Positions 1 through 38,853 of a stretch of 38,853 nucleotides of DNA are shown here, one piece after another; positions within the stretch are counted from its first letter, which is position 1, and each line of letters begins with the position of its first letter. A model generated the notes under the pieces. It was not told the origin of the DNA, made no database searches, and saw nothing but the letters and a program-made list of their open reading frames with translations. The DNA is from a virus. The DNA lies in UHGV virus genome UHGV-0046264; one strand, given 5' to 3'. The translations under genes were made by a program, and so were the position numbers.

Positions 1-51
1 TATTTCAGTTCTCTGGTACTAAATGGGGCAAATTGGGGGCAAACTTTGCAA

Positions 52-1287
52 CTACGATAACCGCGCATTCAACATGGCTATCTGTTCGTCGTTCATGTCA
101 TCAATCCACATACCGTAAATTTCATACACCATCTGCGCAGTTTCATGCCCCATTTGGCTGGCTATAAATGCCGGGTTCGCTCCTGCCGTCAACAGCCAGC
201 AGGCAAAAGTATGCCGCGTATGGTACGGATTACGGCGGCGAATACCAGCACGTTTTACTGCTGCATTCCACCTTGCCCCCAAACTGCTTACCGAGTAATA
301 AGGTTTTTGTTTTCCGTTACACACCCTGGGCATGAAAACAAAATGCAGTTTTTGCTTTTCGGTTCTGCCGTACTCCCGATGATAAAAGGTGATTTCGCTT
401 TTGCGATGATGCCCGGTCAGTTTGTATTGCTCCTTCAGTGCTTCAAGAGCAGGCTGCAGTAGTGTTACTGTTCGGATCCCGGCATTTGTTTTTGGGGGAC
501 CGAACATATCAAGTATCGTCAGGTTTCTTCTGACATTCACTATTCCCTTTTCGAGATCCACATCCTCCCACGCCAGAGCTGCCAGTTCCCCGTGACGAAG
601 TCCTGAGTAAACGGCAAATTTCCACAAGTTCTGGCTCTGTCCTTTTTCACTTTCCATTAATGCATTGAATTCTGTTTTAGATAACGGATCAGGCTTTATT
701 CTGTTTCGCTGTAATTTTTTTACTCCTTCAAATGGTTTGGTTGATATAAATCCCGACTGATACGCAAAACGCAACAGCGAACAGAGCAGGGCGATATAGT
801 TATCAACTGTGCGCACGGTTCTTCCTTTTTTGTTGGATCTTGGATTATCCAGGTAAAGCGTTTCTCCATGCAGCAGTTCATTCCGGTAGTTTAAGATATC
901 GCTATAACGAATATGTGATATTGGGGTACTTTCACAAATTATTATTCTGAGTGTTTTTAATTGTGATTTCGTTTTCTTCATTGTGTTTGTTGTTAACTCT
1001 GTCTCTTTAATTTTTGTCCAGATATCACAAAGCTCTCCGAACGTTTTTATGACTCTCGTTGTCACCATTTTTGCCCCAGTGCTGGACTGGGGAAAACGTC
1101 TTAAATACTCAAATTCACCGGAGTTTATTTCATGAACTATCAGCGCTCTTAAATTTCCGGCCTTTTTAATATTACTGTTTGTAATCTCCCAGCCTTTTAA
1201 TGTTTCCCGACATCGTTTTCCTCGAAACATGAACCAGATGCGAATGTATCTACCTCTAATCTCGACACCTGTTGGTAATTTAGACAT
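52..1287 (-). CDS. intR: Phage integrase, tyrosine recombinase family (Rac IntR-like), 411 aa
   Basis: Full-length ORF; C-terminal catalytic region with HTRHT...Y motifs typical of lambda-type integrases; sits at prophage end next to an excisionase-like gene; N-terminus as I recall Rac IntR. Confidence 0.85.
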   Translation of the reverse strand: MSKLPTGVEIRGRYIRIWFMFRGKRCRETLKGWEITNSNIKKAGNLRALIVHEINSGEFEYLRRFPQSSTGAKMVTTRVIKTFGELCDIWTKIKETELTTNTMKKTKSQLKTLRIIICESTPISHIRYSDILNYRNELLHGETLYLDNPRSNKKGRTVRTVDNYIALLCSLLRFAYQSGFISTKPFEGVKKLQRNRIKPDPLSKTEFNALMESEKGQSQNLWKFAVYSGLRHGELAALAWEDVDLEKGIVNVRRNLTILDMFGPPKTNAGIRTVTLLQPALEALKEQYKLTGHHRKSEITFYHREYGRTEKQKLHFVFMPRVCNGKQKPYYSVSSLGARWNAAVKRAGIRRRNPYHTRHTFACWLLTAGANPAFIASQMGHETAQMVYEIYGMWIDDMNDEQIAMLNARLS

Positions 1288-1288
1288 A

Positions 1289-1504
1289 TCATGAGTCTTT
1301 GATAAACTGATTTATCTTTGGATAGTTGTACCAGATAATCCCTCGTTTGCTGTCTGGCTTACCTAAAGGAGATACTCGTTTGAAGTGGAAGCCCTCCACC
1401 CAACAGTTCTGGCGGTATGCTTCAATTTGTCTGGCCCCCAGACCAGTGCGAAGCATCAGGCCGTATTCAACCATCCACTCTTCATTAAAGATTACTTGTG
1501 CCAT
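1289..1504 (-). CDS. ydaQ: Excisionase-like small protein (YdaQ-like), 71 aa from internal Met ([10 protein letters not shown]...)
   Basis: Small ORF immediately upstream of int on the same strand (classic xis-int layout); start chosen at the 9th codon of the six-frame ORF to match the length I recall for YdaQ. Confidence 0.7.
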
Positions 1505-1582
1505 CGCATCACCTCTGGCAGGCGCCAATGTTAGACTGAAATTGACGCCCGATGTTGATTATTAATAATCAGCTATGAAGTT

Positions 1583-1792
1583 TTAATTTGAATATAATGC
1601 AATTCTCGAGGACTGAAGTTTCTCGCAATTAAAATTTATCAGTTTTACTTTCTGCTCTCTGGAAACGCCTGCTTCTTTTTTACCTGAGAGCATTTTTTCG
1701 CATTCTGATTTCGTTAGTTTAGATTTTGAATATCTTGTCCAGTTAGTAGGAGTGCCACCTTCCTTTTCAATAGTGGCGGTAATTTTATACAT
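1583..1792 (-). CDS. ydaC: YdaC-like small protein (DUF1187), 69 aa
   Basis: ORF starting MYKITATIEKEG; its ATG overlaps the ralR stop (ATGTATAA); position matches Rac gene order. Confidence 0.6.
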   Translation of the reverse strand: MYKITATIEKEGGTPTNWTRYSKSKLTKSECEKMLSGKKEAGVSREQKVKLINFNCEKLQSSRIALYSN

Positions 1793-1979
1793 GAACACCT
1801 CCATTATTATTTCCAGTGGTTCGTTTATTCCATCTTTCGAGTGCTTCTTTTTCACTTCCACCATAACCGGTTCGGGATTCGCATCCGTTACACTTCGCTC
1901 GGTAATATCCTGAAATGGCTTTCACCGTTACTGATGGACAACCACAAAATGGACATGGTTTAACATTGTCATATCTCAT
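1785..1979 (-). CDS. ralR: Restriction alleviation protein RalR/Lar (reported type I toxin with DNase activity), 64 aa
   Basis: Sequence MRYDNVKPCPFCGC...CNGCESRTGYGG with the Cys-rich motif of Lar/RalR; directly upstream of recT as in Rac. Confidence 0.8.
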   Translation of the reverse strand: MRYDNVKPCPFCGCPSVTVKAISGYYRAKCNGCESRTGYGGSEKEALERWNKRTTGNNNGGVHV

Positions 1980-2035
1980 AATTTTGCTCATAAAAAATAT
2001 TTCAAGTTGGCGGGGCATTACACCGCCAGGCTGAA

Positions 2036-2845
2036 TTATTCCTCTGAATTATCGATTACACTGTATTCCCCGGTTAATACAGAGGAATCTGCAGGATCGA
2101 TTGTCAGTGGTTCCTTTTCATCCATTGATACTGCACGCTGGATCTCAATTGATACGGGCAGATATTTGAACAGGCGACGAATAGCCGTTTTCTTTGCCAT
2201 TTCTTCCCAGTGAGTTACCCACGGCCCGTTATTACCAGCTTTACTCAGGCTGCGCACCAGCTCAATCTGTTTGCGCGTCATAACTTCAAACTGAGTACCT
2301 CCGTCTTTCAGTCTTGCGACAGCATAGACGTGGGTAACCGGGGCATCTTCGTTTTCTCCCGGGCGGTGTATTAACTTTTCATCAAGGCCAAATTCGAAGC
2401 TAAACTCGTCACCTTCACGGACAACACGGGCTGACAGGCTGGCGATTTGACCAGAACGGCGAGCCAGATCAATCATGCCGCGATAGCCAATGATTAGCTG
2501 AACGTTCTTTTTACCGCTCTTTTCGTTTTTATTACCAAAAGGCAGTAAATATGCATGACCGAGGGCGCTACCTGGCTCAAGTCCGAGCTGTGAACACTGT
2601 ACGATCGCACTGACAAAACTCATAGTGTCACAGTTTCCTAACGCCGGAACTTTACGAATTTCTGTAGTGGCGATACGGATCATACGTTCAGCCGTCATAT
2701 GGCGTGGAAGAGCTGCTGCCAGTTGCTCTTTCATTGATGGCTGGTTAATAAAACTAATCACGTCGCTATTTTTAACTGCTGCTGGTGCACGGTTTCCCTG
2801 AGTTTTTTGCAGATCGGCTTTTGCGATTGGTGGTTGCTTAGTCAT
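2036..2845 (-). CDS. recT: RecT single-strand annealing protein, 269 aa
   Basis: Starts [16 protein letters not shown]; full-length match to my recollection of RecT; overlaps the recE 3' end by 8 nt. Confidence 0.9.
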
Positions 2846-5438
2846 TTGCATATTCCTTAGCCCAGCGGGGCAGTGATAATGTCTTAATAGCTGGCCATTC
2901 ATCGGTATTCAGGCAGTCAGACAGGGTTCGCAGATTGCGGTGATATTCCTGTTGACCTGCCAGTTTTGCTTCTTCGCCCATCATGAAAATTTCAACCGGA
3001 TAACGTCCGCATTCAATAGTTGTGCTGGCAACCAGAAAAACGAAAGTTGGCTGCACTCCAAACAGTGCTTCATAACCGTCACTGTAGAATGCATCCTGAA
3101 CGTGATAGCGGTAGTCGTAATAAGCGGTTTTGAATCGTTGAATATCCGCCGTAGTTTTCACGTCCATGATCCAGTGAAATTCAGGGATAATTTTGTCCGG
3201 ACGGCACCGACACAAAATTCCTGTTTCAGGATCTTCCCAGTAAATTGATGATTCAGCGTGTCCGGCGCTTTCAACAAGCCATTGCCCCAGCGGCAAAGCC
3301 ATAACGCTTTGATACATGAGTTCAATTTTCCGGCCTTCTTCCGCAGTGATAACCGTTTTTCCTGTGCTTGCGCATTCCATCAGAAACGCTTTCTCTTCTT
3401 CTTTTCCGGCGTTTGTACGGCGGTTAAATTCAGGTGCTACGATAAAGCGGTTACTGAATTCTTCCGGTTCAAGTACCCGGCAGTGGAAAGCAGTTCCTAA
3501 ATCGAGCGTTTTTGTCTTTGTGGTGTCCACGGGGGCATTTTTACGCCACAAATATAGTGCCGGAGTATCAGCAATGTCATCGAGCTGAGACTTACTGATA
3601 CCGGGACCCGCGTGGTAATTCTCATTCGAAATTCCGTAATAAATACCTAGCTCTATGTCTTCTACGATTACGGGATCTGCGACTTCGCCAGTTTCATCAC
3701 TGCAATCGTGATGCGGATCGCTGCCAGCATTCTCATTGTGCGGATGTTCAGCGCCTTCCATTTCCTCCGGATCATTTTCCTTAGCTTCAACCTGACTCTC
3801 TTCATCGAATGTTTCCTGGTATGTTGCGTCGCCCATCATCGCACCACAGTCAGGGCAGTTATCCCCGCCAGTCTGGCCGCAGGCATTGCAGGCTATTTCC
3901 GGTTCCTGTTGCACTACTGGCTCAGGTTGATTCATATCTGGGCTGGTTTTTTCCGTTTCTGGCTGGTTCTGGTACACACAATCGCGAGTCTGGATCCCCT
4001 TTACCCATTTCGGATCGTTCGGGTCGCTAATTCCGTCAACAAATTCACCACGTGATGCAGCAAGCAATTTATCGGCATCGACAGGATTTTTTGATGGAAT
4101 GTTTTTCCGGGCTTCATGGAGTTCTGCCCGCAGTTCCTGATATTTCGCATCAACAGAATTTACCTGTGACTGAGCATCCAGCGGCTGCGTGTCCTGATGA
4201 TGTTCAGTTGCGTCCGGTTCCATTGTTTCAGCCTCTCCCTGTTCAACTGCCGTTGTTCCAGATGGTTGCGGTTTTTCTTCATCATCCTGTTTTCCTTCTT
4301 CTGTTACTCGCTGCGGCATCGGGGCAGAGGAGCGACCGCAGGCAATATCCACGATTTCCGGATCAGGGTTGGCATGATCGGTTTCAGTCAGTACTTTGTT
4401 CAGATATTCAGTGACGTGCGCGGGGATGACCTCGATCCCAATTGGTGCTTCTTTTACGGACGCAACCACGATGGCGCGGGAATAATCCAGCCCGCCAGGC
4501 ATGGTGATGAATTTGTCGCGGAAAACAGAAAAGGGCGGTTTATTTTCAGCGATAATTTCCTCAATGCGTTTAGCGTGTGCCGGATGAAGGTTATAGATGT
4601 CCAGATCCATTGAACGGGCCAGTACGCCAGTGGCTACGTCGCGCGCCAGTGACGTCAGATCGTGTACGAAACCTTCGCCGCGATCGGTGAGGTTTCCGCC
4701 GCCAGCATTAGCACCGGAAGCCGTGCGAGTGATGTGTGAAACACGATTACCCTTCATCCACTCTTTTGTCAGCAGTCCTCGATCGGTGTAGTCAGCGTTC
4801 AGGTATGCTTCGAAAAAAGCAGTTATCAGTCCCAGGTTTGAATTACCAGGATTAGGGAAAACTTTGTCAGTGTCACGAACCAGTTTGTGGAGTTCGCGAA
4901 TTTCCAGCGGGTCGAGCAGGCTGGTTTTGTGGGAAACAGCCAGGGCAGTAACAGCCGGTAGTTCTTCAGCCCGAGCAATGTGTAATGCCTGGAGTCCGTC
5001 GCGTGAAACGTGCGTTACCGGTTTTTCGCTGCCGTGTTGAGCAAGCCAACGAATGGGCAGTTCCTGGCCAGAAATTGGGAGTAGCATATTCTCCTCAATC
5101 TCAGTCATGTCTTCGCCGTTGACGTTGGTATTGCCTTGATAATGAGCGTTGTCTGGTGCTGCTCCCGGTTTTAGTTCCCATGTCATGGAGTCTTTGCTGA
5201 GTTGATAGCGTTCACTCCAGGTAAAATCGATCTCACCTTCAGCGGGCAGGTCATTAACGACAGGAAAATTCGTGGCAACAGCTTTAAAATAGCTGCTCAG
5301 TTTTTTACCTGACTTAACGATCAGGTAGTCCAGAGTGGCACAGGTCGATTCAAAATCGTTGCTTGCCCACAGGACGACGTCAGGTTCACCGGATGATTTT
5401 TTCGCTTTCCGTAACAGGAAGAGTGGTTTTGTGCTCAT
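2838..5438 (-). CDS. recE: RecE exonuclease VIII, 866 aa
   Basis: 866-aa ORF with acidic central region and C-terminal nuclease domain; upstream of and overlapping recT as in Rac. Confidence 0.9.
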
Positions 5439-5539
5439 TGTTTTTTAACCTCAACTCAGATTAAAATTCGTTTTGTTCAGTGAATGATCTTGCCGGATAC
5501 ACACTGTTCATAGCCTGCGCCATACGCAGGCTATTTCTT

Positions 5540-5815
5540 TCAGATTTCACCTTTTAATTTCATTGCAATTAGAGTTGCCAGAAATTCGGCTTTTTTTTCT
5601 GCGGGCAGATTCTTTCCGATATGCACCAGGCACATTTTTTTGACACCTTCATCAAGTGTTTTTACGTTGCCTGATGGACCATCGATATCAACCACAGTGA
5701 ATGGGGTTTCTTTATTTTCTGTTTTAATTACGTAGCCAATGCGCTTTCCTTCCAGATTCACCTCGTGAACAATGTCATCGGTAGTTACAACAGTGGCTTC
5801 ATAATTGGTAATCAT
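5540..5815 (-). CDS. racC: RacC-like protein, 91 aa
   Basis: Internal Met start MITNYEATVVTTDD; position upstream of recE matches Rac. Confidence 0.7.
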   Translation of the reverse strand: MITNYEATVVTTDDIVHEVNLEGKRIGYVIKTENKETPFTVVDIDGPSGNVKTLDEGVKKMCLVHIGKNLPAEKKAEFLATLIAMKLKGEI

Positions 5816-5889
5816 GTTTTTCTCCTTAATTAAGGTTGAGCGAATACCTGCCATTTCTGGCATAAATTCAGTTTCGAATAGTCAATTAA

Positions 5890-6060
5890 TTAAAGTTCAT
5901 GTGCCATCTGGTCTTTTTCGGCACAAGCTTCACTGCAATATTTTCTCGGTTCGTCTTTTTTTAAAATCCCGTGCATGAAGTGAAGCATTCTTTCAATAGC
6001 TTTGCTTTCTTCAACGTCTTTTTTGCAAAGGTGGTAAGCACATTTTATTTTCTTAGTCAT
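5890..6060 (-). CDS. ydaE: YdaE-like small Cys-rich protein, 56 aa (58 aa if started at the upstream ATG at 6066)
   Basis: Hand-translated from the minus strand: (MV)[56 protein letters not shown]; below the 60-aa cut-off of the ORF track; its ATG overlaps the kilR stop (TGATG), suggesting translational coupling. Confidence 0.6.
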   Translation of the reverse strand: MTKKIKCAYHLCKKDVEESKAIERMLHFMHGILKKDEPRKYCSEACAEKDQMAHEL

Positions 6061-6281
6061 CACCATGACTCCGCCTTTACAGGTAAACCATCACAACCGA
6101 GGAAGACTTTAATCATGCGGTCAGTAATGCATGTTTTTGTGGTCAGGTTACGAATATATAGTTTTCGCTTTTTAATATTGTTTGCCGAGGCAATATATGT
6201 CCGGCCTTCATGAAGAACATAATCGCCAGGAGTCACACACTGACGTGGTATTTCATCAGTTCCGAAGTGATGTGCAATCAT
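6060..6281 (-). CDS. kilR: KilR, FtsZ-targeting cell division inhibitor of Rac, 73 aa
   Basis: [46 protein letters not shown]...; start at the internal Met of the six-frame ORF. Confidence 0.8.
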
Positions 6282-6722
6282 AATTATCTCCATTTTTACA
6301 AATGAATTTTGTTGATGCGGTGCCTGGTGCCTCCAGGTGACTGCAACCAGTTAACAATTACAGTCGGCTTTCCCACCCAAACCAATAAGGACTAACATGA
6401 CTTTTAACTGTGCCACGTGCGCTTAGCCGCATTCACCGCATCACAAAATTCACTTTAAAAAGGGCGGACATCAGCCGAACTTCAAGAAAAAAACTGATGC
6501 CGCCAGGACTACACACAGCAATGTCGTTATTTACAACCGGAGGCGCACTCCCACCATTTAAATTTAACAGACAAGACCGACTCTTTATGGATATCGGAAA
6601 TGCGCCTTCGTGTTGTGCCCGGTTTTATTTCACCACCTCCGGGCTTCGGTGGTCTCGGCTATACCCCTACAGCGAGAGCTTGTGTTAACATTTCAATACC
6701 CTTACAGTTGAGAGTTATTGAT

Positions 6723-7211
6723 ATGTTGGATGTATTTACTCCATTGTTGAAACTTTTTGCTAACGAGCCACTCGAAAGACTTATGTATACGATTATCATT
6801 TTTGGTCTCACTCTCTGGCTGATACCGAAAGAGTTTGCTGTCGCATTCAATGCTTATACTGAAATACCCTGGCTCTTTCAGATTATCGTTTTTGCCTTTT
6901 CTTTCGTGGTCGCTATTTCCTTCTCAAGATTGCGAGCACATATTCAAAAGCATTATTCATTGCTACCAGAGCAACGAGTATTGCTTCGTTTATCTGAGAA
7001 AGAAATCGCTGTATTTAAAGATTTCCTTAAAACAGGAAATCTTATTATCACTTCTCCTTGCCGTAACCCGGTTATGAAAAAATTAGAACGGAAGGGCATC
7101 ATTCAACATCAGAGTGATAGCGCAAACTGTTCTTATTATCTCGTCACCGAAAAATACTCCCACTTTATGAAGTTATTCTGGAACAGCAGGAGCAGGCGTT
7201 TTAATCGTTAG
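6723..7211 (+). CDS. sieB: Superinfection exclusion protein B (SieB), membrane protein, 162 aa
   Basis: MLDVFTPLLKLFANEPLERLMYTIIIFGLTLWLIPKEF with hydrophobic helices; start at Met42 of the six-frame ORF. Confidence 0.8.
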   Translation: MLDVFTPLLKLFANEPLERLMYTIIIFGLTLWLIPKEFAVAFNAYTEIPWLFQIIVFAFSFVVAISFSRLRAHIQKHYSLLPEQRVLLRLSEKEIAVFKDFLKTGNLIITSPCRNPVMKKLERKGIIQHQSDSANCSYYLVTEKYSHFMKLFWNSRSRRFNR

Positions 7212-7363
7212 CTTACTGTGTGCTTCTCCAACCATCGTCGTGCGCCAGCTTCGGTTTTAAACGTTTTGCTTTTGGTATACGTCATGGCAGTGAACGTTCC
7301 ATCCTGGTTGGGGAACACGCCGCACACCAGGGATTCGTTATTGCCGAGGTCGATTTTTTGCAT
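7208..7363 (-). CDS. ydaF: YdaF-like small protein, 51 aa
   Basis: Hand-translated: MQKIDLGNNESLVCGVFPNQDGTFTAMTYTKSKTFKTEAGARRWLEKHTVS; convergent with sieB and overlapping its stop by 4 nt. Confidence 0.6.
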   Translation of the reverse strand: MQKIDLGNNESLVCGVFPNQDGTFTAMTYTKSKTFKTEAGARRWLEKHTVS

Positions 7364-7373
7364 TTTTCGCACC

Positions 7374-7508
7374 TCACATCTTGTTGTTGCGGATAGAGGC
7401 TTCTGCCTGCCAGAGATCCCAGTCGTTGCTGCGTAGAGCCTGTACAGCCTGGCTGTAAGTGATATCGCAACAATCCATCAAATACTGAACTACTTCGTAA
7501 TGCACCAT
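7374..7508 (-). CDS. ydaG: YdaG-like small protein, 44 aa
   Basis: MVHYEVVQYLMDCCDITYSQAVQALRSNDWDLWQAEASIRNNKM from an internal Met. Confidence 0.6.
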   Translation of the reverse strand: MVHYEVVQYLMDCCDITYSQAVQALRSNDWDLWQAEASIRNNKM

Positions 7509-7682
7509 CTTATCTCTCCCCTTAACGCCGGGTGGCGGAACTGAAACCTGCTGCACTGCAAAATCTGAACCCTGCCGTCATGTTCATACGCCTCGGGCTG
7601 GCTACTTAACCCCTGACCACTGCCTGGTAACTCGAAGTATTGCCCTGCGTTCTGTGGGGCGGGGTGGGTTGGTAGGTATATG

Positions 7683-7723
7683 ATGTACTTTGTGTTCATT
7701 GATGTAAAGTACTTTAAGTACAT
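7683..7723. promoter_or_regulatory. Operator-like cluster (OL-like): ATGTACT at 7683-7689, perfect palindrome AAAGTACTTT at 7706-7715, AGTACAT at 7717-7723
   Basis: Repeated and inverted copies of one heptamer upstream of the leftward early genes; the same heptamer recurs in the racR/cro intergenic region. Confidence 0.45.
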
Positions 7724-7798
7724 TTTGTGTGTAAAAAAATGAGATGGGATAAAGTGAAGCACAAACCCGGAGGGGGGAGCTACCGGATTTATGCTGGT

Positions 7799-8218
7799 TT
7801 AAGAGGCTTTTTGTTTTTTCTTTCGTGCTAACTCTTCGTAAATTGCATTGTACTTCTGTTTTTTCTCCTCAAGAGTTTTTAAAAGTTCATCTGTCTCACT
7901 GTCAGGGAGCTCGTCCAGAAGGTCAATGATGATTTTTTGTCTTGGATTTAACTCCTGATAGAAACGTACCTGTCCACTTTCTTCTGTATCCTCTCCCAAA
8001 AGATAGGTTGGTGTTGTTCCAATGAGTGTTGCTAATTCCCTTAATTTCTCTCGGCGAGGAATTGTTTCGCCATTAAACCATTTGCTAACCGCTTTTGGTG
8101 TTAATTTCATTCGACGGGCAATTTCTGCCTGCCTTCCATGTTGTTCATAACCAGCGTTTTCACAGGCTAGCGCAAGCCTACTGGCGAACTCTTTACGCGC
8201 TTTATCTTCATGAACCAT
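7799..8218 (-). CDS. racR: Prophage repressor, HTH XRE/cI-like (RacR-like), 139 aa
   Basis: N-terminal HTH (RQAEIARRMKLTPKAVSKWFNGETIP); divergent from a Cro-like gene; position in the immunity region. Confidence 0.75.
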   Translation of the reverse strand: MVHEDKARKEFASRLALACENAGYEQHGRQAEIARRMKLTPKAVSKWFNGETIPRREKLRELATLIGTTPTYLLGEDTEESGQVRFYQELNPRQKIIIDLLDELPDSETDELLKTLEEKKQKYNAIYEELARKKKQKAS

Positions 8219-8242
8219 AAGTTCAATGATATTCGCTCTTGA

Positions 8243-8273
8243 ATGTACTGTCAGTTCTGTTATAGCATGTACT
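8243..8273. promoter_or_regulatory. Operator-like repeats (OR-like): ATGTACT at 8243-8249 and 8267-8273 in the divergent racR/cro promoter region
   Basis: Two direct copies of the heptamer also found at 7683-7723, plus a TCACA-T-TGTGA palindrome just upstream of the cro-like start. Confidence 0.45.
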
Positions 8274-8297
8274 CAAAGTTCACATTGTGAGGGTGAT

Positions 8298-8552
8298 ATG
8301 AACCAGAAAACACTTGAAGATGTAATCAAAACTGTTCGCGTTTCTGTTGTGGCCGACGTTTGTGGTGTCAGCCAAAGAGCAATCTACAAATGGATGGATA
8401 ACGGAAAATTGCCTCGCACAGAATATACCGGCGAAACAAATTACGCTGAAAAAATCGCTCATGCATCAAACGGATTATTTTCTGCCGATGTAATTTTAAC
8501 TATTGGCAGAAATAAAACTACTACGAAAAAGCTGATGGGAGTTGATTCATGA
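8298..8552 (+). CDS. ydaS: Cro-like HTH DNA-binding protein (YdaS position), 84 aa
   Basis: HTH-like segment (VSVVADVCGVSQRAIYKWMDNGKLP); GAGGGTG ribosome binding site before the internal ATG; divergent from racR; ATGA overlap with ydaT. Symbol assigned from position, not sequence recall. Confidence 0.55.
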   Translation: MNQKTLEDVIKTVRVSVVADVCGVSQRAIYKWMDNGKLPRTEYTGETNYAEKIAHASNGLFSADVILTIGRNKTTTKKLMGVDS

Positions 8553-8971
8553 AAATCAAGCATGAGCACATCGAGTCAGTGTTGTTAGCCCTGGCAGCCG
8601 AAAAAGGGCAGGCATGGGTAGCCAATGCCATTACTGAAGAATATCTGCGCCAGGGGGGCGGCGAATTGCCCCTGGTACCAGGCAAGGACTGGAATAATCA
8701 GCAGAACATCTATCACCGTTGGTTAAAAGGTGAAACGGAAGCGCAAAGGGAAAAAATTCAGAAACTGATCCCTGCAATTCTGGCAATCCTTCCGCGCGAG
8801 CTGCGTCACCGACTCTGCATCTTCGATACCCTGGAACGCCGTGCATTACTGGCGGCGCAGGAAGCGTTAAGTACGGCAATTGATGCGCATGATGATGCAG
8901 TCCAGGCCGTTTACCGGAAAGCGCATTTCAGCGGCGGCGGGTCTTCCGACGATTCTGTCATTGTTCATTAA
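8549..8971 (+). CDS. ydaT: YdaT-like protein (reported Rac toxin partner of YdaS; CII-like position), 140 aa
   Basis: MKIKHEHIESVLLALAAEKGQAWVANAITEEYLRQGGGELPL...; matches my recollection of Rac YdaT; coupled to the upstream Cro-like gene. Confidence 0.75.
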   Translation: MKIKHEHIESVLLALAAEKGQAWVANAITEEYLRQGGGELPLVPGKDWNNQQNIYHRWLKGETEAQREKIQKLIPAILAILPRELRHRLCIFDTLERRALLAAQEALSTAIDAHDDAVQAVYRKAHFSGGGSSDDSVIVH

Positions 8972-8983
8972 GCAAAAGTTTCC

Positions 8984-9841
8984 ATGCTGTTTGTGCTTAT
9001 TCTAAGCAACCGGGCAGCATCATACGGGGCAATTATGGCCGCATTACCATACATGCAACTGTACATAGCTGATTACCTGGCTGACACCATGCATTTGTCA
9101 GCAGAGGAGCATGGTGCGTATTTGTTGCTGATGTTCAATTACTGGCAAACAGGAAAGCCAATACCTAAAAACAGGCTGGCAAAAATTGCCCGTCTGACTA
9201 ACGAGCGATGGGCTGATGTTGAACCATCCTTGCAGGAGTTTTTTTGCGATAACGGCGAGGAATGGGTGCATCTTCGGATTGAGGAAGATCTGGCATCAGT
9301 CAGGGAAAAATTAACCAAAAAATCAGCCGCAGGAAAAGCATCTGTTCAGGCCAGAAGAAGCAGAAAGGAAGCAGATGTTCAAACAAAACAAGAGAGAAAT
9401 TTAACAGGTGTTCAAACAGATGTTGAAGTGGTGTTTGAACATGATGTCAACACAAAGGCAACTAATAAAGATACAGATAAAGATCTAAAAACAGATCCCC
9501 CCCTAAATCCCCCCCGGGGGAATCGAGGTGTCAAAAAGTTTGACCCTCTGGATATTGCTTTGCCGAACTGGATTTCTGTCTCGCTTTGGCGTGAGTGGGT
9601 TGAATTTCGCCAGGCATTGCGAAAACCGATTCGAACGGAGCAGGGCGCTAACGGGGCGATACGGGAGCTGGAAAAATTCCGCCAGCAGGGTTTTTCACCT
9701 GAGCAGGTGATTCGACACAGCATCGCCAATGAATACCAGGGCTTGTTCGCGCCGAAAGGTGTTCGACCTGAGACGTTACTCCGACAGGTTAACACCGTCT
9801 CGTTACCGGATAGTGCGATCCCGCCAGGCTTCAGGGGGTAA
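8984..9841 (+). CDS. ydaU: Replication protein YdaU (DUF1376, lambda O-like position), 285 aa
   Basis: Full-length ORF upstream of a DnaC-like gene; contains two C7 homopolymer tracts in the coding sequence. Confidence 0.7.
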   Translation: MLFVLILSNRAASYGAIMAALPYMQLYIADYLADTMHLSAEEHGAYLLLMFNYWQTGKPIPKNRLAKIARLTNERWADVEPSLQEFFCDNGEEWVHLRIEEDLASVREKLTKKSAAGKASVQARRSRKEADVQTKQERNLTGVQTDVEVVFEHDVNTKATNKDTDKDLKTDPPLNPPRGNRGVKKFDPLDIALPNWISVSLWREWVEFRQALRKPIRTEQGANGAIRELEKFRQQGFSPEQVIRHSIANEYQGLFAPKGVRPETLLRQVNTVSLPDSAIPPGFRG

Positions 9842-9847
9842 CTGACC

Positions 9848-10594
9848 ATGAAAAATATTGCGACAGGCGATGTTCTTGAACGTATCCGCAGACTGGCCCC
9901 GTCACATGTAACCGCGCCATTCAAGACGGTAGCGGAGTGGCGCGAGTGGCAACTTTCCGAAGGCCAGAAACGTTGTGAGGAGATCAACCGTCAGAATCGT
10001 CAGTTGCGGGTGGAAAAAATTCTGAATCGCTCTGGCATCCAGCCATTGCACCGCAAATGCTCGTTTTCGAATTACCAGGTGCAGAACGAAGGGCAGCGAT
10101 ACGCGTTGAGTCAGGCGAAATCCATCGCTGATGAACTGATGACCGGGTGTACAAATTTTGCGTTCAGCGGAAAACCTGGTACCGGGAAGAACCACTTAGC
10201 GGCAGCTATCGGGAATCGCCTGCTGAAAGACGGTCAGACAGTGATTGTGGTTACCGTGGCTGATGTTATGAGTGCCCTGCACGCCAGCTATGACGATGGG
10301 CAGTCAGGCGAAAAATTTTTGCGGGAACTGTGCGAAGTGGATCTGCTGGTTCTTGATGAAATTGGCATTCAGCGCGAGACGAAAAACGAGCAGGTGGTAC
10401 TGCACCAGATTGTTGATCGCCGGACAGCGTCGATGCGCAGCGTGGGGATGCTGACAAACCTGAACTATGAGGCCATGAAAACATTGCTCGGCGAGCGGAT
10501 TATGGATCGCATGACCATGAACGGCGGGCGATGGGTGAATTTTAACTGGGAGAGCTGGCGTCCGAATGTCGTCCAGCCAGGAATTGCGAAGTAA
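9848..10594 (+). CDS. ydaV: DnaC/IstB-like helicase loader ATPase (YdaV), 248 aa
   Basis: Walker [16 protein letters not shown] and Walker [10 protein letters not shown] motifs; length and position as Rac YdaV. Confidence 0.85.
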
Positions 10595-10616
10595 TTTTTA
10601 CCGGGAGAAAAATTTA

Positions 10617-11378
10617 ATGGAGACTGTTTTTGACGCACTGAAAGCAATGGGAAAAGCCACATCCATAGAACTTGCTGCGCGACTTGATATCAGTCGTGAA
10701 GAAGTGCTGAACGAACTATGGGAACTGAAAAAGGCTGGTTTTGTTGATAAAAGCGCGTACACCTGGCGTGTGGCTGATAACAACGTTCAGCAGGAACAGC
10801 CAGCGCAGGCAGAACTGCCGGAAGAAATCACCACAGCAACAGTAGCGAAAATCTCAGAGTGCGATTTAACCGCGACGATTGAACAACGAGGACCACAAAC
10901 GGCTGATGAGCTGGCTACATTGTTTGGTACCACATCACGCAAAGTGGCTTCAACGCTGGCAATGGCAATCAGCAAAGGTCGTCTGATTCGCGTAAATCAG
11001 GGCGGTAAATTTCGTTACTGCATACCGGGCGATAATTTACCAGCAGAGCCGAAAGCAGCATCGGTAGCGGAAACTGATGGTAAGGCCTTTCCTCAGACCG
11101 CAGGTGTTGCGTTACCAGTACAGGAGGCTGCAACACAGGAAGATATTAAAACAGAAACTGTGGCGGACATTGTGCAGTCGCTGCCATCGTTTACTGAAAC
11201 GCGAGCGGATGACCTGGTTTTACCATCACTGCATATGGCAAACCGCGAACTGCGTCGGGCGAAAAATCATGTCCAGAAGTGGGAGCGTGTCTGCGCCGCG
11301 CTGCGTGAGTTGAACAAGCACAGGGATATTGTACGACAGATTACTGATTCTTCCCGCCATGTTGCATCGGAAAAGTGA
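10617..11378 (+). CDS. ydaW: YdaW-like protein (DUF1627 family, apparently intact), 253 aa
   Basis: ORF with GGGAGA ribosome binding site before METVFDALK; N-terminal winged-helix-like region; position after ydaV. K-12 carries a truncated version. Confidence 0.5.
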
Positions 11379-11393
11379 TTGCCGGAGGCACCT

Positions 11394-11816
11394 ATGGCAA
11401 AAGTATTTACACCAGAAGAGCGAGAAAAAATTAAAGGACAGGTTGTTGAACTTGTACCTCTGAGCGGTCGCGAGACGTTACGGCAACTGGAAGCCAAGAC
11501 AGGTGAGACAAGATATCTGATGAGTGTTCTCGCCAGTGAGCTGGTTGCCAGTGGCGATGTATACAACTCTGGTTACGGGTTATTCCCGTCTGAACAGGCG
11601 CGTAAAGACTGGCAAAACGCCCGCAAAAAACTATCGAGGGCAAAGGTGAAGAAACCTGCTGTAGTTGATCCGGACCTTATCTGGTCATTACCAGACGGAG
11701 AAATACGCCGCTATGACAGGCGTCTGAATATAATCTGTCGCGAGTGCCGGAAGAGCGAAGTCATGCAGCGTGTACTGGCGTTCTATCAGGGTAATTTTCA
11801 GGATGTGCTGTTGTGA
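11394..11816 (+). CDS. Hypothetical phage protein, 140 aa
   Basis: ORF with GGAGG ribosome binding site before MAKVFTPEER; no family recognised. Confidence 0.5.
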   Translation: MAKVFTPEEREKIKGQVVELVPLSGRETLRQLEAKTGETRYLMSVLASELVASGDVYNSGYGLFPSEQARKDWQNARKKLSRAKVKKPAVVDPDLIWSLPDGEIRRYDRRLNIICRECRKSEVMQRVLAFYQGNFQDVLL

Positions 11817-11978
11817 GCCAAATTAACAATCAGGGAACTGCGTGAACTGAAAGAGAAATCATAATCCAAATCTGAATAATTAAATTTAGCACTGTAAATA
11901 AAATTTAATCCTTAACCGGAGGGGGGGGGCTGCACCCTCAAAATATTAGGAGGCGGCCCGAAAGGGCGGTAATGAAAA

Positions 11979-12482
11979 ATGACTGAATTAACCAAAAAGC
12001 AATTAATCGAAGAAGCTAAATTAAAAATAGCGATTGAGAAATGCCACCCCAATTCAGGGATGGCACGGGTAGAGGGCGAATTATTCAAAATTGCTCTGGC
12101 ATCGCTGGAAGCAGAGCCAGTTGGTGATTTTTATGAATACAAACCGGATGACTGGTATCAGCGTTCGGCTGGAGATAAAGCGCCAAAATGGACGCCACCC
12201 TATGCCGTTTTTCCAGCGCCCGTAGTGCCGGAAGAAATGGATTTGCTTACATGCCATCTCGATGGTGTAACTGAAACATATGCTGAGGGATGGAACGCTT
12301 GCCGCGCTGCCCTGCTTCAGGGCAAAGGGGAGCCCGGGAAACAAGTTCGCGAATTGACAATGCTGGTTAAACAATTGGTTAGTCAACTGAAGAAACCGAA
12401 ACCGGGCTGCAAATTGCCGGATAAAGTGATGGACTACCTGGAGCGAAGCGGACTTATAAGCGTGGAGGATGTTTTACGATGA
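11979..12482 (+). CDS. Hypothetical protein, 167 aa
   Basis: ORF preceded by a G9 homopolymer and a GNRA hairpin between the AGGAGG and the ATG; no family recognised. Confidence 0.5.
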   Translation: MTELTKKQLIEEAKLKIAIEKCHPNSGMARVEGELFKIALASLEAEPVGDFYEYKPDDWYQRSAGDKAPKWTPPYAVFPAPVVPEEMDLLTCHLDGVTETYAEGWNACRAALLQGKGEPGKQVRELTMLVKQLVSQLKKPKPGCKLPDKVMDYLERSGLISVEDVLR

Positions 12483-12562
12483 CCTGGCCTGAAGCATTCA
12501 CAACGGTAGGAATTGCGATGGCGGTGGCGCTGGTGGTGTATTCGATTTGCCGCTGGGGTTGA
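12479..12562 (+). CDS. Small hydrophobic peptide, 27 aa (MTWPEAFTTVGIAMAVALVVYSICRWG), translationally coupled to the upstream ORF
   Basis: ATGA stop/start overlap with the 167-aa ORF; one predicted transmembrane helix; stop lies 5 bp from the IS5 insertion target site. Confidence 0.4.
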   Translation: MTWPEAFTTVGIAMAVALVVYSICRWG

Positions 12563-12567
12563 TAATA

Positions 12568-12571
12568 CTAA
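12568..12571. repeat. IS5 target site duplication CTAA (left copy)
   Basis: CTAA immediately flanks both IS5 terminal inverted repeats. Confidence 0.8.
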
Positions 12572-13766
<1,195 letters not shown>

Positions 13767-13770
13767 CTAA
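13767..13770. repeat. IS5 target site duplication CTAA (right copy)
   Basis: Direct repeat of 12568-12571. Confidence 0.8.
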
Positions 13771-13774
13771 ATAA

Positions 13775-13793
13775 CCAGCCCTTATGGGGCTGG
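13775..13793. terminator. Stem-loop CCAGCCC-TTATG-GGGCTGG between convergent genes (putative bidirectional terminator)
   Basis: 7-bp GC-rich stem just downstream of the KilA-N gene stop and, before the IS5 insertion, downstream of the 27-aa ORF. Confidence 0.5.
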
Positions 13794-13801
13794 CTAATCA
13801 T

Positions 13802-14575
13802 TTAGAACTGTTCATTGCCATCGAGGTTAGGTAGCATAATTTTTTCAATCAAGGCGAGAGCCTTTTTGTCCCGGTCAGCGAAGTATTTCGGGGCATATTG
13901 CGGCAACCAAATATTGTTAAAATGTTCTTTGAAATCTGCTAAATATTCATTTGGGTACAGCCTTGCAGGGTATACGCGACCATCGGGATATTCATGGTCA
14001 TAGGTAGGGAATGTTTTGGGTTCTACGTTTCTATTATCTCTTAACCATTGTGAAAATACTCTTCCTTGTGAAATGTCAGGAACCATTTTTTCTGGGAGTG
14101 TGTACCCTGCTTGTTCAAGAGGTGCAACCAAGTTGAATGTCAGTTCATTAAGAATAGAAAAGTGCGTGTGAGGAATTCTACTACGATTAACCATGTACCG
14201 TTTTAAATGTACAGGCATTTCTGCTGTAGTTCTTTCCCCTGACATCCATTCACGAACCCATCTTGAAACCTGGACTGCAAATTTGGGCGATAGCCACTGC
14301 GCTAGATTAATAGCGATGTCAGGATGCACCCATGTCCCTTGGTTTTCAGGTCTTCCACCTTTAAATGATTGAATTAACTCCGATATGGGAATTCCCATAT
14401 CGCGTGATAATTCGTCAAAAAACTCTTGAGTAGTTTTGAGTCTAGTGTAATCAGAGAGCAGTTTGCCCGCAGTTCTACACATTGATGTGGCGTTTATGTA
14501 ACCATCTTTGGCACGTAAATGTATTATTTCGCCGTCAATTTCACGAGAAATCAAAGATAATTGAAAGGATGTCAT
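13802..14575 (-). CDS. KilA-N domain protein with uncharacterised C-terminal domain, 257 aa
   Basis: N-terminal ~110 aa fit the KilA-N pattern (YINATSMCRTAGK...GTWVHPDIAINLAQWLSPKFAVQVSRWV); C-terminal ~150 aa not recognised. Confidence 0.75.
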   Translation of the reverse strand: MTSFQLSLISREIDGEIIHLRAKDGYINATSMCRTAGKLLSDYTRLKTTQEFFDELSRDMGIPISELIQSFKGGRPENQGTWVHPDIAINLAQWLSPKFAVQVSRWVREWMSGERTTAEMPVHLKRYMVNRSRIPHTHFSILNELTFNLVAPLEQAGYTLPEKMVPDISQGRVFSQWLRDNRNVEPKTFPTYDHEYPDGRVYPARLYPNEYLADFKEHFNNIWLPQYAPKYFADRDKKALALIEKIMLPNLDGNEQF

Positions 14576-15097
14576 TGAAAATTCCTCAAGTTGGAGAGTT
14601 CTGGAACATTAAGGCGAGGTGGCAGTAATGCACCATCTGTAATCTTTTGATACTGACGTAATCGGACCTGATGTGCAACGCCTTGCAAGTATGTAACTCA
14701 TTGAAAACGATCATTTTTATCTATTGACATCAAATGGCAAACTGTCATTGTGCGGCTATGGCAAGTGGCAAATGCTTATAAATCATATGGATATAAATAG
14801 TACAGAAAGAGTTGTTTTCTCTAGGATATGAGTATACGCCCAATGCTGATTGGTTGAATTTTGTTCTTGTTTTAAAGGGTAAGAGTTTAAAGTGTTGGCA
14901 GTGATGTATTGGATAGTTAGAATTGCTGTGGGTGCTTGAGGCTATCTGCCTCGGGCATGAACACCAAAGGCAGATAGAGAAAAGCCCCAGTTAACATTAC
15001 GCGTCCTGCAAGACGCTTAACATTAATCTGAGGCCATATCTATGCGACACATAGAGATTAGCCTCTTACGGACCGAAAGGTCAAGGAGAAGCAGGCT

Positions 15098-15223
15098 ATG
15101 AAGCAGCAAAAGGCGATGTTAATCGCCCTGATCGTCATCTGTTTAACCGTCATAGTGACGGCACTGGTAACGAGGAAAGACCTCTGCGAGGTACGAATCC
15201 GAACTGGCAGACGGAGGCTCTGA
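15098..15223 (+). CDS. Hok/Gef-family type I toxin homologue, 41 aa as encoded (C-terminus shorter and divergent)
   Basis: MKQQKAMLIALIVICLTVIVTALVTRKDLCEVRIRTG matches the Hok/Gef/RelF transmembrane core, then RRRL-stop; AAGGAG ribosome binding site 9 nt upstream; structured leader with a 10-bp stem at 14933-14968. Confidence 0.7.
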   Translation: MKQQKAMLIALIVICLTVIVTALVTRKDLCEVRIRTGRRRL

Positions 15224-15305
15224 TTCGTAGACTACTAATCTGAGTAAAAGACCCAGCGGGGAAAGAACCACGCCGGGACTAGTTAATAAGATATTTATAG
15301 CGTGG

Positions 15306-15647
15306 CTATTCTTTTTTTGCGGTATAGACTTTTTCGCCTGAGAAGTCTGGAGCTACCCAAAAGTTAATATTAAACTGAGCATCATCGCTTAGTTCAACAC
15401 GGTGCCAGTATTGTGGTGGGCTTGTTGCAAAAGCGCCAGCATTAATGACTACTTTTATCTCCGGTTCAGTAGCATTCTCATCAGCAAAACCATAATATGT
15501 TACAGTACCTTCCATCACGCATAACTGTCCAAAAACACCTGCTGCTGTATTATGATGTGTTAATAACGCTGAAGGTACGTTCTCTTTTGTGAAGAACGGA
15601 GTTGAGCGTTTGATTACCCAGTCTTTAGGAATTCTCTTGTGTGTCAT
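15306..15647 (-). CDS. YeaR-like DUF1971 protein (TehB N-terminal domain-like), 113 aa
   Basis: Pattern RSTPFF...YYGFADE..EP...FATSPPQYWHRVE...FNINFWVAP resembles YeaR/DUF1971 as I recall it; GGAGGTGGTT ribosome binding site before the internal ATG. Confidence 0.55.
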   Translation of the reverse strand: MTHKRIPKDWVIKRSTPFFTKENVPSALLTHHNTAAGVFGQLCVMEGTVTYYGFADENATEPEIKVVINAGAFATSPPQYWHRVELSDDAQFNINFWVAPDFSGEKVYTAKKE

Positions 15648-16514
15648 AACCACCTCCCATAAAACATGCATTATAAATGCACCTTTTTGAGGGTTATGTC
15701 AAGCTGTTATGAAACACATAATTGATATGTTGATTAGAGGAGAAGATAGAATCAATATGGTTGTTTTTCGTATAACTATTTGTTTTACTTTTAGTTTGTG
15801 CATTCTGTGTGTTAGGAATAACTTATTAAAGTTTAACTAAAAAATCTCGATATAGTCCGCATAGATTACTGTTACTGAATCTTATTGTGTGCATTAGTTG
15901 TGTTCTGAAATTTCAATTTAATTACTTATGATATATTTTTAACGATAAATGTTTTCCGGGTGAAAGACAGTGGGGGATGAGATAAGCAATATATCATTAA
16001 TCTTGATTATTTCCAAGATGCCTTTACTGTGCATATAAATAAATCATATACGCATCAAATAATGTAAAGGCATCCTTTTAGATATATCTTATCAAATGTT
16101 AATGATTTGAGTGGGAAACATGATTCCAGAAACTAATCATGCGGCTACTTTATAAAAATAATGCCCATATAAAACAGCCAGCGAAAAGGATTACGGATAA
16201 AAAAGGAGCGAGATGTGCATAGTTGTTATTTTCCATGTTTAACCACCTTAAATAATTGATGATGACGGGATGTGCATCTGTAATGCTTTTGTTGAAATGT
16301 TATGATAAAAAAGAACTTTTTCATAACATTAAAATGTAATTTATCTAATCGTTTTTAATAATAAGTGTTGTATTTCTATCCTTGTATCAGCTATTTGATA
16401 TGTAGTGTTTGTTCATGTTATGTGGAGCTTTACACCATAGCCAGTTTATTTATACTTTATTCGTCAGCCTGAACAACTGGCATCTGCTGCACTGCGCCAT
16501 CGAGAGATTGAGAA

Positions 16515-17114
16515 ATGGCGCATATACAACTGGTCAAACAAACCTCTTCTGGACTACTTCTCCCGGCGACGCCGGAGAGTTGCGATTTTTTGCATCAAAT
16601 CAAAATAGGCGAGTGGATACACGCAGACTTTAAGCGTGTGCGTAACTACGCATTCCACAAGCGTTTTTTCAAACTCCTGCAACTGGGATTCGATTACTGG
16701 ACTCCGGTCGGTGGGGCGATCACGCCTCGCGAACGAAAGCTGGTTTCAGGATTCGTTGATTACCTATGTGAATCAGTAGGCCGGGAACATACGCCAGCTC
16801 TGAGCGAAGCCGCAGAGCAATATCTGAATACAGTTGCGACACGCAGAACCCGGGATACGGCATTGCTAAAGTCGTTTGAGGCTTTCCGCGAGTGGGTAAC
16901 CATTCAGGCCGGATTTTACACCGAGCATCTTTATCCTGATGGTAGCCATGGGCGTCGGGCGAAATCCATCGCTTTTGCGAATATGGACGAAACCGAGTTT
17001 CAGCAGGTTTATAAATCTGTTCTGAATGTGCTGTGGAACTGGATTCTGTTCCGTAAATTTTCCTCTCCGGAACAAGTCGAAAATGTGACCGCGCAGCTGC
17101 TGGAGTTTGCGTAA
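16515..17114 (+). CDS. DUF1367-family lambdoid protein (YbcN-like), 199 aa
   Basis: Position and size typical of the nin-region gene preceding DUF1364 and Q in lambdoid prophages; assigned by recollection of the family. Confidence 0.55.
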   Translation: MAHIQLVKQTSSGLLLPATPESCDFLHQIKIGEWIHADFKRVRNYAFHKRFFKLLQLGFDYWTPVGGAITPRERKLVSGFVDYLCESVGREHTPALSEAAEQYLNTVATRRTRDTALLKSFEAFREWVTIQAGFYTEHLYPDGSHGRRAKSIAFANMDETEFQQVYKSVLNVLWNWILFRKFSSPEQVENVTAQLLEFA

Positions 17115-17404
17115 TGGTGGATTTACGTAAAGCGGCGCGGGGGCAGATGTGCACCGTCAGAATTCCTGGCTACTGCAATCACGATCCGGAAACGTCTGTG
17201 CTGGCGCATTACCGACTGGCGGGAACGTGCGGAACAGCGACAAAACCACACGATATGCAGGCGGCGATTGCCTGTAGCTCATGCCACGATCTAATCGACG
17301 GGCGGGTAAAAACCAGCGATTACACCAAAGAAGAATTACGCCTGATGCATGCAGAAGGTGTTTTTCGCACACAAGAAATCTGGAGAAAGGAGGGATATTT
17401 GTGA
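17114..17404 (+). CDS. DUF1364-family Cys-rich protein (YbcO-like putative nuclease), 96 aa
   Basis: MVDLRKAARGQMCTVRIPGYCNHDPETSVLAH...ACSSCHD resembles DLP12 YbcO; TAATG overlap with the upstream gene. Confidence 0.65.
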   Translation: MVDLRKAARGQMCTVRIPGYCNHDPETSVLAHYRLAGTCGTATKPHDMQAAIACSSCHDLIDGRVKTSDYTKEELRLMHAEGVFRTQEIWRKEGYL

Positions 17405-17943
17405 TTTACCCAACGAATACAGGAAAAAGCGGAGAACACCTTCGTCTCGCCACGCTGGAAAGTGTCTGGATTCAGGGCAAACTGCGTATGTGGGGGCGCT
17501 GGTCGTATATTGGCGGTGGCAGGTCAGGAAATATGTTCAATCAGTTGTTGGCATCCAAAAAATTGACGAAAACAGCCATCAATGAAGCCCTGCGCAGAAT
17601 GAAAAAAGCGGGAATAGAGAAAGCTGAGCTGGAAGCGTTTTTGCGAGAGATGATCAACGGCAAGCAAAAGAGCTGGCTGGCGCATTGTACTGATGCAGAG
17701 GCGTTATGTATTGATCGAGTCATAAGTGAGGTGCTGGCAGAGCATCCTGGATTGATTAGTGTCCTCCGGCAACGGTATGAAGGACGGGGGATGACTAAGC
17801 GCAAAATGGCTGAATTGCTAAATGATGCACATCCTGAGTGGTGTTTTAGCACATGCGAAAAGCGAATTGCTAATTGGTTGGCTGTTGCTGAGTATGCCCT
17901 ATATATTCCCATGCGAGAATCATTTGCTCAAAAAATAGCTTGA
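17401..17943 (+). CDS. Putative late-gene antiterminator Q-like protein, 180 aa, GTG start
   Basis: AAGGAGG 7 nt before the GTG; GTGA overlap with the DUF1364 stop; lies directly upstream of a short leader ending in an intrinsic terminator and then the lysis cassette. Assigned by position, not by sequence recognition. Confidence 0.5.
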   Translation: MIYPTNTGKSGEHLRLATLESVWIQGKLRMWGRWSYIGGGRSGNMFNQLLASKKLTKTAINEALRRMKKAGIEKAELEAFLREMINGKQKSWLAHCTDAEALCIDRVISEVLAEHPGLISVLRQRYEGRGMTKRKMAELLNDAHPEWCFSTCEKRIANWLAVAEYALYIPMRESFAQKIA

Positions 17944-18026
17944 TTTTTTACGCATAAACTGCTTCAATTCCGGTATGCTTCGCAAAGCTGTATCGCGAGG
18001 CGAACCAAGCGCATGAACTTTACCAG
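17944..18026 (+). promoter_or_regulatory. Predicted late promoter and qut-like region (PR' analogue)
   Basis: Located between the Q-like gene and a tR'-like terminator; no confident -35/-10 hexamers assigned. Confidence 0.3.
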
Positions 18027-18050
18027 AACCCGCCATTGAGCGGGTTTTGT
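18027..18050 (+). terminator. Intrinsic terminator (tR'-like): AACCCGC-CATTGA-GCGGGTT followed by TTTTGTTGTTT
   Basis: 7-bp GC-rich stem plus T-tract about 85 bp downstream of the Q-like stop. Confidence 0.7.
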
Positions 18051-18164
18051 TGTTTCTGGTACTGGTGAACCTGATGTTTCATTTCTGGAGCGCGATTCCT
18101 GGCGGAATACCTAGAATCGAGACATTCTGGTAAAATTGTTTTCAGTACAGGATGTGGAGGTGAG

Positions 18165-18734
18165 ATGAGAGAACTACCTAAAGATTATTTTTTAGGAGTA
18201 GATGATGAGCTCGTCGATTATCTTGAAAAACAAGGGGAAGAGACGATACGAGAGATTCATCTTTCTAACAAAACCAATGTTGAGAATGGATACAAACTTC
18301 TGAACATTCAGATTGTTGGAATTGGTTCATCTTTTTTATTGCTGACACAGAAAACTAATTTCGATTTTCTCACCGCCGGAATTACCACATTTACATTACT
18401 ATGGACATGGTGCGCCATTTACTTGGTATGTACTGGTTTATCTGTGAAGGTTAGGGGCCTGATCAATGCCCCTCCTGATCATATATATCATGAAAAATAT
18501 AAGGATATGGAGCCCTCGAGCTTTAAAATATTCGCTGATGCAGGATATTTAGGACCTGATAAGTTATTGCCGCTTATACGAAGGTATCGCCTTGTTGACT
18601 TGAGTGATACAGCAAGAGAGTTACTGTTGGAAAATGAGAAAATCCGCACGAGTCTCGATAAAGCAAGGATGTATACCATCCTTGCTCCGGTAGCGGCGAT
18701 GTTTATCTCGGCTGTTTTTTTATATGTTCAATGA
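18165..18734 (+). CDS. Hypothetical multi-pass membrane protein in an AT-rich moron between Q/tR' and the lysis genes, 189 aa
   Basis: GGAGGTGAG ribosome binding site; soluble N-terminus (~55 aa), two central hydrophobic helices and a C-terminal hydrophobic helix; AT-rich composition unlike flanking phage genes. Confidence 0.6.
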   Translation: MRELPKDYFLGVDDELVDYLEKQGEETIREIHLSNKTNVENGYKLLNIQIVGIGSSFLLLTQKTNFDFLTAGITTFTLLWTWCAIYLVCTGLSVKVRGLINAPPDHIYHEKYKDMEPSSFKIFADAGYLGPDKLLPLIRRYRLVDLSDTARELLLENEKIRTSLDKARMYTILAPVAAMFISAVFLYVQ

Positions 18735-18864
18735 CTGAGTCGGCAGAATCTCCAACAAAAACACGACGTGTAGCAAAGTCTGTAGTACTTTGTGTTGGAG
18801 TTGGTTTTGGTGCCACGGGTTGCTGAGGTTTATTTTCACCTTGTGGTTTGTTTTTTTCAGACAT
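18703..18864 (-). CDS. Hypothetical small Lys/Pro/Gln-rich protein, 53 aa, convergent with and overlapping the 3' end of the 189-aa ORF
   Basis: AAAGAGGA ribosome binding site before the ATG; MSEKNKPQGENKPQQPVAPKPTPTQSTTDFATRRVFVGDSADSVIEHIKKQPR; 32-nt 3' overlap with the opposing gene. Confidence 0.45.
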   Translation of the reverse strand: MSEKNKPQGENKPQQPVAPKPTPTQSTTDFATRRVFVGDSADSVIEHIKKQPR

Positions 18865-19081
18865 AAAAATCCTCTTTGTTTGAATTGTTACTTTTGGCGA
18901 TTTAACGATATCAAACACGAGTATATACCGCCAGAAGCTTAATCTGGCACTCCATCTGGCCCCGGCATGTCCCGGGGCTTTTTCGTTGTTAGGCTCTGGA
19001 AACATCCTCGACTTCTTGTTAGCAAGCCTGAGAGCCTGAATCTTACACTTAGCACCATCCGAACTCTCGGAGGTGAGGCTT

Positions 19082-19423
19082 ATGAAAATGCACAATGCCC
19101 CTCATTCCTGGCCTGACTTACTGGAACTCTTACAAAGTTGGTGGCGTGGAGATACGCCGCTGGGTGCAGTGGTTATGTCAATTATTATGGCTGGTTTGCG
19201 CATTGCCTATTTTGGCGGTGGCGGCGGCTGGAAACGAAAAACGCTTGAGATTCTGCTTTGTGGTGCTCTGACGCTGACCTTTGCATCCGCGCTTGAGTAT
19301 GTCGGATGGCCTAAATCACTTTCTGTTGCCATTGGTGGTGGGGTGGGGCTGATTGGTGTTGATGCTATTCGTGGTGCGGCAATGAGGGTCATCGGTAACA
19401 AGTTCGGTGCCCATAAGGAGTAA
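19082..19423 (+). CDS. Holin, lambda S-like class I (three predicted transmembrane helices), 113 aa, with MKM dual-start motif
   Basis: GGAGGTGAGG ribosome binding site; starts MKMHNAP (Met-Lys-Met as in lambda S107/S105); three hydrophobic segments; directly precedes the endolysin. Confidence 0.75.
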   Translation: MKMHNAPHSWPDLLELLQSWWRGDTPLGAVVMSIIMAGLRIAYFGGGGGWKRKTLEILLCGALTLTFASALEYVGWPKSLSVAIGGGVGLIGVDAIRGAAMRVIGNKFGAHKE

Positions 19424-19426
19424 TTA

Positions 19427-19903
19427 ATGCAGACACTTAATTCCCAGCGTAAAGCTTTCCTTGATATGGTGGCATGGTCAGAAGGAACAGATAACGGACG
19501 GCAGAAAACCAGAAATCACGGTTATGATGTTATTGTCGGTGGCGAACTGTTCACTGATTACTCCGATCACCCCCGCAAACTTGTCACGCTAAATCCGAAA
19601 CTCAAATCAACAGCCGCTGGACGTTACCAGCTTCTTTCACGCTGGTGGGATGCCTACCGCAAGCAACTTGGCCTGAAAGATTTTTCTCCAGAAAGTCAGG
19701 ATGCTGTAGCGCTGCAGCAGATTAAAGAGCGTGGCGCTTTGCCGATGATTGATCGCGGTGATATCCGTCAGGCTATCGACCGTTGCAGCAATATATGGGC
19801 TTCACTGCCGGGCGCTGGTTATGGTCAGTTCGAGCATAAGGCTGACAGTCTGATTGCAAAATTCAAAGAAGCTGGCGGAACGGTCAGAGAGATTGAGGTA
19901 TGA
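19427..19903 (+). CDS. Endolysin, lambda R-like lytic transglycosylase, 158 aa
   Basis: Near-identical over most of its length to lambda R as I recall it ([47 protein letters not shown]...). Confidence 0.9.
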
Positions 19904-20364
19904 GCAGAGTAACCGCGATTATCTCCGCTCTGGTTATCTGCATCGTCGTCTGCCTGTCATGGGGTGTTAATCATTACCGTGATAACGCCATCGCCTACAA
20001 AGAACAGCGCGACAAAAATGCCAGAGAACTGAAGCTGGCGAACGCGGCAATTACTGACATGCAGATGCGTCAGCGTGATGTTGCTGCGCTCGATGCAAAA
20101 TACACGAAGGAGTTAGCTGATGCGAAAGCTGAAAATGATGCTCTGCGTGATGATGTTGCCGCTGGTCGTCGTCGGTTGCACATCAAAGCAGTCTGTCAGT
20201 CAGTGCGTGAAGCCACCACCGCCTCCGGCGTGGATAATGCAGCCTCCCCCCGACTGGCAGACACCGCTGAACGGGATTATTTCACCCTCCGGGAACGACT
20301 GGTAATGATGCAGGCCCAACTTGAAGGTGCTCAGCAATACATAACCGAGCAGTGTTTAAAGTAA
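19900..20364 (+). CDS. rzpR: Rz inner-membrane spanin, 154 aa
   Basis: N-terminal transmembrane helix and coiled-coil body; ATGA overlap with the endolysin; Rz1 embedded in the +1 frame. Intact here, unlike the K-12 Rac remnant. Confidence 0.85.
20120..20305 (+). CDS. rzoR: Rz1 outer-membrane lipoprotein spanin, 61 aa, embedded in Rz
   Basis: [24 protein letters not shown]... lipobox LVVVGC and Pro-rich body; wholly inside Rz in another frame. Confidence 0.85.
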
Positions 20365-20501
20365 AATCTTAACTACAATATGATTCATTTTGATGATTGT
20401 TTCATAAGGAACAGTGAAGTAAGATCTAAGAGGAGTTAAATTTTATACAGTATAATCATAATATTGCAGCAAGGTGGTTATAATTGAAAGAATATTTAGA
20501 T

Positions 20502-21959
20502 ATGAATACATCTCATGTAAGAGTTGTTACTCATATGTGTGGGTTCCTGGTTTGGCTCTATAGTCTTTCAATGTTGCCACCAATGGTTGTAGCATTGTTT
20601 TATAAAGAAAAAAGCCTGTTCGTTTTCTTTATAACTTTCGTTATATTTTTTTGCATTGGTGGCGGAGCGTGGTATACAACTAAGAAATCTGGCATTCAAT
20701 TACGTACCCGTGATGGGTTTATTATAATTGTAATGTTTTGGATTTTGTTTTCTGTTATTAGTGCATTCCCTTTATGGATTGACTCAGAACTTAATTTAAC
20801 GTTCATTGATGCTCTGTTTGAAGGGGTTTCTGGAATAACAACAACAGGAGCAACTGTAATTGATGATGTTAGTTCATTACCTCGGGCATATTTGTACTAT
20901 CGGTCACAGTTAAATTTTATAGGTGGTTTAGGAGTTATTGTTCTGGCGGTTGCTGTATTGCCATTATTGGGTATTGGTGGTGCAAAGCTTTATCAGTCAG
21001 AAATGCCGGGGCCATTTAAGGATGACAAACTCACTCCCCGCCTGGCCGATACGTCACGGACACTGTGGATAACTTATTCTTTATTAGGTATTGCTTGTAT
21101 TGTCTGTTATAGACTTGCAGGAATGCCTTTGTTTGATGCTATTTGTCACGGGATTTCCACAGTTTCGCTTGGTGGTTTCTCAACTCATAGCGAGAGTATC
21201 GGATATTTTAATAACTATTTGGTTGAGCTGGTGGCTGGTTCTTTTTCCCTGCTATCGGCTTTCAACTTCACTCTTTGGTATATTGTTATTAGCAGGAAAA
21301 CGATAAAACCTTTAATCAGAGATATTGAACTTCGTTTCTTTCTGTTAATAGCCTTAGGGGTGATCATTGTTACCTCTTTCCAGGTCTGGCATATAGGTAT
21401 GTATGACTTGCATGGAAGTTTTATTCATTCGTTTTTTCTTGCCAGCTCCATGCTCACTGATAATGGTTTAGCTACGCAGGATTATGCAAGTTGGCCCACG
21501 CACACGATAGTGTTTTTGCTGTTGTCAAGTTTCTTTGGGGGATGTATAGGTTCAACTTGTGGTGGAATTAAGTCACTTCGATTTCTTATACTTTTCAAAC
21601 AAAGCAAACACGAGATAAATCAGCTTTCTCATCCCAGAGCGTTGTTGAGTGTAAATGTAGGAGGGAAGATAGTTACAGATCGTGTAATGAGGTCTGTATG
21701 GAGTTTCTTTTTTCTTTATACTCTCTTCACGGTGTTTTTTATACTGGTGTTAAATGGTATGGGATATGATTTTCTTACATCATTTGCAACAGTGGCTGCA
21801 TGTATTAATAATATGGGATTAGGTTTTGGGGCTACTGCATCGTCATTCGGAGTGCTTAATGACATTGCAAAATGTTTAATGTGCATAGCTATGATTCTTG
21901 GTCGCCTTGAAATTTATCCTGTTATTATATTGTTTTCAGGTTTTTTTTGGCGCTCCTAA
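20502..21959 (+). CDS. trkG: TrkG potassium uptake protein (TrkH family), 485 aa
   Basis: Polytopic membrane protein starting MNTSHVRVVTHMCGFLVWLYSL; AT-rich codon usage; known Rac moron located after the lysis genes. Confidence 0.9.
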   Translation: MNTSHVRVVTHMCGFLVWLYSLSMLPPMVVALFYKEKSLFVFFITFVIFFCIGGGAWYTTKKSGIQLRTRDGFIIIVMFWILFSVISAFPLWIDSELNLTFIDALFEGVSGITTTGATVIDDVSSLPRAYLYYRSQLNFIGGLGVIVLAVAVLPLLGIGGAKLYQSEMPGPFKDDKLTPRLADTSRTLWITYSLLGIACIVCYRLAGMPLFDAICHGISTVSLGGFSTHSESIGYFNNYLVELVAGSFSLLSAFNFTLWYIVISRKTIKPLIRDIELRFFLLIALGVIIVTSFQVWHIGMYDLHGSFIHSFFLASSMLTDNGLATQDYASWPTHTIVFLLLSSFFGGCIGSTCGGIKSLRFLILFKQSKHEINQLSHPRALLSVNVGGKIVTDRVMRSVWSFFFLYTLFTVFFILVLNGMGYDFLTSFATVAACINNMGLGFGATASSFGVLNDIAKCLMCIAMILGRLEIYPVIILFSGFFWRS

Positions 21960-22045
21960 TATATGGCTGATTTATAATTGTGAGTTTAATATTATGTTGA
22001 CTCACTCATTGATCCAATACCTAACTTTACCAGCAACACCTCCGT

Positions 22046-22077
22046 CCCCAGTAGCACTGGCTGCTGGGGTGCGTTTT
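22046..22077 (+). terminator. Intrinsic terminator downstream of trkG: 10-bp stem CCCCAGTAGC/GCTGCTGGGG (one G-U pair), ACTG loop, then TGCGTTTTATT
   Basis: Strong hairpin plus U-rich tract about 85 bp after the trkG stop. Confidence 0.65.
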
Positions 22078-22096
22078 ATTCATAAAGCAAGGCTGT

Positions 22097-22888
22097 ATGA
22101 GCGAGAAATTAAAGATAGTCTATCGCCCATTACAAGAATTGTCACCGTATGCGCACAACGCCAGGACGCACAGTACTGAGCAGGTGGCACAACTGGTAGA
22201 AAGTATTAAGCAATTCGGCTGGACTAATCCGGTGCTGATTGACGAAAAGGGCGAAATTATTGCGGGTCACGGTCGTGTTATGGCGGCTGAAATGCTCAAA
22301 ATGGATTCTGTTCCGGTCATTGTTCTGTCTGGCCTGACGGATGAGCAGAAAAAGGCGTACCGCCTGGCAGATAATCGCCTGCCGATGAATGCTGGCTGGG
22401 ATGAAGATCTGTTGCGGATGGAGCTGTCGGACCTAATCAATGCTGATTTTGATGTCTCCCTGACAGGCTTCATCCCGACAGAAATTGATGAACTGTTGAC
22501 GGATGTTTTGCCCGGTACAGGAAATGAGGAGGAGCCGTATACGACGAAAATTGATACGCCTGTTTATGAGCCGTCGGGCGGTAAACCGGATATCAGTGAA
22601 CTGTACGACGATACGAAAACTCAGGAGCTGATCAGCCGGATACGTTCGGCGTCCCTTGAGCCTGATATTGAGAAATTCCTCCTGTGTGCGGCAGAACGTC
22701 ACACGGTGTTTAATTTCAGCAGAATTGCGGACTATTACGCTCACGCCCCCTCTGAAATTCAGTGTTTTTTCGAGGAGTCGGCGCTGGTGATCATTGATTA
22801 TCAGCAGGCTATTGAAAATGGATTTGTCCGGATGACGCAGCGCATGGTGGAGATCATGCATGGTGGTGAGGAGGAGGAATATGCGTGA
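22097..22888 (+). CDS. ParB-like nuclease domain protein (YnaK-like N-terminus) with uncharacterised C-terminal domain, 263 aa
   Basis: N-terminal motifs LSPYAHNARTHS, IIAGHGR, YRLADNR characteristic of ParB N-terminal/sulfiredoxin-fold nuclease domains; C-terminal ~170 aa acidic and unrecognised. Confidence 0.7.
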   Translation: MSEKLKIVYRPLQELSPYAHNARTHSTEQVAQLVESIKQFGWTNPVLIDEKGEIIAGHGRVMAAEMLKMDSVPVIVLSGLTDEQKKAYRLADNRLPMNAGWDEDLLRMELSDLINADFDVSLTGFIPTEIDELLTDVLPGTGNEEEPYTTKIDTPVYEPSGGKPDISELYDDTKTQELISRIRSASLEPDIEKFLLCAAERHTVFNFSRIADYYAHAPSEIQCFFEESALVIIDYQQAIENGFVRMTQRMVEIMHGGEEEEYA

Positions 22889-23813
22889 TGATTTTTGCGC
22901 CTTTATTCTGACTCACGGGCGACCGGACAAAGTTCTGACTTACCGGACGTTGCGTCGTGCTGGCTATACCGGGAAAATTTTTATCGTTGTTGATGATGAA
23001 GATAAGACACGGCATCAGTACATGGCTGAATTTGGTGAACAGGTGCTGGTGTTTTCCAAAGCCGATATCGCCAGTCGTTTTGACGAAGCCGATAATTTCT
23101 GTGACCGCCGCTCAATTTTTTACGCCCGTAATGCCTGTTTCGACCTGGCAAAACTGGTCGGGTGTAAATACTTCATTCAGCTCGATGATGATTATCACGA
23201 GTTCCAGTTTCGGGTGGATCGCAACTATGACCAGGCCTATTTTCCGATAAGGAAACTGGATGCGATCCTTTCTGAAATGCTGGCGTACTACGAATCAATA
23301 CCTGCTCTTTCCATCGCTATGTCGCAGGGCGGGGATTTTCTTGGTGACAATGGCGGCCATGCTTCGTGGGTGAAACGCAAGGCAATGAACAGCTTTATCT
23401 GTTCGGTTGATCGACCGTTCTCATTCATGGGGCGCATTAACGAGGATGTGAATACGTACACGAATCTCGGTCGCTGTGGTGAATTGTTTATGACGATCGG
23501 TGCTGTCCAGTTAGGGCAGAAACAGACGCAGAAAAACAGCGGCGGAATGACCGAGCTGTATCTGGATTCCGGAACCTACGTTAAAAGTTTTTACTCCGTC
23601 ATGTATGCGCCGTCGTGCGTAAAAATCTCACTGATGGGTGCCAGCCATAAACGCATTCACCATCAGGTCACCTGGAACAACGCTGCAGTAAAAATCCTTC
23701 ACGAAAAATACAGGAAGAAGACACCCTGCATATCAATGGGGGTGACAAATGATTCCGTATTCGAAAGTCGAGTCTCTGGCAGCGTGCCGGATGACTGCAC
23801 AACAAATCGCTGA
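22881..23813 (+). CDS. Hypothetical protein with DxD-type motif (possible GT-A-like nucleotide-sugar transferase fold), 310 aa
   Basis: GAGGAGGAGGAA ribosome binding site before the ATG; ATGCGTGA overlap with the upstream ParB-like gene; motifs KIFIVVDDED and FIQLDDDYHEF. Fold assignment is inference only. Confidence 0.45.
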   Translation: MRDDFCAFILTHGRPDKVLTYRTLRRAGYTGKIFIVVDDEDKTRHQYMAEFGEQVLVFSKADIASRFDEADNFCDRRSIFYARNACFDLAKLVGCKYFIQLDDDYHEFQFRVDRNYDQAYFPIRKLDAILSEMLAYYESIPALSIAMSQGGDFLGDNGGHASWVKRKAMNSFICSVDRPFSFMGRINEDVNTYTNLGRCGELFMTIGAVQLGQKQTQKNSGGMTELYLDSGTYVKSFYSVMYAPSCVKISLMGASHKRIHHQVTWNNAAVKILHEKYRKKTPCISMGVTNDSVFESRVSGSVPDDCTTNR

Positions 23814-24000
23814 CGTTCTGGATGTTGATCTGAACCGACTGAAAGAAAATCGGGAAGCAATGACAGATTTTTATGCGGCCATCCGTAAGGGCAGAGCGAA
23901 AGGTGAAGCCGAGTTACGAGCGGCATTGTTTAAGCTTGCCAGAAAAGGGGATGCCTTTGCTCTGCGCGAACTACTCAGGGTGGATAAAAATCAGGACTAA
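23749..24000 (+). CDS. Small putative HTH DNA-binding protein upstream of terS, 83 aa (start uncertain)
   Basis: GGGGGTGA before the ATG; HTH-like segment MTAQQIADVLDVDLNRLK; overlaps the 3' end of the upstream gene. Confidence 0.45.
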   Translation: MIPYSKVESLAACRMTAQQIADVLDVDLNRLKENREAMTDFYAAIRKGRAKGEAELRAALFKLARKGDAFALRELLRVDKNQD

Positions 24001-24003
24001 CTG

Positions 24004-25098
24004 ATGAGCAGACCGGACTGGGGGGCGTTGCAGCAGGAGTATATTGCTGAATACACCCGCTCCGGTATATCTCCGGTGGCATGGTGTGAAGCAAGGGGAC
24101 TGAATTACGCAACAGCCCGTCGTTACATCAAAAAAACTCCGAAAAATGCGCAGACAGAAATGTGCAAAACTGCGCAAAAAAGTGCGCAGAAAAAATCTGC
24201 GCAGACTGCACAAAAGCGGAACGAAAAATCTCAGGAAAAAAAGCCAGTATTCGATGCGGGCCTGAATGAGGGCGACGCGGAGGAATTTTCGTTCTGTCCC
24301 GATGAATTCGGCATTTCTGACCAGCAGGCTAAGTTTGCGATGCTTGTTGCTCAGGGTAAAAAGCCGACAGAGGCGTACCGACTAGCCGGTTATGAGGGGC
24401 AAGGTGCGACAGCTAATAGCAACGCCAGTCGTATGCTTAGAAATGCCAGGGTTTTTCGCGCTATCAGCTACTTCCGCAATCAGTACCAGAAACGCTATAC
24501 CGCAGACCTGGATTTACTAGTGAGTCAGTTGATGGCCATTGTCCTGGCCGACCCCAATCAGCTTGCACAATTTCGCCGTGTTAACTGCCGTTATTGCTGG
24601 GGCGAGAATCATCTCTACCAGTGGCGCGATATAGCAGAATTCGACAAGGCAGCGGCGCAGGCTTCCAGAGATGGCAAACCCGAACCGGAATATGGAGGCC
24701 TCGGCTTTGTTGATAACGCCATACCCAATCCGGACTGCCCGAAGTGCTGCGGTGAGGGAACGGGACAGCTTTATATGGCTGATACCACTCTGCTTGATGG
24801 GGATGCGCGGCAATTATATGCAGGGGCAAAATTCGGAAAATTCGGCGTTGAGATCCTGCTGGAGGATAAGGCTGCCGCCCGGCGTGAATTGTTGCGTTTG
24901 CTTTCTGCTGGCGGGGCTTTATGTGCAGATAAGCGGCTACAGGAACTGGAAATTGAACGGCGCAGAATGGAAAACCAGAAGCTGCGCAAAGAGATCGAAA
25001 CGGTGGAAGATAATGAACATCCCCAGCCTGTGGCGATCAATATTAATGTGGTTGATGCCAGAGTAAGGAGTGATGAAGATGATCTCTCCGACGCTTAA
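24004..25098 (+). CDS. Terminase small subunit, 364 aa
   Basis: N-terminal HTH; Terminase_2-like segment (FAMLVAQGKKPTEAYRLAGYEG); immediately upstream of and overlapping the large subunit gene. Confidence 0.75.
   Translation: MSRPDWGALQQEYIAEYTRSGISPVAWCEARGLNYATARRYIKKTPKNAQTEMCKTAQKSAQKKSAQTAQKRNEKSQEKKPVFDAGLNEGDAEEFSFCPDEFGISDQQAKFAMLVAQGKKPTEAYRLAGYEGQGATANSNASRMLRNARVFRAISYFRNQYQKRYTADLDLLVSQLMAIVLADPNQLAQFRRVNCRYCWGENHLYQWRDIAEFDKAAAQASRDGKPEPEYGGLGFVDNAIPNPDCPKCCGEGTGQLYMADTTLLDGDARQLYAGAKFGKFGVEILLEDKAAARRELLRLLSAGGALCADKRLQELEIERRRMENQKLRKEIETVEDNEHPQPVAININVVDARVRSDEDDLSDA
24147..24211. repeat. Periodic TGCGCA palindrome array inside terS (candidate pac site)
   Basis: TGCGCA at 24147, 24171, 24183, 24198 with near-copies TGTGCA (24161) and TGCACA (24206), spaced about 12-24 bp; encodes the low-complexity AQK-rich protein segment. 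Confidence 0.4.
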
Positions 25099-26380
25099 TG
25101 TGCCTCAGGCGCGATTTCTTTCAATGCCCCATAAATTTAAAGCCTATATTGCTGGTTTTGGCTCGGGCAAAACATGGGTTGGGTGTGGCGGCATATGCAA
25201 GGGGATTTGGGAGCATCCAGGTATAAATCAGGGATATTTTGCGCCAACGTATCCCCAAATTCGCGATATTTTTTACCCTACAGTGGAAGAAGTTGCTGCT
25301 GACTGGGGATTGAACGTAAAAATTAATGAGGGAAATAAAGAGGTTCACTTTTATTACGGACGCCAGTATCGGGGAACCACTATCTGCAGATCGATGGAGA
25401 AGCCACAAACGATCGTCGGTTTCAAAATTGGTAATGCGTTGGTGGATGAACTGGACATTTTGCCGAAGGAAAAAGCCAGAACGGCGTGGCGCAAGATAAT
25501 TGCACGTATGCGTTATAAGATTGATGGACTTCGCAACGGTATTGACGTTACAACCACGCCGGAAGGATTCAAATTTGTCTACGAGCAGTTTGTTAAAGCC
25601 GTGCGTGAAAAAACAGAGCTGGCCTCACTGTATGGTCTGGTGCAGGCATCTACTTTCGATAATGAAAAGAACCTGCCAGCAGATTACATTCCTTCGCTTC
25701 TTGAATCATACCCTCCAGAGCTGATTAAAGCCTATCTTCGAGGACAGTTTACTAACCTGACAAGTGGTACTGTTTACCATCAGTTTGACCGGAAACTGAA
25801 TAATTGCGAAGAAGTGGAGCAGCCAGGGGAGCCGATTTATATTGGGATGGATTTTAACGTTGGAAAGATGGCGGGAATCGTCCATGTGCTGCGTTTGGGG
25901 CTTCCATGTGCGGTAACTGAAATCATCAATGCCTACGATACGCCGGATATGATCCGCATCATTAAAGAACGCTTCTGGCTGTATGATGGGAATGATTACC
26001 GGAAAGTGAGGGAAATTTATATTTATCCAGATGCTTCCGGGGATTCCAGAAAATCAAGTAACGCAAGTACGACGGATATAGCCCAGCTTAAGCAGGCTGG
26101 TTTTAACGTTGTGGTGAACAGCTCGAACCCGCCAGTAAAAGATCGCGTTAACTCAATGAATGCAATGTTCTGCAATGCCAATGGTGAGCGTCGCTATAAA
26201 GTTAATGTGAAGCGTTGCCCGTTATATGCCGAATCTCTGGAGCAACAGGTCTGGGATGAGAAGGGGGAGCCTGATAAAAAATCTGGCAATGATCACCCGA
26301 ATGATGCCGGAGGTTATTTCATCGTTAAGCAATTCCCTATTGTCAAACCGACCGGAAGAGTCACATCACTTCGGATTTAA
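25070..26380 (+). CDS. Terminase large subunit, 436 aa
   Basis: Walker A-like AGFGSGKTW near the N-terminus; Asp/Glu-rich C-terminal nuclease-like region; lies between terS and portal. Confidence 0.85.
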   Translation: MMKMISPTLNVPQARFLSMPHKFKAYIAGFGSGKTWVGCGGICKGIWEHPGINQGYFAPTYPQIRDIFYPTVEEVAADWGLNVKINEGNKEVHFYYGRQYRGTTICRSMEKPQTIVGFKIGNALVDELDILPKEKARTAWRKIIARMRYKIDGLRNGIDVTTTPEGFKFVYEQFVKAVREKTELASLYGLVQASTFDNEKNLPADYIPSLLESYPPELIKAYLRGQFTNLTSGTVYHQFDRKLNNCEEVEQPGEPIYIGMDFNVGKMAGIVHVLRLGLPCAVTEIINAYDTPDMIRIIKERFWLYDGNDYRKVREIYIYPDASGDSRKSSNASTTDIAQLKQAGFNVVVNSSNPPVKDRVNSMNAMFCNANGERRYKVNVKRCPLYAESLEQQVWDEKGEPDKKSGNDHPNDAGGYFIVKQFPIVKPTGRVTSLRI

Positions 26381-26382
26381 TT

Positions 26383-27789
26383 ATGGCTGATATATCAACA
26401 CCCAACCTCGACTATAACGATATGCTGGAGGCGTGGGATATTAACGACGCACTGATGGGCGGTACGCTTGAAATGCGCAGGCAGGGGGAAAATTATCTCC
26501 CAAAATGGCCTAACGAAGATGAAGACGCTTATAAAAAACGCCTGTCTGTGGCTACGCTACTTCCTGTGTATGAAGAAAGCATCAAGCAAAATATTGGGCG
26601 CATATTTGCAGAGCCGACAGTATTGAGTGAGGAAACGCCGGCAAAAATCAGGGAATATGCAGAAAATATCGACATGGAGGGGAGCCGACTGGATGTGTGG
26701 GCGCAGCAATTTTTCAGCCTCGCATTTCAGTATGGTGTGGCACATGCGCTGGTGGACTATCCACGAACGGATATGAAAGAGATTCGGACAAAAGCCGATG
26801 AAAACGCGGCCGGTGGTCGTCCGTACGTTACGATGCTGAATCCACGCCAGGTTATTGGATGGAAATCGAAAGTTGAAAAAGGGAAAGTTGTTCTCACTGA
26901 TTTGCGTATAAAAGAGGTCATCATTATTGATGGTGATGATTTCGGGCAGAAGAAGGTGGAGCAGATCCGCCATATTATGCCCCGTCGAGTTGAAATTTAT
27001 CGACGTAGCGAAGGCACTAATGGCGAATCTGTCTGGACGCTTCATGAGTCATGGAATACCAGCCGTGATGATATTCCTCTGGTAACACTGTACACGAAGA
27101 AAACAGGATTTATGCGTGGTACACCGCCATTGCTTAATCTTGGCTTGCTGAATATCAAGCACTGGCAAAGCCAGAGCGAGCAGGACAATATTCTTCATGT
27201 TGCCCGCGTTCCATTGCTGGTGGCCTACGGGCTGGACAGGAATGAAGAACTGACGGTTGGTGCATCCACCGCTACGATTTTTGAGGACAGAACAAAAAAT
27301 GGCCTCGAATATGTTGAACATAGTGGCGCAGCGATAGAATCTGGCGAAACATCACTTGAGAAGCTGGAAAATCAGATGCGTCATGCCGGCGCTAAACTTC
27401 TGCGTGCTGAAAATACATCCACCAAATCTGTTGATCAGACTAATGAAGAGCGAATGCAGGAAAACTCGCCGCTTTATACAATGGCGAACTCCCTCGAAGA
27501 TGCCCTCGATAATATTCTCCAGATAATGGCGGAATGGATCGGAGAGAGTTGCGGTGGCAATGTGGATGTGCGCACTGAACTGGATGTATCTGCCCAGGTG
27601 TTTGACTCATCCTCCGCGCTGGCTGTTCAGTCATTGCGTCAGGGCGGTGATATACGTCAGATTGATGCGGTTCGGGTGTTGCAGGCGTTGAAATTTATCG
27701 ATCAGGATTCCCGTCCAGAGGAAGTGATCGATGAATTAAAAAATCAGAGTGTAATGCTGATGGAAATCAATGATGCAAACCGTGAATGA
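26383..27789 (+). CDS. Portal protein, 468 aa
   Basis: Size and position between terL and the head morphogenesis gene; acidic C-terminus. Confidence 0.75.
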   Translation: MADISTPNLDYNDMLEAWDINDALMGGTLEMRRQGENYLPKWPNEDEDAYKKRLSVATLLPVYEESIKQNIGRIFAEPTVLSEETPAKIREYAENIDMEGSRLDVWAQQFFSLAFQYGVAHALVDYPRTDMKEIRTKADENAAGGRPYVTMLNPRQVIGWKSKVEKGKVVLTDLRIKEVIIIDGDDFGQKKVEQIRHIMPRRVEIYRRSEGTNGESVWTLHESWNTSRDDIPLVTLYTKKTGFMRGTPPLLNLGLLNIKHWQSQSEQDNILHVARVPLLVAYGLDRNEELTVGASTATIFEDRTKNGLEYVEHSGAAIESGETSLEKLENQMRHAGAKLLRAENTSTKSVDQTNEERMQENSPLYTMANSLEDALDNILQIMAEWIGESCGGNVDVRTELDVSAQVFDSSSALAVQSLRQGGDIRQIDAVRVLQALKFIDQDSRPEEVIDELKNQSVMLMEINDANRE

Positions 27790-28885
27790 ACGGCTGCGTG
27801 ATGAATCAATTGCTCATGCAGTCTGGATATCCCGCTATAGCACTGGCGTGGCTGCCAGAATGGTGAAAATACTGAATGACAGCGATGCGGAACTTACTGC
27901 TCGCCTGCTGATAGCACTGGACAGCCTCGATCCAGGTAGTTTTACCGTTAAGCGCCTGGAGTCACTTCTGGCGAGCGTCAGAGAGGTTAACCGCACTGCT
28001 ATTAACAGCATGTTTACCAGTCTCTCCGGAGAGCTGAACGAGCTGGCAATTTATGAGGCTGGTTATCAGTTAAGTCTGTTTGATTCTATGCTACCTGATT
28101 TTGTTGCTGATGTTCACCCTCTGGTTGGTATCTCTCCTGATGCACTTTATGCCGCTGCAATGGCGCGACCATTCCAGGGACGACTGCTCAGTGAGTGGGC
28201 CTCAGATCTTGAAGCGGATCGGCTCAGACGCATAACAAATACAGTGCGTCAGGGTTTTTTGCTGGGGGATACCAATGAGCAGATCGCAAGAAAAATTCGG
28301 GGACATGTCAGTAAGGGATTTCAGGATGGTGCATTGCAGATGAGCCGGGCTAATGCGGCCAGCATTGCAAAAACAGCGGTTGGACATCTTGCTGCTACTG
28401 CCCGTGAGAGTTTTGCCAGCGCGAATAATGATTTGATTAAGGGTAAGCAATGGTTATCAACGCTTGATAATCGTACTACGCCACAATGTCGAATCAGGGA
28501 TCGCCTCAAATATACGCTGAATAATAAACCTGTAGGTCACAGCGTGCCTTATTTGCAGGGGCCGGGAAAAATTCATTTCTGCTGCCGCTCAACGGAAACG
28601 TTCATTCTGAAATCAGCGAAGGAACTGGGTATTGATGTTCGCGATATTTCCCCGGCTGAGCGGGCCAGCATGGATGGCGTGGTGGCCGGAGATACAACCT
28701 ACAGGGAATGGTTTTTGCGTCAGCCTTACACCAGACAAAAACAGATTGTGGGGGAAACCCGAGCAAAGCTGATTCGGGATGGTGGTATGTCGCCAGATGA
28801 ATTTTACACCGATAAAGGCGAATGGCTGACGCTGAAGCAGCTCCGTGAGCGTGATGCACAGGTATTCAGAAAAGCAGGGATTTAA
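27770..28885 (+). CDS. Head morphogenesis protein (SPP1 gp7 / Mu F-like minor head protein), 371 aa
   Basis: Position immediately after portal, overlapping its 3' end; size and motifs typical of the family as I recall it. Confidence 0.65.
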   Translation: MMQTVNERLRDESIAHAVWISRYSTGVAARMVKILNDSDAELTARLLIALDSLDPGSFTVKRLESLLASVREVNRTAINSMFTSLSGELNELAIYEAGYQLSLFDSMLPDFVADVHPLVGISPDALYAAAMARPFQGRLLSEWASDLEADRLRRITNTVRQGFLLGDTNEQIARKIRGHVSKGFQDGALQMSRANAASIAKTAVGHLAATARESFASANNDLIKGKQWLSTLDNRTTPQCRIRDRLKYTLNNKPVGHSVPYLQGPGKIHFCCRSTETFILKSAKELGIDVRDISPAERASMDGVVAGDTTYREWFLRQPYTRQKQIVGETRAKLIRDGGMSPDEFYTDKGEWLTLKQLRERDAQVFRKAGI

Positions 28886-28904
28886 ATAAATCATTTATTA
28901 CAAC

Positions 28905-28929
28905 AGGCTACCTTCGGGTGGCCTTTTTT
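28905..28929 (+). terminator. Intrinsic terminator-like hairpin with UUCG tetraloop: AGGCTACC-TTCG-GGTGGCCT followed by TTTTTT
   Basis: 8-bp stem (one G-U pair), TTCG loop, T6 tract, between the head morphogenesis and scaffold genes. Confidence 0.6.
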
Positions 28930-28989
28930 ATTGCTGCGATCCGGATGGTGAGCAGCGTAACTGTCGGAAGACTTAAACCAGGTACTAAT

Positions 28990-29754
28990 ATGAAACTGAA
29001 AACGGTCGAGATTAACGGAAAACAATACGCAGAAATTGATACTGCTGGCCTGCCAGTTTATGTGCACGACGATGGTAAAGAAATTGGCTTCGATGCACCG
29101 CTGGCGACAAAAAAAATTACAGAGCTTAATGGCGAGGCAAAAAATCATCGCCTGGCTAAAGAAGCTGCAGAGGAAAAACTGGCTAAGTTTGCCGCTATCG
29201 AAGACCCGAAGAAGGCGATCGAGGCACTGGAAATGCTGTCAAAAATCGACCAGAAAAAGCTGCTCGATGCGGGACAGGTTGACCAGGTTAAGGCAGAAAT
29301 TACGAAAAATTTTCAGCAGCAATTAGATGAAGAAAAGCAACGCTCTCAGATGCTGGAGAAGCAGCTTTACGATTCTATGATTGGCGGTAGTTTTGCGGGT
29401 TCAAAATATATTGCCGATAAAATTGCGATCCCGGCAGATTTATTACAAGCCCGCTTCGGGCAGGCATTCAAAGTGGAAGAAGGGAGGATCGTTGCTTATG
29501 ACGCTTCCGGCAACAAAATTTATTCCCGCGCGAAGCCTGGCGAACTGGCGCAGTTTGATGAGGCGCTGGAGTTCCTTGTCGAAAATTACCCTCAGAAAGA
29601 CTACATCCTGAAAGCCAGTGGCAACAATGGCGGCGGCTCCCGTCCGACACAGCATGATATTGGTCAGAAAACGATGAAACGCTCTGCTTTTGATGCACTG
29701 GATGTTGCAGGTAAGCAAAACGCATTGAAAGACGGTATCACAATCGTTGATTAA
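28990..29754 (+). CDS. Putative scaffolding protein, 254 aa
   Basis: Coiled-coil-prone, charged protein directly upstream of the major capsid gene; start moved to the internal Met because the six-frame ORF begins inside the terminator hairpin. Confidence 0.55.
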   Translation: MKLKTVEINGKQYAEIDTAGLPVYVHDDGKEIGFDAPLATKKITELNGEAKNHRLAKEAAEEKLAKFAAIEDPKKAIEALEMLSKIDQKKLLDAGQVDQVKAEITKNFQQQLDEEKQRSQMLEKQLYDSMIGGSFAGSKYIADKIAIPADLLQARFGQAFKVEEGRIVAYDASGNKIYSRAKPGELAQFDEALEFLVENYPQKDYILKASGNNGGGSRPTQHDIGQKTMKRSAFDALDVAGKQNALKDGITIVD

Positions 29755-29852
29755 CACATTTGTCAGCTTCCGGATGGGAGCTGGTGTCAGGGCTGGATAG
29801 CTCATTACTCCATCTATTCACAATTACGCAAATTTTTAAGGAATATTTAATT

Positions 29853-30992
29853 ATGGCTGGAAATACCCTGACCGGGTTGATCCCGACTATTTATACCGCC
29901 CTGGATGTTGTATCCCGTGAGCAGGTAGGTTTTATCCCTGCGGTAGCAAAAAACGCAAAAGCTGACGCCGCAGCAAAAGATCAGACGGTAACCGCGCCAG
30001 TTGCGCCTGAGGCGAAAACCGAAGATATCGTACCGGGGCCGTCAGCTCCGAATACCGGTGATCAAAATATTGGCACTGTTGATGTAAAAATTACTAAATC
30101 CAAAATGGCACCGGTTAAATGGAATGGTGAAGAACAACTGGCTCTTGGCCCTTCAGGGACTTACAACACCATTCTGGCTGATCAGTTCAAGCAGGCTTTT
30201 CGCGCCCTTGCAAACGAGGTTGAGGCTGATCTTGGTGCGTTGTATTTCGGTGCTTCCCGCGCCGTGGGAACCGCAGGGACAACGCCGTTTGGTGTTAAAG
30301 ATGATCTTTCTGATGCTGCTCTGGCTCGTCAGGTTCTGGAGGATAACGGCGCACCGACAACCGATCTGCAGATGGTGCTTGGCTCCACTGCCATTGCTAA
30401 TTTGCGCGGAAAACAGTCTGTATTGTTTAAAGTGAATGAATCCGGCACTGAACAGCTACTGCGTGAGGGCGTGTTGGGGCGTCTGGAGGGATTCAATATT
30501 CACAGTTCGGCAGGTGTGAAACGAGCGCCAAAGGTTGCTGCAACTGGTTATCTCGTGAATGGAGAGAAAAAAGAAGGCGATGTTCTTATTTCCATTGATA
30601 CTGGTTCGGGGAGTATTTCTGCAGGTCAGATTGTTACGTTCGCTGGTGATCCGAATCAGTATGTTGTGGCAGCAGCGACCAGCAATCTGATTACTCTTGC
30701 AGCGCCCGGACTGCGTCAGGATCTGGCCGATGATACTGCCATCACAGTTGTTGGGGCCTTTACTGCAAATATGGCGTTTGATCGCAACGCGTTTCTGCTG
30801 GCATCCCGTACTCCGGCAATGCCGGAAGGTGGCGATAATGCTGATGATGTAATGAATGTTACGGACCCGATTTCAGGGATTACGTTCCAGATTGCACTGT
30901 ATCGTCAGTATCGCCAGGTGCGCTATGAAGTTGGACTGGCATGGGGTGTTTCATCAGTGAAGCCGGCACATGGTTGTCTGATTCTTGGTTAA
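29853..30992 (+). CDS. Major capsid protein, 379 aa
   Basis: Follows the scaffold gene and precedes a strong terminator; Gly/Ala/Thr-rich composition typical of coat proteins; start at internal Met MAGNTLTG. Confidence 0.7.
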   Translation: MAGNTLTGLIPTIYTALDVVSREQVGFIPAVAKNAKADAAAKDQTVTAPVAPEAKTEDIVPGPSAPNTGDQNIGTVDVKITKSKMAPVKWNGEEQLALGPSGTYNTILADQFKQAFRALANEVEADLGALYFGASRAVGTAGTTPFGVKDDLSDAALARQVLEDNGAPTTDLQMVLGSTAIANLRGKQSVLFKVNESGTEQLLREGVLGRLEGFNIHSSAGVKRAPKVAATGYLVNGEKKEGDVLISIDTGSGSISAGQIVTFAGDPNQYVVAAATSNLITLAAPGLRQDLADDTAITVVGAFTANMAFDRNAFLLASRTPAMPEGGDNADDVMNVTDPISGITFQIALYRQYRQVRYEVGLAWGVSSVKPAHGCLILG

Positions 30993-31002
30993 ACATTCAA
31001 AC

Positions 31003-31022
31003 GGGGCTTCGGCCCCATTTTT
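31003..31022 (+). terminator. Intrinsic terminator after the capsid gene: GGGGC-TTCG-GCCCC followed by ATTTTT
   Basis: 5-bp GC stem with UUCG tetraloop and T-tract 11 bp after the capsid stop. Confidence 0.65.
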
Positions 31023-31034
31023 AATGGGGGGCAT

Positions 31035-31211
31035 ATGGCCGGATTAACTAAAGAGCAAAGAGCACAGCGTGAAGCCGCACAAAAAACGCAAATTGAGTTA
31101 GTGGTTATGGTGACCGATTATCAGATGTTTCCCGGCGCACCAACTATCGCTAATGTTCATCCTGATGAAGTTGACAACTGGAAGGCTATGGGCTGGAAAA
31201 CTCAGGAGTAA
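31035..31211 (+). CDS. Small hypothetical head-region protein, 58 aa (MAGLTKEQRAQREAAQKTQIELVVMVTDYQMFPG...)
   Basis: Hand-translated; AATGGGGGG ribosome binding site; below the ORF-track threshold; fills the gap between the capsid terminator and the next gene. Confidence 0.45.
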   Translation: MAGLTKEQRAQREAAQKTQIELVVMVTDYQMFPGAPTIANVHPDEVDNWKAMGWKTQE

Positions 31212-31214
31212 CAC

Positions 31215-31610
31215 ATGATCACTTACGTGACCTGTGATGACGTTGATAATGCGTTTGGGAACGCCTGGACGAGTGAGAACGCTAAAAATAAAGCTGTTTT
31301 AATGGCTAATGCCTGGCTTAATGGCTTCAACCTGAAAATTAACCCATCCCGTATTCCGGAAGAGGTAAAACTTGCGGGAGCATATGCAGCCAGAATTGCC
31401 TCATTCGGTAAGTTGTTTCAGCAGAAAAATGATTCTGGCGTTGTTATCAGTAAAGCCGTGTCGGCTGACGGGGTCAGTGTATCGAAATCATTTTCTGAGT
31501 TGCCAGCAAACAGCACTGCATTGCTTGAACCCGATTTACAGCTTGCGATAGCACTGCTGAAACAGTACGGACTTAGTCGCTCACAAGTCAGGGTTGTGAG
31601 GGGGGGATAA
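31215..31610 (+). CDS. Putative head-tail connector / head completion protein, 131 aa
   Basis: Position in the head-tail joining block; no family confidently recognised. Confidence 0.45.
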   Translation: MITYVTCDDVDNAFGNAWTSENAKNKAVLMANAWLNGFNLKINPSRIPEEVKLAGAYAARIASFGKLFQQKNDSGVVISKAVSADGVSVSKSFSELPANSTALLEPDLQLAIALLKQYGLSRSQVRVVRGG

Positions 31611-31993
31611 TGGGGCTTCGTGAAGAGATTCAGTCAGAGGTTGCCGCTGCTTTTGATGAGGATTTAGCGGACGCCGTGAGTGATTTTTCTGGTTCTTACG
31701 TTACGCACCGGCACTGGGATCCTGTGACGGAAACTGGCGGCGAATCCACCGCAATCTATACCGGGCGAGGCGTGTTGACACGTTATAAGCTGGGCAGAAT
31801 TGATGGGATTAATATTTTGCATGGTGACCTTAAATTAACCGCTCTGGTATGCGAGGTTACGGATAAACCAGCTGTCGACCATATTATTGAGATTTATGAT
31901 CCTGTATCAAGGCAGTTACAACGATACGAGGTAATTACAGCAAGTGTAGATCCTTCCGCATCAGTTTACTCTATCCAGTTAAGGAGAGCGTAA
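31610..31993 (+). CDS. Putative head-tail adaptor / head closure protein, 127 aa
   Basis: ATGG overlap coupling to the upstream gene; position only. Confidence 0.45.
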   Translation: MGLREEIQSEVAAAFDEDLADAVSDFSGSYVTHRHWDPVTETGGESTAIYTGRGVLTRYKLGRIDGINILHGDLKLTALVCEVTDKPAVDHIIEIYDPVSRQLQRYEVITASVDPSASVYSIQLRRA

Positions 31994-32374
31994 ATGGCAA
32001 AGGCATGGGATATAGAACCGTCAATATTTGCCGGGATGATTGAGGAAGATGTAGGGCTGAAGATTCGCTACATCGCTATTCAGATTCTTACTGCTATTGA
32101 TATTGCTGCTCCGGTTGATACCGGACGTTTCAGAAATAACAACCTGGTGTCGTTACAGCATCCCGATTTTGGTATATCTGATAACGTGGATCCGAACGGT
32201 ACGATTGCTGTTCAGCGTGGGATCGGGGTTATTTCGAAAGCTGCAAATTACGGGGTTATTTATATCCAGAATAACCTTCCTTATGCAGAGGCTCTTGAAA
32301 ACGGTCATTCACAACAAGCGCCAACTGGCGTGTATGCCAACGCTTTTCATGGTGTTTTACAGGCTTACAAATGA
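31994..32374 (+). CDS. HK97 gp10-like tail component protein, 126 aa
   Basis: Contains the DTGRFRNN motif I associate with the HK97 gp10 family; position before the tail tube gene. Confidence 0.5.
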   Translation: MAKAWDIEPSIFAGMIEEDVGLKIRYIAIQILTAIDIAAPVDTGRFRNNNLVSLQHPDFGISDNVDPNGTIAVQRGIGVISKAANYGVIYIQNNLPYAEALENGHSQQAPTGVYANAFHGVLQAYK

Positions 32375-32763
32375 AGTTTACTGAAATCAGAAATACGGTT
32401 ATTTCCAGAATGACGGCACAGACGATTATTGATGGAAAAGACGTATTGTATCCGAACGGGCCAACGTTCGATCCTTCCGGTAAGTTAATCTGGGCGCGGT
32501 TAAGTAATATTCCCGGGCAAGCTGGAGTTAATGAAATTGGCGCGGGGCCGGTTGTTTATCGCACGGGGATAATCATTATTCAGTTATTTGTCCCCGCAGG
32601 TTCTGGTTCAAAACTCATTACTGAGACAGCCGATAAATTGCGGGAACTGTTTGAGTTTCAGGATGACGATCGTCTCAGTTACCAGGCTGTTTCCTCAATA
32701 GCCGTCGGCGAAAAGAATGGCTGGTTCCAGCTTAATCTTCAAATTCCATATCGCGCGCTCTAG
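32371..32763 (+). CDS. Putative tail terminator / tail completion protein, 130 aa
   Basis: ATGA overlap with the upstream gene; position directly before the major tail protein. Confidence 0.45.
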   Translation: MKFTEIRNTVISRMTAQTIIDGKDVLYPNGPTFDPSGKLIWARLSNIPGQAGVNEIGAGPVVYRTGIIIIQLFVPAGSGSKLITETADKLRELFEFQDDDRLSYQAVSSIAVGEKNGWFQLNLQIPYRAL

Positions 32764-32789
32764 CGCAATTAATGACATAGGAGGCTCCT

Positions 32790-33752
32790 GTGAGTTCAGG
32801 TGCAAAGGTTATCTCGGCATTTATCCGGGAGACAGTTGCAGGCACTACGCCAGCAAGTGGTGACTGGAGTTTATTAAAACGCACAAGCTGGGGAGTAAAA
32901 CCCACCCAGAATAAAGGCGAAAATAATGAGATTGGTGGCTCCCGGATGGCTCAGGGGGCGACGCCTGGCACTGTGGATGTCGGCGGTGATGTTGGTACCA
33001 AATTTCGCTGGGGTCAACATGATGATTTTCTTGCATCCTGTTTCGGCGCGGAATGGTCAGGCGATTCTCTGACAATGGGGAATGAGCGAATAACATTTTC
33101 TCTGGCGACCTATGCGTCCGATGTCGGAATTGCCTCTGTCGTCAGAGGAGCGCAGGTTGGCTCATGGAAAATGCAGATCCCTAACGACGGCGATATTACA
33201 GCGACCGTAACCTTTGCCGGGCTGGGCTGGGAATCAAAGGCCGATGATACGAATTTTATCAAAGGCGAACCTGTGGATAGTGCAGGAAAGTTACGCTATT
33301 CGTTTAAGGCGGTTTCAGCAGTAAGCCTGAATGGTGTTGCCGGAGGTAACGGTTTTTGTATCGACAGTTTTGATATTCAGTTCGATAACAAACTCCAGAC
33401 ACAGCGTTGTATCGGGACTGGCTCGCCTTATGCAGGAGCAAATATTCCGACTACTTTTACACCGTCCGGTACGGTGACGCTTTCATGGTCTAAAGCCGCG
33501 TGGGAAATCTGGAGTAAAACACTGACTGGAGAAACAGTTCCGTTCAGCTTCACGCTTTCGAATGGAGAGGGGGCATACACTTTCAGTTTCCCGAAGGTTC
33601 AGGTGTCAGGTGAATGGCCTGATGGGGGTAATACTGACATTATCCAGGTTCAATTGAGCATTACCGCAGCAGATGAAGCACCTACGATAACCAGAAAAAA
33701 ATGCTCCCCGACTGCCGTGATCGCAAAAGCCAGTGCTGATGCGATTAGTTGA
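32790..33752 (+). CDS. Major tail (tube) protein, 320 aa
   Basis: Position upstream of the chaperone pair and tape measure; Gly/Ser/Thr-rich; AGGAGG ribosome binding site. Confidence 0.65.
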   Translation: MSSGAKVISAFIRETVAGTTPASGDWSLLKRTSWGVKPTQNKGENNEIGGSRMAQGATPGTVDVGGDVGTKFRWGQHDDFLASCFGAEWSGDSLTMGNERITFSLATYASDVGIASVVRGAQVGSWKMQIPNDGDITATVTFAGLGWESKADDTNFIKGEPVDSAGKLRYSFKAVSAVSLNGVAGGNGFCIDSFDIQFDNKLQTQRCIGTGSPYAGANIPTTFTPSGTVTLSWSKAAWEIWSKTLTGETVPFSFTLSNGEGAYTFSFPKVQVSGEWPDGGNTDIIQVQLSITAADEAPTITRKKCSPTAVIAKASADAIS

Positions 33753-33800
33753 TTTTCCGTTATTCCCCCTGTGGTACTGCACTACAGGGGGACGCATTGA

Positions 33801-34262
33801 ATGAGGTTATGGATGTTTATTCTTAATCAGAAAATTATCATCGGTGGAGAACGCTGGTTTACGCCAATGAAGGACTTAAAACCTATAGACGGGTTAAAAC
33901 TGTTGGTGGCAAGCAGCGATAACGATCAGTATCGCTCCCGTAATGCATTAATCCGTCGTCACATTGAGAAAATGGATGCCAGTTTGCACGTCGGAACGAA
34001 GGAGTTTGATATTTCAAAGGTTTCCGAGGTAGATTCTGTTGATGATTTACTCATTGATAATGCTGCTCGTTATCTGCTGAAAGACTGGAAAGGGGTTGGT
34101 GAACTGGTTAATGGTGCTGAGGTTGCACTGGAATATACGCCAGAACGAGGGATCGCGCTGCTTAAGCAGAATCCAGAGTTGTACTGGCAGATCCTTGCAG
34201 AAGCAGCCAGCATCGCCCAGGGTAAAGAGCAGCAGAAGCAGGATACGATAAAAAAGCCATAG
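33801..34262 (+). CDS. Tail assembly chaperone (lambda G-like), 153 aa (start uncertain)
   Basis: Acidic protein directly upstream of the tape measure gene; ends 2 codons after an A_AAA_AAG slippery heptamer. Confidence 0.65.
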   Translation: MRLWMFILNQKIIIGGERWFTPMKDLKPIDGLKLLVASSDNDQYRSRNALIRRHIEKMDASLHVGTKEFDISKVSEVDSVDDLLIDNAARYLLKDWKGVGELVNGAEVALEYTPERGIALLKQNPELYWQILAEAASIAQGKEQQKQDTIKKP

Positions 34263-34570
34263 CCGCCCAGCGGTGGTTATCGGAGTTCGGGGGAGAAAGG
34301 GGGGAAAAGGCAAGATGGAAGCGAGAAAAACTCAGGTTGCCACCGATACCGGAACCAGAAATAGACCCGGTGCTAAAGGAATTGTTGTACGCCTATTCGG
34401 TAATATCCCGTGCCCGACGTTATGCTGGAATGACCGGGGTGCCTTTGCCTTTATCTCTGACAGAGATAAATGAATATTTAGCCACTCATCCGGTATTGAT
34501 TGAGCGCGATGAGTTTGAAGCAGTGATCTTTGCACTGGATGACCAGTATTTTCAGGAGCAGTGTGTGTAG
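33801..34570 (+). CDS. Tail assembly chaperone G-T-like fusion produced by -1 frameshift at 34250-34256
   Basis: The ORF at 34337-34570 is in the -1 frame relative to the chaperone and has no convincing start of its own; this arrangement is conserved upstream of tape measure genes. Confidence 0.55.
34250..34256 (+). other. Programmed -1 ribosomal frameshift slippery heptamer A_AAA_AAG
   Basis: Heptamer in the zero frame of the chaperone gene; the -1 frame stays open from here to 34570. Confidence 0.65.
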
Positions 34571-34690
34571 TTGTTAATTACGTACACTCTGTTACAGAGA
34601 TGTGATGGTGTCTTTAATTAAATCGATGATGCTCCTGGAGAAAAGCATTGCGTGGCCTCGTAATCGCTATATCTACTATTATGTCGCCTG

Positions 34691-34715
34691 AAACCCACTT
34701 CGGTGGGCTTTTTGT
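34691..34715 (+). terminator. Terminator-like hairpin with UUCG tetraloop: CCCAC-TTCG-GTGGG followed by CTTTTTGTTG
   Basis: GC stem plus T-tract 20 bp upstream of the tape measure start. Confidence 0.5.
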
Positions 34716-34733
34716 TGTCTGGAGTTTTAATAA

Positions 34734-37700
34734 ATGGCAGAGCAAACCTCGCGTCTCGCAATAATTATTGATAGCACTGGAGCAAAAAATAATGCTGACA
34801 ATCTGACCTCCTCATTAGTCAAAATGACGCAGGCCGGGGAAACTGCTGCAAATAGCGCAGGGAAAGTGACTAAGGCAACAGAAGATGAGAAGAACGCGCT
34901 CGCAAAATTAAAAGCAGCTATTGATCCAGTTGGTGCCGCAATTGATACTGTCGGTCGACGCTATTCTGAATTAAAGAAATTTTTCGATAAAGGGCTTATT
35001 GATAAAGAAGAATATGAATTTCTTGTCCGTAAACTTAATGAAACCACAGAGGAATTGAGCGGGGTTGCGCAAGCGCAGAGAGAAGCCGAGAAGGCCGGAA
35101 AACTTGCTGCCGCCCAGCAGGAAGCGCAGACTCAGGCCTTTCAAAGAATGCTGGACAAGATCGACCCTCTGGCTGCGGCGCTAAGAAATCTTGAACAACA
35201 GCAGGATGAACTTAATGCTGCGTTTGCATCCGGGAAAATAAATGGTTCTCAGTTTGAGAATTATAGCCGAAAAATACAGGAAACACGGCGAGAGCTTACC
35301 GGAGAGGCTCAGGCAGAGCGAGAAGCAGCAAAAGCGCATGATGAACAGGTTGCTGCTTTGCAACGTCTGATTGCTCAACTTGACCCTGTCGGAACTGCTT
35401 TTAATCGTCTGGTAGAACAACAGAAACAGCTCAATGAAGCAAAAGCTAAGGGGATGCTCTCTCCTGAAATGTATGAGGAACTTTCTGGAAAACTTCGTGC
35501 TATGCGGAGTGAGCTTGAGGTTACTCAATCTCAATTAAGCAAAACCGGAATGTCGGCAAAACAAACGGCTTTTGCTATGCGCATGTTGCCTGCACAAATG
35601 ACGGATATTGTTGTTGGGTTGTCCACTGGTCAGTCGCCTTTTATGGTGTTAATGCAGCAGGGCGGCCAGCTAAAAGATATGTTCGGTGGGATTGGCCCGG
35701 CGATCAAAGGTGTTGGTTCTTATGTGCTGGGATTAATTAATCCTTTTACCCTGGCCGCAGCAGCCGTTGGCGTCTTAGGGCTGGCTTACTATAAAGGCTC
35801 TCAGGAGCAGGACGAATTTAATAAGTCTCTTATTCTTACCGGAAATCAGTTGGGGACAACCAGCGGGCAATTGGCCGATATAGTTCAACGTGCCGGGAAT
35901 GCGGCTGATTCGACAACTGGCGCTGCGGCGGCAGTATTAAACCAGCTTGTGCGTTCGGGAAAGGTAGCGAGCAGTTCGCTGGAGCAAGTGACGACAGCGA
36001 TAGTAAAAACGAGCGAAGTAACAGGAATATCAACCGAACAACTGGTTAATGACTTCAATGAAATTGCAAAGGATCCTGTCAGTGCCATATCAAAACTTAA
36101 TGATCAGTACCATTTTCTGACAATTGCGACTTATAACCAGATTAAGGCGCTACAGGATGAAGGGAACCAGCAGGAGGCCGCCCGCATTGCGACAGAAGCA
36201 TACTCATCCTCAATGATCCAGCGCACCAACCAGATTAAAGAAAATCTTGGTTATCTTGAGACTGCATGGAAAGCTGTCGCAGACTCCGCAAAATGGGCAT
36301 GGGATTCCATGCTGGATATTGGCCGTGAGGCCTCCCTTGATCAAAAAATCTCAGATGTTCTCCGTCAAATTGATGAAATAGAAAAAAATACCCGACCCGG
36401 AGTTTTCGGGTTAGGTGGCATTGGAGATGGCGGAGCTCAAAATAAAAGGCTGGCACGATTAAAGCAGCAATTGGGCGTACTTCAAGCAGAAAAAATTGCT
36501 CAGGACGTACTAAATTCATCAATAAATGATTACAACAAGCGACAACAGGAAGGAATTGAACTCAGACAGAGAGCAGATGCCTTTTCAAAACAATATCAGA
36601 CCCGGGAGCAGCAGAGAGCTAGTGAACTTGCAAAACTGGAAAAACTAAAGAGTCAGTATTCAAAGGAAGAATATAATAATCTTATCGCTCAAATAAATGA
36701 GCGTTATAAAGATCCAAAGCAACCAAAGGCGAAAGGTTATTCGGATGATGCTGCCCAACGAATGATTGATCATCTGAATCAACAGAATGCGTTACTAAGT
36801 TCACAAACTGAATTAACCGTTAAATTAAGTTCCTCTGAACAGGAACTGGTTAAGTGGCGTCAGCAGATTGCCGACCTGGAGTCACGACCGTCATCGAAAT
36901 TAACCAAGGATCAGAAATCGCTTCTCTTACACCGGGAAGAAATAACCGCGTTGATGGAGAAAAATGTTGCGATTGAAAAAAATAACAGGCTAATCAAGGA
37001 ATCCGCCGAAATAGCTGCATGGCGTGATTCATTGCAGGCTTCGATTGATAATCGTCAACAGGGGTATGATATTCAGATTGCTGGTTATGGGGTTGGCGAT
37101 AAAAATCAGCAACGCCAGCAGGAATTACTGCGGATTGAACGTGAATATAACAATCAGCGTCTGCAACTTGAACGTGACTATGCAGATAAATCCCGTGGGA
37201 TGTCAAATCATGTTTTTCAGGAGAAAATGCAGGCTCTGAATGATGCTCTGGAACGAGAAAAAGAAATTGTCAGACAGAAAAACGAGCAGCTCGATATTCA
37301 GGCAGGAGACTGGGTTAGTGGTGCCTCCCAGGGATTCAATAACTGGCTGGATGACACTAAGGATATCAGTGAGCAGATAAAATCAACCACGACTCAGATG
37401 TTTGATGGAATGACCGATGCGCTGGGTGATTTTGTCACGACAGGCAAAGCAAATTTTCGTTCTTTCGCTACTTCCGTGATTTCGGATCTTAGTCGAATAG
37501 CATTAAAGGCTTCAATTACTGGGATTTTCGACAGCATTAGTAACAGTTCTTCTGGGGGGATTTTAGGAACTATCGGGAGTGCTATTAGTAAATTTATTCC
37601 GAATGCAAAGGGCGGTGTTTATGAGTCTCCGTCATTGAACACGTATTCGAACGGTATTTATGATTCCCCGCAATTTTTTGCTTTTGCAAGAGGGGCTGGT

Positions 37701-37967
37701 GTTTTTGGTGAGGCTGGTCCGGAAGCCATTATGCCATTAACACGAACTTCCGATGGTTCTCTTGGTGTCAGAGCTGTTAATAGTAAAAGTGGTAATGGAG
37801 GCGGAGATATTACCTATGCCCCTGTATACCAAATCACTATTCAAAATGACGGCCAGAATGGAGAGATTGGCCCTCAGGCAATAAAAGCACTTATGGGGAT
37901 GGTTGATCAGCGGGTGCAGGGCAATCTGTTAAATATGCGACGTGATGGGGGAATGTTAAGTGGCTAA
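34734..37967 (+). CDS. Tail tape measure protein, 1077 aa
   Basis: Very long coiled-coil-rich ORF with three ~70-aa tandem repeats near the N-terminus, central hydrophobic segments, and a lambda H-like C-terminal region; follows the chaperone pair. Confidence 0.9.
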
Positions 37968-38298
37968 TACGGAAGAATTTCACTGGTTACCAGAGGATGG
38001 AATGAAAACAGAAAATAAACCATCGATAAAAACTGTAAGATTTGGCGATGGTTATGAGCAACGAAGTCCAAATGGACTTAATCATTCTCTGCGCGTTTTC
38101 ACCTGTGATTTCAAAGTTGAGGCGAATGAACGTGATTCATTTGAAAAATTTTTAGCCCGGCATGAAGGCTATAAATCTTTTTTTTGGCGCCCGCCGGGTA
38201 TTAACAGAAAAATCAGAGTGGTGTGTCGAACGTGGTCAGCGACAGAACATATCACCTATACCGATTTTTCGTGTCAGTTTGACGAAGTGGTGATCTGA
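37960..38298 (+). CDS. Minor tail protein, lambda M homologue, 112 aa
   Basis: [16 protein letters not shown]...[19 protein letters not shown] matches the lambda M pattern; overlaps the tape measure 3' end. Confidence 0.85.
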
Positions 38299-38853
38299 TG
38301 CAGGACATACAACAGGAAACGCTGAATGAATGCATTCGTGCGGAGCAGTCGGCCAGCGTGGTGCTCTGGGAAATCGACCTGACCGAGGTAGGCAGGGATC
38401 GCTACTTTTTCTGTAATGAGCAGAACGAAAAAGGTGANNNNNNNNNNTTTTCTGTAATGAGCAGAACGAAAAAGGTGAGTCTGTCACCTGGCAGAGTCGG
38501 CAGTATCAGGCCTATCCCATTCAGGGGAGTGGATTTGAGATGAACGGCAAGGGCAGTGCTGCCCGTCCGACACTGGCGGTCTCTAACCTGCACGGCATGA
38601 TCACCGGGATGGCGGAAGATCTGCAGAGTCTGGTCGGCGGAACGGTGGTCCGGCGTAAGGTTTACGCCCGCTTTCTGGATGCGGTGAACTTCGTCAACGG
38701 AAACAGCGATGCCGATCCGGAGCAGGAGGTGATCAGCCGCTGGCGCATCGAGCAGTGCAGCGAACTGAGCGCGGTCAGTGCCTCTTTTGTACTGTCCACG
38801 CCGACTGAAACGGATGGCGCTGTTTTTCCGGGACGTATCATGCTGGCCAACAC
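38298..38853 (+). CDS. Minor tail protein, lambda L homologue (partial; runs off the window; interrupted in silico by an N-gap with duplicated flanks)
   Basis: [32 protein letters not shown]...; after the gap the downstream frame reads ...GMITGMAEDLQSLVGGTVVRRKVYARFLDAVNFVNGNSDADPEQEVISRWRIEQCSELSAVSASFVLSTPTETDGAVFPGRIMLAN, as I recall lambda L. Confidence 0.8.
38438..38447. other. Assembly gap (N10) flanked by a 31-nt direct duplication
   Basis: TTTTCTGTAATGAGCAGAACGAAAAAGGTGA occurs on both sides of the N run (38407-38437 and 38448-38478). Confidence 0.9.

Follow-up and report, generated by a model that had tools for sequence, protein, structure and literature searches.

The operators of phage 933W are experimentally defined, rotationally symmetric sites of 15 bp, in which G-(A/T)-A-C at positions 2–5 is critical, T is preferred at position 3, and T or C at position 6; their symmetry was tested by mutagenesis (PMC3317979). 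Three of these sites form OR and two form OL (PMC3317979; annotation GenBank AF125520). In 933W CI, K42 and K46 were modelled as base contacts, K46 was also mutated, and adjacent sites are reportedly bound non-cooperatively (PMC3317979). The immunity region of phage HK022 comprises CI, Cro, OR1–3, and OL1–3, according to Carlson & Little 1993 as cited in PMC8053113. Its CI cooperates between adjacent dimers and loops OL and OR together (looping: PMC8053113). The operator positions of HK022 used in this article were taken from the GenBank annotation of HK75 (HM173637) and from the HK022 sequence.

RacR–YdaS–YdaT of the K-12 prophage Rac and PaaR2–YdaS–YdaT of CP-933P occupy the same position in a Rac-like genome as the switch described here (PMC9638921, PMC8630535). 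The RacR operators have the experimentally mapped form (T/A)TAGGC-n3-GCCTA(T/A) (PMC9638921), and those of PaaR2 are 18-bp repeats of the GTTTAGTAA type (PMC8630535). Short non-cleavable repressors, such as GfoR/GtgR of Gifsy and DicA of Qin, are inactivated by antirepressors (PMC3121763, PMC10448788).

The sequence analyzed herein is UHGV-0046264, a viral DNA of 38,853 nt (38.9 kb), which is called the window at its full length. It very probably carries the immunity switch of a Rac-like, lambdoid E. coli prophage, with a cassette of the HK022/933W type, in which dimers of a 139-aa repressor would bind five 15-bp dyads. The cassette is an uncharacterized system of a well-known type and reveals no new mechanism; no paper describing these operators was found in the literature searched, the coverage of which was limited. 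The 139-aa HTH repressor on the minus strand is divergent from an 84-aa HTH ORF, after which comes ydaT (8549–8971). Both flanks are Rac-like, with sieB, DUF1391, and a ydaG-like gene on the left and ydaT (98% identical to ydaT of K-12 Rac), ydaU, and ydaV on the right. The genes around the switch are as follows:

7208–7372, leftward: DUF1391 ORF, located after the YdaG-like ORF
7374–7556, minus strand: first leftward early ORF, YdaG-like, 60 aa
7799–8218, minus strand: immunity repressor, 139 aa, consisting of an HK022/933W-type HTH (residues 1–75), a linker, and a helical C-terminal domain like that of DicA
8298–8552, plus strand: Cro-like gene encoding 84 aa, with identities of 62% (Cro of HK022) and 47% (Cro of 933W); not YdaS

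The order of the YdaG-like and DUF1391 ORFs is the same as that of ydaG–ydaF in Rac.

An earlier note on this DNA had described the heptamer ATGTACT and two palindromes on either side of the repressor gene and had read the heptamers and AAAGTACTTT as OL and OR operators of one RacR-like repressor. All of these elements lie where they had been placed, namely ATGTACT at 7683–7689 (+), 7717–7723 (−), 8243–8249 (+), and 8267–8273 (+), AAAGTACTTT at 7706–7715, and TCACA-T-TGTGA at 8280–8290. Only two other copies of the heptamer occur in the window, at 18428 and 23017. With six copies observed versus 2.9 expected, a number that is reached by six of 100 shuffles, the whole-window count is weak evidence alone; what is remarkable is the placement of ATGTACT and the larger unit to which it belongs. 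In a repeat search, the heptamers turned out to form the left end of a longer repeat, ATGTACTnnnnGTTC, which recurs at a spacing of 24 bp in both regions. Each copy carries a second, inverted half-site, which makes the unit a dyad of 15 bp, TG(T/A)AC-N5-GT(T/A)CA, the general operator form being (T)G(A/T)AC-N5-GT(A/T)C(A).

Perfect matches to the core of this dyad, GWAC-N5-GTWC, number exactly five in the window and all lie in the two short noncoding stretches, versus an expectation of about 2.1 anywhere in the 38.9 kb. In addition, a weight matrix (PWM), trained solely on nine operators of HK022 and 933W, was applied to every position of the window. The five sites take ranks 1–5 with 18.6, 17.9, 17.7, 15.9, and 12.7 bits, followed by the next-best position with 9.0 bits, and the fifth-best score stayed at or below 12.4 in each of 200 shuffles. 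A reading of the motif occurrences as chance could point to the whole-window heptamer count, which is just about twice the expectation. However, five of five exact dyad cores in the window are confined to 111 bp at the flanks of the repressor gene, the independently trained PWM agrees, and the sites are conserved across genera, so that chance is effectively excluded and retains next to no probability. The five operators and the three promoters are as follows:

7680–7708, minus strand: putative PL from a consensus scan, with −35 TTTACA (7708–7703), a 17-nt spacer, and −10 CATCAT (7685–7680)
7684–7698: OL1, TGTACTTTGTGTTCA, exact core match, 12.7 bits in the PWM; colinear with oL1 of HK022 and HK75
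7708–7722: OL2, AGTACTTTAAGTACA, exact core match, 17.7 bits
8211–8225: OR3, TGAACCATAAGTTCA, perfect dyad with exact core match, 18.6 bits
8226–8254, minus strand: putative PRM, with −35 CTGACA (8254–8249) and −10 TATCAT (8231–8226)
8239–8268, plus strand: putative PR, with −35 TTGAAT (8239–8244), an 18-nt spacer, and −10 TAGCAT (8263–8268)
8244–8258: OR2, TGTACTGTCAGTTCT, exact core match, 15.9 bits
8268–8282: OR1, TGTACTCAAAGTTCA, exact core match, 17.9 bits

Hence, OR contains three sites and not the two that had been seen before. The site that had been missed, OR3 (8211–8225), overlaps the start of the repressor gene, is centered on the A of its ATG, and is identical to the 15-mers of OR1 and OR3 of HK022. 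Measured from this A, the centers of the OR sites lie at −57, −33, and 0. The same positions are found in HK022, in HK75 (annotated oR1–3), and at nine loci from E. coli, Salmonella, Klebsiella, Citrobacter, and metagenomes, including two E. coli variants with 88–89% identical repressors, two Salmonella loci (62–65%), one Klebsiella phage, one Citrobacter phage, and two metagenome loci. In 933W, the centers lie at −56, −32, and 0. The OL pair at 24 bp is present in relatives as well. In the E. coli relative L004, none of the 40 core positions is changed with respect to the window, versus 35 changes in about 200 other noncoding positions. As regards the conservation of the motif in related immunity regions, it is the dyad core that is kept, whereas relatives differ in the first A of the heptamer at 8267 and 7723; no substitution falls in GWAC.

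These observations bear on the recognition unit. If ATGTACT itself were this unit, as the earlier note had assumed, repressor monomers could bind it as direct repeats. Three of the sites do form direct 15-nt repeats of the form ATGTACTnnnnGTTC, and such an arrangement resembles the proposal for the ATTAGGC monomer sites of RacR. It is nevertheless very unlikely, in view of the substituted first A. Furthermore, OR3 contains no ATGTACT at all, yet is the top-scoring site, and every site has its second half-site GTWC at a fixed distance, i.e., forms a dyad, as in 933W (PMC3317979). The real unit is thus the 15-bp dyad.

Neither of the two palindromes was retained as an operator element. AAAGTACTTT represents the left half-site of OL2 plus its flank and is not conserved in relatives: HK022 has TTGGTACTTT, and the Salmonella locus L006 has TAGGTACTTT instead. 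For TCACA-T-TGTGA (8280–8290), the overlap with the ribosome binding site of the cro-like gene stands, as the left arm is the end of OR1 and the right arm enters the cro Shine-Dalgarno sequence. The relatives in Salmonella, HK022, and 933W do not have this palindrome, and some close relatives carry TCATA in place of an intact arm; we regard it as probably fortuitous and not as a regulatory element in its own right.

We infer the promoter positions from known promoters and consensus hexamers: PR follows from an alignment with pR as annotated in HK75/HK022 and 933W, and PRM from a consensus scan and an alignment with the annotated pM of 933W. In L004, the −10 of PR retains TAnnnT. OR1 covers the end of the putative PR −10 and the expected transcription start, and OR2 is placed inside the PR spacer, over the predicted PRM −35. 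With its center at −33, OR2 over this −35 does not fit a lambda-style activation of PRM. Because the repressor ATG follows the PRM −10 by 8 nt and is without a Shine-Dalgarno sequence, the repressor transcript is probably leaderless, analogous to lambda cI and PaaR2 (PMC8630535). The OR3 half-site ATGGTWCA (8216–8225) dictates the first three codons of the repressor, meaning that a DNA-binding site constrains the N terminus of the protein. Downstream of cro, no site like OFR of HK022 was found by core-match and PWM scans of the window.

On the left side, OL1 lies between, and overlaps, the −35 and −10 of the putative leftward promoter. OL2, at 24 bp from OL1, abuts the PL −35 and includes AAAGTACTTT as well as the reverse-strand ATGTACT. 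The annotated pL of HK75 (labelled 'similar to HK022') has hexamers and spacing identical to those of the putative PL, and the order oL2–pL–oL1 of HK022 and HK75 is colinear with the OL pair of the window around TTTACA-N17-CATCAT. As to a third site equivalent to oL3 of HK75, the window offers a single poor half-site, TGTAA (7730–7744), which is unsupported. From the predicted PL start to the first leftward ORF extends a leader of about 115 nt (7557–7672), the plus strand of which is G+C-rich (GGGGCGGGGTGGGTTGG). The E. coli relatives L004 and L009 have kept this leader, which is unrelated to the putL region of HK022 and could be a nut-like or antitermination element.

The overlap of PL and PR with operator sites also lends itself to a different reading, according to which the sites serve mainly or only the Cro-like protein, or the similarity of OL and OR merely reflects two related sigma-70 promoters. 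Lambdoid Cro proteins do share their operators with CI. However, the dyad cores are conserved, whereas the promoter hexamers vary among relatives, and OR3 lies on no lytic promoter. In addition, the recognition helix of the repressor is almost identical to that of HK022 CI, the operators of which have the same sequence. This reading is therefore considered very unlikely, and binding by the repressor remains preferred.

The repressor shows 47.5% identity to HK022 CI (residues 4–102; tblastn) and 50.7% to 933W CI (residues 1–73; tblastn). Its recognition helix is TPKAVSKWFNGE, compared with TPKAISKWFNGE in HK022 and SSKGVSKWFNAE in 933W, and the equivalents of K42 and K46 of 933W are both conserved. 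No match to a Peptidase_S24 domain was found in the repressor, which stops at residue 139 with a helical tail. To DicA it is 29% identical over 112 aa including the tail (BLASTP E-value 5e-15), and with 56.8 bits versus a cut-off of 101 it stays below the threshold of the NCBIfam DicA subfamily; it is homologous to DicA, as this alignment indicates, but outside the DicA subfamily. In one E. coli assembly (L009, 2501–2992), the repressor ORF has 163 aa: a 2-bp indel near window position 7859–7860 shifts the frame in the C-terminal helix, and all five operators are intact. This is probably an inactivated or altered copy.

The label RacR-like in the earlier note does not hold. A RacR/YdaS switch as in Rac of E. 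coli K-12 would agree with the Rac-like flanks, i.e., sieB, DUF1391, ydaT with 98% identity to Rac ydaT, ydaU, and ydaV. Yet the match between the repressor and RacR is restricted to a 33-aa HTH stretch, and that between the cro-like protein and YdaS to 18 aa. Moreover, the RacR operator motif TAGGC-n3-GCCTA is absent from the intergenic region (8219–8297), even with two mismatches allowed (motif: PMC9638921). A RacR/YdaS switch is thus extremely unlikely and already refuted at the sequence level. Judged by these alignments, the repressor is not RacR, and its HTH domain and the cro-like gene are homologues of CI and Cro of HK022/933W. What the locus shares with Rac and CP-933P is the layout: a divergent short repressor and Cro analogue followed by YdaT, OL/OR analogues, and a probably leaderless repressor mRNA. 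The sequences of the repressor, Cro analogue, and operators are unrelated.

The likeness to HK022 and HK75 extends over operator half-sites, site centers, OL1–OL2 spacing, and PL hexamers, which are all the same, and the recognition helix is one conservative residue apart from that of HK022. HK022 differs in having an S24 self-cleavage/oligomerization domain where the window repressor has a DicA-like helical tail of 60 aa. The window further lacks a convincing OL3, OFR, put sites, and nun, contains ydaT in place of cII, and has Rac-like flanking genes. With 933W, the locus shares the 15-bp dyads with G-(A/T)-A-C at positions 2–5 and identical half-sites, three OR sites with OR3 over the cI ATG, two OL sites, and K42/K46. 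Differences are the N-terminal domain, which is only about 50% identical, the first residue of the recognition helix (S41 in 933W, P in the window repressor), the preference of 933W for CGTAC-type outer bases, and its self-cleaving S24-type CI. DicA and Gifsy GfoR/GtgR resemble the window repressor in size (135–139 aa) and in combining an HTH with a short helical C-terminal domain (PMC3121763, PMC10448788). In contrast to them, its DNA-binding domain and operators are of the HK022 type and not of the DicA type, and no Rem/GfoA-like antirepressor or LexA box was found in the window. Compared with lambda, the divergent PRM and PR, three OR sites, adjacent sites at 24 bp, and an OL beyond the repressor gene recur. 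The operator sequence is a different one, with sites of 15 bp as opposed to 17 bp, OR2 and OR3 are spaced by 33 bp, the start codon is covered by OR3, OL is made up of two sites and not three, and OL and OR are about 0.55 kb apart.

That one repressor has operators at both OL and OR, the central proposal of the earlier note, has strong support from conservation and from homology to systems that were defined by experiment; binding itself we infer from these. In the proposed switch, repressor dimers on OR1 and OR2, which are 24 bp apart over the start and spacer of PR, would keep the cro-like gene, ydaT, and the replication genes silent. Dimers on OL1 and OL2, likewise 24 bp apart and located over PL, would shut off the leftward early genes. 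Occupation of OR3, over the start of the repressor's own transcript, would lead to negative autoregulation, and the Cro homologue would most likely bind or compete for the same five sites. Because the C-terminal domain differs, the cooperativity of HK022 CI would not be transferable to this repressor.

When viral contigs were searched for the OR pattern of three sites, at least 120 of them matched (L019–L138). Since these loci were selected by that same pattern, the conservation of their cores was excluded as evidence, and the features used were those not selected for: the OL pair, position 15, and the repressor type. Among the matches listed, which were picked by the OR pattern alone, an OL pair exactly 24 bp apart lies downstream in 71 of 106 loci. 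Of the 106 complete repressors located at OR3 among the matches listed, 23–24 belong to the short type, 22 of them being exactly 139 aa long, and 56 contain S24; the remaining ones are longer and have related helices (TPKA[AS]SKW[LM]NGE). All of the distinct N termini listed (45 of 61) start with Met-Val-His/Gln, as their first codons are supplied by the OR3 half-site ATGGTWCA. Distant repressors with TPKAASKWLNGE helices, probably non-enterobacterial, start in the same way. Within the class with a short repressor, 14 variants of OL occur, with most of the differences falling in the central N5 and the intersite gap. In two Salmonella loci (L006, 3053–3720; L007, 3088–3755), a gene pair for a HigB toxin and an HTH antitoxin lies between the short repressor and the OL pair, owing to which OL is about 1.3 kb away from the repressor start. 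The same position is taken by rexAB in lambda and by paaA2–parE2 in CP-933P.

By its size, HTH, and helical C-terminal domain, the window repressor is to be assigned to the short non-cleavable class. As this domain is DicA-like and helical and not S24 self-cleaving, induction would be expected to proceed by an antirepressor or another route and not by RecA-stimulated cleavage. The repressor of Tritos, a prophage of E. coli LF82, is identical to that of the window and is expressed in the lysogen (PMC9928086). In LF82, only Gally and Cyrano were reported to be strongly induced by ciprofloxacin; Tritos was not among the ciprofloxacin-induced prophages, and with trimethoprim its production slightly decreased (PMC9928086). 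This behavior is consistent with the short non-cleavable class. A LexA box was searched for in the window: no exact CTGT-N8-ACAG occurs, and matches with one mismatch are at chance level. A search of the window for homologues of the antirepressor Rem likewise gave none. On the minus strand, a KilA-N domain protein of 257 aa (13802–14575) adjoins a 338-aa ORF (12718–13734), which we take to resemble the IS5 transposase InsH. The KilA-N protein is a possible candidate for an antirepressor that acts on a repressor without a cleavage domain.

Of 5426 complete E. coli genomes, 1056 (about 20%) carry the 681-bp region at ≥95% identity, or 1077 if any match is counted. Carriers include O157:H7, O26:H11 11368, where it lies at the Rac position, and LF82, and it is also found in the phages vB_EcoS-666R9 and Tritos. 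In those E. coli genomes, the region is annotated merely as HTH proteins, with the RefSeq label 'helix-turn-helix domain-containing protein'. Within the Rac-like surroundings, a perfect YdaT box, TTGATT-CATGAA-AATCAA, is located at 8542–8559 over the ydaT start codon (8549) and is its sole exact match in the window. The box agrees with TTGATT-N6-AATCAA, the consensus from CP-933P, and differs at one base from ATGATTCATGAAAATCAA, the box footprinted in Rac (PMC11879457, PMC9986795). Two RNAs exceed the Rfam gathering threshold, namely the antitoxin sRNA RalA of the RalR/RalA type I toxin–antitoxin system of Rac at 1608–1786 (+) and the antitoxin RNA sok of hok/sok at 14930–15100 (+). A run of 10 N, masked or unresolved, lies near the right end of the window (38438–38447).

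With this analysis, operators and promoters are assigned at the level of single bases for a cassette that is carried by about one-fifth of complete E. coli genomes. The cassette represents an immunity module of the HK022 type that was swapped into Rac-like and Qin-like prophages, and the label RacR is corrected. The recognition helix of the short type is identical or nearly identical to that of the S24-type repressors. It is tentatively proposed, at somewhat less than even probability, that short DicA-like repressors and SOS-cleavable S24 repressors (HK022, Klebsiella, and Citrobacter phages) serve one and the same HK022-type operator set, meaning that the induction module is exchanged while immunity specificity stays unchanged. 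Predictions are cross-immunity with phages of the HK022 family and an induction route other than SOS. If the proposal is true, prophages with the short version, which are present in about 20% of complete E. coli genomes, would confer an SOS-resistant cross-immunity to phages of the HK022 family, and a co-resident CI or Cro of the HK022 type could cross-regulate the switch of these prophages.

What the first reader, a model, noticed from the sequence alone, without database searches (positions are those of the whole stretch)
11394..12562. Unknown ORFs ending in a translationally coupled 27-aa hydrophobic peptide
A 140-aa and a 167-aa ORF of unrecognised family are followed by a 27-aa single-helix peptide (MTWPEAFTTVGIAMAVALVVYSICRWG) whose ATG overlaps the 167-aa stop (ATGA). 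Coupled small hydrophobic peptides are typical of membrane-depolarising toxins, effectors or immunity partners. The module sits between replication genes and the nin-like region, a slot where lambdoid prophages often carry cargo, and IS5 has landed 5 bp after its stop.
Basis: partly seen in the sequence, partly recalled or inferred. Interest (0 to 1): 0.6.

Follow-up and report, generated by a model that had tools for sequence, protein, structure and literature searches.

The report
Overlooked 27-residue phage membrane peptide gene
The 27-codon ORF is a real, conserved but almost never annotated gene for a tiny membrane-spanning peptide that closes a highly variable block of early genes in about 30% of E. 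coli genomes; its function is unknown, and nothing shows it to be a toxin or a dedicated partner of the 167-aa protein.

Summary
The sequence-level observation holds. ORFs of 140, 167 and 27 aa lie at 11394-12562. The 27-aa ATG overlaps the 167-aa stop (ATGA), and IS5 (12572-13766, CTAA duplication) follows. The three ORFs are not one module. The 140-aa protein is DUF977/LygF ("Ren-like"), a usual neighbour of replication genes in Rac-type prophages. The 167-aa protein is a mosaic member of a large uncharacterised family whose relatives often carry DUF551.

The 27-aa ORF is an autonomous conserved unit, consisting of a GGAGG ribosome-binding site plus the ORF:
- It occurs in 1634 of 5426 complete E. 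coli genomes, with up to 7 copies per genome.
- In a junction-anchored sample, 140 of 162 loci keep an intact 27-codon frame.
- pN/pS is 0.34 in its frame, against 1.22 and 1.47 in the other two frames.
- Its start overlaps the upstream stop in 111 of 114 loci.
- The identical peptide follows at least three unrelated upstream C-termini.
- RefSeq leaves it unannotated, and I found no paper on it.

Best reading: a single-pass inner-membrane microprotein with an invariant G11-x3-A15 face, expressed by translational coupling as the last gene of a variable early-gene array. The toxin/immunity reading is untested and unsupported. The real cargo lies just downstream: a BstA-like defence gene and hok/sok.

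The parts
11394..11816 (+). 140-aa DUF977 / LygF ('Ren-like') gene. It is a conserved neighbour of the replication genes and is not part of the peptide unit.
   Evidence: Pfam PF06163 at 1.2e-26; phrog_142 at 1e-44. Annotated LygF or 'DUF977 family protein' in relatives.
11817..11978 (.). Intergenic mosaic junction between the DUF977 gene and the 167-aa gene.
   Evidence: Sub-segments match many genomes in other gene contexts (DUF4752, DUF7167). No promoter-like site was found.
11979..12482 (+). 167-aa mosaic protein: a conserved N-terminal helical hairpin (..IALASLEAEP), a variable middle, and a conserved C-terminal module (ELTMLVKQL..LISVEDVLR).
   Evidence: phrog_660 at 2.7e-50 plus partial matches to 8 other PHROGs. 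2026 homologues, many of them fused to DUF551. No Pfam or PDB match. AF2 mean pLDDT 55, with only residues 1-45 above 70.
12464..12469 (+). Shine-Dalgarno GGAGGA for the 27-aa ORF, embedded in the 3' end of the 167-aa gene.
   Evidence: Read from the sequence. A GGAGG 7-12 nt upstream of the ATG is present in nearly all junction types at other loci.
12479..12562 (+). 27-aa single-pass membrane peptide gene, with its start overlapping the upstream stop (ATGA).
   Evidence: ORF; distribution; coupling in 111 of 114 loci; 140 of 162 intact; pN/pS 0.34; hydrophobic core 7-23, Kyte-Doolittle 2.1.
12568..12571 (.). Left copy of the IS5 target-site duplication, CTAA.
   Evidence: The uninterrupted relative has a single CTAA.
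12572..13766 (-). IS5-family insertion sequence (transposase ORF 12718-13734 on the minus strand).
   Evidence: Pfam DDE_Tnp_1 at 1.9e-35 plus DUF772. 91% identical to K-12 IS5Y over 12572-13767. Absent from ON470614 and from strain 7/2.
13767..13770 (.). Right copy of the target-site duplication, CTAA.
13775..13793 (.). Hairpin CCAGCCC-TTAT-GGGGCTGG between the convergent peptide and KilA-N genes. It is probably a bidirectional terminator. IS5 now separates it from the peptide.
   Evidence: Terminator-like call on the minus strand in the IS5-free relative. Plus-strand fold -16 kcal/mol, z = -3.1.
13802..14575 (-). BstA-like KilA-N protein. This is the adjacent cargo, not part of the peptide unit.
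   Evidence: Pfam KilA-N at 4.3e-27; PADLOC BstA at 3.2e-21.

Best explanation
The 27-codon ORF is a genuine, autonomous phage gene for a small inner-membrane protein. It is the fixed last gene of a hypervariable array of early accessory genes in lambdoid, Rac-type and Stx phages of Escherichia and Shigella.

Shown:
- The conserved unit is about 105 nt (GGAGG, then an ATG overlapping the upstream stop, then 27 codons). It stays intact while the DNA on both sides is exchanged.
- The frame is under purifying selection.

Inferred:
- Ribosomes finishing the upstream gene re-initiate at the overlapping ATG, so the peptide is made whenever the early operon is translated. Here that operon is the rightward one running cro-cII-O-DnaC-DUF1627-DUF977-167aa. 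In other phages it is the leftward ea22/DUF551 region.
- The peptide inserts as one transmembrane helix, N-terminus out and C-terminus in (E5 at the N-end, R25 at the C-end, W3 and W26 at the two interfaces).
- It acts through the invariant small-residue face G11-x3-A15 (with A17 and S22) by packing against another membrane helix, either its own copies or a host or phage membrane protein.

The target and phenotype are unknown. It is not a specific partner of the 167-aa protein.
For: - Distribution: 94 phage records by tblastn and by blastn. 1634 of 5426 complete E. coli genomes, 1-7 copies each, and 163 places on plasmids.
- Coupling: the upstream stop overlaps the ATG in 111 of 114 DNA-anchored loci (ATGA 83, TGATG/TAATG 28), with GGAGG upstream.
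- Integrity: of 162 distinct loci found through the junction sequence alone, 140 carry an intact 27-codon ORF, 6 a disrupted copy and 15 other sequence.
- Selection: pN/pS is 0.34 in the ORF frame against 1.22 and 1.47 in the other frames. An independent anchor gave 0.41 against 0.84 and 1.82. Among close variants there are 14 synonymous and 17 non-synonymous distinct mutations against an expected synonymous fraction of 0.27, p = 0.02.
- Residue conservation: M1, A6 and G11 are invariant. A15, A17, S22, I23, C24, W26 and G27 are at least 97% conserved over 68 haplotypes. P4, G11, A15, S22, R25 and W26 fall on one helical face.
- Length variants of 23-33 aa all stay in frame.
- No RNA structure: z = +0.68, and the consensus fold is -6.7 kcal/mol with no covariation support.
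- Autonomy: the identical peptide follows the LISVEDVLR-type (13 loci plus 11 close ..EDVLR/..EDILR-type variants), DUF551-type (20) and L0139-type (7) C-termini. Downstream there are terminator hairpins or unrelated genes.
- The exact peptide is deposited in a few genomes as 'bacteriophage protein' or 'hypothetical protein'.
Against: - There is no direct evidence of translation or membrane insertion. An EHEC Ribo-seq small-gene paper's supplements do not contain the sequence.
- Purifying selection is moderate, not extreme. W3R, P4S/R, V20E and R25S/G variants circulate.
- About 4% of copies are disrupted, and the Shigella phage POCJ13 copy has a stop at codon 3.
- The indel hotspot has a 6-nt repeat (GCN-RTG), so in-frame indels are expected by slippage and are weak evidence.
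- Sequences are related and recombining, so the pN/pS pairs are not independent.
- Topology and the helix-packing mechanism rest on sequence rules only.
Confidence: 0.6

Rival explanations
1. One reading: the peptide is a membrane-depolarising toxin, or the effector or immunity half of a two-gene cargo module with the 167-aa protein.
For: It is small, hydrophobic and single-helix and is translationally coupled, as hok is to mok. It lies in a region rich in toxins and defence genes: hok/sok at 14930-15100, a BstA-like gene, and TA genes or hokW downstream of the peptide in ArgO145 and 933W.
Against: - The identical peptide is coupled to at least 3 unrelated upstream proteins, so there is no dedicated partner.
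- There is no match to Hok/Gef or any other toxin family in Pfam, NCBIfam or PADLOC.
- There is no antisense RNA family and no structured mRNA, both typical of type I toxins.
- No promoter-like site lies upstream, so it is not an independently expressed unit.
- It sits in early lytic operons that are silent in lysogens, and genomes carry up to 7 copies.
Confidence: 0.12
2. The peptide is a detachable membrane anchor or subunit for whichever protein is encoded just upstream. Coupling would ensure 1:1 co-translational assembly.
For: Coupling is nearly universal. One natural in-frame fusion exists, in which a 143-aa coiled-coil protein ends in the peptide (P0161). Many upstream proteins share an N-terminal IALASLEAEP module.
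Against: - Upstream C-termini fall into at least 6 unrelated classes, and not all upstream proteins share an N-terminal module (933W L0139-type, GVEVK-type).
- Peptide subtype does not track the upstream class.
- In some loci only a 12-codon remnant of the upstream gene is left while the peptide stays intact (L212, L213).
- There is a single fusion cluster among 1.8 billion representatives.
Confidence: 0.13
3. The conserved roughly 105-nt island is mainly a cis element. It could be a homology anchor for exchanging the variable gene cassettes, or a trailer ORF that keeps ribosomes on the mRNA up to the terminator. The peptide itself would have no function.
For: Recombination breakpoints lie exactly at its edges. 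In 13 junction loci the sequence diverges right after ATGA. Flanks on both sides are non-homologous between loci. DUF977 at the 5' side and the peptide at the 3' side bracket arrays of 0.7-3.7 kb.
Against: The substitution pattern is frame-specific (pN/pS 0.34 against more than 1.2 in the other frames). Families 60-67% identical in protein keep G11, A15, Y/F21, R25 and W26. No RNA structure is present. This role can coexist with a functional peptide.
Confidence: 0.1
4. A chance ORF in an intergenic tail.
For: 7 of 180 short ATG-ORFs in this window are equally hydrophobic.
Against: All the conservation evidence above.
Confidence: 0.02

Closest known systems
Mosaic ea22 / DUF551 genes of the exo-xis region of lambda and Stx phages (Ea22 variants V1-V3; PMC10834534, PMC7093339)
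   Same: The peptide gene directly follows DUF551-type or Ea22-annotated genes in VT1-Sakai, PhiR12_1, PhiR5_1, phage-plasmids and many prophages. The 167-aa protein shares its N-terminal and middle modules with DUF551 proteins. Both gene sets are mosaic and expressed early.
   Different: The 167-aa protein itself has neither the Ead/Ea22 nor the DUF551 Pfam signature. The exo-xis literature I read does not mention the small ORF. In phi24B, the model phage of those studies, the DUF551 gene is followed by a DUF1382 gene instead. In this window the array lies in the rightward operon, after the replication genes.
Small single-pass membrane proteins that modulate larger membrane proteins (KdpF, AcrZ, MgtS, CydX; from established knowledge)
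   Same: Size (27 aa against 29-49 aa). One hydrophobic helix. A conserved small-residue packing face. The weakest of hints to KdpF (E = 0.024).
   Different: There is no homology: 14.7 bits against a cut-off of 26.85. It is phage-borne, not chromosomal. No target is known, and it is not adjacent to a membrane-complex operon.
Type I toxins Hok/Gef (mok-hok-sok)
   Same: A short hydrophobic peptide whose translation is coupled to an overlapping upstream frame. A true hok/sok lies 2.4 kb downstream here, and about 170 nt downstream in 933W.
   Different: No Hok_Gef match. It is half the length and has no periplasmic Cys-containing tail. There is no antisense RNA or folded leader. The upstream frame is a full-size protein gene of varying identity.
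Lambda Ren / DUF977 (YdaW, LygF), for the 140-aa ORF
   Same: The position immediately after the replication genes. Pfam DUF977 and PHROG 'Ren-like exclusion protein' matches.
   Different: The function of DUF977 has not been tested, and the 'Ren-like' name comes from remote-homology clustering only.
Phage-encoded small membrane proteins for superinfection exclusion (T4 Imm, HK97 gp15; prophage DicB acting on ManYZ, PMC6832061)
   Same: Small phage or prophage proteins acting at the inner membrane on host proteins.
   Different: Those proteins are expressed in lysogens or have their own promoters. This ORF has no promoter-like site and sits in early lytic operons. No homology was detected.

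Membership tests
Pfam DUF977 (PF06163), for the 140-aa ORF | Whole-protein score above the gathering cut-off of 22.1 bits | tested here: met
   93.8 bits, E = 1.2e-26, covering 1-136 of the protein and 1-134 of 134 in the profile.
Pfam DUF551 (PF04448), for the 167-aa ORF | C-terminal DUF551 domain (..PDGWISC..HWMPLPEPP) | tested here: not met
   No hit in the Pfam scan. Its relatives P0035, P0040 and P0048 carry the domain in place of the LISVEDVLR module.
Ead/Ea22-like, for the 167-aa ORF | Pfam/InterPro Ead_Ea22 signature (N-terminal segment plus coiled coil) | tested here: not met
   The Pfam scan at E <= 0.1 returned only a sub-threshold MCP-like hit. No PDB chain, including the lambda Ea22 CTD, matched at E <= 1.
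PHROG 660, for the 167-aa ORF | Full-length profile match | tested here: met
   E = 2.7e-50, residues 1-167 against profile 3-193 of 193; function unknown.
Hok/Gef type I toxin, for the 27-aa ORF | Hok_Gef protein family match | tested here: not met
   No Pfam family at E <= 0.01.
Hok/Gef type I toxin, for the 27-aa ORF | Cis-encoded antisense RNA and a structured mRNA leader | tested here: not met
   The Rfam e-value scan of 11000-15500 finds sok only at 14930-15100 and nothing at the peptide. Fold z = +0.68 with no covariation.
Hok/Gef type I toxin, for the 27-aa ORF | Growth arrest or membrane depolarisation on expression | not testable with these tools
   Needs an expression experiment.
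KdpF (TIGR02115), for the 27-aa ORF | Score above the cut-off of 26.85 bits | tested here: not met
   14.7 bits, E = 0.024, over 12 residues only.
Known anti-phage defence proteins (PADLOC), for the 140-, 167- and 27-aa ORFs | Any PADLOC model match | tested here: not met
   No family for any of the three at E <= 0.1.
Small single-pass inner-membrane protein (a functional class, not a homology family), for the 27-aa ORF | One hydrophobic stretch of at least 17 residues flanked by interfacial or charged residues | tested here: met
   Residues 7-23 have a mean Kyte-Doolittle value of 2.11; across subfamilies the range is 1.8-2.3. E5 lies before the stretch and R25 after it; W3 and W26 flank it.
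Small single-pass inner-membrane protein (a functional class, not a homology family), for the 27-aa ORF | Translated and found in the membrane fraction | not testable with these tools
   No proteomic or Ribo-seq evidence was found.
IS5, for 12572-13766 | DDE_Tnp_1 plus DUF772 transposase, about 1.2 kb, with a 4-bp YTAR target duplication | tested here: met
   Pfam 1.9e-35 and 3.7e-21. CTAA on both sides. 91% identical to K-12 IS5Y.
BstA abortive-infection protein, for 13802-14575 on the minus strand | N-terminal KilA-N domain plus a BstA C-terminal region | tested here: met
   KilA-N at 4.3e-27 over residues 14-112. PADLOC BstA at 3.2e-21 over residues 119-238. Defence activity was not tested.

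The most novel reading that the evidence does not exclude
A 27-residue inner-membrane microprotein, present in roughly a third of E. coli genomes and missed by standard annotation, has a defined early function. That function could be blocking a host membrane protein used for phage DNA entry, modulating FtsH/HflKC-type control of the lysis-lysogeny decision, or depolarising the membrane. It would be conserved as the fixed 3' end of the hypervariable ea22/DUF551-type accessory arrays of lambdoid and Shiga-toxin phages, so part of the phenotypes ascribed to those regions would belong to it.
Probability: 0.2. Interest if true: 0.6.

Novelty: new member of a known kind. Interest (0 to 1): 0.4.

Why it matters
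Small phage membrane proteins are a known kind. This family, however, is very common: about 30% of complete E. coli genomes, including Stx1 and Stx2 prophages of O157:H7. RefSeq does not annotate it, and it is absent from the exo-xis/ea22 papers read here.

Constructs and deletions of these accessory regions in phages such as VT1-Sakai, BP-4795 or 933W may include or remove it without anyone noticing. It also marks a fixed boundary of a gene-shuffling hotspot, which helps in delimiting variable cargo in prophage annotation.

For this window, the practical result is a re-labelling:
- 140 aa: DUF977.
- 167 aa: a mosaic protein related to the DUF551 family.
- 27 aa: a conserved microprotein.

The true cargo is the neighbouring BstA-like gene and hok/sok.

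Tried and rejected
- Full-text search for the peptide string found nothing. The supplements of the Sakai small-gene Ribo-seq paper do not contain it.
- The exo-xis papers do not mention a small membrane ORF.
- The AF2 model of the 167-aa protein was too poor (pLDDT 55) to justify a fold search. There was no PDB sequence match.
- The listing of cluster members put the peptide in a cluster led by 121-aa DUF551 proteins. Inspection showed no fusion, only partial ORFs read in the peptide frame, so this was dropped as evidence.
- The first protein-guided set of 80 loci was biased towards identical peptides. It was replaced by DNA-anchored samples.
- K-12 has no copy in CPS-53, Rac or e14, so there is no K-12 gene name. 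DLP12 and Qin were not checked.
- An RNA-element reading was tested and rejected.
- The phi24B exo-xis region was checked and lacks the ORF. The accession NC_027984 is not in the collection.
- In-frame indels are not counted as strong evidence, because the hotspot repeat has a period of 6 nt.
Full report
**1. What is in the window**

- A 140-aa ORF runs from the ATG at 11394 to 11816; a TTG at 11379 would give 145 aa.
- A 162-bp gap follows, then a 167-aa ORF at 11979-12482.
- A 27-aa ORF lies at 12479-12562. Its ATG shares TGA with the upstream stop (..CGATGACC..).
- GGAGGA lies at 12464-12469, 9 nt before the ATG.
- IS5 occupies 12572-13766. It has a DDE_Tnp_1/DUF772 transposase on the minus strand, CTAA on both sides and 91% identity to K-12 IS5Y. 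The element therefore starts 9 bp after the stop, and its target duplication starts 5 bp after the stop.

**2. Context**

The window is an intact Rac-type prophage. It is 99.3% identical to K-12 Rac over 1-7674 and 8543-11066. K-12 Rac lacks window 11067-19919, which includes the whole finding.

The nearly identical phage vB_EcoS-666R9 (97.3% identical over the 11379-11571 segment of the finding) and E. coli strain 7/2 carry the same genes without IS5: O-like (DUF1376), DnaC-like, DUF1627, DUF977/LygF, a hypothetical 167-aa protein, then a convergent KilA-N gene and Hok/Gef.

In the IS5-free form, the peptide stop is followed by the hairpin CCAGCCC-TTAT-GGGGCTGG. This scores as the terminator of the convergent gene and is also stable on the plus strand (z = -3.1). 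IS5 inserted between the peptide and this hairpin.

**3. The two larger ORFs**

The 140-aa protein is a clear DUF977 member (93.8 bits against a cut-off of 22.1) and matches phrog_142 'Ren-like exclusion protein'. In other phages it is followed by other genes. It is a recognised family of untested function.

The 167-aa protein has no Pfam, NCBIfam, PADLOC or PDB match above any family cut-off. It matches phrog_660 end to end, and eight other PHROGs in pieces.
- It has 2026 homologues, all from Escherichia, Shigella or Salmonella and all unnamed. Many carry DUF551 at the C-terminus.
- The alignment shows a conserved N-terminal roughly 50 aa (..IALASLEAEP), a hypervariable middle and a conserved C-terminal roughly 45 aa (ELTMLVKQL..LISVEDVLR).
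- AF2 gives only an N-terminal helical hairpin with moderate confidence (mean pLDDT 55), so I did not run a fold search.
- This mosaic build resembles what has been described for Stx-phage ea22 genes, one variant of which carries DUF551 (PMC10834534). The 167-aa protein itself carries neither signature.

**4. The 27-aa ORF elsewhere**

Both blastn and tblastn find it in 94 phage records, including 933W, VT2-Sakai, VT1-Sakai, BP-4795, Min27 and ArgO145, down to about 60% protein identity.
- In 933W it follows L0139 and precedes sokW/hokW.
- In VT1-Sakai it follows H0068 and precedes xis-int.
- In ArgO145 it precedes a TA pair.
- In PhiR12_1 and PhiR5_1 it follows 'Ea22' (DUF551) genes.
- None of these records annotates it, and neither does RefSeq/PGAP.
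- A few GenBank genomes list the exact peptide as 'bacteriophage protein' or 'hypothetical protein'.

It is present in 1634 of 5426 complete E. coli genomes (1-7 copies each) and at 163 plasmid places. Across one genome per species, it is found only in Escherichia and Shigella, apart from three small contigs (369-1780 bp) that look like contamination. K-12 has no copy in CPS-53, Rac or e14.

**5. Is it coding?**

My first, protein-guided sample was biased, so I replaced it with DNA-anchored samples (searches replaced).
- Anchoring on 17 nt inside the ORF gave 114 loci. Codons 9-26 gave pN/pS of 0.41, against 0.84 and 1.82 in the other frames.
- Anchoring on the upstream junction only (two junction types), and so blind to the ORF, gave 162 distinct loci. 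Of these, 140 have an intact 27-codon ORF, one has a stop-loss extension, 6 have a disrupted copy (frameshift or stop at codon 3), and 15 carry unrelated sequence after ATGA.
- Over 68 haplotypes and 43 peptides, pN/pS is 0.34, against 1.22 and 1.47 in the other frames.
- M1, A6 and G11 are invariant. A15, A17, S22, I23, C24, W26 and G27 are at least 97% conserved.
- Variants of 23, 25, 31 and 33 aa arise from in-frame loss or gain of Ala-Met/Ala-Val units. The repeat period is 6 nt, so this is weak evidence.
- The RNA has no unusual structure (z = +0.68) and no covariation.

I conclude it is a protein-coding gene under moderate purifying selection.

**6. Coupling and autonomy**

In 111 of 114 loci the upstream stop overlaps the start (ATGA 83, TGATG/TAATG 28), and a GGAGG lies 7-12 nt upstream. 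The upstream genes are not one family.
- A DUF551 type (..HWMPLPEPPQEVNQ; Pfam confirmed).
- The LISVEDVLR type, as in this window.
- A 933W L0139 type.
- At least three further types.

The identical peptide sequence is found behind the first three. In two genomes only a 12-codon remnant of the upstream gene remains while the peptide is intact.

Downstream there are either intrinsic-terminator-like hairpins or unrelated genes. In about 40 of 114 loci a DUF977 gene lies 0.7-3.7 kb upstream on the same strand.

The common layout is therefore replication genes, DUF977, a variable gene or genes, then the peptide. The other common layout is the ea22/DUF551 block before xis-int, or beyond attP as in 933W. 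The peptide is the fixed 3' end of a shuffling array, not the partner of one protein.

**7. Likely mode of action (inferred)**

- The hydrophobic core spans residues 7-23, with a mean Kyte-Doolittle value of 2.1.
- E/D5 at the N-end and R25 at the C-end suggest N-out/C-in topology by the positive-inside rule (established knowledge). One longer variant adds KNVRRD at the C-end (P0159).
- W3 and W26, 23 residues apart, fit the two membrane interfaces.
- The invariant G11 and the near-invariant A15, A17 and S22 lie on one helical face together with P4, R25 and W26. This is the pattern of a helix-packing motif of GxxxA type (established knowledge).

I therefore propose a small inner-membrane protein, made early after induction or infection by re-initiation, that binds another membrane helix. 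Which helix, and with what effect, cannot be told from sequence.

**8. The toxin/immunity reading**

Nothing supports it beyond size and hydrophobicity.
- There is no family match above any cut-off.
- There is no antisense RNA or leader structure.
- No promoter-like site was found.
- There is no fixed partner.

It is not excluded, because toxicity can only be tested by expression. The anchor/subunit reading has one natural 143-aa fusion in its favour, but the diversity of upstream proteins counts against it. A role as a homology anchor for cassette exchange may coexist with coding.

**9. Literature**

I found no paper that holds the peptide sequence string, and the DUF551, exo-xis/ea22, prophage small-protein and EHEC small-gene papers I searched or read do not describe it. 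In phi24B, the main model for exo-xis work, the DUF551 gene is followed by a DUF1382 gene instead of the peptide, so those experiments did not include it.

**10. Verdict**

The novelty is modest: a widespread, unannotated and uncharacterised member of the known class of phage small membrane proteins. Interest 0.4.

Noticed in passing
window 13802-14575 (-): A 257-aa protein with an N-terminal KilA-N domain and a C-terminal match to the BstA abortive-infection defence family (PADLOC 3.2e-21). It is convergent with the peptide gene. This, rather than the 167-aa/27-aa pair, looks like the defence cargo of this slot.
   Followed up: partly
window 14930-15100 (+): A full-length hok/sok locus (Rfam sok, 104 bits against a gathering score of 59). 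The same toxin system lies about 170 nt downstream of the peptide in 933W, and the 933W-type downstream sequence follows the peptide in about 25 of 114 viral contigs.
   Followed up: partly
window 1-38853; K-12 Rac (L218): The window is an intact Rac-type prophage. K-12's cryptic Rac is 99.3% identical on both sides but lacks window 11067-19919: the end of the DUF1627 gene, DUF977, the 167-aa gene, the peptide, the BstA-like gene, hok/sok, and the nin, Q and lysis genes. K-12 'ydaW' would then be the truncated DUF1627 gene.
   Followed up: partly
window 12568-13793: IS5 inserted at a CTAA inside the T-rich tail of the terminator hairpin of the BstA-like gene. This separates the early rightward operon from that hairpin. 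The copy is only 91% identical to K-12 IS5Y.
   Followed up: partly
window 12512-12538 and homologues (P0150, P0152): The middle of the peptide gene is a short GCN-RTG repeat (A-M-A-V-A-L-V-V). Natural variants gain or lose units in frame, giving peptides of 23, 25, 31 and 33 aa, that is, transmembrane helices of different length.
   Followed up: partly
L215 (Shigella phage POCJ13) 1201-1281; several viral contigs: Some copies are inactivated. POCJ13 has TAG at codon 3, and a few contigs carry a 1-nt deletion after ATGAC. W3R, P4S and P4R variants occur in several loci.
   Followed up: partly
P0161 (143 aa): A coiled-coil protein fused in frame to a divergent copy of the peptide (..ESNKMSWPDAFAIAGVAMSIALIVFAICRWG). 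It is a single natural fusion that would make a tail-anchored protein.
   Followed up: no
window 11817-11996: Parts of the intergenic region upstream of the 167-aa gene (11817-11922 and 11870-11996) recur at 86-92% identity in many genomes, next to different genes (DUF4752, DUF7167). This marks a second mosaic junction.
   Followed up: no
L208, L209, L210 (genome contigs); PP818812.1: Near-identical copies sit on contigs of 369-1780 bp labelled Segatella copri MAG, Acinetobacter idrijaensis and Xanthomonas pisi, which is probably E. coli contamination. An 'Actinobacillus phage vB_Apl-pPE4' record carries a 90% identical segment of this E. coli-type region.
   Followed up: no
L220 (phi24B) 2682-2911: In phi24B the DUF551 gene vb_24B_6c ends ..PQEVNRG and is followed by an overlapping GTG-started DUF1382 gene in place of the peptide. 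A 23-aa 'vb_24B_5c' is annotated inside the end of 6c in another frame.
   Followed up: partly
window 10566-11378 (+): A 270-aa protein with an N-terminal winged-helix region and DUF1627 (1.3e-98). Its start overlaps the end of the DnaC-like gene by 29 nt.
   Followed up: no

Follow-up and report, generated by a model that had tools for sequence, protein, structure and literature searches.

A probable hairpin-bridged ribosome-binding site reused as a cassette leader in Escherichia and Shigella prophages, with a hypermutable and probably inconsequential G run in one lineage

Introduction

In bacteriophage T4, genes 38 and 25 possess a split ribosome-binding site (RBS), in which the Shine-Dalgarno (SD) sequence lies 22 and 27 nt from the AUG, respectively, and an intervening hairpin reduces these distances to 5 and 11 nt; mutations that destabilize the hairpin lower translation (Nivinskas et al., 1999; Malys and Nivinskas, 2009; reviewed in PMC3014915). 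The leader described here occupies a 162-bp gap between two genes of a 38,853-nt viral sequence (UHGV virus genome UHGV-0046264, called the window below and always meant in its full length). As in T4, the genes served are phage genes, the SD is too far from the AUG (25 nt, compared with 22 and 27 nt), the gap holds a stable hairpin consisting of an extra-stable, tetraloop-capped stem, and the effective spacing predicted with the hairpin formed is short (6–9 nt, compared with 5 and 11 nt). Unlike the T4 sites, the leader has a GNRA loop, belongs to lambdoid or Rac-like prophages rather than to T-even phages, and is not tied to one gene, the same unit being reused ahead of many unrelated ones.

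At the genomic level, the PeSLs of T4-type phages are mobile regulatory cassettes composed of an early promoter and a terminator-like stem-loop (PMC2839356; PMC4122927). The leader shares with them a conserved intergenic stem-loop motif that is found at the borders of variable genes, mostly of unknown function, and at junctions of insertion, deletion or replacement. By contrast with the PeSLs, it contains no promoter-like or terminator-like site, and its conserved parts are SD motifs and a hairpin placed between SD and start codon. The split RBS of T4 genes 38 and 25 is the closest described mechanism, and the PeSL cassettes are the closest genomic phenomenon.

Two further systems resemble individual parts of the leader. 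Homopolymeric contingency loci, as in Neisseria, Haemophilus and Campylobacter, undergo slipped-strand phase variation, and the boxB element of phage lambda (GCCCU-GAAAA-AGGGC) is the nut-site hairpin bound by N. A literature search by sequence (GCCCGAAAGGGC) returned only unrelated papers, on a Thermus CRISPR and on Flock House virus, and no description of the element.

Genomic Setting of the Leader

The window is a Rac-like lambdoid prophage. An Rfam scan of the window located RalA, the antitoxin sRNA of the RalR system, at 1608–1786 (225 bits) and the sok antitoxin RNA at 14930–15100 (104 bits), beside a hok-type gene, and these two toxin-antitoxin RNA loci help to identify the element as Rac-like. 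The prophage also carries a RecE-sized ORF. A twin locus is present in an identical E. coli chromosome (NZ_AP027971; L001), where the annotated gene order is racR, ydaS, ydaT, a hypothetical gene, ydaV (DnaC-like), DUF1627 and DUF977, followed by the 162-bp gap, the 167-aa orphan, a convergent KilA-N gene and hok. RefSeq marks the same start for the orphan in this chromosome (ATG 11979). In the window, an IS5-type transposase ORF (338 aa, 12718–13734, minus strand) separates the orphan from the convergent KilA-N gene; the twin, identical elsewhere, has only about 120 bp at this site, so the insertion is recent and specific to the window's lineage.

The features of the region are collected in Table 1. 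The preliminary description of the locus had reported nine consecutive G about 50 nt upstream of an ATG that opens a 167-aa ORF, and direct reading of the window confirms the run, the ORF and the distance between them. The orphan protein has no Pfam match. A scan of both strands between 11300 and 12750 found no promoter-like site and, within the gap, no terminator-like site. The gap is therefore most simply taken as internal, and we infer that it forms a leader within the early rightward operon. Nothing in the leader reached an Rfam gathering threshold, the sole match at E values up to 10 being RgsA, with 8.9 bits against a gathering threshold of 88.4.

Table 1. Features of the leader and its flanking genes (window coordinates).
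Feature	Position	Strand	Remarks
DUF977 gene	11379–11816	+	Stop codon just 5' of the 162-bp leader
Module A, AT-rich intergenic	11860–11917	+	Homology to other prophages starts near 11860
Imperfect inverted repeat, CTGAAT-AATTAA-ATTTAG	11872–11889	+	Inside module A
TCCTT	11909–11913	+	In module A; invariant in 57 unique leaders
SD1, GGAGG	11918–11922	+	Overlaps the first two G of the tract
Putative hairpin 1, GAGGG (11919–11923) : CCCTC (11935–11939)	11919–11939	+	RNAalifold consensus; loop holds most of the G run
G9 homopolymer	11921–11929	+	Length-polymorphic; lineage-specific replacement of GGGATTT
Filler between SD1 and SD2	11923–11947	+	Mosaic breakpoints on both sides; each flanking module found without the other
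SD2, AGGAGG	11948–11953	+	25 nt 5' of the ATG; AGGAGA or AAGAGG elsewhere
Hairpin 2, CGGCCC-GAAA-GGGCGG	11954–11969	+	Six stem positions, GNRA tetraloop; directly follows SD2
Spacer TAATGAAAA	11970–11978	+	A/U-rich, 9 nt, between hairpin 2 and start codon; no SD-like motif
Orphan ORF, 167 aa	11979–12482	+	Gene served by the leader; falls in phrog_660 (PHROG 660)

Distribution and Modular Structure

The leader was found by BLAST in 1,289 of 5,426 complete E. coli genomes (~24%), at up to five places per genome, and pattern scans added more than 150 further copies in IMG/VR. Among 185,579 species representatives the only other carrier was Shigella flexneri, which leaves no deep phylogenetic covariation to draw on. 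Many of the matches are homologous only over about 11860–11977 and are flanked by different genes. When the downstream ORFs were clustered and scanned, the leader was seen to precede DUF7167 (60 aa), DUF4014 (72 aa) and DUF551-type mosaic proteins, and also a Q-like antiterminator, an unnamed 158-aa family and the phrog_660 orphan, which amounts to at least six unrelated families. The 162-bp gap is best explained as a modular, non-coding translation-initiation leader that has been recombined ahead of unrelated accessory genes in Escherichia and Shigella prophages, and it marks the exact points at which accessory-gene cassettes are swapped in Rac-like prophages. A looser pattern scan (CCCTCAAAA...AGGAGG...TA) gave mostly chance matches in unrelated metagenomic viruses.

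The BLAST alignments break at 11860, at the end of SD1 (11922), at the start of SD2 (11942–11948) and at 11977. Individual alignments stop at query position 143 (11922) or start at query positions 163–169 (11942–11948), and in matches of the EDL933 type (H13–H18) homology ends at 11922. The modules on either side of these breakpoints also occur alone. Module A, that is, the AT-rich stretch together with TTAACYGGAGG, is elsewhere the ordinary RBS of another gene (GGAGGTATATCTATG...), and the unit made of AGGAGG and the hairpin is found directly after the stop codon of another gene (GATTAATGTCAGGAGGCCGCCCGAAAGGGCGGTAATGAAAAGTG...). SD1 is thus the working SD of that different gene in related prophages (L015, L060, L076 and others). 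The breakpoints and the separability of the modules place the G run in a 25-nt filler between two SD motifs. The preliminary description had taken AGGAGG as the only good SD of the leader; the motif is present, but it shares the leader with the GGAGG of SD1.

The imperfect inverted repeat of module A reads CTGAAT-AATTAA-ATT(T/C)AG at homologous positions and is replaced by CACTGAAAATTTAAATCAGAAGTG in other leaders. This AT-rich imperfect palindrome may serve to bind a protein or fold into a weak stem.

Hairpins of the Leader

The hairpin next to the start codon had been recognized as GCCC-GAAA-GGGC (11956–11967). These letters are there, but the true unit is longer, comprising the 16 nt of hairpin 2. 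Its consensus is CCGCCC-GAAA-GGGCGG, and the G.G mismatch at stem pair 2 is specific to the window's lineage. Weaker values are predicted for the window than for the consensus, both in stability (−11.2 vs. −15.5 kcal/mol) and in pair probability (~0.5 vs. ~1.0). The 169 full leaders contain 12 hairpin haplotypes, or 13 when L244 is added, a copy with an intact stem and the non-GNRA loop GGCA. The stem CCGCCC/GGGCGG occurs in 126 copies (SD variants counted) and the window-type CGGCCC in 20; the other variants are CCGCCT, CCGTCC, CCGTCT, CCGTTC/TGGCGG, CTGCCC, GGGCAG, CCACCC/GGGCGG and CCACCC/GGGTGG. The last of these (L246) is a compensatory change from GC to AU, for which L248 supplies the one-sided intermediate.

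Over the 13 haplotypes, pairing is kept in 94.9% of the stem cells, compared with 35–56% when the partner columns are slid, and the stem survives U.G changes at four positions (seven U.G cells). The covariation itself is not significant, as the single compensatory pair was equalled by 110 of 500 shuffles and the RNAalifold term was −0.04, and it is suggestive only. Wobble changes fit the plus strand at four sites and the minus strand at two, a weak bias drawn from too few sites. The whole leader folds no better than shuffled sequence (z = −0.29), which means that structure cannot be argued from the window's sequence alone.

Hairpin 1 was considered as a functional structure and rejected: its GATGG variant is uncompensated in 13 loci, and its pairs show no covariation.

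Two copies (L249:448–520 and L032) have no gene after the hairpin and an SD decayed to AGGAAA; in L249 the stem is seemingly extended (GAAACCGCCC...GGGCGGTGGTTTC). Both may be remnants of leaders that have lost their cassette.

The G Tract

Apart from the tract, no G/C run in the window reaches 8, in keeping with the original remark that G runs of such length are uncommon. An independent and identically distributed sequence is expected to hold 0.14 runs of 9 or more per window, and 2.25 Mb of fetched sequence, for the most part from phages, contained just 15 further G/C runs at least 8 long. The G9 run is uncommon, not extraordinary. Among 49 IMG/VR copies found by anchors flanking the tract, 35 read GGGATTT, GGGATTC, GGGGTTC or GGGATGC at these seven bases, and a pure G run is confined to the sub-lineage joined to the MTELTKKQ gene. 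In the same sub-lineage AAAACATC is replaced by AAAATATT, and CCGCCC by CGGCCC.

Tract length, which the preliminary description had proposed to compare across isolates, is not invariant, and G7, G8 and G9 are all seen. In complete E. coli genomes the census gave 10 genomes with exact G7, ~85 with G8, 10 with exact G9 and two more with one mismatch, and none with G10. The corresponding counts for G7, G8, G9 and G10 were 6, 7, 1 and 0 in IMG/VR contigs and 1, 3, 1 and 0 in metagenome contigs. G8 is the modal allele (~85 of ~109 genomes), and the G9 of the window is the longest and a minority allele. One IMG/VR contig (L202:7–115) reads G11, with GG in place of the CT of the CTG that follows G8 and the total length unchanged; the longer run is due either to a rare substitution or to an artefact of sequencing.

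Different lengths are found between identical 1.2-kb flanks (G9 in the window and G8 in L012; G7 in L014 and G8 in L236 and L239), and each length is met again on diverged haplotypes. The length is concordant among replicate or near-identical assemblies: three ST2747 assemblies all have G7, and KN13-4 and KN12-1 both have G9. Variation within identical flanks, together with this agreement between replicates, identifies the tract as a genuine mutational hotspot that slips recurrently. In practical terms, it is a truly length-variable site, from G7 to G9, that gives rise to single-base discrepancies between assemblies. The narrow range could reflect selection on length.

The tract lies outside every plus-strand ORF of at least 40 aa, and no start codon occurs after it before 11972. 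In leaders modelled with G5 to G12, the SD is unpaired with a probability of 0.28–0.45 and the AUG with one of ~0.57, the changes being small and non-monotonic; across G7–G9, hairpin 2 has a modelled occupancy of 0.38–0.53. Predicted folds allow the G run to pair with the GCCC of hairpin 2. On these models the effect of the tract on expression is likely small, and the G run and the C-to-G stem mutation would at most cut the occupancy of hairpin 2 by way of this competing pairing.

A Probable Split Ribosome-Binding Site

The preferred reading, to which we give a probability of roughly 0.55, is that of a modular leader whose hairpin bridges a split RBS and which is reused ahead of unrelated genes, the G run being a slipping filler that takes no part in the mechanism. 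The leader presents a strong SD (SD2, AGGAGG), followed at once by the 16-nt GNRA hairpin, a spacer of 6–9 A/U-rich nt and the start codon. If the hairpin forms in the mRNA it would loop out 16 nt, so that the linear distance of 25 nt between SD and AUG would become an effective distance of ~9 nt, which is usable. Probably, then, the hairpin brings a distant RBS near the start codon. The proposal that it shortens the spacing between SD and start had already been made for the locus and is plausible by comparison; both the loop-out and the placement in the early rightward operon are deduced from geometry, predicted stability and the analogy with T4 genes 38 and 25. The G9 run would stand outside this mechanism; the 25-nt filler that holds it separates an orphaned GGAGG, farther upstream, from the SD in use. 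The run would have arisen in one sub-lineage, by G's replacing GGGATTT, and now slips among G7, G8 and G9.

The layout, a strong SD farther than ~15 nt from the start codon (a gap of 25 nt in the window) and a stable hairpin that abuts the SD, is repeated in 169 copies. Start codons follow the hairpin after 6 nt (29 copies), 7 nt (64), 8 nt (2) or 9 nt (50), so that in 145 of the 157 callable copies the effective spacing would be 6–9 nt, within the range of ~5–11 nt; the copies are closely related, and this figure amounts to about a dozen independent junctions rather than 145. The starts marked in RefSeq agree, with 7 nt for DUF7167, 6 nt for DUF4014 and 9 nt for the orphan. No alternative SD is found near the start codon: the spacers (TAATGAAAA, TAGTTAA, TAAGAA, TAGTGAA, TAAGACA and others) contain neither GGAG nor GAGG. 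The main exception in spacing, the one class with an 11-nt spacer (10 copies, before the Q-like gene), bears a GGAG of its own. For a split RBS, this geometry is a stronger argument than covariation. What counts against it in the window is the weakened hairpin, with its mismatch and its pair probability of ~0.5.

If the reading is correct, a mechanism that has so far been described for two genes of T4 would also apply to a leader carried by roughly one in four sequenced E. coli genomes, and the starts that gene callers set 25 nt away from the only strong SD would be accounted for.

Competing Explanations

The alternative that survives best, though we regard it as unlikely, denies the hairpin any translational role. 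The leader would be conserved only as a young, frequently recombined mosaic junction serving as a homology patch for RecET or Red, and initiation would proceed through the A/U-rich spacer or by coupling. The coincidence of the breakpoints with the edges of the leader modules fits such a junction, as do the near restriction of the leader to Escherichia and Shigella, the covariation that falls short of significance and the RecE-sized ORF of the window's prophage. So does the persistence of the unit beside a second SD, in front of the Q-like gene, or with no gene after it (L032, L249), from which it follows that the unit may be retained for reasons beyond SD bridging. However, a junction of this kind would not account for a hairpin-to-start distance held at 6–9 nt in unrelated cassettes, nor for the longer-spaced class having gained its own SD. 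The stem pairing, at 94.9% against 35–56% for slid columns, and the compensatory pair with its one-sided intermediate also argue against it and for the hairpin-bridged RBS.

A narrower doubt concerns the ninth G of the window, which might have entered through an error in sequencing or assembly, the true allele being the common G8. G8 is modal, L012 carries it between flanks of 1.2 kb identical to those of the window, and the window has one base more than three deposited phage genomes that are nearly identical to it. There is also a run of 10 N at 38438–38447; the window sequence is thus not fully finished, which bears on how its homopolymer lengths are judged. Nevertheless, exactly G9 occurs in ten complete genomes, among them the independently assembled, near-identical KN13-4 and KN12-1, and VE-V10-F has G9 in a stretch of 321 bp identical to the window. 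An error is therefore doubtful, somewhat more so than the junction without a translational role.

A role for hairpin 2 as an RNA operator that binds a protein is improbable, whether as a nut site of the boxB kind, recognized by an N-type antiterminator, or as the target of a translational repressor covering the SD and AUG. The core GCCC-GAAA-GGGC does resemble lambda boxB in its short GCCC/GGGC stem, its GNRA-type loop and its place in an early-operon transcript of a lambdoid prophage, and its high conservation and its several copies per genome (up to five places) would suit an operator. Yet the leader hairpin has a tetraloop where boxB has a pentaloop, its loop sequence is not strictly kept (GGCA is found on an intact stem), and no boxA accompanies it: of the 32 matches to YGCTCTTWA in the window (up to one mismatch), none falls within 11800–11980. 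A nut site would moreover be expected once, just past each early promoter, whereas the hairpin lies deep in the operon, after the replication genes (ydaV, DUF1627 and DUF977). It sits between SD and start codon ahead of cassettes, in more copies than would suit a nut site, and it keeps a constant position with respect to start codons and not to promoters.

Still less credit is due to an inhibitory leader, in which the invariant UCCU (11909–11912) would pair with the AGGA of SD2, enclose hairpin 1 and mask the SD until opened. This pairing is part of the RNAalifold consensus (columns 45–48 with 84–87, in 57 of 57 sequences) and recurs in the minimum free energy folds of several copies. The helix, however, has only 4 bp and is invariant, without covariation, and the SD keeps a modelled unpaired probability of 0.25–0.67. 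At other loci SD2 and the hairpin stand without module A, so that UCCU would seem dispensable there.

We consider it very unlikely that the G run is a phase-variable switch, in which slippage among G7, G8 and G9 would toggle or tune the 167-aa gene. Like a contingency locus, it is a G/C homopolymer of 7–9 that varies in length where the surrounding sequence is the same, and its lengths are seen again on diverged haplotypes. Its pairing with the GCCC of hairpin 2 is conceivable from predicted folds, and modelled occupancy of the hairpin is ~0.4–0.5 in the lineage and ~1.0 in the consensus. Unlike the tract of a contingency locus, it is placed outside reading frames and is not flanked by promoter hexamers, no promoter-like site being present, and no ON/OFF consequence is predicted for it. 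The AUG is 50 nt farther downstream, most relatives have GGGATTT at the place of the tract in the filler, and between G5 and G12 the modelled accessibility of SD and AUG hardly changes and follows no monotonic course. The host is E. coli, an enterobacterium that is proficient in mismatch repair and rarely uses homopolymer switches. Of the two roles offered for the tract in the preliminary description, that of a hotspot for slippage or error stands, in view of the variable length, while that of a switch is not supported, given the tract's position outside ORFs and promoters and its flat modelled accessibility. The G run should not be taken as a regulatory switch without experimental support.

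Least credible of all is a mobile translation cassette in which the split RBS doubles as the homology patch for a shuffling of accessory genes by RecET or Red-type recombination and, in one sub-lineage, the hypermutable G7–G9 run, in competition with the hairpin, stochastically and heritably tunes the orphan through RNA structure; were it true, it would be a translational counterpart of the T4 PeSL cassettes and a phage-borne contingency locus that acts via RNA structure and not via frame or promoter spacing. On balance, the leader is probably an RBS bridged by a hairpin and employed repeatedly in front of cassettes, and in one lineage it carries a hypermutable G run that is probably inconsequential.

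Coding Sequences at the Leader Border and an Atypical Carrier

In several copies (L017, L019, L088, L229 and others) the first 6–8 codons of the gene (MTELTK or MAELTK) travel with the leader and the remainders of the proteins differ. Examples include DUF551 mosaics and a truncated ORF of 14 codons that is followed by a GTG restart. These shared beginnings indicate that some mosaic junctions lie just inside the coding region and not at the start codon.

A small ORF within the leader, in the frame that ends at the conserved TAA after the hairpin, was considered and discarded: it has no ATG, GTG or TTG start, and the variation from G7 to G9 shifts its frame. A mini-ORF of four codons (ATG AAA AAT GAC TGA, 11972–11986) opens 2 nt past the hairpin and runs across the ATG at 11979 in another frame. 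Its stop codon is lost to a point change in L075, where an out-of-frame ORF of 61 aa results.

An Escherichia-type leader with 87.7% identity is also present at 11316–11419 of PP818812.1 (H109), beside an Ead/Ea22-like gene. This genome was deposited as Actinobacillus phage vB_Apl-pPE4, and the presence of the leader suggests an E. coli-type lambdoid phage or a misassigned host.

Follow-up and report, generated by a model that had tools for sequence, protein, structure and literature searches.

The window analysed here, a 38,853-nucleotide stretch of viral DNA (UHGV virus genome UHGV-0046264), is a prophage of the Rac-like type, with ttcA as its integration site. A slot whose cargo differs from strain to strain separates its replication genes from the nin/Q-like block; in the window this slot carries a gene for a 257-aa KilA-N protein, a hok/sok locus and a DUF1971 gene, with a copy of IS5 adjoining (Table 1). 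An earlier note on this DNA had assigned accessory cargo to the region that separates the replication module from the nin-like block and had named KilA-N, hok-like and YeaR-like ORFs next to IS5. All of these are real, and the gene identifications hold at the domain level. The note had also given no counterpart in the Rac prophage of K-12, and this was correct: in K-12 the truncated ydaW abuts the rzpR pseudogene, and therefore the whole slot has been deleted. The proposal that the three genes form one island did not survive. Analysis of 5426 complete E. coli genomes revealed the KilA-N gene in about 117, hok in about 118 and the DUF1971 gene in about 450. Since these distributions differ, the island is a mosaic, made up of ordinary prophage cargo and not a new system, and its hok and DUF1971 parts hold nothing new. 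We consider it likely that the slot of this Rac-like prophage holds three unrelated modules, namely a BstA-family cassette, a decayed hok/sok locus and a DUF1971 gene. The domain homologies, module boundaries, hok lesions and IS5 duplication established in the analysis are described with each module.

Table 1. Features in and around the cargo slot, in window coordinates.
Feature	Position	Strand	Description
IS5	12572-13766	-	1195 bp; transposase ORF 12718-13734
G+C-rich hairpin	13774-13794		directly 3' of the bstA-like stop codon
bstA-like gene	13802-14575	-	257 aa; KilA-N + BstA_C
KilA-N domain	14240-14536 (aa 14-112)	-	Pfam
BstA_C domain	13823-14221 (aa ~119-251)	-	family homology
Cassette 5' region	14576-14647	-	72 bp; ribosome-binding site GAGGAA
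Conserved non-coding segment upstream of hok	14648-14917		TGACA/TGTCA and TGGCAA motifs
Candidate leftward promoter	14740-14713	-	TTGCCA-16-AAAAAT; promoter scan 9/12
Candidate hok promoter	14895-14923	+	TTGGCA, 17-nt spacer, TAGAAT; 10/12
hok mRNA 5' leader	14930-15100	+	Rfam RF01794; tac, ucb, mok ribosome-binding region; intact
Sok-like antisense RNA	14979-15049	-	alignment to annotated sokW of phage 933W
mok-like ORF	15042-15101	+	19 codons; TGA stop overlaps hok ATG (ATGA)
Truncated hok ORF	15098-15223	+	41 aa; hokW/hokD alignment
hok/DUF1971 junction	15262-15311		hok 3' UTR replaced by DUF1971 module
DUF1971 (YeaR/TehB-N-like) gene	15306-15647	-	113 aa; alternative upstream ATG 15671 = 121 aa
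AT-rich stretch	15672-16514		28-33% G+C, ORF-poor; between DUF1971 and DUF1367 genes

Comparison of the window with strain A30 by blastn revealed homology at 12479-12558 and 14648-15261 only. The bstA-like gene with its downstream sequence (13767-14575) and 5' region (14576-14647) make up an ~880-bp cassette (13767-14647) that is absent from A30, where a different 437-bp cassette, on the minus strand (leftward), lies between both homologous blocks. PADLOC gave no match on the alternative cargo proteins found in the same slot of other strains. The three GenBank phage entries vB_EcoS-666R9, -673R7 and -613R10 were considered as a sign of an inducible prophage and rejected, as they are PHASTER predictions and not induced virions. 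The moron defence genes of the lambda rexAB/sieB type likewise travel in prophages, each as a separate cassette with a set position, and are thought to protect the host against other phages; they have no sequence relationship to the cargo of the window, and rexAB is a two-gene system beside cI.

The IS5 copy, annotated in RefSeq as an IS5 family transposase, has the ends GGAAGGTGCG...CGCACCTTCC and is flanked on both sides by a 4-bp target duplication, CTAA (12568-12571 and 13767-13770). A query whose first base falls within IS5 was matched from that base by six genomes; the other full-length matches among those listed began at base 68 of the query (window 13767), as expected of a site without IS5. 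The hairpin downstream of the bstA-like gene folded as RNA at -20.3 kcal/mol on the minus strand (z -4.1) and -16.1 kcal/mol on the plus strand (z -2.7), and was not called by a consensus terminator scan; its fold suggests that it is likely a bidirectional intrinsic terminator, undisturbed by IS5. IS5 is a secondary insertion outside the cargo, which landed later, just past this cassette terminator.

Domains and family of the KilA-N protein

The KilA-N domain described for ORF 13802-14575 (-) was confirmed by Pfam. The C-terminal domain of ~150 aa, which had been called unrecognised, was not so: the Pfam BstA_C, PHROG BstA and PADLOC BstA families all match. The protein matched PHROG 6287 "BstA abortive infection system" over its full length (E 2.7e-89, 300 bits), a profile that gave 501 bits for BstA of Salmonella phage BTP1 (BstA-BTP1) and 444 bits for the BstA-Ec-like locus (at 3336-4241 of its own contig), a likely stand-in for the tested BstA-Ec. 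The PADLOC BstA model matched the C-terminal half (E 3e-21), with 43% of the model length covered. BLASTP aligned the protein to BstA-BTP1 aa 164-302 with 32% identity (E 3e-16), and hhalign of the family profiles gave a probability of 98.3%, with aa 32-247 collinear with BstA-BTP1 48-298. The two proteins have PDIS.G, F139/E144, W177/R179 and Y207-P208 in common. Against the assignment stand the small part of the length covered by the PADLOC model and the low pairwise identity to the tested BstA proteins, 23-32% and confined to the C-terminal domain.

At E <= 1e-3, a homologue search returned 2652 cluster representatives, spread over the Proteobacteria. Both domains were looked for in the best 120, and all of these, a 100%-identical one included, carry Pfam KilA-N together with PF26567 BstA_C; the name BstA_C comes from precomputed annotations, and profile searches with Pfam and NCBIfam sets that do not include BstA_C gave KilA-N or nothing. 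Both parts that characterise the BstA family, an N-terminal KilA-N(-like) DNA-binding domain and C-terminal BstA_C homology, are present in the 257-aa protein. BstA is an abortive infection family with established function (Owen et al. 2021, PMC8585504). The earlier note would have taken as refutation a C-terminal domain of a Bro/antirepressor family of established function, together with an island without phenotype; the domain does map to a named family with an established function, which agrees with that refutation in spirit, but this family is BstA. By homology, the 257-aa protein is a putative member of the known BstA abortive-infection family and a predicted abortive-infection defence protein. 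Phage challenge is how BstA was characterised; in E. coli, BstA-BTP1 restricts lambda, phi80, P1 and T7. No experiment on the 257-aa protein or on the KilA-N plus BstA_C subfamily was found in the literature.

Genomic position and predicted role of the bstA-like gene

In 49 of 56 IMG/VR loci, an allele 78-88% identical to the bstA-like gene directly follows a cI/LexA-type repressor of the same orientation, at a gap of 32-355 bp; phage PhiR5_2, Proteus phage V3 and E. coli G6/7 show the same placement. This slot mirrors the BstA arrangement described by Owen et al. (PMC8585504), who found repressor linkage to be frequent but not obligatory. The allele of the window was adjacent to a repressor in none of 15 identical IMG/VR loci; it is prophage-borne and displaced to the cargo slot of the Rac-like prophage.

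The domains and the position of the relatives bear on whether the protein is a defence factor or, instead, a regulator of the antirepressor, Bro or KilA type that acts on the lysis-lysogeny switch or on host functions. Many antirepressor and Bro-type proteins begin with a KilA-N module, PHROG 129 'transcriptional regulator' is a further match of the N-terminal half (E 9e-25), and in fold this half matches the APSES domains with which Mbp1 and Bqt4 bind DNA. Against this, Pfam detected no ANT, Bro-C or KilA-C domain in the protein at E <= 0.1, and the C-terminal half is BstA_C. The close relatives are placed directly downstream of cI and co-oriented with it; that place fits a gene expressed in lysogeny, such as rexAB or bstA, and an antirepressor there would be self-defeating. 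A regulatory role is therefore improbable.

The displacement of the gene raises another explanation, in which it is silent or inert cargo that has been removed from its cI-linked promoter and is no longer expressed or useful. The gene is indeed outside the canonical slot, and a promoter scan found no confident promoter in the 72-bp upstream region specific to the cassette, which weakens the case for expression in the lysogen. The carriers are also nearly identical in sequence, and therefore provide no evidence of selection. We regard silent cargo as unlikely nonetheless, as the ORF has no lesion and spans the full length usual in the family, the terminator is kept, the gene is present in ~117 complete E. 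coli genomes (~2%) of varied sources, and the scan revealed a plausible promoter 140-165 bp upstream of the start codon.

If the gene is instead a working member of the BstA family, the resident prophage would, by homology, express the BstA-like protein; on infection by another phage the protein would gather at the replicating phage DNA and block its replication, and the infected cell would die without release of progeny, which is abortive infection. If BstA of BTP1 is a guide, the prophage's own lytic replication would be spared by a short cognate aba element in or near the gene. Expression in the lysogen and the existence of an aba element are both presumed from this analogy. No aba self-immunity element was identified in the window. 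A search for direct repeats of at least 6 bp, 20-90 bp apart and straddling the start codon, revealed CCCGCC(A) in BTP1 (-28/+28) and ATCCCT in the BstA-Ec-like locus (-34/+23), and none in the window or in PhiR5_2; the test was modelled on BTP1, the sole mapped aba (repeats ~56 bp apart), and may not transfer. A 7-bp repeat, TTTCAAT, found twice 15 bp apart at the start codon, and a 7-bp inverted repeat inside the 5' coding region were both rejected as aba candidates, being AT-rich and not conserved in relatives. A speculative aba candidate is the TGGCAA array, 160-195 bp upstream of the bstA-like gene, whose copies would then be KilA-N binding sites.

BstA of BTP1 (from Salmonella ST313-td) and its tested homologues BstA-Ec and BstA-Kp (Owen et al. 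2021, Cell Host Microbe; PMC8585504) have the same two-domain layout, a KilA-N-type N-terminus followed by BstA_C. BstA-BTP1 shares its PHROG and its Pfam BstA_C family with the protein of the window, both genes are prophage-borne single-gene cassettes with their own terminator, and the BstA-BTP1 slot directly downstream of cI is also occupied by the closest relatives of the window's protein. The differences are several. The protein of the window is about 50 aa shorter and has a canonical Pfam KilA-N domain, whereas the N-terminus of BstA-BTP1 has no Pfam match and is KilA-N-like by remote homology only; the gene of the window has the replication module on one side and the nin-like module on the other, is oriented opposite to the lytic genes around it, and is without BTP1-type aba repeats straddling the start codon.

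A survey of E. coli with DefenseFinder found bstA only in tRNA-Arg prophages (PMC10121019), a point against reading the window's gene as a defence gene of this family. Together with the PADLOC model, which matches only the C-terminal half of the protein, the survey is also indirect evidence of under-calling, and common defence annotation may miss the bstA-like gene. A wider suggestion, which we put forward as doubtful, is that proteins with KilA-N and BstA_C form a large BstA-like branch that common defence-annotation tools under-call, and whose own aba may differ from that of BTP1 in form or position. If this is true, the displaced, Rac-borne allele could show how the cassette keeps self-immunity outside the cI operon. 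The gene offers a natural test of aba self-immunity when it is not beside the repressor. The gene is probably one reason why its carriers, ~2% of complete E. coli genomes, could resist some phages, and the predicted resistance is relevant to phage therapy and to the prediction of host range. Many carriers of the bstA-like gene are human clinical strains.

The intergenic segment, the hok/sok locus and the DUF1971 module

The non-coding segment between the bstA-like cassette and hok (14648-14917) also precedes an intact hokD in A30, a strain without the KilA-N gene, with 86-95% conservation; the alignment is about 95% identical from ~14680 on, and the first TGGCAA copy is not conserved. Small ORFs of 30-42 aa in 14576-14930 were dismissed as spurious, with no family matches and conservation in A30 of only the first ~10 codons. 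The inverted repeat given in the earlier note as TGACA-N16-TGTCA (14725-14750) proved to have a 13-nt spacer, with TGACA at 14725-14729 and TGTCA at 14743-14747, and is not above chance: the window holds two 5-bp-arm inverted repeats of this kind compared with 0.53 expected, and 12% of shuffles reach two. The three TGGCAA copies at 14735, 14759 and 14766 are present as described. This hexamer shows no overall enrichment in the window (36 observed, 34.5 expected), and the triple cluster, one of four hexamer triplets in the window (shuffles: mean 0.9, maximum 7), is mildly unusual but was picked post hoc.

On the KilA-N strand, the sigma-70-like match with the best score is TTGCCA-16-AAAAAT, which includes the reverse complement of one TGGCAA copy, TTGCCA. 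This match suggests that a leftward promoter may lie in the segment, and a divergent promoter region is possible. The candidate hok promoter, a joint-best sigma-70-like match in 13700-16600, lies 7-9 nt upstream of the start of the Rfam hok-leader match at 14930 and is 125-170 bp from the TGACA/TGTCA and TGGCAA motifs. The repeats had been taken to suggest a regulated divergent promoter, but they do not amount to real evidence that such a promoter is regulated.

These data also weigh on the idea that the KilA-N gene, hok and the DUF1971 gene are a co-regulated island, with a divergent KilA-N/hok promoter and the two motifs as operators. About 100 genomes carry the three genes side by side, the leftward sigma-70-like match uses one TGGCAA copy as its -35 hexamer, the different leftward cassette at the same place in A30 fits a leftward promoter in the common segment, and the triple cluster is somewhat rarer in shuffles than seen. 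We nevertheless give such an island little probability: the modules differ in distribution and in boundaries, in A30 the motif segment has hokD beside it, no KilA-N gene and one TGGCAA copy fewer, the hok promoter stands apart, the inverted repeat was mis-measured and is at chance level, and hok itself is a remnant.

The hok-like ORF had been described as divergently oriented. It does belong to the hok family and does lie on the opposite strand, and it is a frameshifted allele of 41 aa instead of 51. Its leader matched Rfam RF01794 at 104.3 bits (gathering score 59) over model positions 1-157 of 157, ending at the hok AUG, and a low-threshold Rfam scan of 13700-16600 revealed no RNA family besides the hok leader. 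The Sok-like region folds as a strong hairpin (-30.2 kcal/mol, z -4.6), and both the leader with tac, ucb and mok and the antisense Sok expected of a Hok/Sok system are present. Nucleotide identity to hokW/sokW of phage 933W was 92% over 14918-15261, and the promoter, the leader fold and the Sok region are conserved with hokW/sokW and with hokD (relF) of E. coli.

In contrast with these relatives, the locus in the window has lost its 3' part. The first 37 residues of its Hok are identical to HokW, and a 1-nt deletion at codon 38 changes the end of the protein to ...RTGRRRL*, compared with ...RTGQTEVAVF(T/V)(A/D)YE.. in the 51-aa hokW and hokD products. The Pfam HOK_GEF match covers model positions 1-34 of 42 only, the NCBIfam Hok scores of 32-35 bits are below the cut-offs of 73-89, and the 41-aa product falls short of a full-length Hok (~50 aa) with its conserved periplasmic tail; the transmembrane part and the R-x-x-L-C motif are kept. 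Translations and alignment placed the mok-equivalent ORF in frame with hok in 933W and A30, a frame that is changed in the window. Homology to hokW/hokD stops at ~15261 and homology to other DUF1971 contexts begins at 15312, the fbi element and terminator having been replaced by the DUF1971 module; a search of the whole window for the fbi sequence CCTCAACGCACCCG, with up to 3 mismatches allowed, gave no match, and the terminal stem-loop is likewise missing. With promoter, leader and Sok intact, the toxin ORF frameshifted, and fbi and terminator lost, the locus is a decayed hok/sok remnant. Inactivated chromosomal hok loci of K-12, which the locus of the window resembles, were reportedly described by Pedersen and Gerdes in 1999.

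In R1 Hok, 18 of 20 codons one substitution from a stop were recovered as loss-of-function mutations, and toxicity was also abolished by Y48N, by C-terminal tags or extensions and by 3' stem-loop mutations (PMC9841398). By analogy, the 41-aa Hok is probably non-toxic, and the locus has most likely lost the ability to kill cells or to stabilise the prophage. It is very unlikely to be a working addiction or stress module in which a toxic 41-aa peptide under Sok control would stabilise the prophage or aid abortive infection. In favour of such a module, the promoter, the leader and Sok are intact, as is the mok start; the peptide retains its transmembrane part and the R-x-x-L-C motif; and the mok ORF ends exactly at the hok ATG, so that mok-hok coupling could persist because mok translation is required only up to the hok start (PMC9841398). 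Against it, the periplasmic tail is gone, premature stops, Y48N and C-terminal tags abolish the toxicity of R1 Hok (PMC9841398), and neither the fbi nor the 3' stem-loop that a stable mRNA pool requires is present.

The third module contains a full-length DUF1971 domain (Pfam, E 3.5e-26, model positions 1-80 of 80). The protein matched PDB 3dl3 'tellurite resistance protein B' at E 3e-59 and YeaR (PDB 3bb6) at E 5e-25, and shares the full-length domain with YeaR of K-12 and with stand-alone TehB-N-like proteins such as 3dl3. It is prophage-borne and is without the C-terminal methyltransferase domain of true TehB (NCBIfam TehB, 47.7 bits compared with a cut-off of 303, positions 11-106 of 289). 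The AT-rich stretch is conserved with DUF1971 in ~450 genomes and moves with the module; the gene and its long AT-rich upstream region are a commoner fixture of Rac-like prophages. The YeaR-like identity proposed in the earlier note stood, and the start at 15671 is less likely than ATG 15647, which corresponds to a RefSeq CDS of 342 nt, is preceded by GGAGG and fits the match of PHROG 34268 to aa 9-121.

Assignment of the KilA-N protein to the BstA family

The earlier note had called the C-terminal half of the KilA-N protein unrecognised and proposed a domain search. This search was run, and the C-terminal half was recognised by PHROG, PADLOC and Pfam BstA_C. On sequence evidence, the KilA-N protein belongs to the BstA family, so it is a further member of a known and named group. 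The whole 257-aa protein matched PHROG 6287 ("BstA abortive infection system, replication inhibitor"; E 2.7e-89), to which BstA of Salmonella phage BTP1 (501 bits) and a protein of E. coli O178:H19 (444 bits; 42% identity to BstA-BTP1) also belong. The O178:H19 protein was used as a stand-in for BstA-Ec on the basis of equal length (its hit in Owen et al. Table S1 is 897 nt, the length of the tested BstA-Ec). Residues 119-238 matched the PADLOC BstA model (E 3e-21; coverage 43%), and BLASTP aligned aa 125-251 to aa 164-302 of BstA-BTP1 (32% identity, E 3e-16). Identity to the O178:H19 protein was 23% (E 8e-6). When a profile built from 44 relatives was compared with one built from three canonical BstA proteins, aa 32-247 aligned collinearly with canonical BstA 48-298 (probability 98.3%, E 1.3e-14). 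Of the database relatives, all of the best 120, among them the 100%-identical cluster, had precomputed Pfam matches to both PF04383 and PF26567 (named BstA_C in a gene table); the window ORF itself had a single match (KilA-N) in a Pfam set that lacks PF26567.

Compared with characterised BstA members, the protein has a canonical KilA-N domain and is shorter, and its gene occupies a non-canonical position and lacks a BTP1-type aba, the cognate self-immunity DNA element, in a direct-repeat test. A literature search found no publication on this protein or its subfamily. A DefenseFinder survey reported bstA solely in tRNA-Arg prophages (PMC10121019), and standard defence annotation may overlook the protein described here. 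Annotation benefits from the result, which also yields a clear experiment; it would not surprise a specialist.

Coordinates of the features in the window
Feature	Position	Strand	Details
KilA-N (bstA-like) ORF	13802-14575	-	257 aa; Pfam KilA-N aa 14-112, E 4e-27
hok-family ORF	15098-15223	+	
DUF1971 ORF	end 15306, start most likely 15647	-	113 aa
IS5	12572-13766		flanked by CTAA duplication
bstA-like cassette	~13767-14647		gene with its terminator; 72 bp of 5' sequence including the ribosome-binding site

Extent of the bstA-like cassette, its possible promoter and a search for a self-immunity element

The limits of the bstA-like cassette follow from comparison with E. coli A30, which has 12479-12558 and 14648-15261 in common with the window and carries a different 437-bp minus-strand cassette (L006:4564-5000) between these segments. 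The A30 cassette contains a 51-aa ORF, whose product has two CxxC pairs (MEKTVNKKICSKCGEPCEILF...KCTKCES), and, after the ORF, a G+C-rich hairpin terminator.

The bstA-like gene runs opposite to the lytic genes on either side and is followed by a hairpin terminator of its own, an arrangement expected of independently expressed cargo. No good promoter was found in the 72 bp upstream that belong to the cassette. The best sigma-70-like match on the bstA-like strand, TTGCCA-16-AAAAAT (14740-14713, 9/12), lies within the segment common to A30, and a leftward promoter within this segment is possible. Its TTGCCA is the reverse complement of the first of three TGGCAA copies (14735, 14759 and 14766) from which, together with an inverted repeat, a regulated divergent promoter had been proposed. 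All three copies are present, and the inverted repeat, described with a 16-nt spacer, is TGACA-N13-TGTCA (14725-14747). This pattern occurs twice in the window against 0.53 expected, and 12% of shuffles reach that count. The overall frequency of TGGCAA is as expected, and the window contains four such hexamer triplets, the TGGCAA cluster among them (shuffles: mean 0.9, maximum 7). Neither motif is statistically compelling. Because the motif-bearing segment also accompanies hok in A30, where the KilA-N gene is absent and one of the TGGCAA copies is missing, the repeats give no support to a shared, regulated divergent promoter.

BstA-BTP1 gathers at replicating phage DNA and acts by abortive infection, and aba is a short element that lets the BstA-carrying prophage escape (PMC8585504). 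In BTP1 the element spans positions -29 to +34 relative to the start codon (63 bp) and depends on the CCCGCC direct repeats at its ends (PMC8585504). Loci were searched for direct repeats of at least 6 bp, 20-90 bp apart and straddling the start codon, a test modelled on the sole mapped aba (BTP1) that may not transfer to other loci. The test recovered CCCGCC(A) at -28/+28 in BTP1, 56 bp apart. At the BstA-Ec-like locus (L012:3336-4241, minus strand) it identified a 6-bp ATCCCT repeat at -34/+23, 57 bp apart, in the same arrangement as BTP1's functional CCCGCC repeats. This repeat, located in L012:4150-4330 (E. coli O178:H19 2012C-4431), is a candidate aba of BstA-Ec. No straddling repeats were identified in the window or in phage PhiR5_2 by this test, which is based on a single mapped aba.

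A variable slot in a Rac-like prophage

The window, a Rac-like prophage at ttcA, shares 99.9% identity with a region of E. coli TUM14771 in which intR, xisR, ralR and recET are followed by immunity and replication genes, lysis genes and head genes. RalA sRNA, the antitoxin of the Rac RalR type I system, has a full-length Rfam match at 1608-1786 (+; 225 bits), and ralR, kilR, sieB and trkG are further annotated for this prophage in the RefSeq record that matches it.

The three ORFs of the earlier note (KilA-N, hok-family and DUF1971) are all present, between a replication block (ydaU, ydaV, DUF1627, DUF977) and a nin/Q-like block (DUF1367, DUF1364, DUF1133). The note's statement that K-12 Rac has no counterpart was right: truncated ydaW lies directly against the rzpR pseudogene, a junction that shows deletion of the whole slot region. 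The proposal of a single island did not hold, as the components differ in synteny and distribution. Among 5426 complete E. coli genomes, the bstA-like gene (at least 95% identity) was found in about 117, the 342-bp stretch upstream of it in 118, and the DUF1971 module (the gene plus its upstream AT-rich stretch) in ~450; hok-like sequence was found in most. Thus, the bstA-like, hok and DUF1971 genes are not one island.

In Rac-like prophages, the slot from the DUF977 gene to DUF1971/DUF1367 takes variable cargo and behaves as a cargo hotspot, with differing cargo in two further prophages, L009 and L010. The L009 cargo (4561-5370, minus strand) is a 269-aa hypothetical protein, for which PADLOC gave no match; L010 (4175-5386) carries a 90-aa ORF and an epoxyqueuosine reductase (QueH) gene. 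A 167-aa ORF upstream of where IS5 inserted (11979-12482, +; PHROG 660, E 3e-50) is missing from the A30, KFu019 and AMSCJX02 slot versions and is therefore also variable cargo. Six genomes gave query coverage from the first base, inside IS5, and the other full-length matches among those listed begin at 13767, the base after the element; IS5 is thus a late, unrelated insertion. It left intact the hairpin (13774-13794) that follows the KilA-N gene.

A prophage repressor often lies just upstream of BstA genes (PMC8585504). Alleles 81-86% identical to that of the window lie directly after cI in PhiR5_2 and Proteus phage V3, as does an allele of 77% nucleotide identity in E. coli G6/7. A co-oriented cI/LexA-type gene ends 32-355 bp upstream in 49 of the 56 IMG/VR loci with 78-88% alleles, and several immunity types occur among these linked loci. 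No repressor was found upstream of the 100% allele (0 of 15 IMG/VR loci). Since its relatives are cI-linked and the 100% allele is not, the window allele derives from a lineage normally in the canonical BstA slot, but has moved. A 75% identical KilA-N and BstA_C gene of Limnobaculum xujianqingii (L094:4001-4762) lies after a primase-like gene (Zn_Ribbon_Prim, Toprim_3, DUF927) and before a P63C-domain gene; as it is not repressor-adjacent, the family is also present in satellite-like or other mobile settings.

The hok remnant and the DUF1971 module

What is left of the hok locus is a remnant. A match to Rfam RF01794, a model that in practice covers the hok mRNA leader as far as the hok AUG, spans 14930-15100 (+; 104 bits), and a strong promoter-like site, TTGGCA-17-TAGAAT, lies at 14895-14923. 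The Sok region was placed via alignment to the sokW annotated in phage 933W; its fold is strong (z -4.6), and Sok may still be made. Compared with hokW of 933W and hokD of A30, the window hok has a 1-nt deletion at codon 38, so that Hok ends in RTGRRRL-stop at 41 aa versus the 51-aa toxin. The mok frame is altered, and the hok 3' UTR is replaced from ~15262, including the fold-back element fbi and the terminator. In R1 Hok, loss-of-function stops were recovered at 18 of the 20 codons one substitution from stop, and toxicity was abolished by Y48N, C-terminal tags or extensions, and 3' stem-loop mutations (PMC9841398). From these data and the frameshift, altered mok and lost 3' UTR, we infer that the locus no longer kills. 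The A30 hokD, beside the alternative cassette, is intact (51 aa).

The assignment to DUF1971 is firm (Pfam E 3.5e-26; PDB 3dl3 E 3e-59; YeaR 3bb6 E 5e-25). The ORF had been started at 15671; the start at 15647 is likelier, given an upstream GGAGG, the RefSeq annotation and the match to PHROG 34268. TehB methyltransferase was ruled out as the identity of the protein. In other Rac-like prophages the module lies beside different cargo, such as the 269-aa protein or QueH. An 843-bp AT-rich stretch (15672-16514, 28-33% G+C) separates the DUF1971 and DUF1367 genes; it contains no ORF of at least 60 aa and has promoter-like sites at 16429-16456 (+) and 16033-15988 (-).

Follow-up and report, generated by a model that had tools for sequence, protein, structure and literature searches.

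Composition and layout of the interval

What does a prophage keep in a long interval without an annotated gene, and is such an interval one element or several? The question is raised by positions 15672-16514 of the window (the whole stretch of DNA that was analysed, 38,853 nucleotides), which are an AT-rich control stretch in a Rac-like Escherichia coli prophage. The initial annotation had described the stretch as AT-rich and poor in open reading frames, and this was borne out: the GC content is 0.28-0.35 over positions 15600-16500 versus about 0.45-0.55 in the flanks, and no ORF of at least 60 aa lies wholly within 15672-16514. A 74-aa ORF on the plus strand (16409-16633) begins within the interval and overruns the DUF1367 start out of frame; it is not preserved among relatives. 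The left limit had been set at 15672, but the non-coding DNA starts at 15648, because the start of the YeaR-like gene is most likely at 15647. The interval was found in about one fifth of the complete E. coli genomes, and in E. coli genomes it is always without annotation.

The two halves of the interval have different relatives. The left half (to 16148) travels with the YeaR-like cargo gene, and searches revealed no relatives of it in other contexts and none that are annotated. The right half, 16149-16514, is part of the phage backbone and is retained beside unrelated cargoes. Solely this part is common to about 370 other genomes and phage 683R6, with an identity of 76-78%, and the upstream cargo there is IteA/IteS or hok. 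The homology with other prophages begins exactly at the stop codon of a 28-aa ORF (see below), beside at least three unrelated cargoes, and the homology with O157-type prophages begins at 16466.

Two earlier proposals were not supported. The residue of deleted nin genes had been one of them. DNA searches gave no relative in which the region is a gene, and the backbone module in the right half is intact and conserved; because the left half is without relatives elsewhere and without annotated ones, a decayed nin gene has no support there. The other was a small RNA locus. An Rfam scan at E<=1 over positions 14500-17000 yielded sok only, which lies outside the interval, and at the gathering score RalA and sok were the only matches in the whole window. 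A scan of 15672-16514 for intrinsic terminators (GC-rich hairpins with a U tract behind them) was negative and no unit of promoter plus terminator was found. The structures that are conserved belong to mRNAs, of which they form the 5' ends, and this proposal was likewise not supported. The suggestion of a regulatory region stood in substance, since the predicted features of the interval include two or three promoters as well as an NsrR operator and an mRNA leader with structure. Two further candidates were rejected, namely an IHF-like site (TATCAGCTATTTG, 16385-16397), which is not conserved in class 2, and the direct repeat D6 (CGAGATGTGCAT/CGGGATGTGCAT), which is not kept between classes.

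The whole interval could also be inert AT-rich filler that was acquired horizontally and is silenced by H-NS, so that its conservation would reflect nothing but recent common descent. A GC content of 28-35% is as low as such silencing would call for, nothing in the interval is annotated across 1041 genomes, and the left half tolerates a deletion of 57 bp and contains no supported feature beyond its promoter. However, the right half is kept at 76-78% identity beside unrelated cargoes and has a sharp edge at a stop codon, its conservation is patchy in the way of functional DNA, with promoter hexamers retained while spacers vary, and the stems of a hairpin at its right end (HP1, see below) covary across genera. 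Promoters are, moreover, compatible with H-NS binding anyway. We regard the filler explanation as quite improbable. It is probable instead that the interval is a mosaic junction that unites three independent expression units and is not one element. The three predicted units are a promoter responsive to nitric oxide, a gene for a 28-codon peptide on the minus strand, and the promoter and folded RNA leader of the Q operon.

The YeaR-like gene and its NsrR-type operator

The features of the left half are the following.

15663-15685, no strand assigned: NsrR-type operator, 11-1-11 inverted repeat of 23 bp (in gene orientation AAGGTGCATTTATAATGCATGTT)
15670-15675, minus strand: candidate -10 element TATAAT of the YeaR-like gene, read from the sequence, within the NsrR site and 22 nt upstream of the ATG
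15757-15840, plus strand: 27-aa mini-ORF, coding status not supported
15947-16003, no strand assigned: 57-bp segment, dispensable spacer

The YeaR-like gene is located on the minus strand, and its product is 44% identical to YeaR of E. coli K-12 and matches DUF1971. Its most likely start, 15647, is also the RefSeq start and is preceded by the putative Shine-Dalgarno sequence GGAGGTGG. The operator is the sole match to the consensus AAGATGCATTTNAAATGCATCTT with up to three mismatches in the 38.8-kb window; the site has three mismatches, and 0.01 matches would be expected by chance. The consensus is the ytfE site in Table 4 of PMC5320621, where the yeaR and ygbA sites are also listed. The operator is retained in relatives (e.g., AACATGCATTAAAAATGCATCTT in the version L077), and its position equals that of the K-12 yeaR site (AAATGGTATTTAAAATGCAAATT). 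At the position equivalent to the candidate -10 element K-12 yeaR has TAAAAT, again within its NsrR site. A perfect TTGACA is present at 15702-15697, but it is 21 bp upstream of TATAAT and thus too far away for a standard -35 element, so the promoter is without a properly spaced -35.

The first unit (15648 to about 16148) would thus be the promoter region of a YeaR-like (DUF1971) moron, with the -10 element embedded in the NsrR operator. Judged from the operator sequence, the gene is most likely repressed by the host NsrR and induced by nitric oxide or nitrosative stress, like the chromosomal yeaR-yoaG. Both systems contain a DUF1971/YeaR homologue and a 23-bp 11-1-11 box that overlaps an A/T-rich -10 element just upstream of the gene, and the prophage box fits the ytfE, ygbA and hcp sites even better than the K-12 yeaR site itself does. 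In contrast to yeaR-yoaG, the prophage gene is a moron without a downstream yoaG, its leader is far shorter (about 16 nt, with a transcript start expected at about 15663), and it has no recognisable NarL/NarP site.

Beyond the promoter, about 450 bp of AT-rich spacer contain no supported coding or RNA feature. The commonest relatives of the left half lack the 57-bp segment in this spacer, which shows as an alignment gap in L077 and L087; about 307 of 465 genomes have a form of about 393 bp.

The initial annotation had noted a hydrophobic mini-ORF with a ribosome binding site in this spacer. A 27-aa frame indeed exists on the plus strand, but it spans 15757-15840 and not 15767-15850, and it is not conserved as a reading frame. 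That the mini-ORF encodes a genuine hydrophobic peptide is very improbable. The binding site GAGGAGAAG is present at 15737-15745, i.e., a purine-rich, Shine-Dalgarno-like site 11 nt upstream of the frame, and the 60 bp around it are invariant in five relatives. However, this invariant block is situated upstream of the ORF and not inside it. In relatives that are about 93-94% identical (L073, L066) the stop codon TAA is changed to CAA and the frame is extended by nine codons; because the stop codon is lost in relatives, the mini-ORF is not supported as coding. The changes in relatives are also five nonsynonymous versus two synonymous, and neither a family match nor a homologue of the peptide was found.

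A minus-strand open reading frame of 28 codons

The second unit is on the minus strand and consists of the following features.

16150-16236 (including the stop codon), minus strand: unannotated hydrophobic ORF of 28 aa (MENNNYAHLAPFLSVILFAGCFIWALFL), intact frame with a third-position excess
16243-16249, minus strand: Shine-Dalgarno sequence AAGGTGG of the 28-aa ORF, 6 nt before the ATG
16296-16330, minus strand: 5'-proximal hairpin of the small-ORF mRNA, identical with the inverted repeat noted initially, from comparison and RNAalifold
16333-16361, minus strand: candidate promoter of the small ORF, with -35 TTATTA (16361-16356), a 17-nt spacer and -10 TACATT (16338-16333)

The 28-aa ORF is on the strand opposite to the mini-ORF, at a distance of 400 bp from it, and had been missed in the initial annotation. 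It was found in 172 instances, which comprise 18 DNA versions and 14 peptide versions. All 172 copies are 87 nt long and are free of indels and internal stops, with start and stop always at the same place, whereas the flanks do have indels. The variable sites are distributed over the three codon positions as 6:8:17, pN/pS is 0.13-0.56, and a permutation over the 20 codons that are not fixed by the search pattern gave P values of 0.013-0.12. These values suggest that the frame is under purifying selection, with moderate statistical strength. Residues 10-28 are continuously hydrophobic in all 14 peptide versions, and the replacements preserve hydrophobicity. In the classes linked to DUF1367 the Shine-Dalgarno sequence (complement CCACCTT) does not vary, and in the large class L125 it is weakened to AAAGTGA.

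Next to DUF1367 in 39 loci of species outside Escherichia/Shigella the ORF was not found. An exact look-up of the peptide in 15 billion predicted proteins gave no match, comparison with Pfam, NCBIfam and PHROGs gave nothing meaningful, and a literature search gave nothing relevant. Weak matches to the signal region of the lipoprotein Lp6.6, to Sec20 and to an Rz-like spanin reflect hydrophobicity only and were rejected. A lipoprotein reading was discarded as well, since other versions have FVLC, FVFC or FACC where the window version has the near-lipobox FAGC.

The inverted repeat TGTTATGA-N15-TCATAACA reported at 16298-16328 was confirmed. It extends to arms of 14 nt (16296-16309 and 16317-16330) that are 93% complementary. 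The repeat is rarer than chance: its perfect arm of 10 nt was reached in 10 of 300 dinucleotide shuffles, and 13 matches with one mismatch were reached in 3 of 300. The 8-bp outer stem is retained in all 20 distinct versions, and the inner part differs between three to four classes and is still self-complementary. In the outer stem, variable positions pair as G-U when read on the minus strand; on the plus strand they would give A-C mismatches. The 16296-16330 hairpin is also predicted independently by RNAalifold, and the fold of the small-ORF 5'UTR has a z value of -2.2. The hairpin is A/U-rich and without a U tract.

The candidate promoter falls in two invariant blocks. Its hexamers agree with the consensus at only 7 of 12 positions, and the promoter scan did not pick it up. 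In L233 the second unit was found alone, and the conservation stops about 6 nt upstream of the -35 TTATTA. In this unit (about 16361 to 16150) a weak minus-strand promoter would thus start an mRNA, with a 5' end expected near 16327-16330, the first bases of which would form the inverted-repeat hairpin, followed after about 60 nt by the Shine-Dalgarno sequence and the 28-codon ORF. The product would be a small inner-membrane peptide with a polar head of nine residues and a single hydrophobic helix of 19 residues.

The conserved 87 nt and the hairpin might instead represent a minus-strand non-coding RNA or a DNA site, the open frame being accidental. Random placement of the observed substitutions leaves the frame open in 53-62% of trials, the element is limited to one genus, and the weakened Shine-Dalgarno sequence of one class would fit an untranslated RNA. 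The third-position excess and the low pN/pS, the hydrophobicity-preserving replacements, and the fixed start and stop of 172 indel-free copies between indel-containing flanks argue for a coding frame, and we therefore judge the accidental frame to be rather unlikely, though the least unlikely of the alternatives considered here.

If the peptide is made, it resembles the hydrophobic type I toxins of E. coli (Ibs, ShoB, Ldr, Hok) and the small inner-membrane proteins of this species in its length of 28 aa, one predicted transmembrane helix, its own Shine-Dalgarno sequence, a structured 5'UTR, its location in a prophage, and its having been missed by annotation. Unlike them, it shows no sequence similarity, no antisense RNA was found, and it is confined to Escherichia/Shigella prophages. 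One alternative is that the ORF and the upstream hairpin form a type I toxin-antitoxin locus, i.e., a membrane toxin controlled by an antisense RNA. The short, hydrophobic, unannotated peptide (below 60 aa, with a predicted transmembrane helix) would fit this, as would the structured 5'UTR (about 90 nt), in which the window version may allow an anti-Shine-Dalgarno pairing, the orientation opposite to phage early transcription, and the presence of hok/sok next to the 28-aa ORF in most prophages. Yet no conserved plus-strand promoter or terminator overlapping the ORF or the UTR was found, there is no class-conserved repeat complementary to a divergent transcript (D6 is not conserved), the peptide matches no toxin family and the region no Rfam antitoxin, and the anti-Shine-Dalgarno pairing is not kept between classes. 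A type I locus is therefore unlikely. For the predicted membrane peptide itself, a toxin-like or exclusion-type role is a guess.

A predicted promoter and a covarying leader of the Q operon

The third unit is at the right end of the interval, on the plus strand.

16429-16456, plus strand: sigma-70 promoter of the DUF1367-YbcO-Q operon, TTTACA-16 nt-TATACT, best site of the scan (10/12)
16463-16481, plus strand: hairpin HP1, GUCAG-CCUGAACAA-CUGGC, loop YUGAACA nearly invariant (UGAAC invariant), first structure of the transcript, with covariation
16493-16522, plus strand: hairpin HP2, UGCGCCAU paired with AUGGCGCA, with the Shine-Dalgarno sequence GAGAG in the loop and the DUF1367 start codon (16515-16517) in the 3' arm

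The initial annotation had missed both the promoter and the structured leader. Comparisons with PHROGs and Pfam revealed that the downstream genes encode a NinB/Orf-like protein (DUF1367), a YbcO nuclease and a Q-like antiterminator. The hexamers TTTACA and TATACT are invariant and the spacer varies, and the transcript would start at about G16463. In other genera HP1 always has a -10 element 4-7 nt ahead of it, which is often accompanied by an extended TGn or by TTGACN at a distance of 17-18 nt; some of these promoters directly follow an intrinsic terminator.

For HP1 and HP2, 36 distinct leaders were compared, which come from about 15 genera. In HP1, covariation was seen at four of its five stem pairs (e.g., GC in 17 and AU in 14). 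The bases directly after HP1 are AUCUGC and do not form a U tract. Over both hairpins, eight pairs have double changes, and 62 compensatory cells were counted versus 22.7 expected; none of 500 shuffles reached the covariation score, and it collapsed in controls with a slid register. RNAalifold recovers the HP1 helix, and a covariance model matches the window once, at HP1, with 62 bits. HP2 was predicted both by RNAalifold and by the MFE fold of the single sequence. It has compensatory changes from CG to UA in five sequences and from GC to AU in one (L089, in which codon 2 becomes Val). The 3' arm of HP2 also encodes protein, and this by itself would promote its conservation. Unrelated genes, all of which start with MA(H/Q), are preceded by this leader with AUGGCGCA too. 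The stability of the leader fold is no better than that of shuffled sequences (z = -0.3), and because it is not exceptional, the case for the leader rests on the comparison between sequences.

The leader has no match in Rfam 15, neither at E<=1 (14500-17000) nor at the gathering score (whole window), and a literature search for the HP1 motif sequence gave nothing relevant. No partner of the HP1 loop was found in the window; TGTTCA at 16410-16415 is complementary to it and was rejected as not conserved. A 1077-aa tail gene contains a second HP1-like hairpin near 36837, which was taken as chance. Likenesses of HP1 to boxA or to an anticodon loop (CUGAA-C-A versus the tRNA-Phe loop) were left as unsupported analogies.

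The leader is portable. It was found ahead of DUF1367, of a 90-92-aa protein, of ORFs of 26-36 aa and of LexA-N-like proteins, with nin-type genes and Q following, in prophages of E. coli, Salmonella, Citrobacter, Klebsiella, Enterobacter, Kluyvera, Pantoea and Serratia.

Possible function of the leader

A conserved hairpin close to a promoter and upstream of Q recalls the antitermination signals of lambdoid phages. Lambda needs N to pass tR2 and later terminators. HP1 is situated where lambda needs N, and it could be a nut-like boxB or a put-like signal that lets the polymerase reach Q, mediated by an N-type protein or by the RNA itself. Like boxB of lambda nutR/nutL and like put of HK022, HP1 is a cis-acting, promoter-proximal hairpin in an early or delayed-early lambdoid transcript upstream of the genes leading to Q, with a conserved, purine-rich loop on a freely covarying stem, and GAACA resembles the GAAAA/GAAGA of lambda. 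In contrast to these systems, the loop fixed by covariation (YUGAACA) has 7-9 nt (9, or 7 in some lineages) and is not a GNRA-like pentaloop closed by U-A, there is no boxA-like sequence, and the transcript starts at HP1. Furthermore, the covariance model and a hairpin scan revealed a single copy in the prophage and none near the early promoters. Each prophage has the element once, where the nin/Q operon begins and not downstream of pL or pR, and HP1 is coupled to HP2, which clearly involves the start codon. HP1 is thus an improbable antitermination signal.

The arrangement of HP2 is closer to the leader hairpins that sequester start codons, i.e., the translational operators of phages and bacteria. 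The AUG is in a GC-rich stem of 7-8 bp and the Shine-Dalgarno sequence in the loop, which is classical for blocking initiation. In contrast to such operators, no ligand, protein, temperature dependence or alternative fold was found for HP2, and HP2 is part of a cassette that is portable and gives unrelated proteins the start Met-Ala-His/Gln.

A further hint comes from the prophage Qin of K-12, in which the covariance model matches between rem and ydfU (39 bits, E 2e-9; minus strand of NC_000913.3, about 1,644,575-1,644,642). In Rho and NusG mutants the level of ydfU rises strongly and that of rem does not, and a terminator upstream of ydfU was ranked among the strongest Rho-dependent ones (PMC9160355). 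A zone of Rho-dependent termination is therefore to be expected in the rem-ydfU interval, which contains the Qin copy of the leader. Two differences limit the comparison. The first ORF in Qin is an unannotated gene of 92 aa and not DUF1367, and PMC9160355 places the terminator upstream of ydfU, not mapped to the leader itself. The excess of C over G downstream of the leader, a rut-like feature, is clear for the Qin copy (+12 points) and weak in the window (+4 to +6), and sensitivity to Rho is documented for K-12 ydfU only. The literature on DUF1367 was uninformative.

A possible sequence of events can be put together from these observations. The sigma-70 promoter would fire a transcript that opens with HP1, and 11 nt later HP2 would lock the start codon with which the NinB-like/YbcO/Q operon opens its first gene. 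In the lysogen, HP2 would keep the first ORF untranslated, and the naked transcript would then be terminated, probably by Rho, so that Q would not be made. The gate might be opened by a conserved trans-acting factor that reads the HP1 loop, or by ribosomes or antiterminated polymerase arriving from upstream after induction. We tentatively propose that HP1/HP2 may be an undescribed and widespread riboregulator of Enterobacterales prophages that gates the nin/Q operon, and therefore the commitment to late gene expression, via the HP2 block, abortion by Rho and a conserved factor of host or phage that reads the HP1 loop, next to a new family of 28-aa membrane peptides; this joint proposal is possible, but clearly less probable than the division into three units.

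Implications for prophage biology

The apparently empty spacer holds an unannotated candidate gene together with an RNA structure for which the comparative support is strong. Neither is present in Pfam, NCBIfam, PHROGs or Rfam. The sharp edges of the module define an insertion slot, in which sister prophages put hok/sok or the IteA/IteS anti-phage system, and the NsrR box suggests that the cargo gene of this phage is wired to the nitric oxide response of the host. If the leader is a gate, it would offer a testable mechanism by which Q, and hence lysis, is kept off, and it would explain the awakening of prophages upon loss of Rho.

Prophage Context and the AT-Rich Interval

The window is a Rac-like lambdoid prophage of E. 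coli, and Rfam matched the RalA sRNA at 1608-1786. In RefSeq genomes, the gene order around identical DNA was ydaU, ydaV, DUF1627, DUF977, IS5, a minus-strand KilA-N gene, hok/sok, a minus-strand "TehB family" (DUF1971/YeaR-like) gene, the AT-rich interval (15672-16514), DUF1367, DUF1364/YbcO, DUF1133 and lysis genes. The name "nin-like block" in the initial annotation is apt, because PHROGs and Pfam assigned the three genes downstream of the interval as NinB/Orf-like, HNH/YbcO nuclease and Q-like antiterminator. The DUF1367 gene (16515-17111) has Pfam DUF1367 within PHROG 319, "NinB/Orf homologous recombination mediator" (E 1.8e-68), and this membership gives it a likely function; ON470614 carries a shorter annotated start.

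As had been noted, the interval is AT-rich and ORF-poor: GC fell to 0.28-0.35 over 15600-16500, and no ORF of at least 60 aa lies within. A 74-aa plus-strand ORF (16409-16633), which begins in the interval and runs across the start of DUF1367 in a different frame, is probably spurious; a similar but shifted ORF occurs in the related locus L004. Part of the interval was matched by 1041 of 5426 complete E. coli genomes, and no annotation was found in it in the RefSeq records listed among them. One phage record annotates solely a 43-aa frame (15709-15840) there. The anomaly is real, and the guess that it is regulatory in general nature was right, but the wrong mini-ORF had been chosen and the two best-supported features had been missed.

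Two Halves with Different Histories

Megablast retrieved the whole interval from 463 genomes, and about 370 further genomes shared only query 478-843 (window 16149-16514), at 76-78% identity. To the left of this segment, those genomes and phage vB_EcoS-683R6 carry the IteA/IteS anti-phage system, and most IMG/VR relatives the 3' end and terminator of a hok gene (compare K-12 hokD); O157-type prophages have only 16466-16514 in common with the interval. Since the DNA left of 16149 differs among relatives, the left half belongs with the cargo and the right half is phage backbone.

The slot from the DUF977 gene to the small-ORF/leader module described below is a cargo hotspot (window 12718-16148; L003/L004 554-3947; L012-type loci). 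In the window it holds KilA-N, hok/sok and the YeaR-like gene, with IS5 at 12718-13734. Other Rac-like prophages have the IteA/IteS anti-phage genes in this place, and in most IMG/VR relatives hok is the sole cargo. The plus-strand terminator at the end of each cargo abuts the stop codon of a 28-aa ORF.

The YeaR-like Promoter and the Left Spacer

15647, minus strand: RefSeq start of the YeaR-like gene, preceded by GGAGGTGG
15670-15675, minus strand: perfect TATAAT upstream of this gene
15697-15702, minus strand: perfect TTGACA upstream of this gene
15737-15745: GAGGAGAAG, the ribosome binding site proposed in the initial annotation

The YeaR-like protein is 44% identical to K-12 YeaR. Directly upstream of its gene lies AAGGTGCATTTATAATGCATGTT (gene orientation), which differs at 3 positions from the ytfE-type NsrR consensus. 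No other match to that consensus turned up in the window, where chance alone would give 0.01; PMC5320621 tabulates the consensus together with the sites of yeaR, ygbA and hcp. K-12 yeaR has its NsrR box at the same position, but TAAAAT where the window has TATAAT. The match suggests that the promoter is repressed by NsrR. The TTGACA is invariant in relatives, and at 21 bp upstream of the TATAAT, the candidate -10, it is too far away to be its -35. The most conserved part of the left half, 60 bp at 15700-15760, may contain activator sites; none was identified in it.

The remainder of the left half (about 15700-16148) was found in 465 genomes, never with an annotation, and its commonest form lacks 57 bp (15947-16003). 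No function was found for this spacer, and its composition makes it a plausible candidate H-NS target. The previously described mini-ORF exists, but at 15757-15840, ten bases from the position assigned to it. Its stop codon is lost in two relatives of about 93-94% identity (L073, L066), changes among relatives were 5 nonsynonymous and 2 synonymous, and it is not regarded as coding. A perfect inverted repeat with 11-nt arms set 36 nt apart, GATGCCTTTAC...GTAAAGGCATC (16017-16074), also lies in the spacer and is only partly kept in relatives. A 16-nt direct repeat recurs in the translation-initiation regions of the two minus-strand genes (15647-15662, 16240-16255); its copies, TAACCACCTCCCATAA and TAACCACCTTAAATAA, are 81% identical, which probably reflects no more than Shine-Dalgarno similarity.

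A Small ORF with an Upstream Hairpin

16236..16150, minus strand: 28-codon small ORF, MENNNYAHLAPFLSVILFAGCFIWALFL, with AAGGTGG upstream at 6-nt spacing

Homology with divergent prophages begins exactly at the stop codon of this ORF. Of the loci fetched via the neighbouring DUF1367 gene, an unbiased sample, 51 carried it, in 11 DNA versions, all of 87 nt, with variable sites 5:7:11 by codon position. An IMG/VR pattern scan brought the total to 172 instances (18 DNA versions, 14 peptides, all 28 aa), with variable sites 6:8:17 and pN/pS 0.13-0.56. When substitutions were re-placed at random in the 20 codons outside the search-pattern constraint, equally few replacements with an open frame resulted in 1.3-12% of trials. 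Replacements were hydrophobic for hydrophobic. The peptide had no match in the protein collections, family libraries and papers searched, and the ORF was not found beyond Escherichia and Shigella. It is probably a small membrane-protein gene.

The AT-rich inverted repeat of the initial annotation is present, its arms extend to 14 nt, and it was uncommon in dinucleotide shuffles (reached in 10/300 and 3/300). It lies 60 nt upstream of the small ORF on the same strand. The 8-bp outer stem was kept in 20/20 distinct versions, read on the minus strand the two variable stem pairs are G-U, whereas the plus strand would give A-C, and the interior is wholly different among the sequence classes of relatives, yet still self-complementary. 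RNAalifold predicted the hairpin independently; formal covariation of the stem was weak (27/500). One relative, L233, keeps only the block from the small ORF to CTTATTATT, which bounds the unit and leaves TTATTA-17-TACATT as sole candidate promoter, with a predicted start at the first base of the hairpin. Because only 7/12 positions match, we can only infer that it serves the small ORF. A type I toxin-antitoxin assignment fails a defining feature, since no conserved antisense promoter was found at the small-ORF unit. In L220 (IMG/VR), an IS3-family element has inserted between the small-ORF unit and the plus-strand promoter, some 300 nt to the right of the ORF, and removes the leader of that prophage.

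A Conserved Structured mRNA Leader

16429-16456, plus strand: promoter TTTACA-16-TATACT, best promoter-like site of the scan
16463-16481, plus strand: HP1, first leader hairpin, loop YUGAACA almost invariant
16493-16522, plus strand: HP2, second leader hairpin, (U)GCGCCA paired with UGGCGC(A)

Both hexamers of TTTACA-16-TATACT are invariant, with a variable spacer. The leader was aligned from 36 distinct sequences upstream of DUF1367 in Escherichia, Salmonella, Citrobacter, Klebsiella, Enterobacter, Leclercia, Kluyvera, Silvania, Siccibacter, Atlantibacter, Pluralibacter, Pantoea and Serratia. These leaders share one architecture, in which a -10 element sits 4-7 nt 5' of a hairpin. A TTGACN at 17-18 nt or an extended TGn frequently accompanies this element, and in some loci it directly follows an intrinsic terminator. 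The HP1 stem covaries freely (GC:17/AU:14; UA:10/CG:9/UG:8/AU:5; CG:26/AU:4/UA:2; GC:18/AU:14/GU:4). HP2 has the start codon in its 3' arm and GGAGA in its loop, and has compensatory changes even at the cost of a different codon 2. The observed covariation was reached by 0/500 column shuffles, the paired share fell from 85% to 22-39% in slid registers, and RNAalifold and single-sequence MFE yielded the same two hairpins. No Rfam family matched. HP1 as a lambda boxB/boxA nut site was rejected on loop size, missing boxA and single copy. An HP1-like loop in an AGTTCCT-CTGAAC-AGGAACT hairpin (~36827-36846, plus strand), inside the 1077-aa tail gene (34734-37967), was taken as chance.

The Leader in Other Prophages and Its Possible Function

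L245 (NC_000913.3) 6307-6643, genome ~1,644,306-1,644,642, minus strand: Qin leader and 92-aa ORF between rem and ydfU

A covariance model built from the 36-sequence alignment found one copy in the window (62 bits) and one in K-12 Qin (39 bits, E 2e-9). The Qin copy precedes an intact 92-aa ORF (MARNAKYYNSDNS...), which RefSeq leaves unannotated and the C-terminal two-thirds of which match PHROG 1212 and a separate 66-aa gene of other phages. In the IMG/VR pattern scan, the first gene behind the leader varied: it encoded DUF1367, a protein of 90-92 aa or a protein of about 130 aa resembling the LexA N-terminus, or was an ORF of 26-36 aa with nin-type genes and Q behind it. Every one of them begins Met-Ala-His/Gln, since these codons are set by HP2. 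The 26-36-aa ORF, present in many phages (L250, L298, L294, L331 and others), is highly variable past MAQ, e.g., MAQDQFKQSLILTLTNASDFLFAASRGAL, is followed by NinB, RusA-like, DUF968 and Q genes, and could be a leader peptide. The ~130-aa proteins of some phages (L259, L312, L342) have a LexA-like N-terminal DNA-binding region without the protease domain.

An AUG within the 7-8-bp GC-rich stem of HP2 should give poor initiation, and a first ORF left untranslated would invite Rho. In a K-12 microarray study of Rho and NusG mutants, ydfU was up but rem was not, and the terminator upstream of ydfU was ranked among the strongest Rho-dependent terminators (PMC9160355); this puts a termination zone between rem and ydfU, where the Qin leader lies. 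A C>G bubble is present in the K-12 transcript and weak in that of the window. The invariance of the HP1 loop would imply a conserved reader; none was identified.

Taken together, the interval comprises a putative NsrR promoter, a structured mRNA leader and a gene that probably encodes a small membrane peptide. All three belong to known kinds. Neither the peptide family nor the leader motif appears to have been described before, and the leader is widespread and placed at a decisive point of prophage control.

Follow-up and report, generated by a model that had tools for sequence, protein, structure and literature searches.

The window analysed in this study is the whole 38,853-nt DNA stretch of the virus genome UHGV-0046264, in which a two-gene cassette occupies the slot between a Q-like late regulator and the lysis genes. 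The regulator gene (17401-17943, + strand; its start is the RefSeq start, mapped from locus L001) lies outside the cassette and belongs to the DUF1133 family (Pfam, 1e-106), with a borderline match to Phage_antitermQ (5e-6, 26.8 bits against a cut-off of 26). A candidate late promoter PR' (TTGATT, 17 nt, TTCAAT; 17940-17968, + strand) was read by hand in the phage backbone; the consensus promoter scan did not report it, and five unrelated slot variants retain its sequence together with that of the leader. A leader RNA of ~80 nt ends at a tR'-like intrinsic terminator (18024-18056, + strand; 18024-18049 in the terminator scan), and the fold of the leader places the tR' hairpin at its 3' end. 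The first lysis gene, also outside the cassette, encodes a lambda-family holin (19082-19423, + strand; PF05106, 2e-27; RefSeq). The terminator scan and the PF05106 match agree with the sequence-only reading of this DNA, which had placed the two genes between a tR'-like terminator and the holin.

Comparisons with other phages set the cassette-specific DNA at ~1 kb (18060-19067). At the left junction, the aligned slot variants diverge right after the tR' terminator, and at the right junction, the likeness to cassette-free lambda-type holin regions begins at query position 169, which corresponds to ~19068 of the window. The conserved upstream leader was considered as a part of the cassette and rejected, since it is the PR'-tR' unit of the phage and is common to other variants. 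About 1445 E. coli genomes have the leader and tR' (17937-18060) in common, whereas the DNA beyond ~18060 occurs in just ~223-250 of 5426, and the slot of other prophages holds tRNAs, an STM1630-family gene, DUF6645, and other genes (e.g., L003-L005); the Q-to-lysis cargo slot proposed earlier is borne out by these comparisons. The GC content of the cassette region is 0.39-0.41 versus 0.47-0.51 in the surrounding phage genes, and the GC3 is 0.36 in the 189-aa gene and 0.20 in the 53-aa gene versus 0.45-0.52 in the flanking genes, so the insert is indeed AT-rich, as had been claimed. Extra DNA between genes that is differently filled in relatives, a deviating base composition in both GC and GC3, and an own terminator (+ strand, 18958-18979) are all present, and these hallmarks of a lambdoid moron as defined by Hendrix and Juhala support the view that the cassette is a moron-like cargo insert of the Q-to-lysis slot. 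The same prophage, which is Rac-like and resides in E. coli, for example in strains TUM14771 and MS 69-1, also encodes hok/sok and ralR/RalA.

The larger gene (18165-18734, + strand), taken from the list of open reading frames and its Shine-Dalgarno sequence, starts with the ATG at 18165 and is preceded by GGAGGTGA at 18156-18163. We found about 100 clusters of homologues, nearly all of exactly 189 aa, and the alignment of the family shows 23 invariant residues along with the constant length; this is a real coding gene. The protein contains three hydrophobic helices (about residues 44-62, 68-92, and 168-188), and the AlphaFold2 model (mean pLDDT 83) contains helices at 14-62, 68-92, and 134-188. 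The hydropathy is strong in TM2 and TM3, whereas TM1 is more polar and Gly/Ser-rich, reaches ~1.7 over 17 residues only, and bears the motif IVGIGSSFLLLTQ. The predicted layout is an acidic cytosolic N-terminal helix (the N-terminus has 11 D/E versus 5 K/R), the TM1-TM2 pair, a helical stretch of ~75 aa in the cytosol, and a last TM helix at the C-terminus, within which the protein terminates in the alignment. The product is thus predicted to be a three-helix inner-membrane protein. Structure searches with the model returned generic helical bundles and nothing more specific, and the label "membrane effector" used below therefore describes the architecture alone. The multi-pass membrane protein with a ribosome binding site, which had been noticed from the letters, is found here with three predicted helices and its Shine-Dalgarno sequence.

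The smaller gene (18703-18864, - strand; ORF list) starts with an ATG preceded by AAGAGGA, and its 3' end overlaps that of the larger gene by 32 nt (18703-18734, both strands, from the ORF coordinates); the convergent, 3'-overlapping Lys/Pro-rich ORF of 53 aa described earlier is thus present in full. The encoded protein is hydrophilic (7 Pro, 6 Lys, and 5 Gln) without any hydrophobic segment, and consists of a conserved core, DF(A/S)xxR(x)2VGDSA(D/E), followed by a basic tail. AlphaFold2 gave no stable fold for this protein alone (pLDDT 63, pTM 0.17), and the copies are low-complexity proteins of 41-55 aa. None of the 44 distinct nucleotide versions has a stop in the frame of the small ORF, versus 27-44 of the 44 with stops in the other five frames. 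The median pairwise dN/dS in Enterobacterales is 0.28, which indicates purifying selection, and in the non-overlapping part of the Burkholderiales gene the pS is 0.56-0.82 versus a pN of 0.12-0.15. The 53-aa ORF is a real protein-coding gene that evolves as coding sequence. An untranslated or unconserved small ORF would have spoken against the sequence-only reading; the ORF is strongly conserved and shows the substitution pattern of a coding sequence. RefSeq/PGAP gives a version of 71 aa that starts at a GTG at 18918. In Trabulsiella (L006), the frame of this 18-codon upstream extension is broken although the DNA there is still conserved, so that the extension is non-coding and the 71-aa start was rejected. 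The annotation should accordingly be corrected to the ATG at 18864 (53 aa).

The region upstream of the small gene is occupied by a conserved, two-tier hairpin (SL1, 18872-18921), which abuts the Shine-Dalgarno sequence and the start codon of the 53-aa gene. The outer stem pairs GTTTGA (18878-83) with TCAAAC (18911-16), the inner stem pairs GTTA (18887-90) with TAAC (18903-06), and the loop, CTTTTGGCGATT, is nearly invariant. The whole SL1 block is near-invariant among cassettes that have diverged by ~50%; its fold is the MFE structure in 19 of 20 sequences, with compensatory changes, and for 17 of the 20 the + strand gives the more stable fold. A second hairpin (SL2, GCCAGA/TCTGGC) was located by folding at 18930-18948; its arms change together to GCCGC/GCGGC in L063 and L069, and in L083 and L087 it contains a U.G pair that forms on the + strand only. 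SL2 is followed by an intrinsic terminator with an 8-bp GC stem and a T run (18958-18984, + strand; 18958-18979 in the terminator scan), which would end + strand transcripts crossing the cassette, and an equivalent GC hairpin with a T run is present in most cassette copies. This second + strand terminator and the structured non-coding block at 18872-18948 had been overlooked earlier. A search of the cassette region against Rfam returned no family, either at the gathering thresholds or at E<=1.

Candidate transcription signals were found on both sides of the gene pair. A conserved box on the + strand, CATTCTG-GTAAAAT (18123-18136), contains a -10-like TAAAAT and lies 28 nt before the ATG of the 189-aa gene. 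Most of the 44 non-redundant loci keep the sequence (G/A)TAA(A/G)AT at an equal distance, with a terminator always preceding it, and no convincing or consistent -35 accompanies it in these loci; the box is a candidate either for an element of a promoter independent of Q or for an element in the 5' UTR of the 189-aa gene. On the - strand, a candidate promoter for the small gene (18922-18950) was read by hand, with a -35 GTGCCA (18950-18945), a spacer of 17 nt, and a -10 TATATA (18927-18922), and in other loci a loosely conserved, TAT-rich hexamer precedes the hairpin by 11-13 nt. The mRNA of the 53-aa gene would then begin at ~18916, the first base of SL1. The consensus scan returned no promoter meeting its criteria for either cassette gene. 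Sigma-28, sigma-54, and sigma-E readings of the conserved block were inspected and rejected for their poor fit.

Both genes are present together in 89 of the 91 loci that have an intact large gene. In a near-identical E. coli copy (L041), the small ORF is frameshifted at a poly-A run with the large gene intact, which may be a sequencing error, and in a Leclercia copy, the large gene has two frameshifts with the small ORF intact. The pair also exists in Pasteurella at 34% identity and in a remote Burkholderiales subfamily, which is joined to the rest by hhalign (98.6% probability, E 7e-16). The enterobacterial and Burkholderiales small proteins are probably akin, judged by their position, composition, and short motifs and by the Pasteurella protein that bridges them (QPAYKKP...VFIGDS). 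The genes are convergent in every locus with an overlap of 0-53 nt: 20-35 nt in Enterobacterales, 0 nt in Pasteurella, and 35-53 nt in most of the Burkholderiales loci examined; the overlap in L107 becomes 92 nt if the longest ORF is used.

The large gene always points in the direction of lytic transcription. In the 35-44 non-redundant loci of Enterobacterales, it lies directly 3' of a Q antiterminator belonging to one of four Pfam families, and the lysis genes 3' of the cassette include holins of at least six families. In Burkholderiales-type prophages, the large gene mostly follows RusA or a late regulator and precedes the terminase, and distant relatives were found in a tail module, before the terminase genes, beside immunity genes, and outside prophages. 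Some distant copies adjoin known defence genes, such as a PD-T7-4-like DUF4145 protein and E1-E2-JAB with an LmuA-like protein. The cassette is carried by about 4% of complete E. coli genomes and by many prophages of Klebsiella, Citrobacter, Serratia, Salmonella, Yersinia, Proteus, Pasteurella, and Burkholderiales. It is best explained as an accessory unit of temperate phages that consists of two genes, is self-contained, and moves horizontally.

The family of the 189-aa protein is small, and neither protein matches any entry in Pfam or NCBIfam. In PADLOC-DB 2.0.0, there were no matches at E<=1 for either protein or for one distant relative. In PHROGs, the 189-aa protein matches phrog_11870 over residues 1-189 (1e-107) and the 53-aa protein matches phrog_14506 at profile positions 19-71 (6e-33), both annotated as "unknown function", which upholds the earlier statement that neither protein belongs to a recognised family. 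A profile search against the PDB sequences gave no match, and we found no homology of the 189-aa protein to a housekeeping or structural protein, the kind of result that would have counted against that reading. A Pfam scan of 48 remote relatives gave sub-threshold, TM-biased matches only: PycTM in 1 of 48 (E 0.016), YLATT (0.054), and 8xMP in 4 of 48 (0.019). Membership in the SLATT, PycTM, or YLATT groups is not indicated by these isolated matches, all above E 0.01 among the 48 relatives. The 189-aa protein resembles the SLATT, PycTM, YLATT, and 8xMP proteins in its two to three TM helices with a cytosolic helical stalk and in its occurrence at mobile or defence loci, but it has no significant match to them, and no sensor or nucleotide-signalling gene is associated with it. 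The Pfam holin families gave no match to the window protein or to the 48 relatives. A holin or antiholin identity is not supported: there is no match to a holin family, the charged C-terminal tail is absent, and the next gene is the true holin. Literature searches returned nothing on the accessions, the PHROG identifiers, or the peptide motifs, and broader searching yielded analogies only.

The closest analogy in layout is the Tai/Ati pair of phage phi80, a noncontiguous operon inside the Q-dependent late operon, in which the antisense tai is expressed in the lysogen and the co-oriented ati is expressed only after Q; late transcription reduces the expression of the antisense gene (PMC11364771). 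The Tai protein, which is soluble and has a mass of 26 kDa, acts by blocking the assembly of tails (PMC11364771). Here, too, a small gene on the - strand lies between the 189-aa gene and the holin gene (both on the + strand), 3' of PR'/tR', and this antisense-nested layout recurs in 35-44 non-redundant loci. Thus, two opposite-strand genes of a lambdoid phage sit within a Q-controlled transcript as in Tai/Ati, in our case as known from the sequence. The cassette proteins, however, have no sequence or fold relationship to Tai or Ati: the antisense product is a disordered peptide of ~50 aa, and the late gene encodes a three-TM membrane protein. The slots also differ, with the cassette located after Q and before lysis, and Tai located upstream of the packaging genes.

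In the Staphylococcus aureus phage 80alpha, the effector Tha and its small inhibitor Ith are encoded by mutually antisense genes with exclusive expression tied to lysogeny and lysis; Tha, a HEPN RNase, is encoded within the cI (lysogeny) operon of this Gram-positive phage (PMC11087260). The cassette shares the mutually antisense arrangement, and its reciprocal expression would be a further likeness; however, it has no homology to Tha/Ith and contains no HEPN or other known domain. Type I toxin-antitoxin pairs such as txpA/RatA and bsrG/SR4 are also convergent in the prophages of Bacillus subtilis, with hydrophobic toxins of less than 60 aa and non-coding RNA antitoxins. These resemble the cassette in being prophage-borne and convergent, with complementary 3' ends and a membrane partner, but the cassette membrane protein has 189 aa and its antisense partner is a conserved coding gene.

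HK97 gp15 and P22 SieA, cited in PMC11364771 and PMC10883804, are small multi-pass inner-membrane proteins for superinfection exclusion, encoded by moron-like inserts. The 189-aa protein is likewise a small multi-pass membrane protein in a moron-like insert of a temperate enterobacterial phage. No sequence similarity to HK97 gp15 or P22 SieA was detected, and both come from single prophage-expressed genes that are not known to have a conserved antisense partner or to be tied to the late operon. Cargo genes such as stx and nmpC are well known from the Q-to-lysis slot. Together with tRNAs and the DUF6645, DUF1378, DUF826, and STM1630-family cargo, they share with the cassette the same hypervariable site after PR'-tR' and are expressed on Q antitermination, as the cassette would be, whereas the cassette is bidirectional, contains its own structured RNA region and terminator, and consists of unrelated genes.

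The observed anatomy and co-conservation of the cassette, the coding status of its two genes, its slot, and its RNA structure can be brought together in a model, for which we infer promoters, reciprocal expression, the identity of the effector, and any phenotype. We tentatively prefer the reading, at somewhat below even chances, that the two products are antagonistic partners whose expression is made mutually exclusive by convergent antisense transcription in a noncontiguous operon. The large gene would be the first gene of the Q-dependent late operon and in the same orientation, and the small gene, nested antisense to it with its own start signals, would supply a disordered, Pro/Gln/Lys-rich cytoplasmic protein of ~50 aa. 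In the lysogen, late transcription would halt at tR', leaving the small gene as the active partner, and any mRNA of the large gene would end at the cassette's own terminator. The 3' region of this mRNA, from SL1 through SL2 to the terminator, would be perfectly complementary to the 5' UTR, the Shine-Dalgarno sequence, and the start codon of the small gene. Upon induction, Q-modified RNA polymerase would pass tR' and large amounts of the membrane protein would be made as the late phase begins; simultaneously, the small gene would be silenced by polymerase collision and RNA pairing. In the preferred polarity, the membrane protein may act as the effector at the inner membrane via its oligomerising Gly/Ser-rich helices, and the small, labile-looking protein may be its antidote or regulator. 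For the phage, such a pair could be a means of exclusion or abortive infection, or a device that works on the membrane in the late phase.

The antagonistic-pair reading draws on the obligate pairing, the coding status of both genes, and the constant tail-to-tail layout; on SL1 with its compensatory changes and invariant loop, SL2, and the + strand terminator, all in the antisense zone; and on the fixed slot, with the large gene always co-oriented with lytic transcription. It is also suggested by the precedents of phi80 Tai/Ati and 80alpha Tha/Ith, by the Leclercia decay with a broken large gene and an intact small gene, and by the defence-gene neighbours of the distant copies. The roles of effector and antidote fit the properties of the two proteins: the large one is predicted with good confidence as a bundle of membrane helices and has an acidic N-terminus, and the small one has no stable fold and a basic tail. 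Several observations weigh against this reading: neither promoter meets the consensus scan, the -10-like box has no clear -35, the polarity in phi80 is reversed, and L041 retains the large gene with a frameshifted small ORF.

It is unlikely, in our estimate, that the polarity is reversed as in Tai/Ati, with the small protein serving as a lysogenic-conversion or immune factor and the membrane protein as the antagonist that prevents self-inhibition in lytic growth; for example, the small protein, constitutive in the lysogen, could inhibit a step that incoming phages need. This arrangement would match phi80, whose immune gene is tai, nested in antisense, and whose counter-defence is ati in the late operon, and a large gene kept in the first place after the late regulator across Gamma- and Betaproteobacteria would suit an antidote that has to be there as soon as the late phase begins. 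A low-complexity peptide of 41-55 aa without a predicted fold would, however, be an unusual effector, and the larger, better conserved partner resembles one more. Furthermore, the Leclercia copy has lost the large gene and kept the small one, although an effector lacking its antidote should not be tolerated on induction (the prophage may be defective). We consider it decidedly unlikely that the membrane protein is a lysis accessory regulated by the small protein, such as a general modulator of timing, an antiholin-like protein, or a membrane-energy factor. The location directly 5' of the lysis genes in all the non-redundant Enterobacterales loci, with any family of Q, holin, and endolysin, and the predicted inner-membrane product, made late in the proposed model, agree with such a role. 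The protein, however, is similar to no holin or antiholin family, ends in TM3 without the charged C-terminal tail typical of holins, and would need to function with at least six unrelated holin families. In addition, a terminator separates its gene from the holin gene, most Rac-like prophages lyse without the cassette, and the distant relatives are located in a tail module, before the terminase, beside immunity genes, and outside prophages.

Equally improbable is a simple lysogenic-conversion moron, in which a constitutive superinfection-exclusion membrane protein comparable to HK97 gp15 or P22 SieA has its own promoter and terminator and the antisense gene is mainly an RNA-level brake. The deviating base composition, the -10-like box 3' of tR', the downstream terminator, and the predicted inner-membrane protein of a prophage would all suit this explanation; however, purifying selection clearly acts on the protein sequence of the small ORF in both of the remote subfamilies, which indicates that the peptide itself matters. 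Moreover, no homology to a known Sie protein or to any PADLOC model was found, the promoter is a candidate only, and the strict late-operon orientation would be unnecessary. A classical type I or type II toxin-antitoxin addiction module, or a non-functional chance pair of ORFs, is very improbable, although a membrane protein with a small overlapping antisense gene recalls such modules and the prophage also has hok/sok and ralR/RalA. The pair falls outside the formal definition of type I, since the "toxin" would be a protein of 189 aa rather than a hydrophobic peptide of less than 60 aa, and its antisense partner encodes a conserved protein; it also falls outside that of type II, since the genes are convergent rather than in an operon and neither protein contains an HTH, RHH, or AbrB domain of the kind found in DNA-binding antitoxins. 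A plasmid-borne module like a typical toxin-antitoxin was also rejected, with the pair found in 2 of 72,556 plasmid records, and this near absence from plasmids disfavours a generic addiction function. A chance pair is excluded by the conservation and the dN/dS values.

The exclusion, abortive-infection, or toxin/antitoxin-like module suggested earlier is one candidate function; the data support a layout that is more specific, a mutually antisense gene pair that looks coupled to the phage life cycle. Both proteins are annotated only as "hypothetical" despite their wide spread, and the cassette, as a conserved and uncharacterised pair, is a good candidate for a new phage accessory system. The obligate pairing, the convergent overlap, the covarying hairpin, and the first-late-gene position point to a regulated function important to temperate phages. 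Going further, the cassette might be the founding example of an ancient and hitherto overlooked class of bistable switches borne by phages across Beta- and Gammaproteobacteria, in which a three-helix membrane effector and a disordered antidote of ~50 aa repress each other via overlapping mRNAs, the structured 3' UTR of the effector mRNA acts in antisense on the translation start of the antidote, and lambdoid phages wire the whole to Q, with the effector as the very first late function; we regard this larger claim as rather unlikely. If true, it would represent a new toxin/antitoxin-like or abortive-infection/exclusion type that combines protein and RNA antagonism. The cassette is small (~1 kb) and self-contained, and lends itself to direct tests by cloning. 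Should it prove to be an effector/antidote module, the repertoire of phage defence or counter-defence would gain a membrane-acting system that is new, and the cassette would provide a third, mechanistically distinct case of a noncontiguous operon linking prophage accessory functions to the life cycle.

The window corresponds to a Rac-like lambdoid prophage from E. coli, and several complete genomes, NZ_CP128875 among them, match the region of the two-gene cassette at 100% identity. The RefSeq gene order runs from ydaT/U/V to KilA-N, hok, DUF1367 (NinB-like), DUF1364, and DUF1133, followed by two "hypothetical proteins", a lambda-family holin, a GH24 endolysin, Rz, and trkG. The DUF1133 protein shows an additional borderline match to Phage_antitermQ, and the holin downstream of the cassette matches PF05106. 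Rfam matches to RalA (1608-1786, 225 bits), the sRNA antitoxin that partners ralR in a type I system, and to sok (14930-15100, 104 bits) indicate that the prophage already holds two RNA-antitoxin modules. The early region is interrupted by an IS5 transposase (~12718-13698) that separates a hypothetical gene from a KilA-N gene, and the stretch separating the DUF1971 gene from the NinB-like gene is very AT-rich (15600-16400, GC 0.28-0.32); both were mapped from a RefSeq-annotated reference locus (L001).

A terminator scan placed one terminator, tR', 3' of the DUF1133 gene (18024-18049) and a second on the plus strand before the holin (18958-18979). The former belongs to a ~120-nt leader unit (17937-18060), also conserved in O157 prophages, which contains a candidate late promoter PR' (TTGATT-17-TTCAAT) and a -10-like TATGCT at the transcript start, and which would yield a ~80-nt leader RNA analogous to lambda 6S RNA or StxS. 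The ~110 nt immediately following the DUF1133 gene, comprising candidate PR', the leader, and tR', occur in ~1445 of 5426 E. coli genomes, whereas the DNA past ~18060 occurs in only ~223. Other prophages with the same leader carry, in this Q-to-lysis slot, tRNAs and a small ORF; an STM1630-family gene and a tRNA; or tRNA-Met with DUF6645/DUF1378/DUF826. At the right junction, cassette-free lambda-type holin regions resemble the window from ~19068 on. The two junctions and the alternative cargo thus define a ~1 kb cassette (18060-19067) in a true hypervariable cargo slot, and this comparison with and without the insert bears out the sequence-only reading, which had placed the genes at a Q-to-lysis cargo position between a tR'-like terminator and the holin. 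Among 35-44 non-redundant Enterobacterales loci, the nearest upstream gene mostly encodes a Q antiterminator, with four Pfam families represented (PF03589 in nine, PF06530 in six, DUF1133 in five, and PF06323 in two, some proteins matching two families), and at other loci a small gene sits between Q and the cassette. Downstream are holins of at least six families and endolysins of several families; hence, the slot is conserved though neither flank is.

The large gene (18165-18734, plus strand) starts with an ATG after GGAGGTGA and encodes 189 residues. Its AF2 model (mean pLDDT 83) contains three long helices (14-62, 68-92, and 134-188), the hydrophobic parts of which (~44-62, 68-92, and 168-188) are predicted to pack as a membrane bundle of three helices, with a helical stalk in the cytosol. 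Residues 1-43 are acidic, and the RRYRL after TM2 makes an N-in/C-out topology likely. Its homologues form ~100 clusters, almost without exception 189 aa long and down to ~40% identity, in Escherichia, Klebsiella, Citrobacter, Serratia, Proteus, Providencia, Morganella, Yersinia, Pantoea, Salmonella, and other hosts. In the alignment, 23 positions never vary, and TM1 stands out for its conservation (IVGIGSSFLLLTQ). The family is small, since searching 1.84 billion representatives exhaustively with an HMM returned only 102 proteins. Several truncated clusters (96-130 aa) occur in E. coli, E. marmotae, and Klebsiella, and only the 5' half of the large gene is left in decayed copies from Symbiopectobacterium and Yersinia pekkanenii.

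The small gene (18703-18864, minus strand) encodes 53 residues from an ATG after AAGAGGA and overlaps the large gene by 32 nt. RefSeq/PGAP (WP_152948782, NZ_CP128875) and PHROG 14506 give a 71-aa protein starting at a GTG at 18918. This start is probably a mis-call, and the 53-aa ATG the likely true one: in Trabulsiella, the DNA of the 18 added codons is retained but their reading frame is not. The extension (18864-18918) overlaps a conserved hairpin. We gathered 91 Enterobacterales loci from IMG/VR, GTDB genomes, and assemblies. The convergent small ORF is intact in the same layout in 89, and the other two contain a poly-A-run frameshift and an ambiguous base, respectively. The encoded protein follows the layout MS-x-x-NKP ... 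KPQ ... KP-P ... DF(A/S/T)xxR(x)2VGDSA(D/E), then a basic tail, with variant motifs in two of the 91 loci. In all 44 distinct nucleotide versions this frame is stop-free, and the other five frames are stopped in 27-44 of them; entropy at codon positions 1, 2, and 3 is 0.99, 0.72, and 1.41, and pairwise dN/dS has a median of 0.28, both for the motif and for the low-complexity N-terminal half. The GC content of the cassette is 0.41, with GC3 of 0.36 (large gene) and 0.20 (small gene) vs 0.45-0.52 in the neighbors. The earlier description of an AT-rich pair, a multi-pass membrane protein and a convergent, 3'-overlapping small ORF, therefore holds, and neither protein falls into a characterized family. 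It is close to certain that the cassette is a real, selected, and co-inherited two-gene unit.

A Pasteurella homologue, 34% identical, lies end-to-end with a convergent 41-aa ORF (MSNQKPSQPKPQPTPSKPQQPAYKKPVPVFIGDSVDIPKKK). A remote Burkholderiales/Ralstonia/Achromobacter subfamily shares ~16-20% identity (hhalign probability 98.6%, E 7e-16), and it too possesses a convergent overlapping Pro/Gln/Lys-rich ORF (e.g., M-TSN-KP--PRPNPQPVYR-P--DGF-R ...), the non-overlapping part of which has pS of 0.56-0.82 vs pN of 0.12-0.15 at three loci. Both the pairing of the genes and their tail-to-tail layout are thus of ancient origin and under selection. The distant relatives are situated in a myovirus tail module, a RusA/late regulator-to-terminase interval, near an immunity region, and at chromosomal sites; at every site with flanking phage genes, the large gene points in the direction of lytic transcription. 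Two of these sites adjoin defence genes, namely a DUF4145 protein matching PD-T7-4 (locus L019, 5638-6423), and a fused E2-E1-JAB protein with an LmuA-like/MBL protein (locus L105, 4955-8470), suggesting that the surroundings are a defence island or hot spot. Plasmids almost entirely lack the family (2 of 72,556 records, both resembling phage DNA), and it is found in phage isolates (four vB_EcoS records and pPE4). The latter (PP818812.1, "Actinobacillus phage vB_Apl-pPE4"), deposited as an Actinobacillus pleuropneumoniae phage, carries lambdoid genes of the enterobacterial kind (hok and DUF1367/DUF1364/DUF1133) and a leader that differs little from that of E. coli, situated after an extra gene and not directly after Q. 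This phage also matches, with an equal score, the plasmid record CP100067.1 (E. coli, 47.7 kb), which has the same size; either the host assignment of pPE4 looks doubtful, or pPE4 looks like a phage-plasmid.

The most conserved DNA of the entire cassette is the ~45 nt adjoining the start of the small gene, the hairpin block SL1 (18872-18921; YTGATATCGTTAAATCGCCARAAGTAAC on the small-gene strand). An identical two-tier fold was obtained in 19 of 20 diverse sequences, with compensatory changes in the inner stem (GUUA/UAAC, GUUG/CAAC, and GUCA/UGAC), compensatory changes and register shifts in the outer stem (UUUGA/UCAAA and UCUGA/UCAGA), and an invariant 12-nt loop. SL1 is more stable as plus-strand RNA in 17 of the 20 (means -8.6 and -5.9 kcal/mol). 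The arms of a second hairpin, SL2 (18930-18948), co-vary in some lineages, with a U.G pair on the plus strand only at two loci (L083 and L087), and a terminator composed of a GC hairpin and a T run (18958-18984) lies downstream in the plus direction. Plus-strand RNA 18866-18990 folds into three stem-loops (z = -3.8), and this structured 3' region of transcripts crossing the large gene is exactly antisense to the 5' UTR, SD, and ATG of the small gene. A candidate small-gene promoter (18950-18922, minus strand; GTGCCA, 17 nt, TATATA) could start the mRNA at the first base of SL1; such an mRNA would reach into the large gene from its 3' side; the terminator scan found no intrinsic terminator on the minus strand. 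Downstream of tR', 28-37 nt before the ATG of the large gene, a box (C/G)ATTNAG-GTAAAAT (18123-18136) is kept in most copies and looks like a -10 element; no consistent -35 was found for it among the cassette copies. At locus L090 (IMG/VR UViG_2778261065_000002), the large protein is 58% identical, yet SL2, the terminator, and the DNA beyond are near-identical to the window (18900-19070); the identity switch falls inside the hairpin block, which therefore seems to be a joint at which cassette variants recombine. The sequence TTCCTGGCGGAAT (18100-18113), in the 5' UTR of the large gene in the E. coli variant only, is similar to the SL1 loop CTTTTGGCGATT (18891-18902), and a third lookalike, the SL2 5' arm CGCCAGA (18931-18937), is complementary to that loop; alternative pairings among the three are possible.

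The anatomy of the cassette is that of a "noncontiguous operon", in which an antisense gene with its own start signals is nested inside a long operon. This layout was worked out experimentally in Tai/Ati, within the Q-dependent late operon of phi80, where the antisense gene is on in the lysogen and reduced when Q is supplied (PMC11364771), and in Tha/Ith of S. aureus phage 80alpha, where, through mutual transcriptional interference, an effector and the small protein that inhibits it are coupled to the phage life cycle (PMC11087260). By analogy with both, we tentatively propose a mechanism that we consider plausible, if somewhat short of probable. In the lysogen, late transcription would halt at tR' and the small gene would be the active partner. 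After induction, Q-modified polymerase would pass tR', the membrane protein would be the first late product, and the small gene would be shut off via polymerase collision and RNA pairing.

The membrane protein would then be the effector, favored by its structured, better conserved nature and a Gly/Ser-rich TM1 suited to helix packing, and the small protein, which is disordered (AF2 pLDDT 63, pTM 0.17), low-complexity, and fast-evolving, would be the antidote or regulator. The same polarity is suggested by the basic tail of the small protein, which complements the acidic N-terminus of the membrane protein, and by a decayed copy in Leclercia adecarboxylata NCTC13032, with two frameshifts in the large gene and an intact small ORF. 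The reverse polarity, with the small protein as a lysogeny-state factor and the membrane protein as a late antagonist, as in Tai/Ati, is unlikely. A lysis accessory or timing factor would fit the strict pre-lysis position in Enterobacterales, but the other contexts of distant relatives, the terminator intervening before the holin, the diversity of partner holins, and a large protein without holin features make this role rather improbable. We assign a similarly low probability to a plain constitutive superinfection-exclusion moron with an RNA-level brake, as the small ORF is under protein-level selection. A classical toxin-antitoxin system, or chance, is very unlikely; the pair has neither the hallmarks of type I nor those of type II, and the family's near-absence from plasmids also argues against such a system.

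Q-to-lysis cargo and antisense-nested antagonistic pairs are already known. What is new is the components themselves, how deeply the convergent overlap is conserved, and the covarying RNA element, and neither protein is mentioned in the papers found by our literature search. While no shock to phage biologists, the cassette offers a clean candidate system, compact as well as widespread, and open to direct tests.

What the first reader, a model, noticed from the sequence alone, without database searches (positions are those of the whole stretch)
22097..24000. ParB-like nuclease plus DxD-motif protein plus small HTH gene upstream of terminase
The ParB-like gene (motifs NARTH, GHGR, LADNR) is translationally coupled to a 310-aa protein with acidic DxD-type motifs (VVDDED, QLDDDY) and followed by an 83-aa HTH ORF. 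K-12 Rac keeps only remnants here (ynaK, ydaY). ParB-like nuclease domains in phages are often fused or paired with DNA-modifying enzymes, so this may be a DNA-modification or anti-restriction module. The C-terminal half of the ParB-like protein and the whole 310-aa protein are unassigned.
Basis: partly seen in the sequence, partly recalled or inferred. Interest (0 to 1): 0.6.

Follow-up and report, generated by a model that had tools for sequence, protein, structure and literature searches.

The report
Phage ParB-partnered DNA glycosyltransferase gene pair
Just upstream of the DNA-packaging genes, this E. coli prophage carries a tightly coupled gene pair, a ParB-like protein and a sugar-transferring enzyme from a family known to decorate phage DNA; thousands of viruses of bacteria and archaea carry the same pair, yet nothing encoded nearby makes the chemical handle such enzymes normally attach sugars to.

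Summary
The window has a 263-aa ParB/Srx-fold gene (22097-22888). It overlaps by 8 nt a 310-aa gene (22881-23813), followed by an 83-aa ORF (23749-24000) and then TerS and TerL.

The 310-aa protein is not unassigned. It is a GT-A glycosyltransferase of Pfam family TAGT (PF20691), which includes the phage T6 second glucosyltransferase. NCBI's annotation pipeline (PGAP) names it "GREB1-related".

The C-terminal half of the ParB-like protein has no Pfam family, but it is a conserved ~115-aa domain with the motif Y-[TS]-x-K-[IV]-x-x-P-x-Y. This domain and the GT co-occur almost without exception, whichever one is used to pick the loci (80/87 and 69/80 directly adjacent). The loci span many bacterial phyla and archaeal viruses, usually just upstream of TerS/TerL from four different terminase families.

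This matches the "ParB-terminase locus" predicted by Aravind's group, and the experimentally shown ParB-dependent phage thymine dioxygenases.

Best reading: a late-expressed, two-component DNA glycosylation module. The acceptor is unknown: no TET, hydroxymethylase or C5-methyltransferase is encoded here or in most relatives.

The 83-aa ORF is related to the terminase small subunit and is not part of the pair.

Verdict: a new member of a predicted but uncharacterised kind, moderately interesting and easy to test in E. coli.

The parts
22046..22079 (+). Terminator-like hairpin with a T-run between trkG and the ParB-like gene. No sigma-70-like promoter follows it before the ParB-like start codon at 22097.
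   Evidence: 10-bp stem, 7 G-C pairs, tail TGCGTTTTAT. The scan of 21800-24200 found only two promoter-like matches, fewer than the shuffles gave (2 against a mean of 3.5): one internal + strand site at 23068-23096 and one on the - strand. That the pair is read from the late operon by antitermination is inferred.
22097..22888 (+). ParB/Srx-fold partner protein, 263 aa (the full-length form of K-12 ynaK).
   Evidence: Pfam ParB_N 9e-7. PHROG 620 over the full length, 1e-90. Profile hits to Noc and ParB structures. The model's N-terminal domain matches CTP/CDP-bound ParB and Noc.
22097..22504 (+). N-terminal nucleotide-binding-type ParB domain plus a helical 'WD...LTGF' segment (res 1-136). This is the same module that is fused to phage DNA methyltransferases.
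   Evidence: PADLOC MTase_II model positions 13-151 match res 10-144, 1.5e-38. PHROG 498 'DNA methyltransferase' 9e-51. In the alignment to Noc, N21 pairs with Q, H58 with E, R60 with R, and D92-N93 with E-N. Two of these substitutions (N for Q, H for E) are the ones reported for dioxygenase-associated ParBs.
22532..22885 (+). Conserved GT-partner domain (res ~146-263). It has the linear motif Y148-T-x-K151-I-x-x-P155-x-Y157 in a predicted disordered linker, then a helical domain and an acidic tail. No Pfam family covers it.
   Evidence: Alignments A2, A3 and A8. The motif is present in 73 of 86 partners. No Pfam match. There are 1189 representative clusters, almost always with the domain at the C-terminus. 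The domain occurs alone as ~132-aa proteins next to the GT.
22881..23813 (+). TAGT-family GT-A glycosyltransferase, 310 aa. It is translationally coupled to the partner gene by an 8-nt overlap. The DxD motif is D102-D104 (23184-23192).
   Evidence: Pfam PF20691, 3.8e-35. PHROG 842, 7e-104. Model with a confident N-terminal Rossmann-like half, matching SpsA and glycogenin and viral TAGT proteins. Invariant acidic and His residues. Junction sequence.
23749..24000 (+). 83-aa ORF related to the terminase small subunit (a possible DNA-binding packaging accessory). It overlaps the last 65 nt of the GT gene. It is not part of the conserved pair.
   Evidence: PHROG 309 TerS positions 145-218, 8e-23. 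tblastn hit inside the TerS of a Pasteurella phage. No Pfam, NCBIfam or PDB match. An ORF of this size follows the GT only in enterobacterial relatives (Shigella, E. ruysiae, Pantoea). The Pantoea one is 64% identical.
24004..26380 (+). Terminase small (24004-25098) and large (25070-26380) subunits, the conserved downstream neighbours of the pair.
   Evidence: Terminase_2, Terminase_6N and Terminase_6C. In about 43 of 59 diverse loci, the first large ORF downstream of the pair is a TerL, from four different families.

Best explanation
The two overlapping genes encode a two-component glycosyltransferase system belonging to the phage 'ParB-terminase locus'.

The 310-aa protein is a metal-dependent (DxD) GT-A enzyme of the TAGT family. 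It transfers a sugar from a nucleotide sugar.

The 263-aa protein is its obligate partner. Its conserved C-terminal domain and Y-T-x-K-I-x-x-P-x-Y motif bind or complete the enzyme. Its N-terminal ParB-type nucleotide-binding domain, the same module found fused to phage DNA methyltransferases, tethers or activates the complex on DNA.

The pair is made late in infection, together with the terminase. It most likely adds sugars to progeny phage DNA before or during packaging, which would protect that DNA from host nucleases.

Shown here: the family and fold of both proteins, intact catalytic motifs, translational coupling, near-absolute co-occurrence of the partner domain and the GT, and linkage to terminases.

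Inferred: physical interaction between the two proteins, DNA as the acceptor, the timing of expression, and the protective role.

Unknown: the acceptor atom and the sugar.
For: 1. GT identity.
- Pfam TAGT 3.8e-35 and PHROG 842 7e-104.
- GT-A fold hits to SpsA and glycogenin and to viral TAGT proteins.
- The DDD, D38/D41, NED and HH residues are invariant among homologues at 60-82% identity, and most of them down to 38%.
- TAGT members act on DNA. T6 and related phages use a TAGT enzyme to add the second glucose to glucosyl-5hmC (PMC13390438). GT-A phage GTs glycosylate 5hmC DNA (bioRxiv 10.1101/2023.12.21.572611).

2. Obligate pairing.
- Of 87 loci picked with the GT from Proteobacteria, Bacteroidota, Firmicutes, Acidobacteriota, Verrucomicrobiota, candidate phyla radiation (CPR) bacteria and archaea, 80 have the partner directly upstream, typically overlapping by 4-14 nt. 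Six of the other seven have it one gene away, and the four of those intervening genes that were tested are a second TAGT or a methyltransferase.
- Of 80 viral loci picked with the partner's C-domain alone, 69 have the GT directly downstream. Nine more have one intervening gene. The one tested by Pfam (of eight near-identical copies) is a histidine phosphatase-cytidylyltransferase, i.e. a candidate nucleotide-sugar enzyme.

3. The C-domain is the indispensable part. About ten loci encode it alone (~132 aa) next to the GT.

4. Link to DNA.
- The ParB domain is the subtype fused to DNA methyltransferases.
- It shows two substitutions (N for Q, H for E) reported for the ParB-like activators that phage thymine dioxygenases need for activity.
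- In three loci whose partner lacks the ParB domain, a DNA polymerase III beta sliding clamp gene directly follows the GT.

5. Position.
- A TerL of four unrelated families follows in about 43 of 59 loci.
- In phage c5 the pair is ORF1-ORF2 right after cos. In Nocardia phage NTR1 it directly precedes TerL.
- Aravind's group predicted that enzymes in ParB-terminase loci modify phage DNA during packaging.

6. Accessory sugar-nucleotide genes (the cytidylyltransferase fusion, a UDP-galactopyranose mutase, tandem GTs) show that donors vary, as expected for an arms-race modification.
Against: - No enzyme that makes the usual acceptor is present. There is no TET/JBP dioxygenase, thymidylate-synthase-type hydroxymethylase or C5-methyltransferase in this prophage or in the complete 31.8-kb genome of phage c5. 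Neither of the first two is among the 25 families listed, which cover every family found in three or more of 150 upstream neighbour proteins from 28 diverse loci. Unmodified DNA bases have no hydroxyl group, so the known chemistry of the family does not apply directly.
- A family member, human GREB1, glycosylates a protein (PMC7968844).
- The partner's invariant Tyr and Ser/Thr motif lies in a disordered linker and could itself be an acceptor.
- For the dioxygenase-associated ParBs, mutating the nucleotide-binding residues did not abolish function, so a CTP-driven sliding clamp is not established even in that system.
- The C-terminal third of the GT model and the partner's C-domain model have low confidence. 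No complex could be modelled.
- The three beta-clamp loci are related to one another and may count as a single evolutionary event.
Confidence: 0.5

Rival explanations
1. Protein glycosylation. The GT glycosylates a protein rather than DNA. Candidates are the invariant Tyr or Ser/Thr of its partner's Y-[TS]-x-K-I-x-x-P-x-Y motif (glycogenin-like priming), or a packaging or virion protein. The ParB-like protein would then be substrate or scaffold.
For: - GREB1, a TAGT-domain protein, O-GlcNAcylates ER-alpha (PMC7968844).
- The motif sits in a predicted disordered linker, yet it matches in 73 of 86 partners; within those matches Y148 and P155 never vary and Y157 is Y in 71 (F in 2).
- No precursor-base enzyme is encoded.
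- Glycogenin is among the fold hits, although that is a generic GT-A match.
Against: - The ParB module is the type fused to DNA methyltransferases.
- The pair occurs in replication modules with DNA polymerase and beta-clamp genes, in jumbo and other phages.
- The closest characterised relatives in phages act on DNA.
- A self-glycosylating protein has no obvious role that would be conserved in viruses of both bacteria and archaea.
Confidence: 0.2
2. Packaging accessory. The ParB-like protein is a nuclease or a pac/cos-recognition factor that assists the terminase, as HNH proteins do in HK97-like phages. The GT has a secondary or regulatory role.
For: - The pair is constantly next to TerS and TerL of four families.
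- In phage NTR1 no separate TerS lies between the pair and TerL.
- In phage c5 the pair lies directly after cos.
- Databases label the protein 'ParB-like nuclease'.
Against: - Partners lacking the whole ParB domain still accompany the GT.
- HNH genes coexist with the pair in several loci.
- In Vibrio jumbo phages, and in phages that carry their own DNA polymerase, the pair lies far from the terminase.
- This model does not explain the strict conservation of the GT catalytic residues.
Confidence: 0.1
3. Prophage-encoded defence or exclusion. The pair glycosylates the 5hmC or 5hmU DNA of superinfecting phages, or otherwise interferes with them, to the benefit of the lysogen.
For: - The idea was raised for prophage GTs in bioRxiv 10.1101/2023.12.21.572611.
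- E. coli is attacked by hmC-containing T-even phages.
- This position in lambdoid prophages often carries accessory cargo genes: trkG here, and toxin genes in ETEC4075.
Against: - No PADLOC defence model matches the GT or the pair.
- The genes lie inside the late operon behind a terminator-like hairpin, with no promoter of their own detected before the first gene.
- The pair is present in phages with no integrase or repressor annotated (c5; Vibrio jumbo phages).
Confidence: 0.07
4. Cell-envelope glycan modification. The pair would act like a seroconversion enzyme or like TarP, altering O-antigen or teichoic acids.
For: - Prophage GT-A enzymes such as TarP modify wall teichoic acid, and they are structural neighbours of phage DNA GTs.
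- Lactobacillus phages are among the carriers.
Against: - The same pair occurs in viruses of Gram-negative and Gram-positive bacteria and of haloarchaea, whose envelopes share no common acceptor.
- The partner is a DNA-type ParB protein.
- No hydrophobic, membrane-spanning-type stretch is apparent in either protein when the sequences are read (no predictor was run).
Confidence: 0.03

Closest known systems
TAGT family (Pfam PF20691), including the T2/T6 second glucosyltransferase and the GT-A glycosyltransferases of TET/5mYOX phage gene clusters
   Same: Clear sequence membership (3.8e-35), a GT-A fold and the DxD motif. The C-terminal R-x-H-H motif is shared even with the homologue in T4-like Aeromonas phage 65.
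   Different: - Characterised members act on 5hmC or on glucosyl-5hmC. No pathway to such bases is encoded here.
- The T4-like homologue has no partner protein, whereas this clade always has one.
ParB-dependent phage thymine dioxygenases (5mYOX plus a ParB-like activator; PNAS 2026, PMC13229309)
   Same: - A DNA-modifying enzyme is encoded next to a ParB-like protein made of a nucleotide-binding domain, an unstructured linker and a C-terminal domain, with no HTH DNA-binding domain.
- Two residue replacements match (N for the catalytic Q, H for the box II E).
- The locus is often next to the terminase.
   Different: - The partner enzyme is a glycosyltransferase, not a dioxygenase.
- The linker here carries a highly conserved motif, whereas theirs is described as non-conserved.
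- Some partners consist of the C-domain alone.
- Dependence of this GT on its partner has not been tested.
[quoted passage not shown]
   Same: The layout is the same: a ParB-domain gene, then a DNA-modification enzyme, then the terminase. The prediction is also the same: DNA is modified as part of packaging.
   Different: That description is a computational prediction. The 2013 paper itself is not held in the paper library, so I could not check whether it describes the TET-less ParB-TAGT pair or the partner C-domain.
ParB-domain DNA methyltransferase fusions of phages (PHROG 498; PADLOC MTase_II)
   Same: They share the same N-terminal ParB module, including the 'WD...LTGF' segment (res 3-144), and the same typical position upstream of the terminase.
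   Different: There the enzyme is fused to the ParB module and transfers methyl groups. Here the enzyme is a separate protein, recruited through a dedicated adaptor domain, and it transfers a sugar.
DpdA-DpdB of the 7-deazaguanine DNA modification system (from my own knowledge; not tested here)
   Same: A DNA base-modifying enzyme that requires a ParB-like NTPase partner.
   Different: The enzyme is a transglycosylase that exchanges bases and is unrelated to this GT. No sequence comparison was made.

Membership tests
TAGT glycosyltransferases (PF20691) | Significant match to the family profile above the curated cut-off | tested here: met
   122.1 bits against a cut-off of 27.5, E = 3.8e-35, profile positions 4-205 of 205. 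All 120 listed homologues carry PF20691.
TAGT glycosyltransferases (PF20691) | GT-A (Rossmann-like) fold with a DxD metal/nucleotide-sugar motif at the end of a beta strand | tested here: met
   In the model, residues 1-150 have pLDDT mostly above 85, and strand 97-102 runs into D102-D104. Foldseek hits SpsA, glycogenin and LH3 and viral TAGT proteins at 3.8e-19. DDD is invariant.
TAGT glycosyltransferases (PF20691) | Glycosyl transfer to a hydroxymethyl-pyrimidine (or its sugar) in DNA | not testable with these tools
   This needs biochemistry. No source of 5hmC or 5hmU is encoded in the prophage.
TAGT glycosyltransferases (PF20691) | Genomic association with a TET/JBP (5mYOX) dioxygenase, the origin of the family's name | tested here: not met
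   None is annotated in the window or in the ETEC H10407 version. None appears in the three Pfam-annotated metagenomic contexts. Tet_JBP is not among the 25 Pfam families listed for 150 upstream neighbour proteins from 28 loci; that list covers every family found in three or more proteins. This is an association, not a requirement for sequence membership.
ParB/Srx (ParB-CTPase) fold proteins | Match to PF02195 and a ParB N-domain fold | tested here: met
   29.3 bits against a cut-off of 26.3. Profile hits to Noc and ParB chains down to 1.3e-5. Foldseek hits CDP/CTP-bound ParB and Noc at about 1e-6.
Canonical partition ParB (ParABS) | HTH DNA-binding domain, a parA partner gene, and the full GERR and ENLQR boxes | tested here: not met
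   TIGR00180 scores 38 bits against a cut-off of 58. No parA is annotated nearby. The boxes read GHGR and ADNR. No HTH domain lies between the N-domain and the C-domain.
ParB-like activators of phage DNA-modifying enzymes (5mYOX-associated ParBs) | NBD + unstructured linker + C-terminal domain, no DNA-binding domain, encoded next to the enzyme | tested here: met
   Model: N-domain 1-135, residues 137-169 with pLDDT below 50, then a helical C-domain. Adjacent to the GT in 80 of 87 loci. The architecture is as described.
ParB-like activators of phage DNA-modifying enzymes (5mYOX-associated ParBs) | The enzyme is inactive without its cognate ParB | not testable with these tools
   This needs co-expression assays like those in PMC13229309. 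Near-absolute co-occurrence in both directions is only indirect support.
ParB-terminase (Tls) locus | ParB-domain gene and a modification enzyme immediately upstream of the terminase genes | tested here: met
   The window order is ParB-like, GT, 83-aa ORF, TerS, TerL. The same order holds with TerL of four families in about 43 of 59 loci.
Known anti-phage defence systems (PADLOC) | Match of the component proteins to a defence-system model | tested here: not met
   The only match is between the ParB N-domain and the N-terminal part of a Type II methyltransferase model. The GT and the 83-aa ORF match nothing.

The most novel reading that the evidence does not exclude
This clade of partner-dependent TAGT enzymes installs a sugar on DNA without any 5-hydroxymethylpyrimidine precursor. 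The sugar might go directly onto a canonical or host-methylated base, or onto DNA ends generated by the terminase. If so, common E. coli lambdoid phages, and more than a thousand phage and archaeal-virus lineages, would carry a DNA modification of a chemical type not yet described. The ~115-aa partner domain would be a new adaptor that makes the enzyme competent on DNA.
Probability: 0.2. Interest if true: 0.85.

Novelty: new member of a known kind. Interest (0 to 1): 0.55.

Why it matters
Both genes belong to named families, and the layout (a ParB gene, a modification enzyme, then the terminase) was predicted in 2013 to modify phage DNA at packaging. To that extent the finding is not a new kind of system.

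What is still open is the chemistry. The pair is widespread. Intact copies are found in about 16% of complete E. coli genomes, and the partner domain forms about 1,200 clusters at 50% identity across bacteria and archaea. Yet the pair usually comes without any enzyme that could make the hydroxymethyl base that related glycosyltransferases need.

An intact copy in an inducible E. coli prophage makes the question directly testable by mass spectrometry and genetics.

If the pair does modify DNA, the answer would add a DNA modification to a well-studied phage group. It would also extend the recent discovery that ParB-like proteins activate DNA-modifying enzymes from dioxygenases to glycosyltransferases. 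And it would matter for sequencing, for restriction evasion and for choosing phages for therapy.

If the acceptor turns out to be a protein, the pair would be a new and very widespread phage protein-glycosylation system.

Tried and rejected
- **Looking for a hidden source of 5hmC or 5hmU.** I read the PGAP annotation of the whole prophage in three strains and the complete genome of phage c5. I also ran Pfam on 150 upstream neighbour proteins from 28 loci. Nothing was found. The family-count output lists only the 25 most frequent families, so a family present in one or two proteins could have been missed. The second batch of 145 proteins was not scanned.
- **Could the partner's C-domain be an enzyme, such as an oxygenase?** It has no Pfam match. 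It is small and helical, with a single conserved His, so I rejected this as unlikely. The model is of low confidence.
- **Looking for a partner-GT fusion protein.** The 560-aa ORF in L278 looked like one, but it is the ParB-like protein fused to the histidine phosphatase-cytidylyltransferase gene. The N-terminal extension of the Aeromonas phage 65 GT does not match the C-domain. None of the 150 listed representatives has the length and domain position expected of a fusion to the GT.
- **Sequence search of the PDB with the GT profile** gave only chance hits.
- **NCBIfam has no model for the GT**, although PGAP now names it 'GREB1-related'.
- **The first two scans of viral contigs** returned almost only near-identical E. 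coli prophages and were useless for diversity. Putting a divergent sequence first in the query solved this.
- **The defining paper** (Iyer et al. 2013) is not held in the paper library, so its statements are taken from citing papers.
- **Literature searches** for ParB combined with glycosyltransferase, DNA glycosylation or terminase found no study of this pair. The ynaK search was not followed up: none of the 15 listed titles concerns this function, and the papers were not opened.
Full report
**What is in the window**

The window is a Rac-type lambdoid prophage of E. coli. It carries intR, xisR, recET, kilR, sieB, ydaS-W-type genes, lysis genes and trkG. It is 100% identical to prophages in strains such as MS 69-1.

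After trkG (20484-21959) comes a terminator-like hairpin (22046-22069 plus a T-run). The genes that follow are:

| Coordinates | Product |
|---|---|
| 22097-22888 | ParB-like protein, 263 aa |
| 22881-23813 | 310-aa protein |
| 23749-24000 | 83-aa ORF |
| 24004-25098 | TerS |
| 25070-26380 | TerL |
| 26383-27789 | portal |

The second gene starts at an ATG preceded by GAGGAGGAGGAA and overlaps the stop codon of the first (ATGCGTGA). Translational coupling is therefore credible.

K-12 Rac keeps only the first 88 codons (ynaK), joined directly to ydaY. The 2.1-kb segment is present at 80% coverage or more in 866 of 5,426 complete E. coli genomes.

**The 310-aa protein**

It is a clear member of Pfam PF20691, the TET-associated glycosyltransferases (122 bits, E = 3.8e-35). 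It also matches PHROG 842 (7e-104). Recent PGAP annotation calls it 'GREB1-related protein'.

An AlphaFold model is confident for residues 1-150 and poor for the C-terminal third. It matches GT-A enzymes in the PDB (SpsA, glycogenin, LH3) and viral TAGT proteins (3.8e-19).

D38, D41, D102-D104 (the DxD motif), N187-E188-D189 and H260-H261 are invariant among 16 homologues at 60-82% identity. Most of these residues, though not D38, N187 or E188, stay invariant when the set is widened to 38% identity with sequences from Lactobacillus, Nocardia, Vibrio and haloarchaeal viruses. The enzyme therefore looks active.

Known activities in the family are:

- addition of the second glucose to glucosyl-5hmC in T6-like phages (PMC13390438);
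- glycosylation of 5hmC DNA by GT-A enzymes of TET gene clusters;
- O-GlcNAcylation of a protein by human GREB1.

**The 263-aa protein**

Residues 1-135 form a ParB/Srx-type nucleotide-binding domain. The evidence is Pfam ParB_N, profile hits to Noc and ParB chains and fold hits to CDP/CTP-bound ParB and Noc.

It is not a partition ParB. It scores below the TIGR00180 cut-off, no HTH domain is detected, and no parA gene is nearby.

In the alignment to Noc, N21 takes the place of the catalytic Q. GHGR replaces GERR, and ADN replaces IEN. Two of these replacements (N for Q, H for E) are the ones reported for the ParB-like proteins that activate phage thymine dioxygenases.

Residues 3-144 also match the N-terminal module of phage ParB-DNA-methyltransferase fusions (PHROG 498, 9e-51; PADLOC MTase_II, 1.5e-38).

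Residues 137-169 are predicted to be disordered. They nevertheless contain the motif Y-[TS]-x-K-[IV]-x-x-P-x-Y, which is present in 73 of 86 partner proteins.

Residues 170-255 form a helical domain with strongly conserved blocks (FL..AA.RH.VF.Y, IAEYYAH, Q.LME.SALVIIDF..AIE.GF) and an acidic tail. No Pfam family matches this half. It defines about 1,189 clusters at 50% identity. In nearly all of them it lies at the C-terminus of a 250-300-aa protein.

**The pair is a unit**

I picked 87 loci using the glycosyltransferase alone. They came from one-genome-per-species contigs plus phage and metagenome loci. They span Proteobacteria, Bacteroidota, Firmicutes, Acidobacteriota, Verrucomicrobiota, Planctomycetota, candidate phyla radiation (CPR) bacteria and archaea.

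- 80 have the partner gene immediately upstream on the same strand, typically overlapping by 4-14 nt.
- 6 have it one gene away.
- 1 is cut off by the end of its contig.

Four of the six intervening genes were tested. Two are a second TAGT, one is a TAGT-methyltransferase fusion, and one is a methyltransferase.

I then ran the reverse test on 80 viral loci picked with the C-domain alone.

- 69 have the GT directly downstream.
- 9 have one gene in between. Eight of these intervening genes are near-identical copies. The one run through Pfam is a bifunctional histidine phosphatase plus cytidylyltransferase, a plausible nucleotide-sugar enzyme.
- 1 has the partner fused to that same enzyme, at the end of its contig.
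- 1 has too little sequence left downstream (738 bases) for a whole GT gene.

About ten loci, including Vibrio jumbo phages, encode only the ~132-aa motif-plus-C-domain protein next to the GT. The C-domain is therefore the indispensable partner, and the ParB domain is a frequent addition.

The TAGT homologue of T4-like Aeromonas phage 65, from the group of phages that carry hmC DNA, has no such partner.

**Neighbourhood**

In 59 diverse loci, the first large ORF downstream is a terminase large subunit in about 43. Four families are represented: Terminase_6N (22), Terminase_3 (13), GpA (5) and TerL_ATPase (3). Small terminase or HTH-type proteins usually lie in between.

- In Lactobacillus phage c5 the pair is ORF1-ORF2, directly after cos.
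- In Nocardia phage NTR1 it directly abuts TerL.
- In haloarchaeal virus HHTV-2 it lies 3 kb upstream of TerL.

Other recurrent neighbours are tandem TAGT copies, a radical SAM enzyme (seven Clostridia loci) and a UDP-galactopyranose mutase. In three loci whose partner lacks the ParB domain, a DNA polymerase III beta clamp gene directly follows the GT.

What is missing is any source of the usual acceptor. No TET/JBP dioxygenase, thymidylate-synthase-like hydroxymethylase or C5-methyltransferase is annotated in this prophage or in the ETEC H10407 version, or in the complete c5 genome. Neither of the first two families appears among the families listed for 150 upstream neighbour proteins from 28 loci. 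Two of those 150 proteins are C5-methyltransferases.

**How this fits what is known**

Papers citing Iyer et al. 2013 describe a 'ParB-terminase large subunit locus' in phages and prophages. [quoted passage not shown] ParB is proposed to direct the modification apparatus to DNA.

In 2025-2026 it was shown by experiment that one subclass of phage thymine dioxygenases is inactive without a cognate ParB-like protein. That protein has the same architecture as the one here: a nucleotide-binding domain, a linker and a C-terminal domain, with no DNA-binding domain. Mutating the nucleotide-binding residues did not abolish activation.

A survey of phage GTs found that about 65% of GT-containing contigs have no dioxygenase or hydroxymethylase nearby, and left those unexplained.

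I found no study of the ParB-TAGT pair itself.

**Interpretation**

The best-supported model is a two-component glycosyltransferase. The C-domain and motif of the partner bind or complete the GT. The GT's conserved but poorly modelled C-terminal third may fold only in that complex. The ParB module, or a beta clamp in some phages that lack it, brings the enzyme onto DNA.

The genes lie in the late operon. Transcription must pass the terminator-like hairpin, and no promoter was detected before the first gene. Their position next to the terminase suggests that they act on progeny DNA before or during packaging, with protection from host nucleases as the likely benefit.

I put DNA as the acceptor at about 0.5. 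It is no higher because the chemistry has no obvious nucleophile without a hydroxymethyl base. Protein glycosylation, perhaps of the partner's own invariant Tyr or Ser/Thr motif, is the main rival at about 0.2. A packaging-accessory role, a defence role and envelope modification are less likely, for the reasons given under the rival explanations.

**The 83-aa ORF**

It matches an internal segment of a TerS family and part of a Pasteurella phage TerS. An ORF of this size follows the GT only in enterobacterial relatives. The one in Pantoea is 64% identical. The ORF overlaps a 22-residue C-terminal extension of the E. coli GT that other homologues lack. I assign it to the packaging genes. Its HTH character is unconfirmed.

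**Verdict**

- The enzyme has a curated family.
- The ParB-like protein is better seen as an activator or adaptor than as a nuclease.
- The locus type has been predicted before.

The system is a new member of a known but biochemically uncharacterised kind.

- the dedicated ~115-aa partner domain and its motif;
- the near-absolute two-way linkage with this TAGT clade;
- partners that lack the ParB domain, some with a beta-clamp gene directly after the GT;
- the general absence of a precursor-base pathway.

Interest is moderate (0.55). A specialist would not be surprised by the gene content. The unknown acceptor, in a very common and genetically tractable E. coli prophage, is a well-posed and testable question.

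Noticed in passing
window 20484-21959: trkG, a potassium transporter gene with low G+C (0.38-0.41 against about 0.48 in the flanks), sits as cargo between the lysis genes and the ParB-GT pair. In strain ETEC4075, the stretch between the DUF1133 gene and the truncated TerS instead holds a scabin-related ADP-ribosyltransferase, a subtilase AB5 toxin B subunit and a putative holin (L291 3316-4984). This junction looks like a hot spot for cargo genes.
   Followed up: partly
window 23749-23813: Compared with homologues of about 288 aa, the E. coli GT has a C-terminal extension of about 22 residues. The extension lies in the 65 nt that overlap the 83-aa ORF. PGAP starts the small ORF at 23791, but the ATG at 23749 has the better ribosome-binding site (GGGGGTGA).
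   Followed up: partly
L185, L189, L195, L197, L199, L200, L207 (for example L197 10830-11819): In Clostridia prophages the GT is followed directly by a ~325-aa radical SAM enzyme, before TerS and TerL. Where the upstream gene was tested (L197), the layout is ParB-like, TAGT, TAGT, radical SAM. In strict anaerobes this enzyme could be an oxygen-independent way to make an acceptor, or it could tailor the sugar. Neither idea was tested.
   Followed up: no
L172 2970-6193; L186 8460-12153; L176 7306-11959: These loci lack the ParB domain. In L172 and L186 the layout is TAGT, C-domain protein, TAGT, DNA polymerase III beta clamp. L186 has an extra weak C-domain copy upstream. In L176 a family A DNA polymerase precedes the C-domain protein, the GT and the beta clamp.
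   Followed up: partly
L243 4329-5297 and seven similar loci; L278 3563-5245: A bifunctional histidine phosphatase (His_Phos_1) plus cytidylyltransferase-like protein is inserted between the ParB-like gene and the GT. In L278 it is fused to the ParB-like protein. This suggests that a dedicated nucleotide-sugar donor is made. Another locus has a UDP-galactopyranose mutase as its first large downstream gene.
   Followed up: partly
L150 3581-5275; L193 5883-6719: A class I methyltransferase domain (Methyltransf_23) is fused to a TAGT in L150. In L193 it is a separate gene between the partner and the GT. The same methyltransferase family has been reported fused to ParB folds in phages (PMC12704722).
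   Followed up: no
L003 15837-16894 and L004 8659-9716: Two Glycos_transf_2 genes lie downstream of the capsid gene in a soil phage that also has the ParB-TAGT pair. This may be virion glycosylation, separate from the pair.
   Followed up: no
window 12718-13734: An IS5 transposase is inserted in the early region of the prophage. MB22 (L001) has two IS3 copies in the corresponding prophage: one in the Rz lysis gene, and one between the truncated small ORF and TerS. Its ParB-like gene is annotated as an incomplete pseudogene, so decay of the module can be seen in some strains.
   Followed up: no
A8 members: Six of 30 partner C-domains give weak matches (best E = 0.009) to Pfam PF23887, 'Phage L5 gene 47-like protein'. 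This could be a distant relationship or chance.
   Followed up: no
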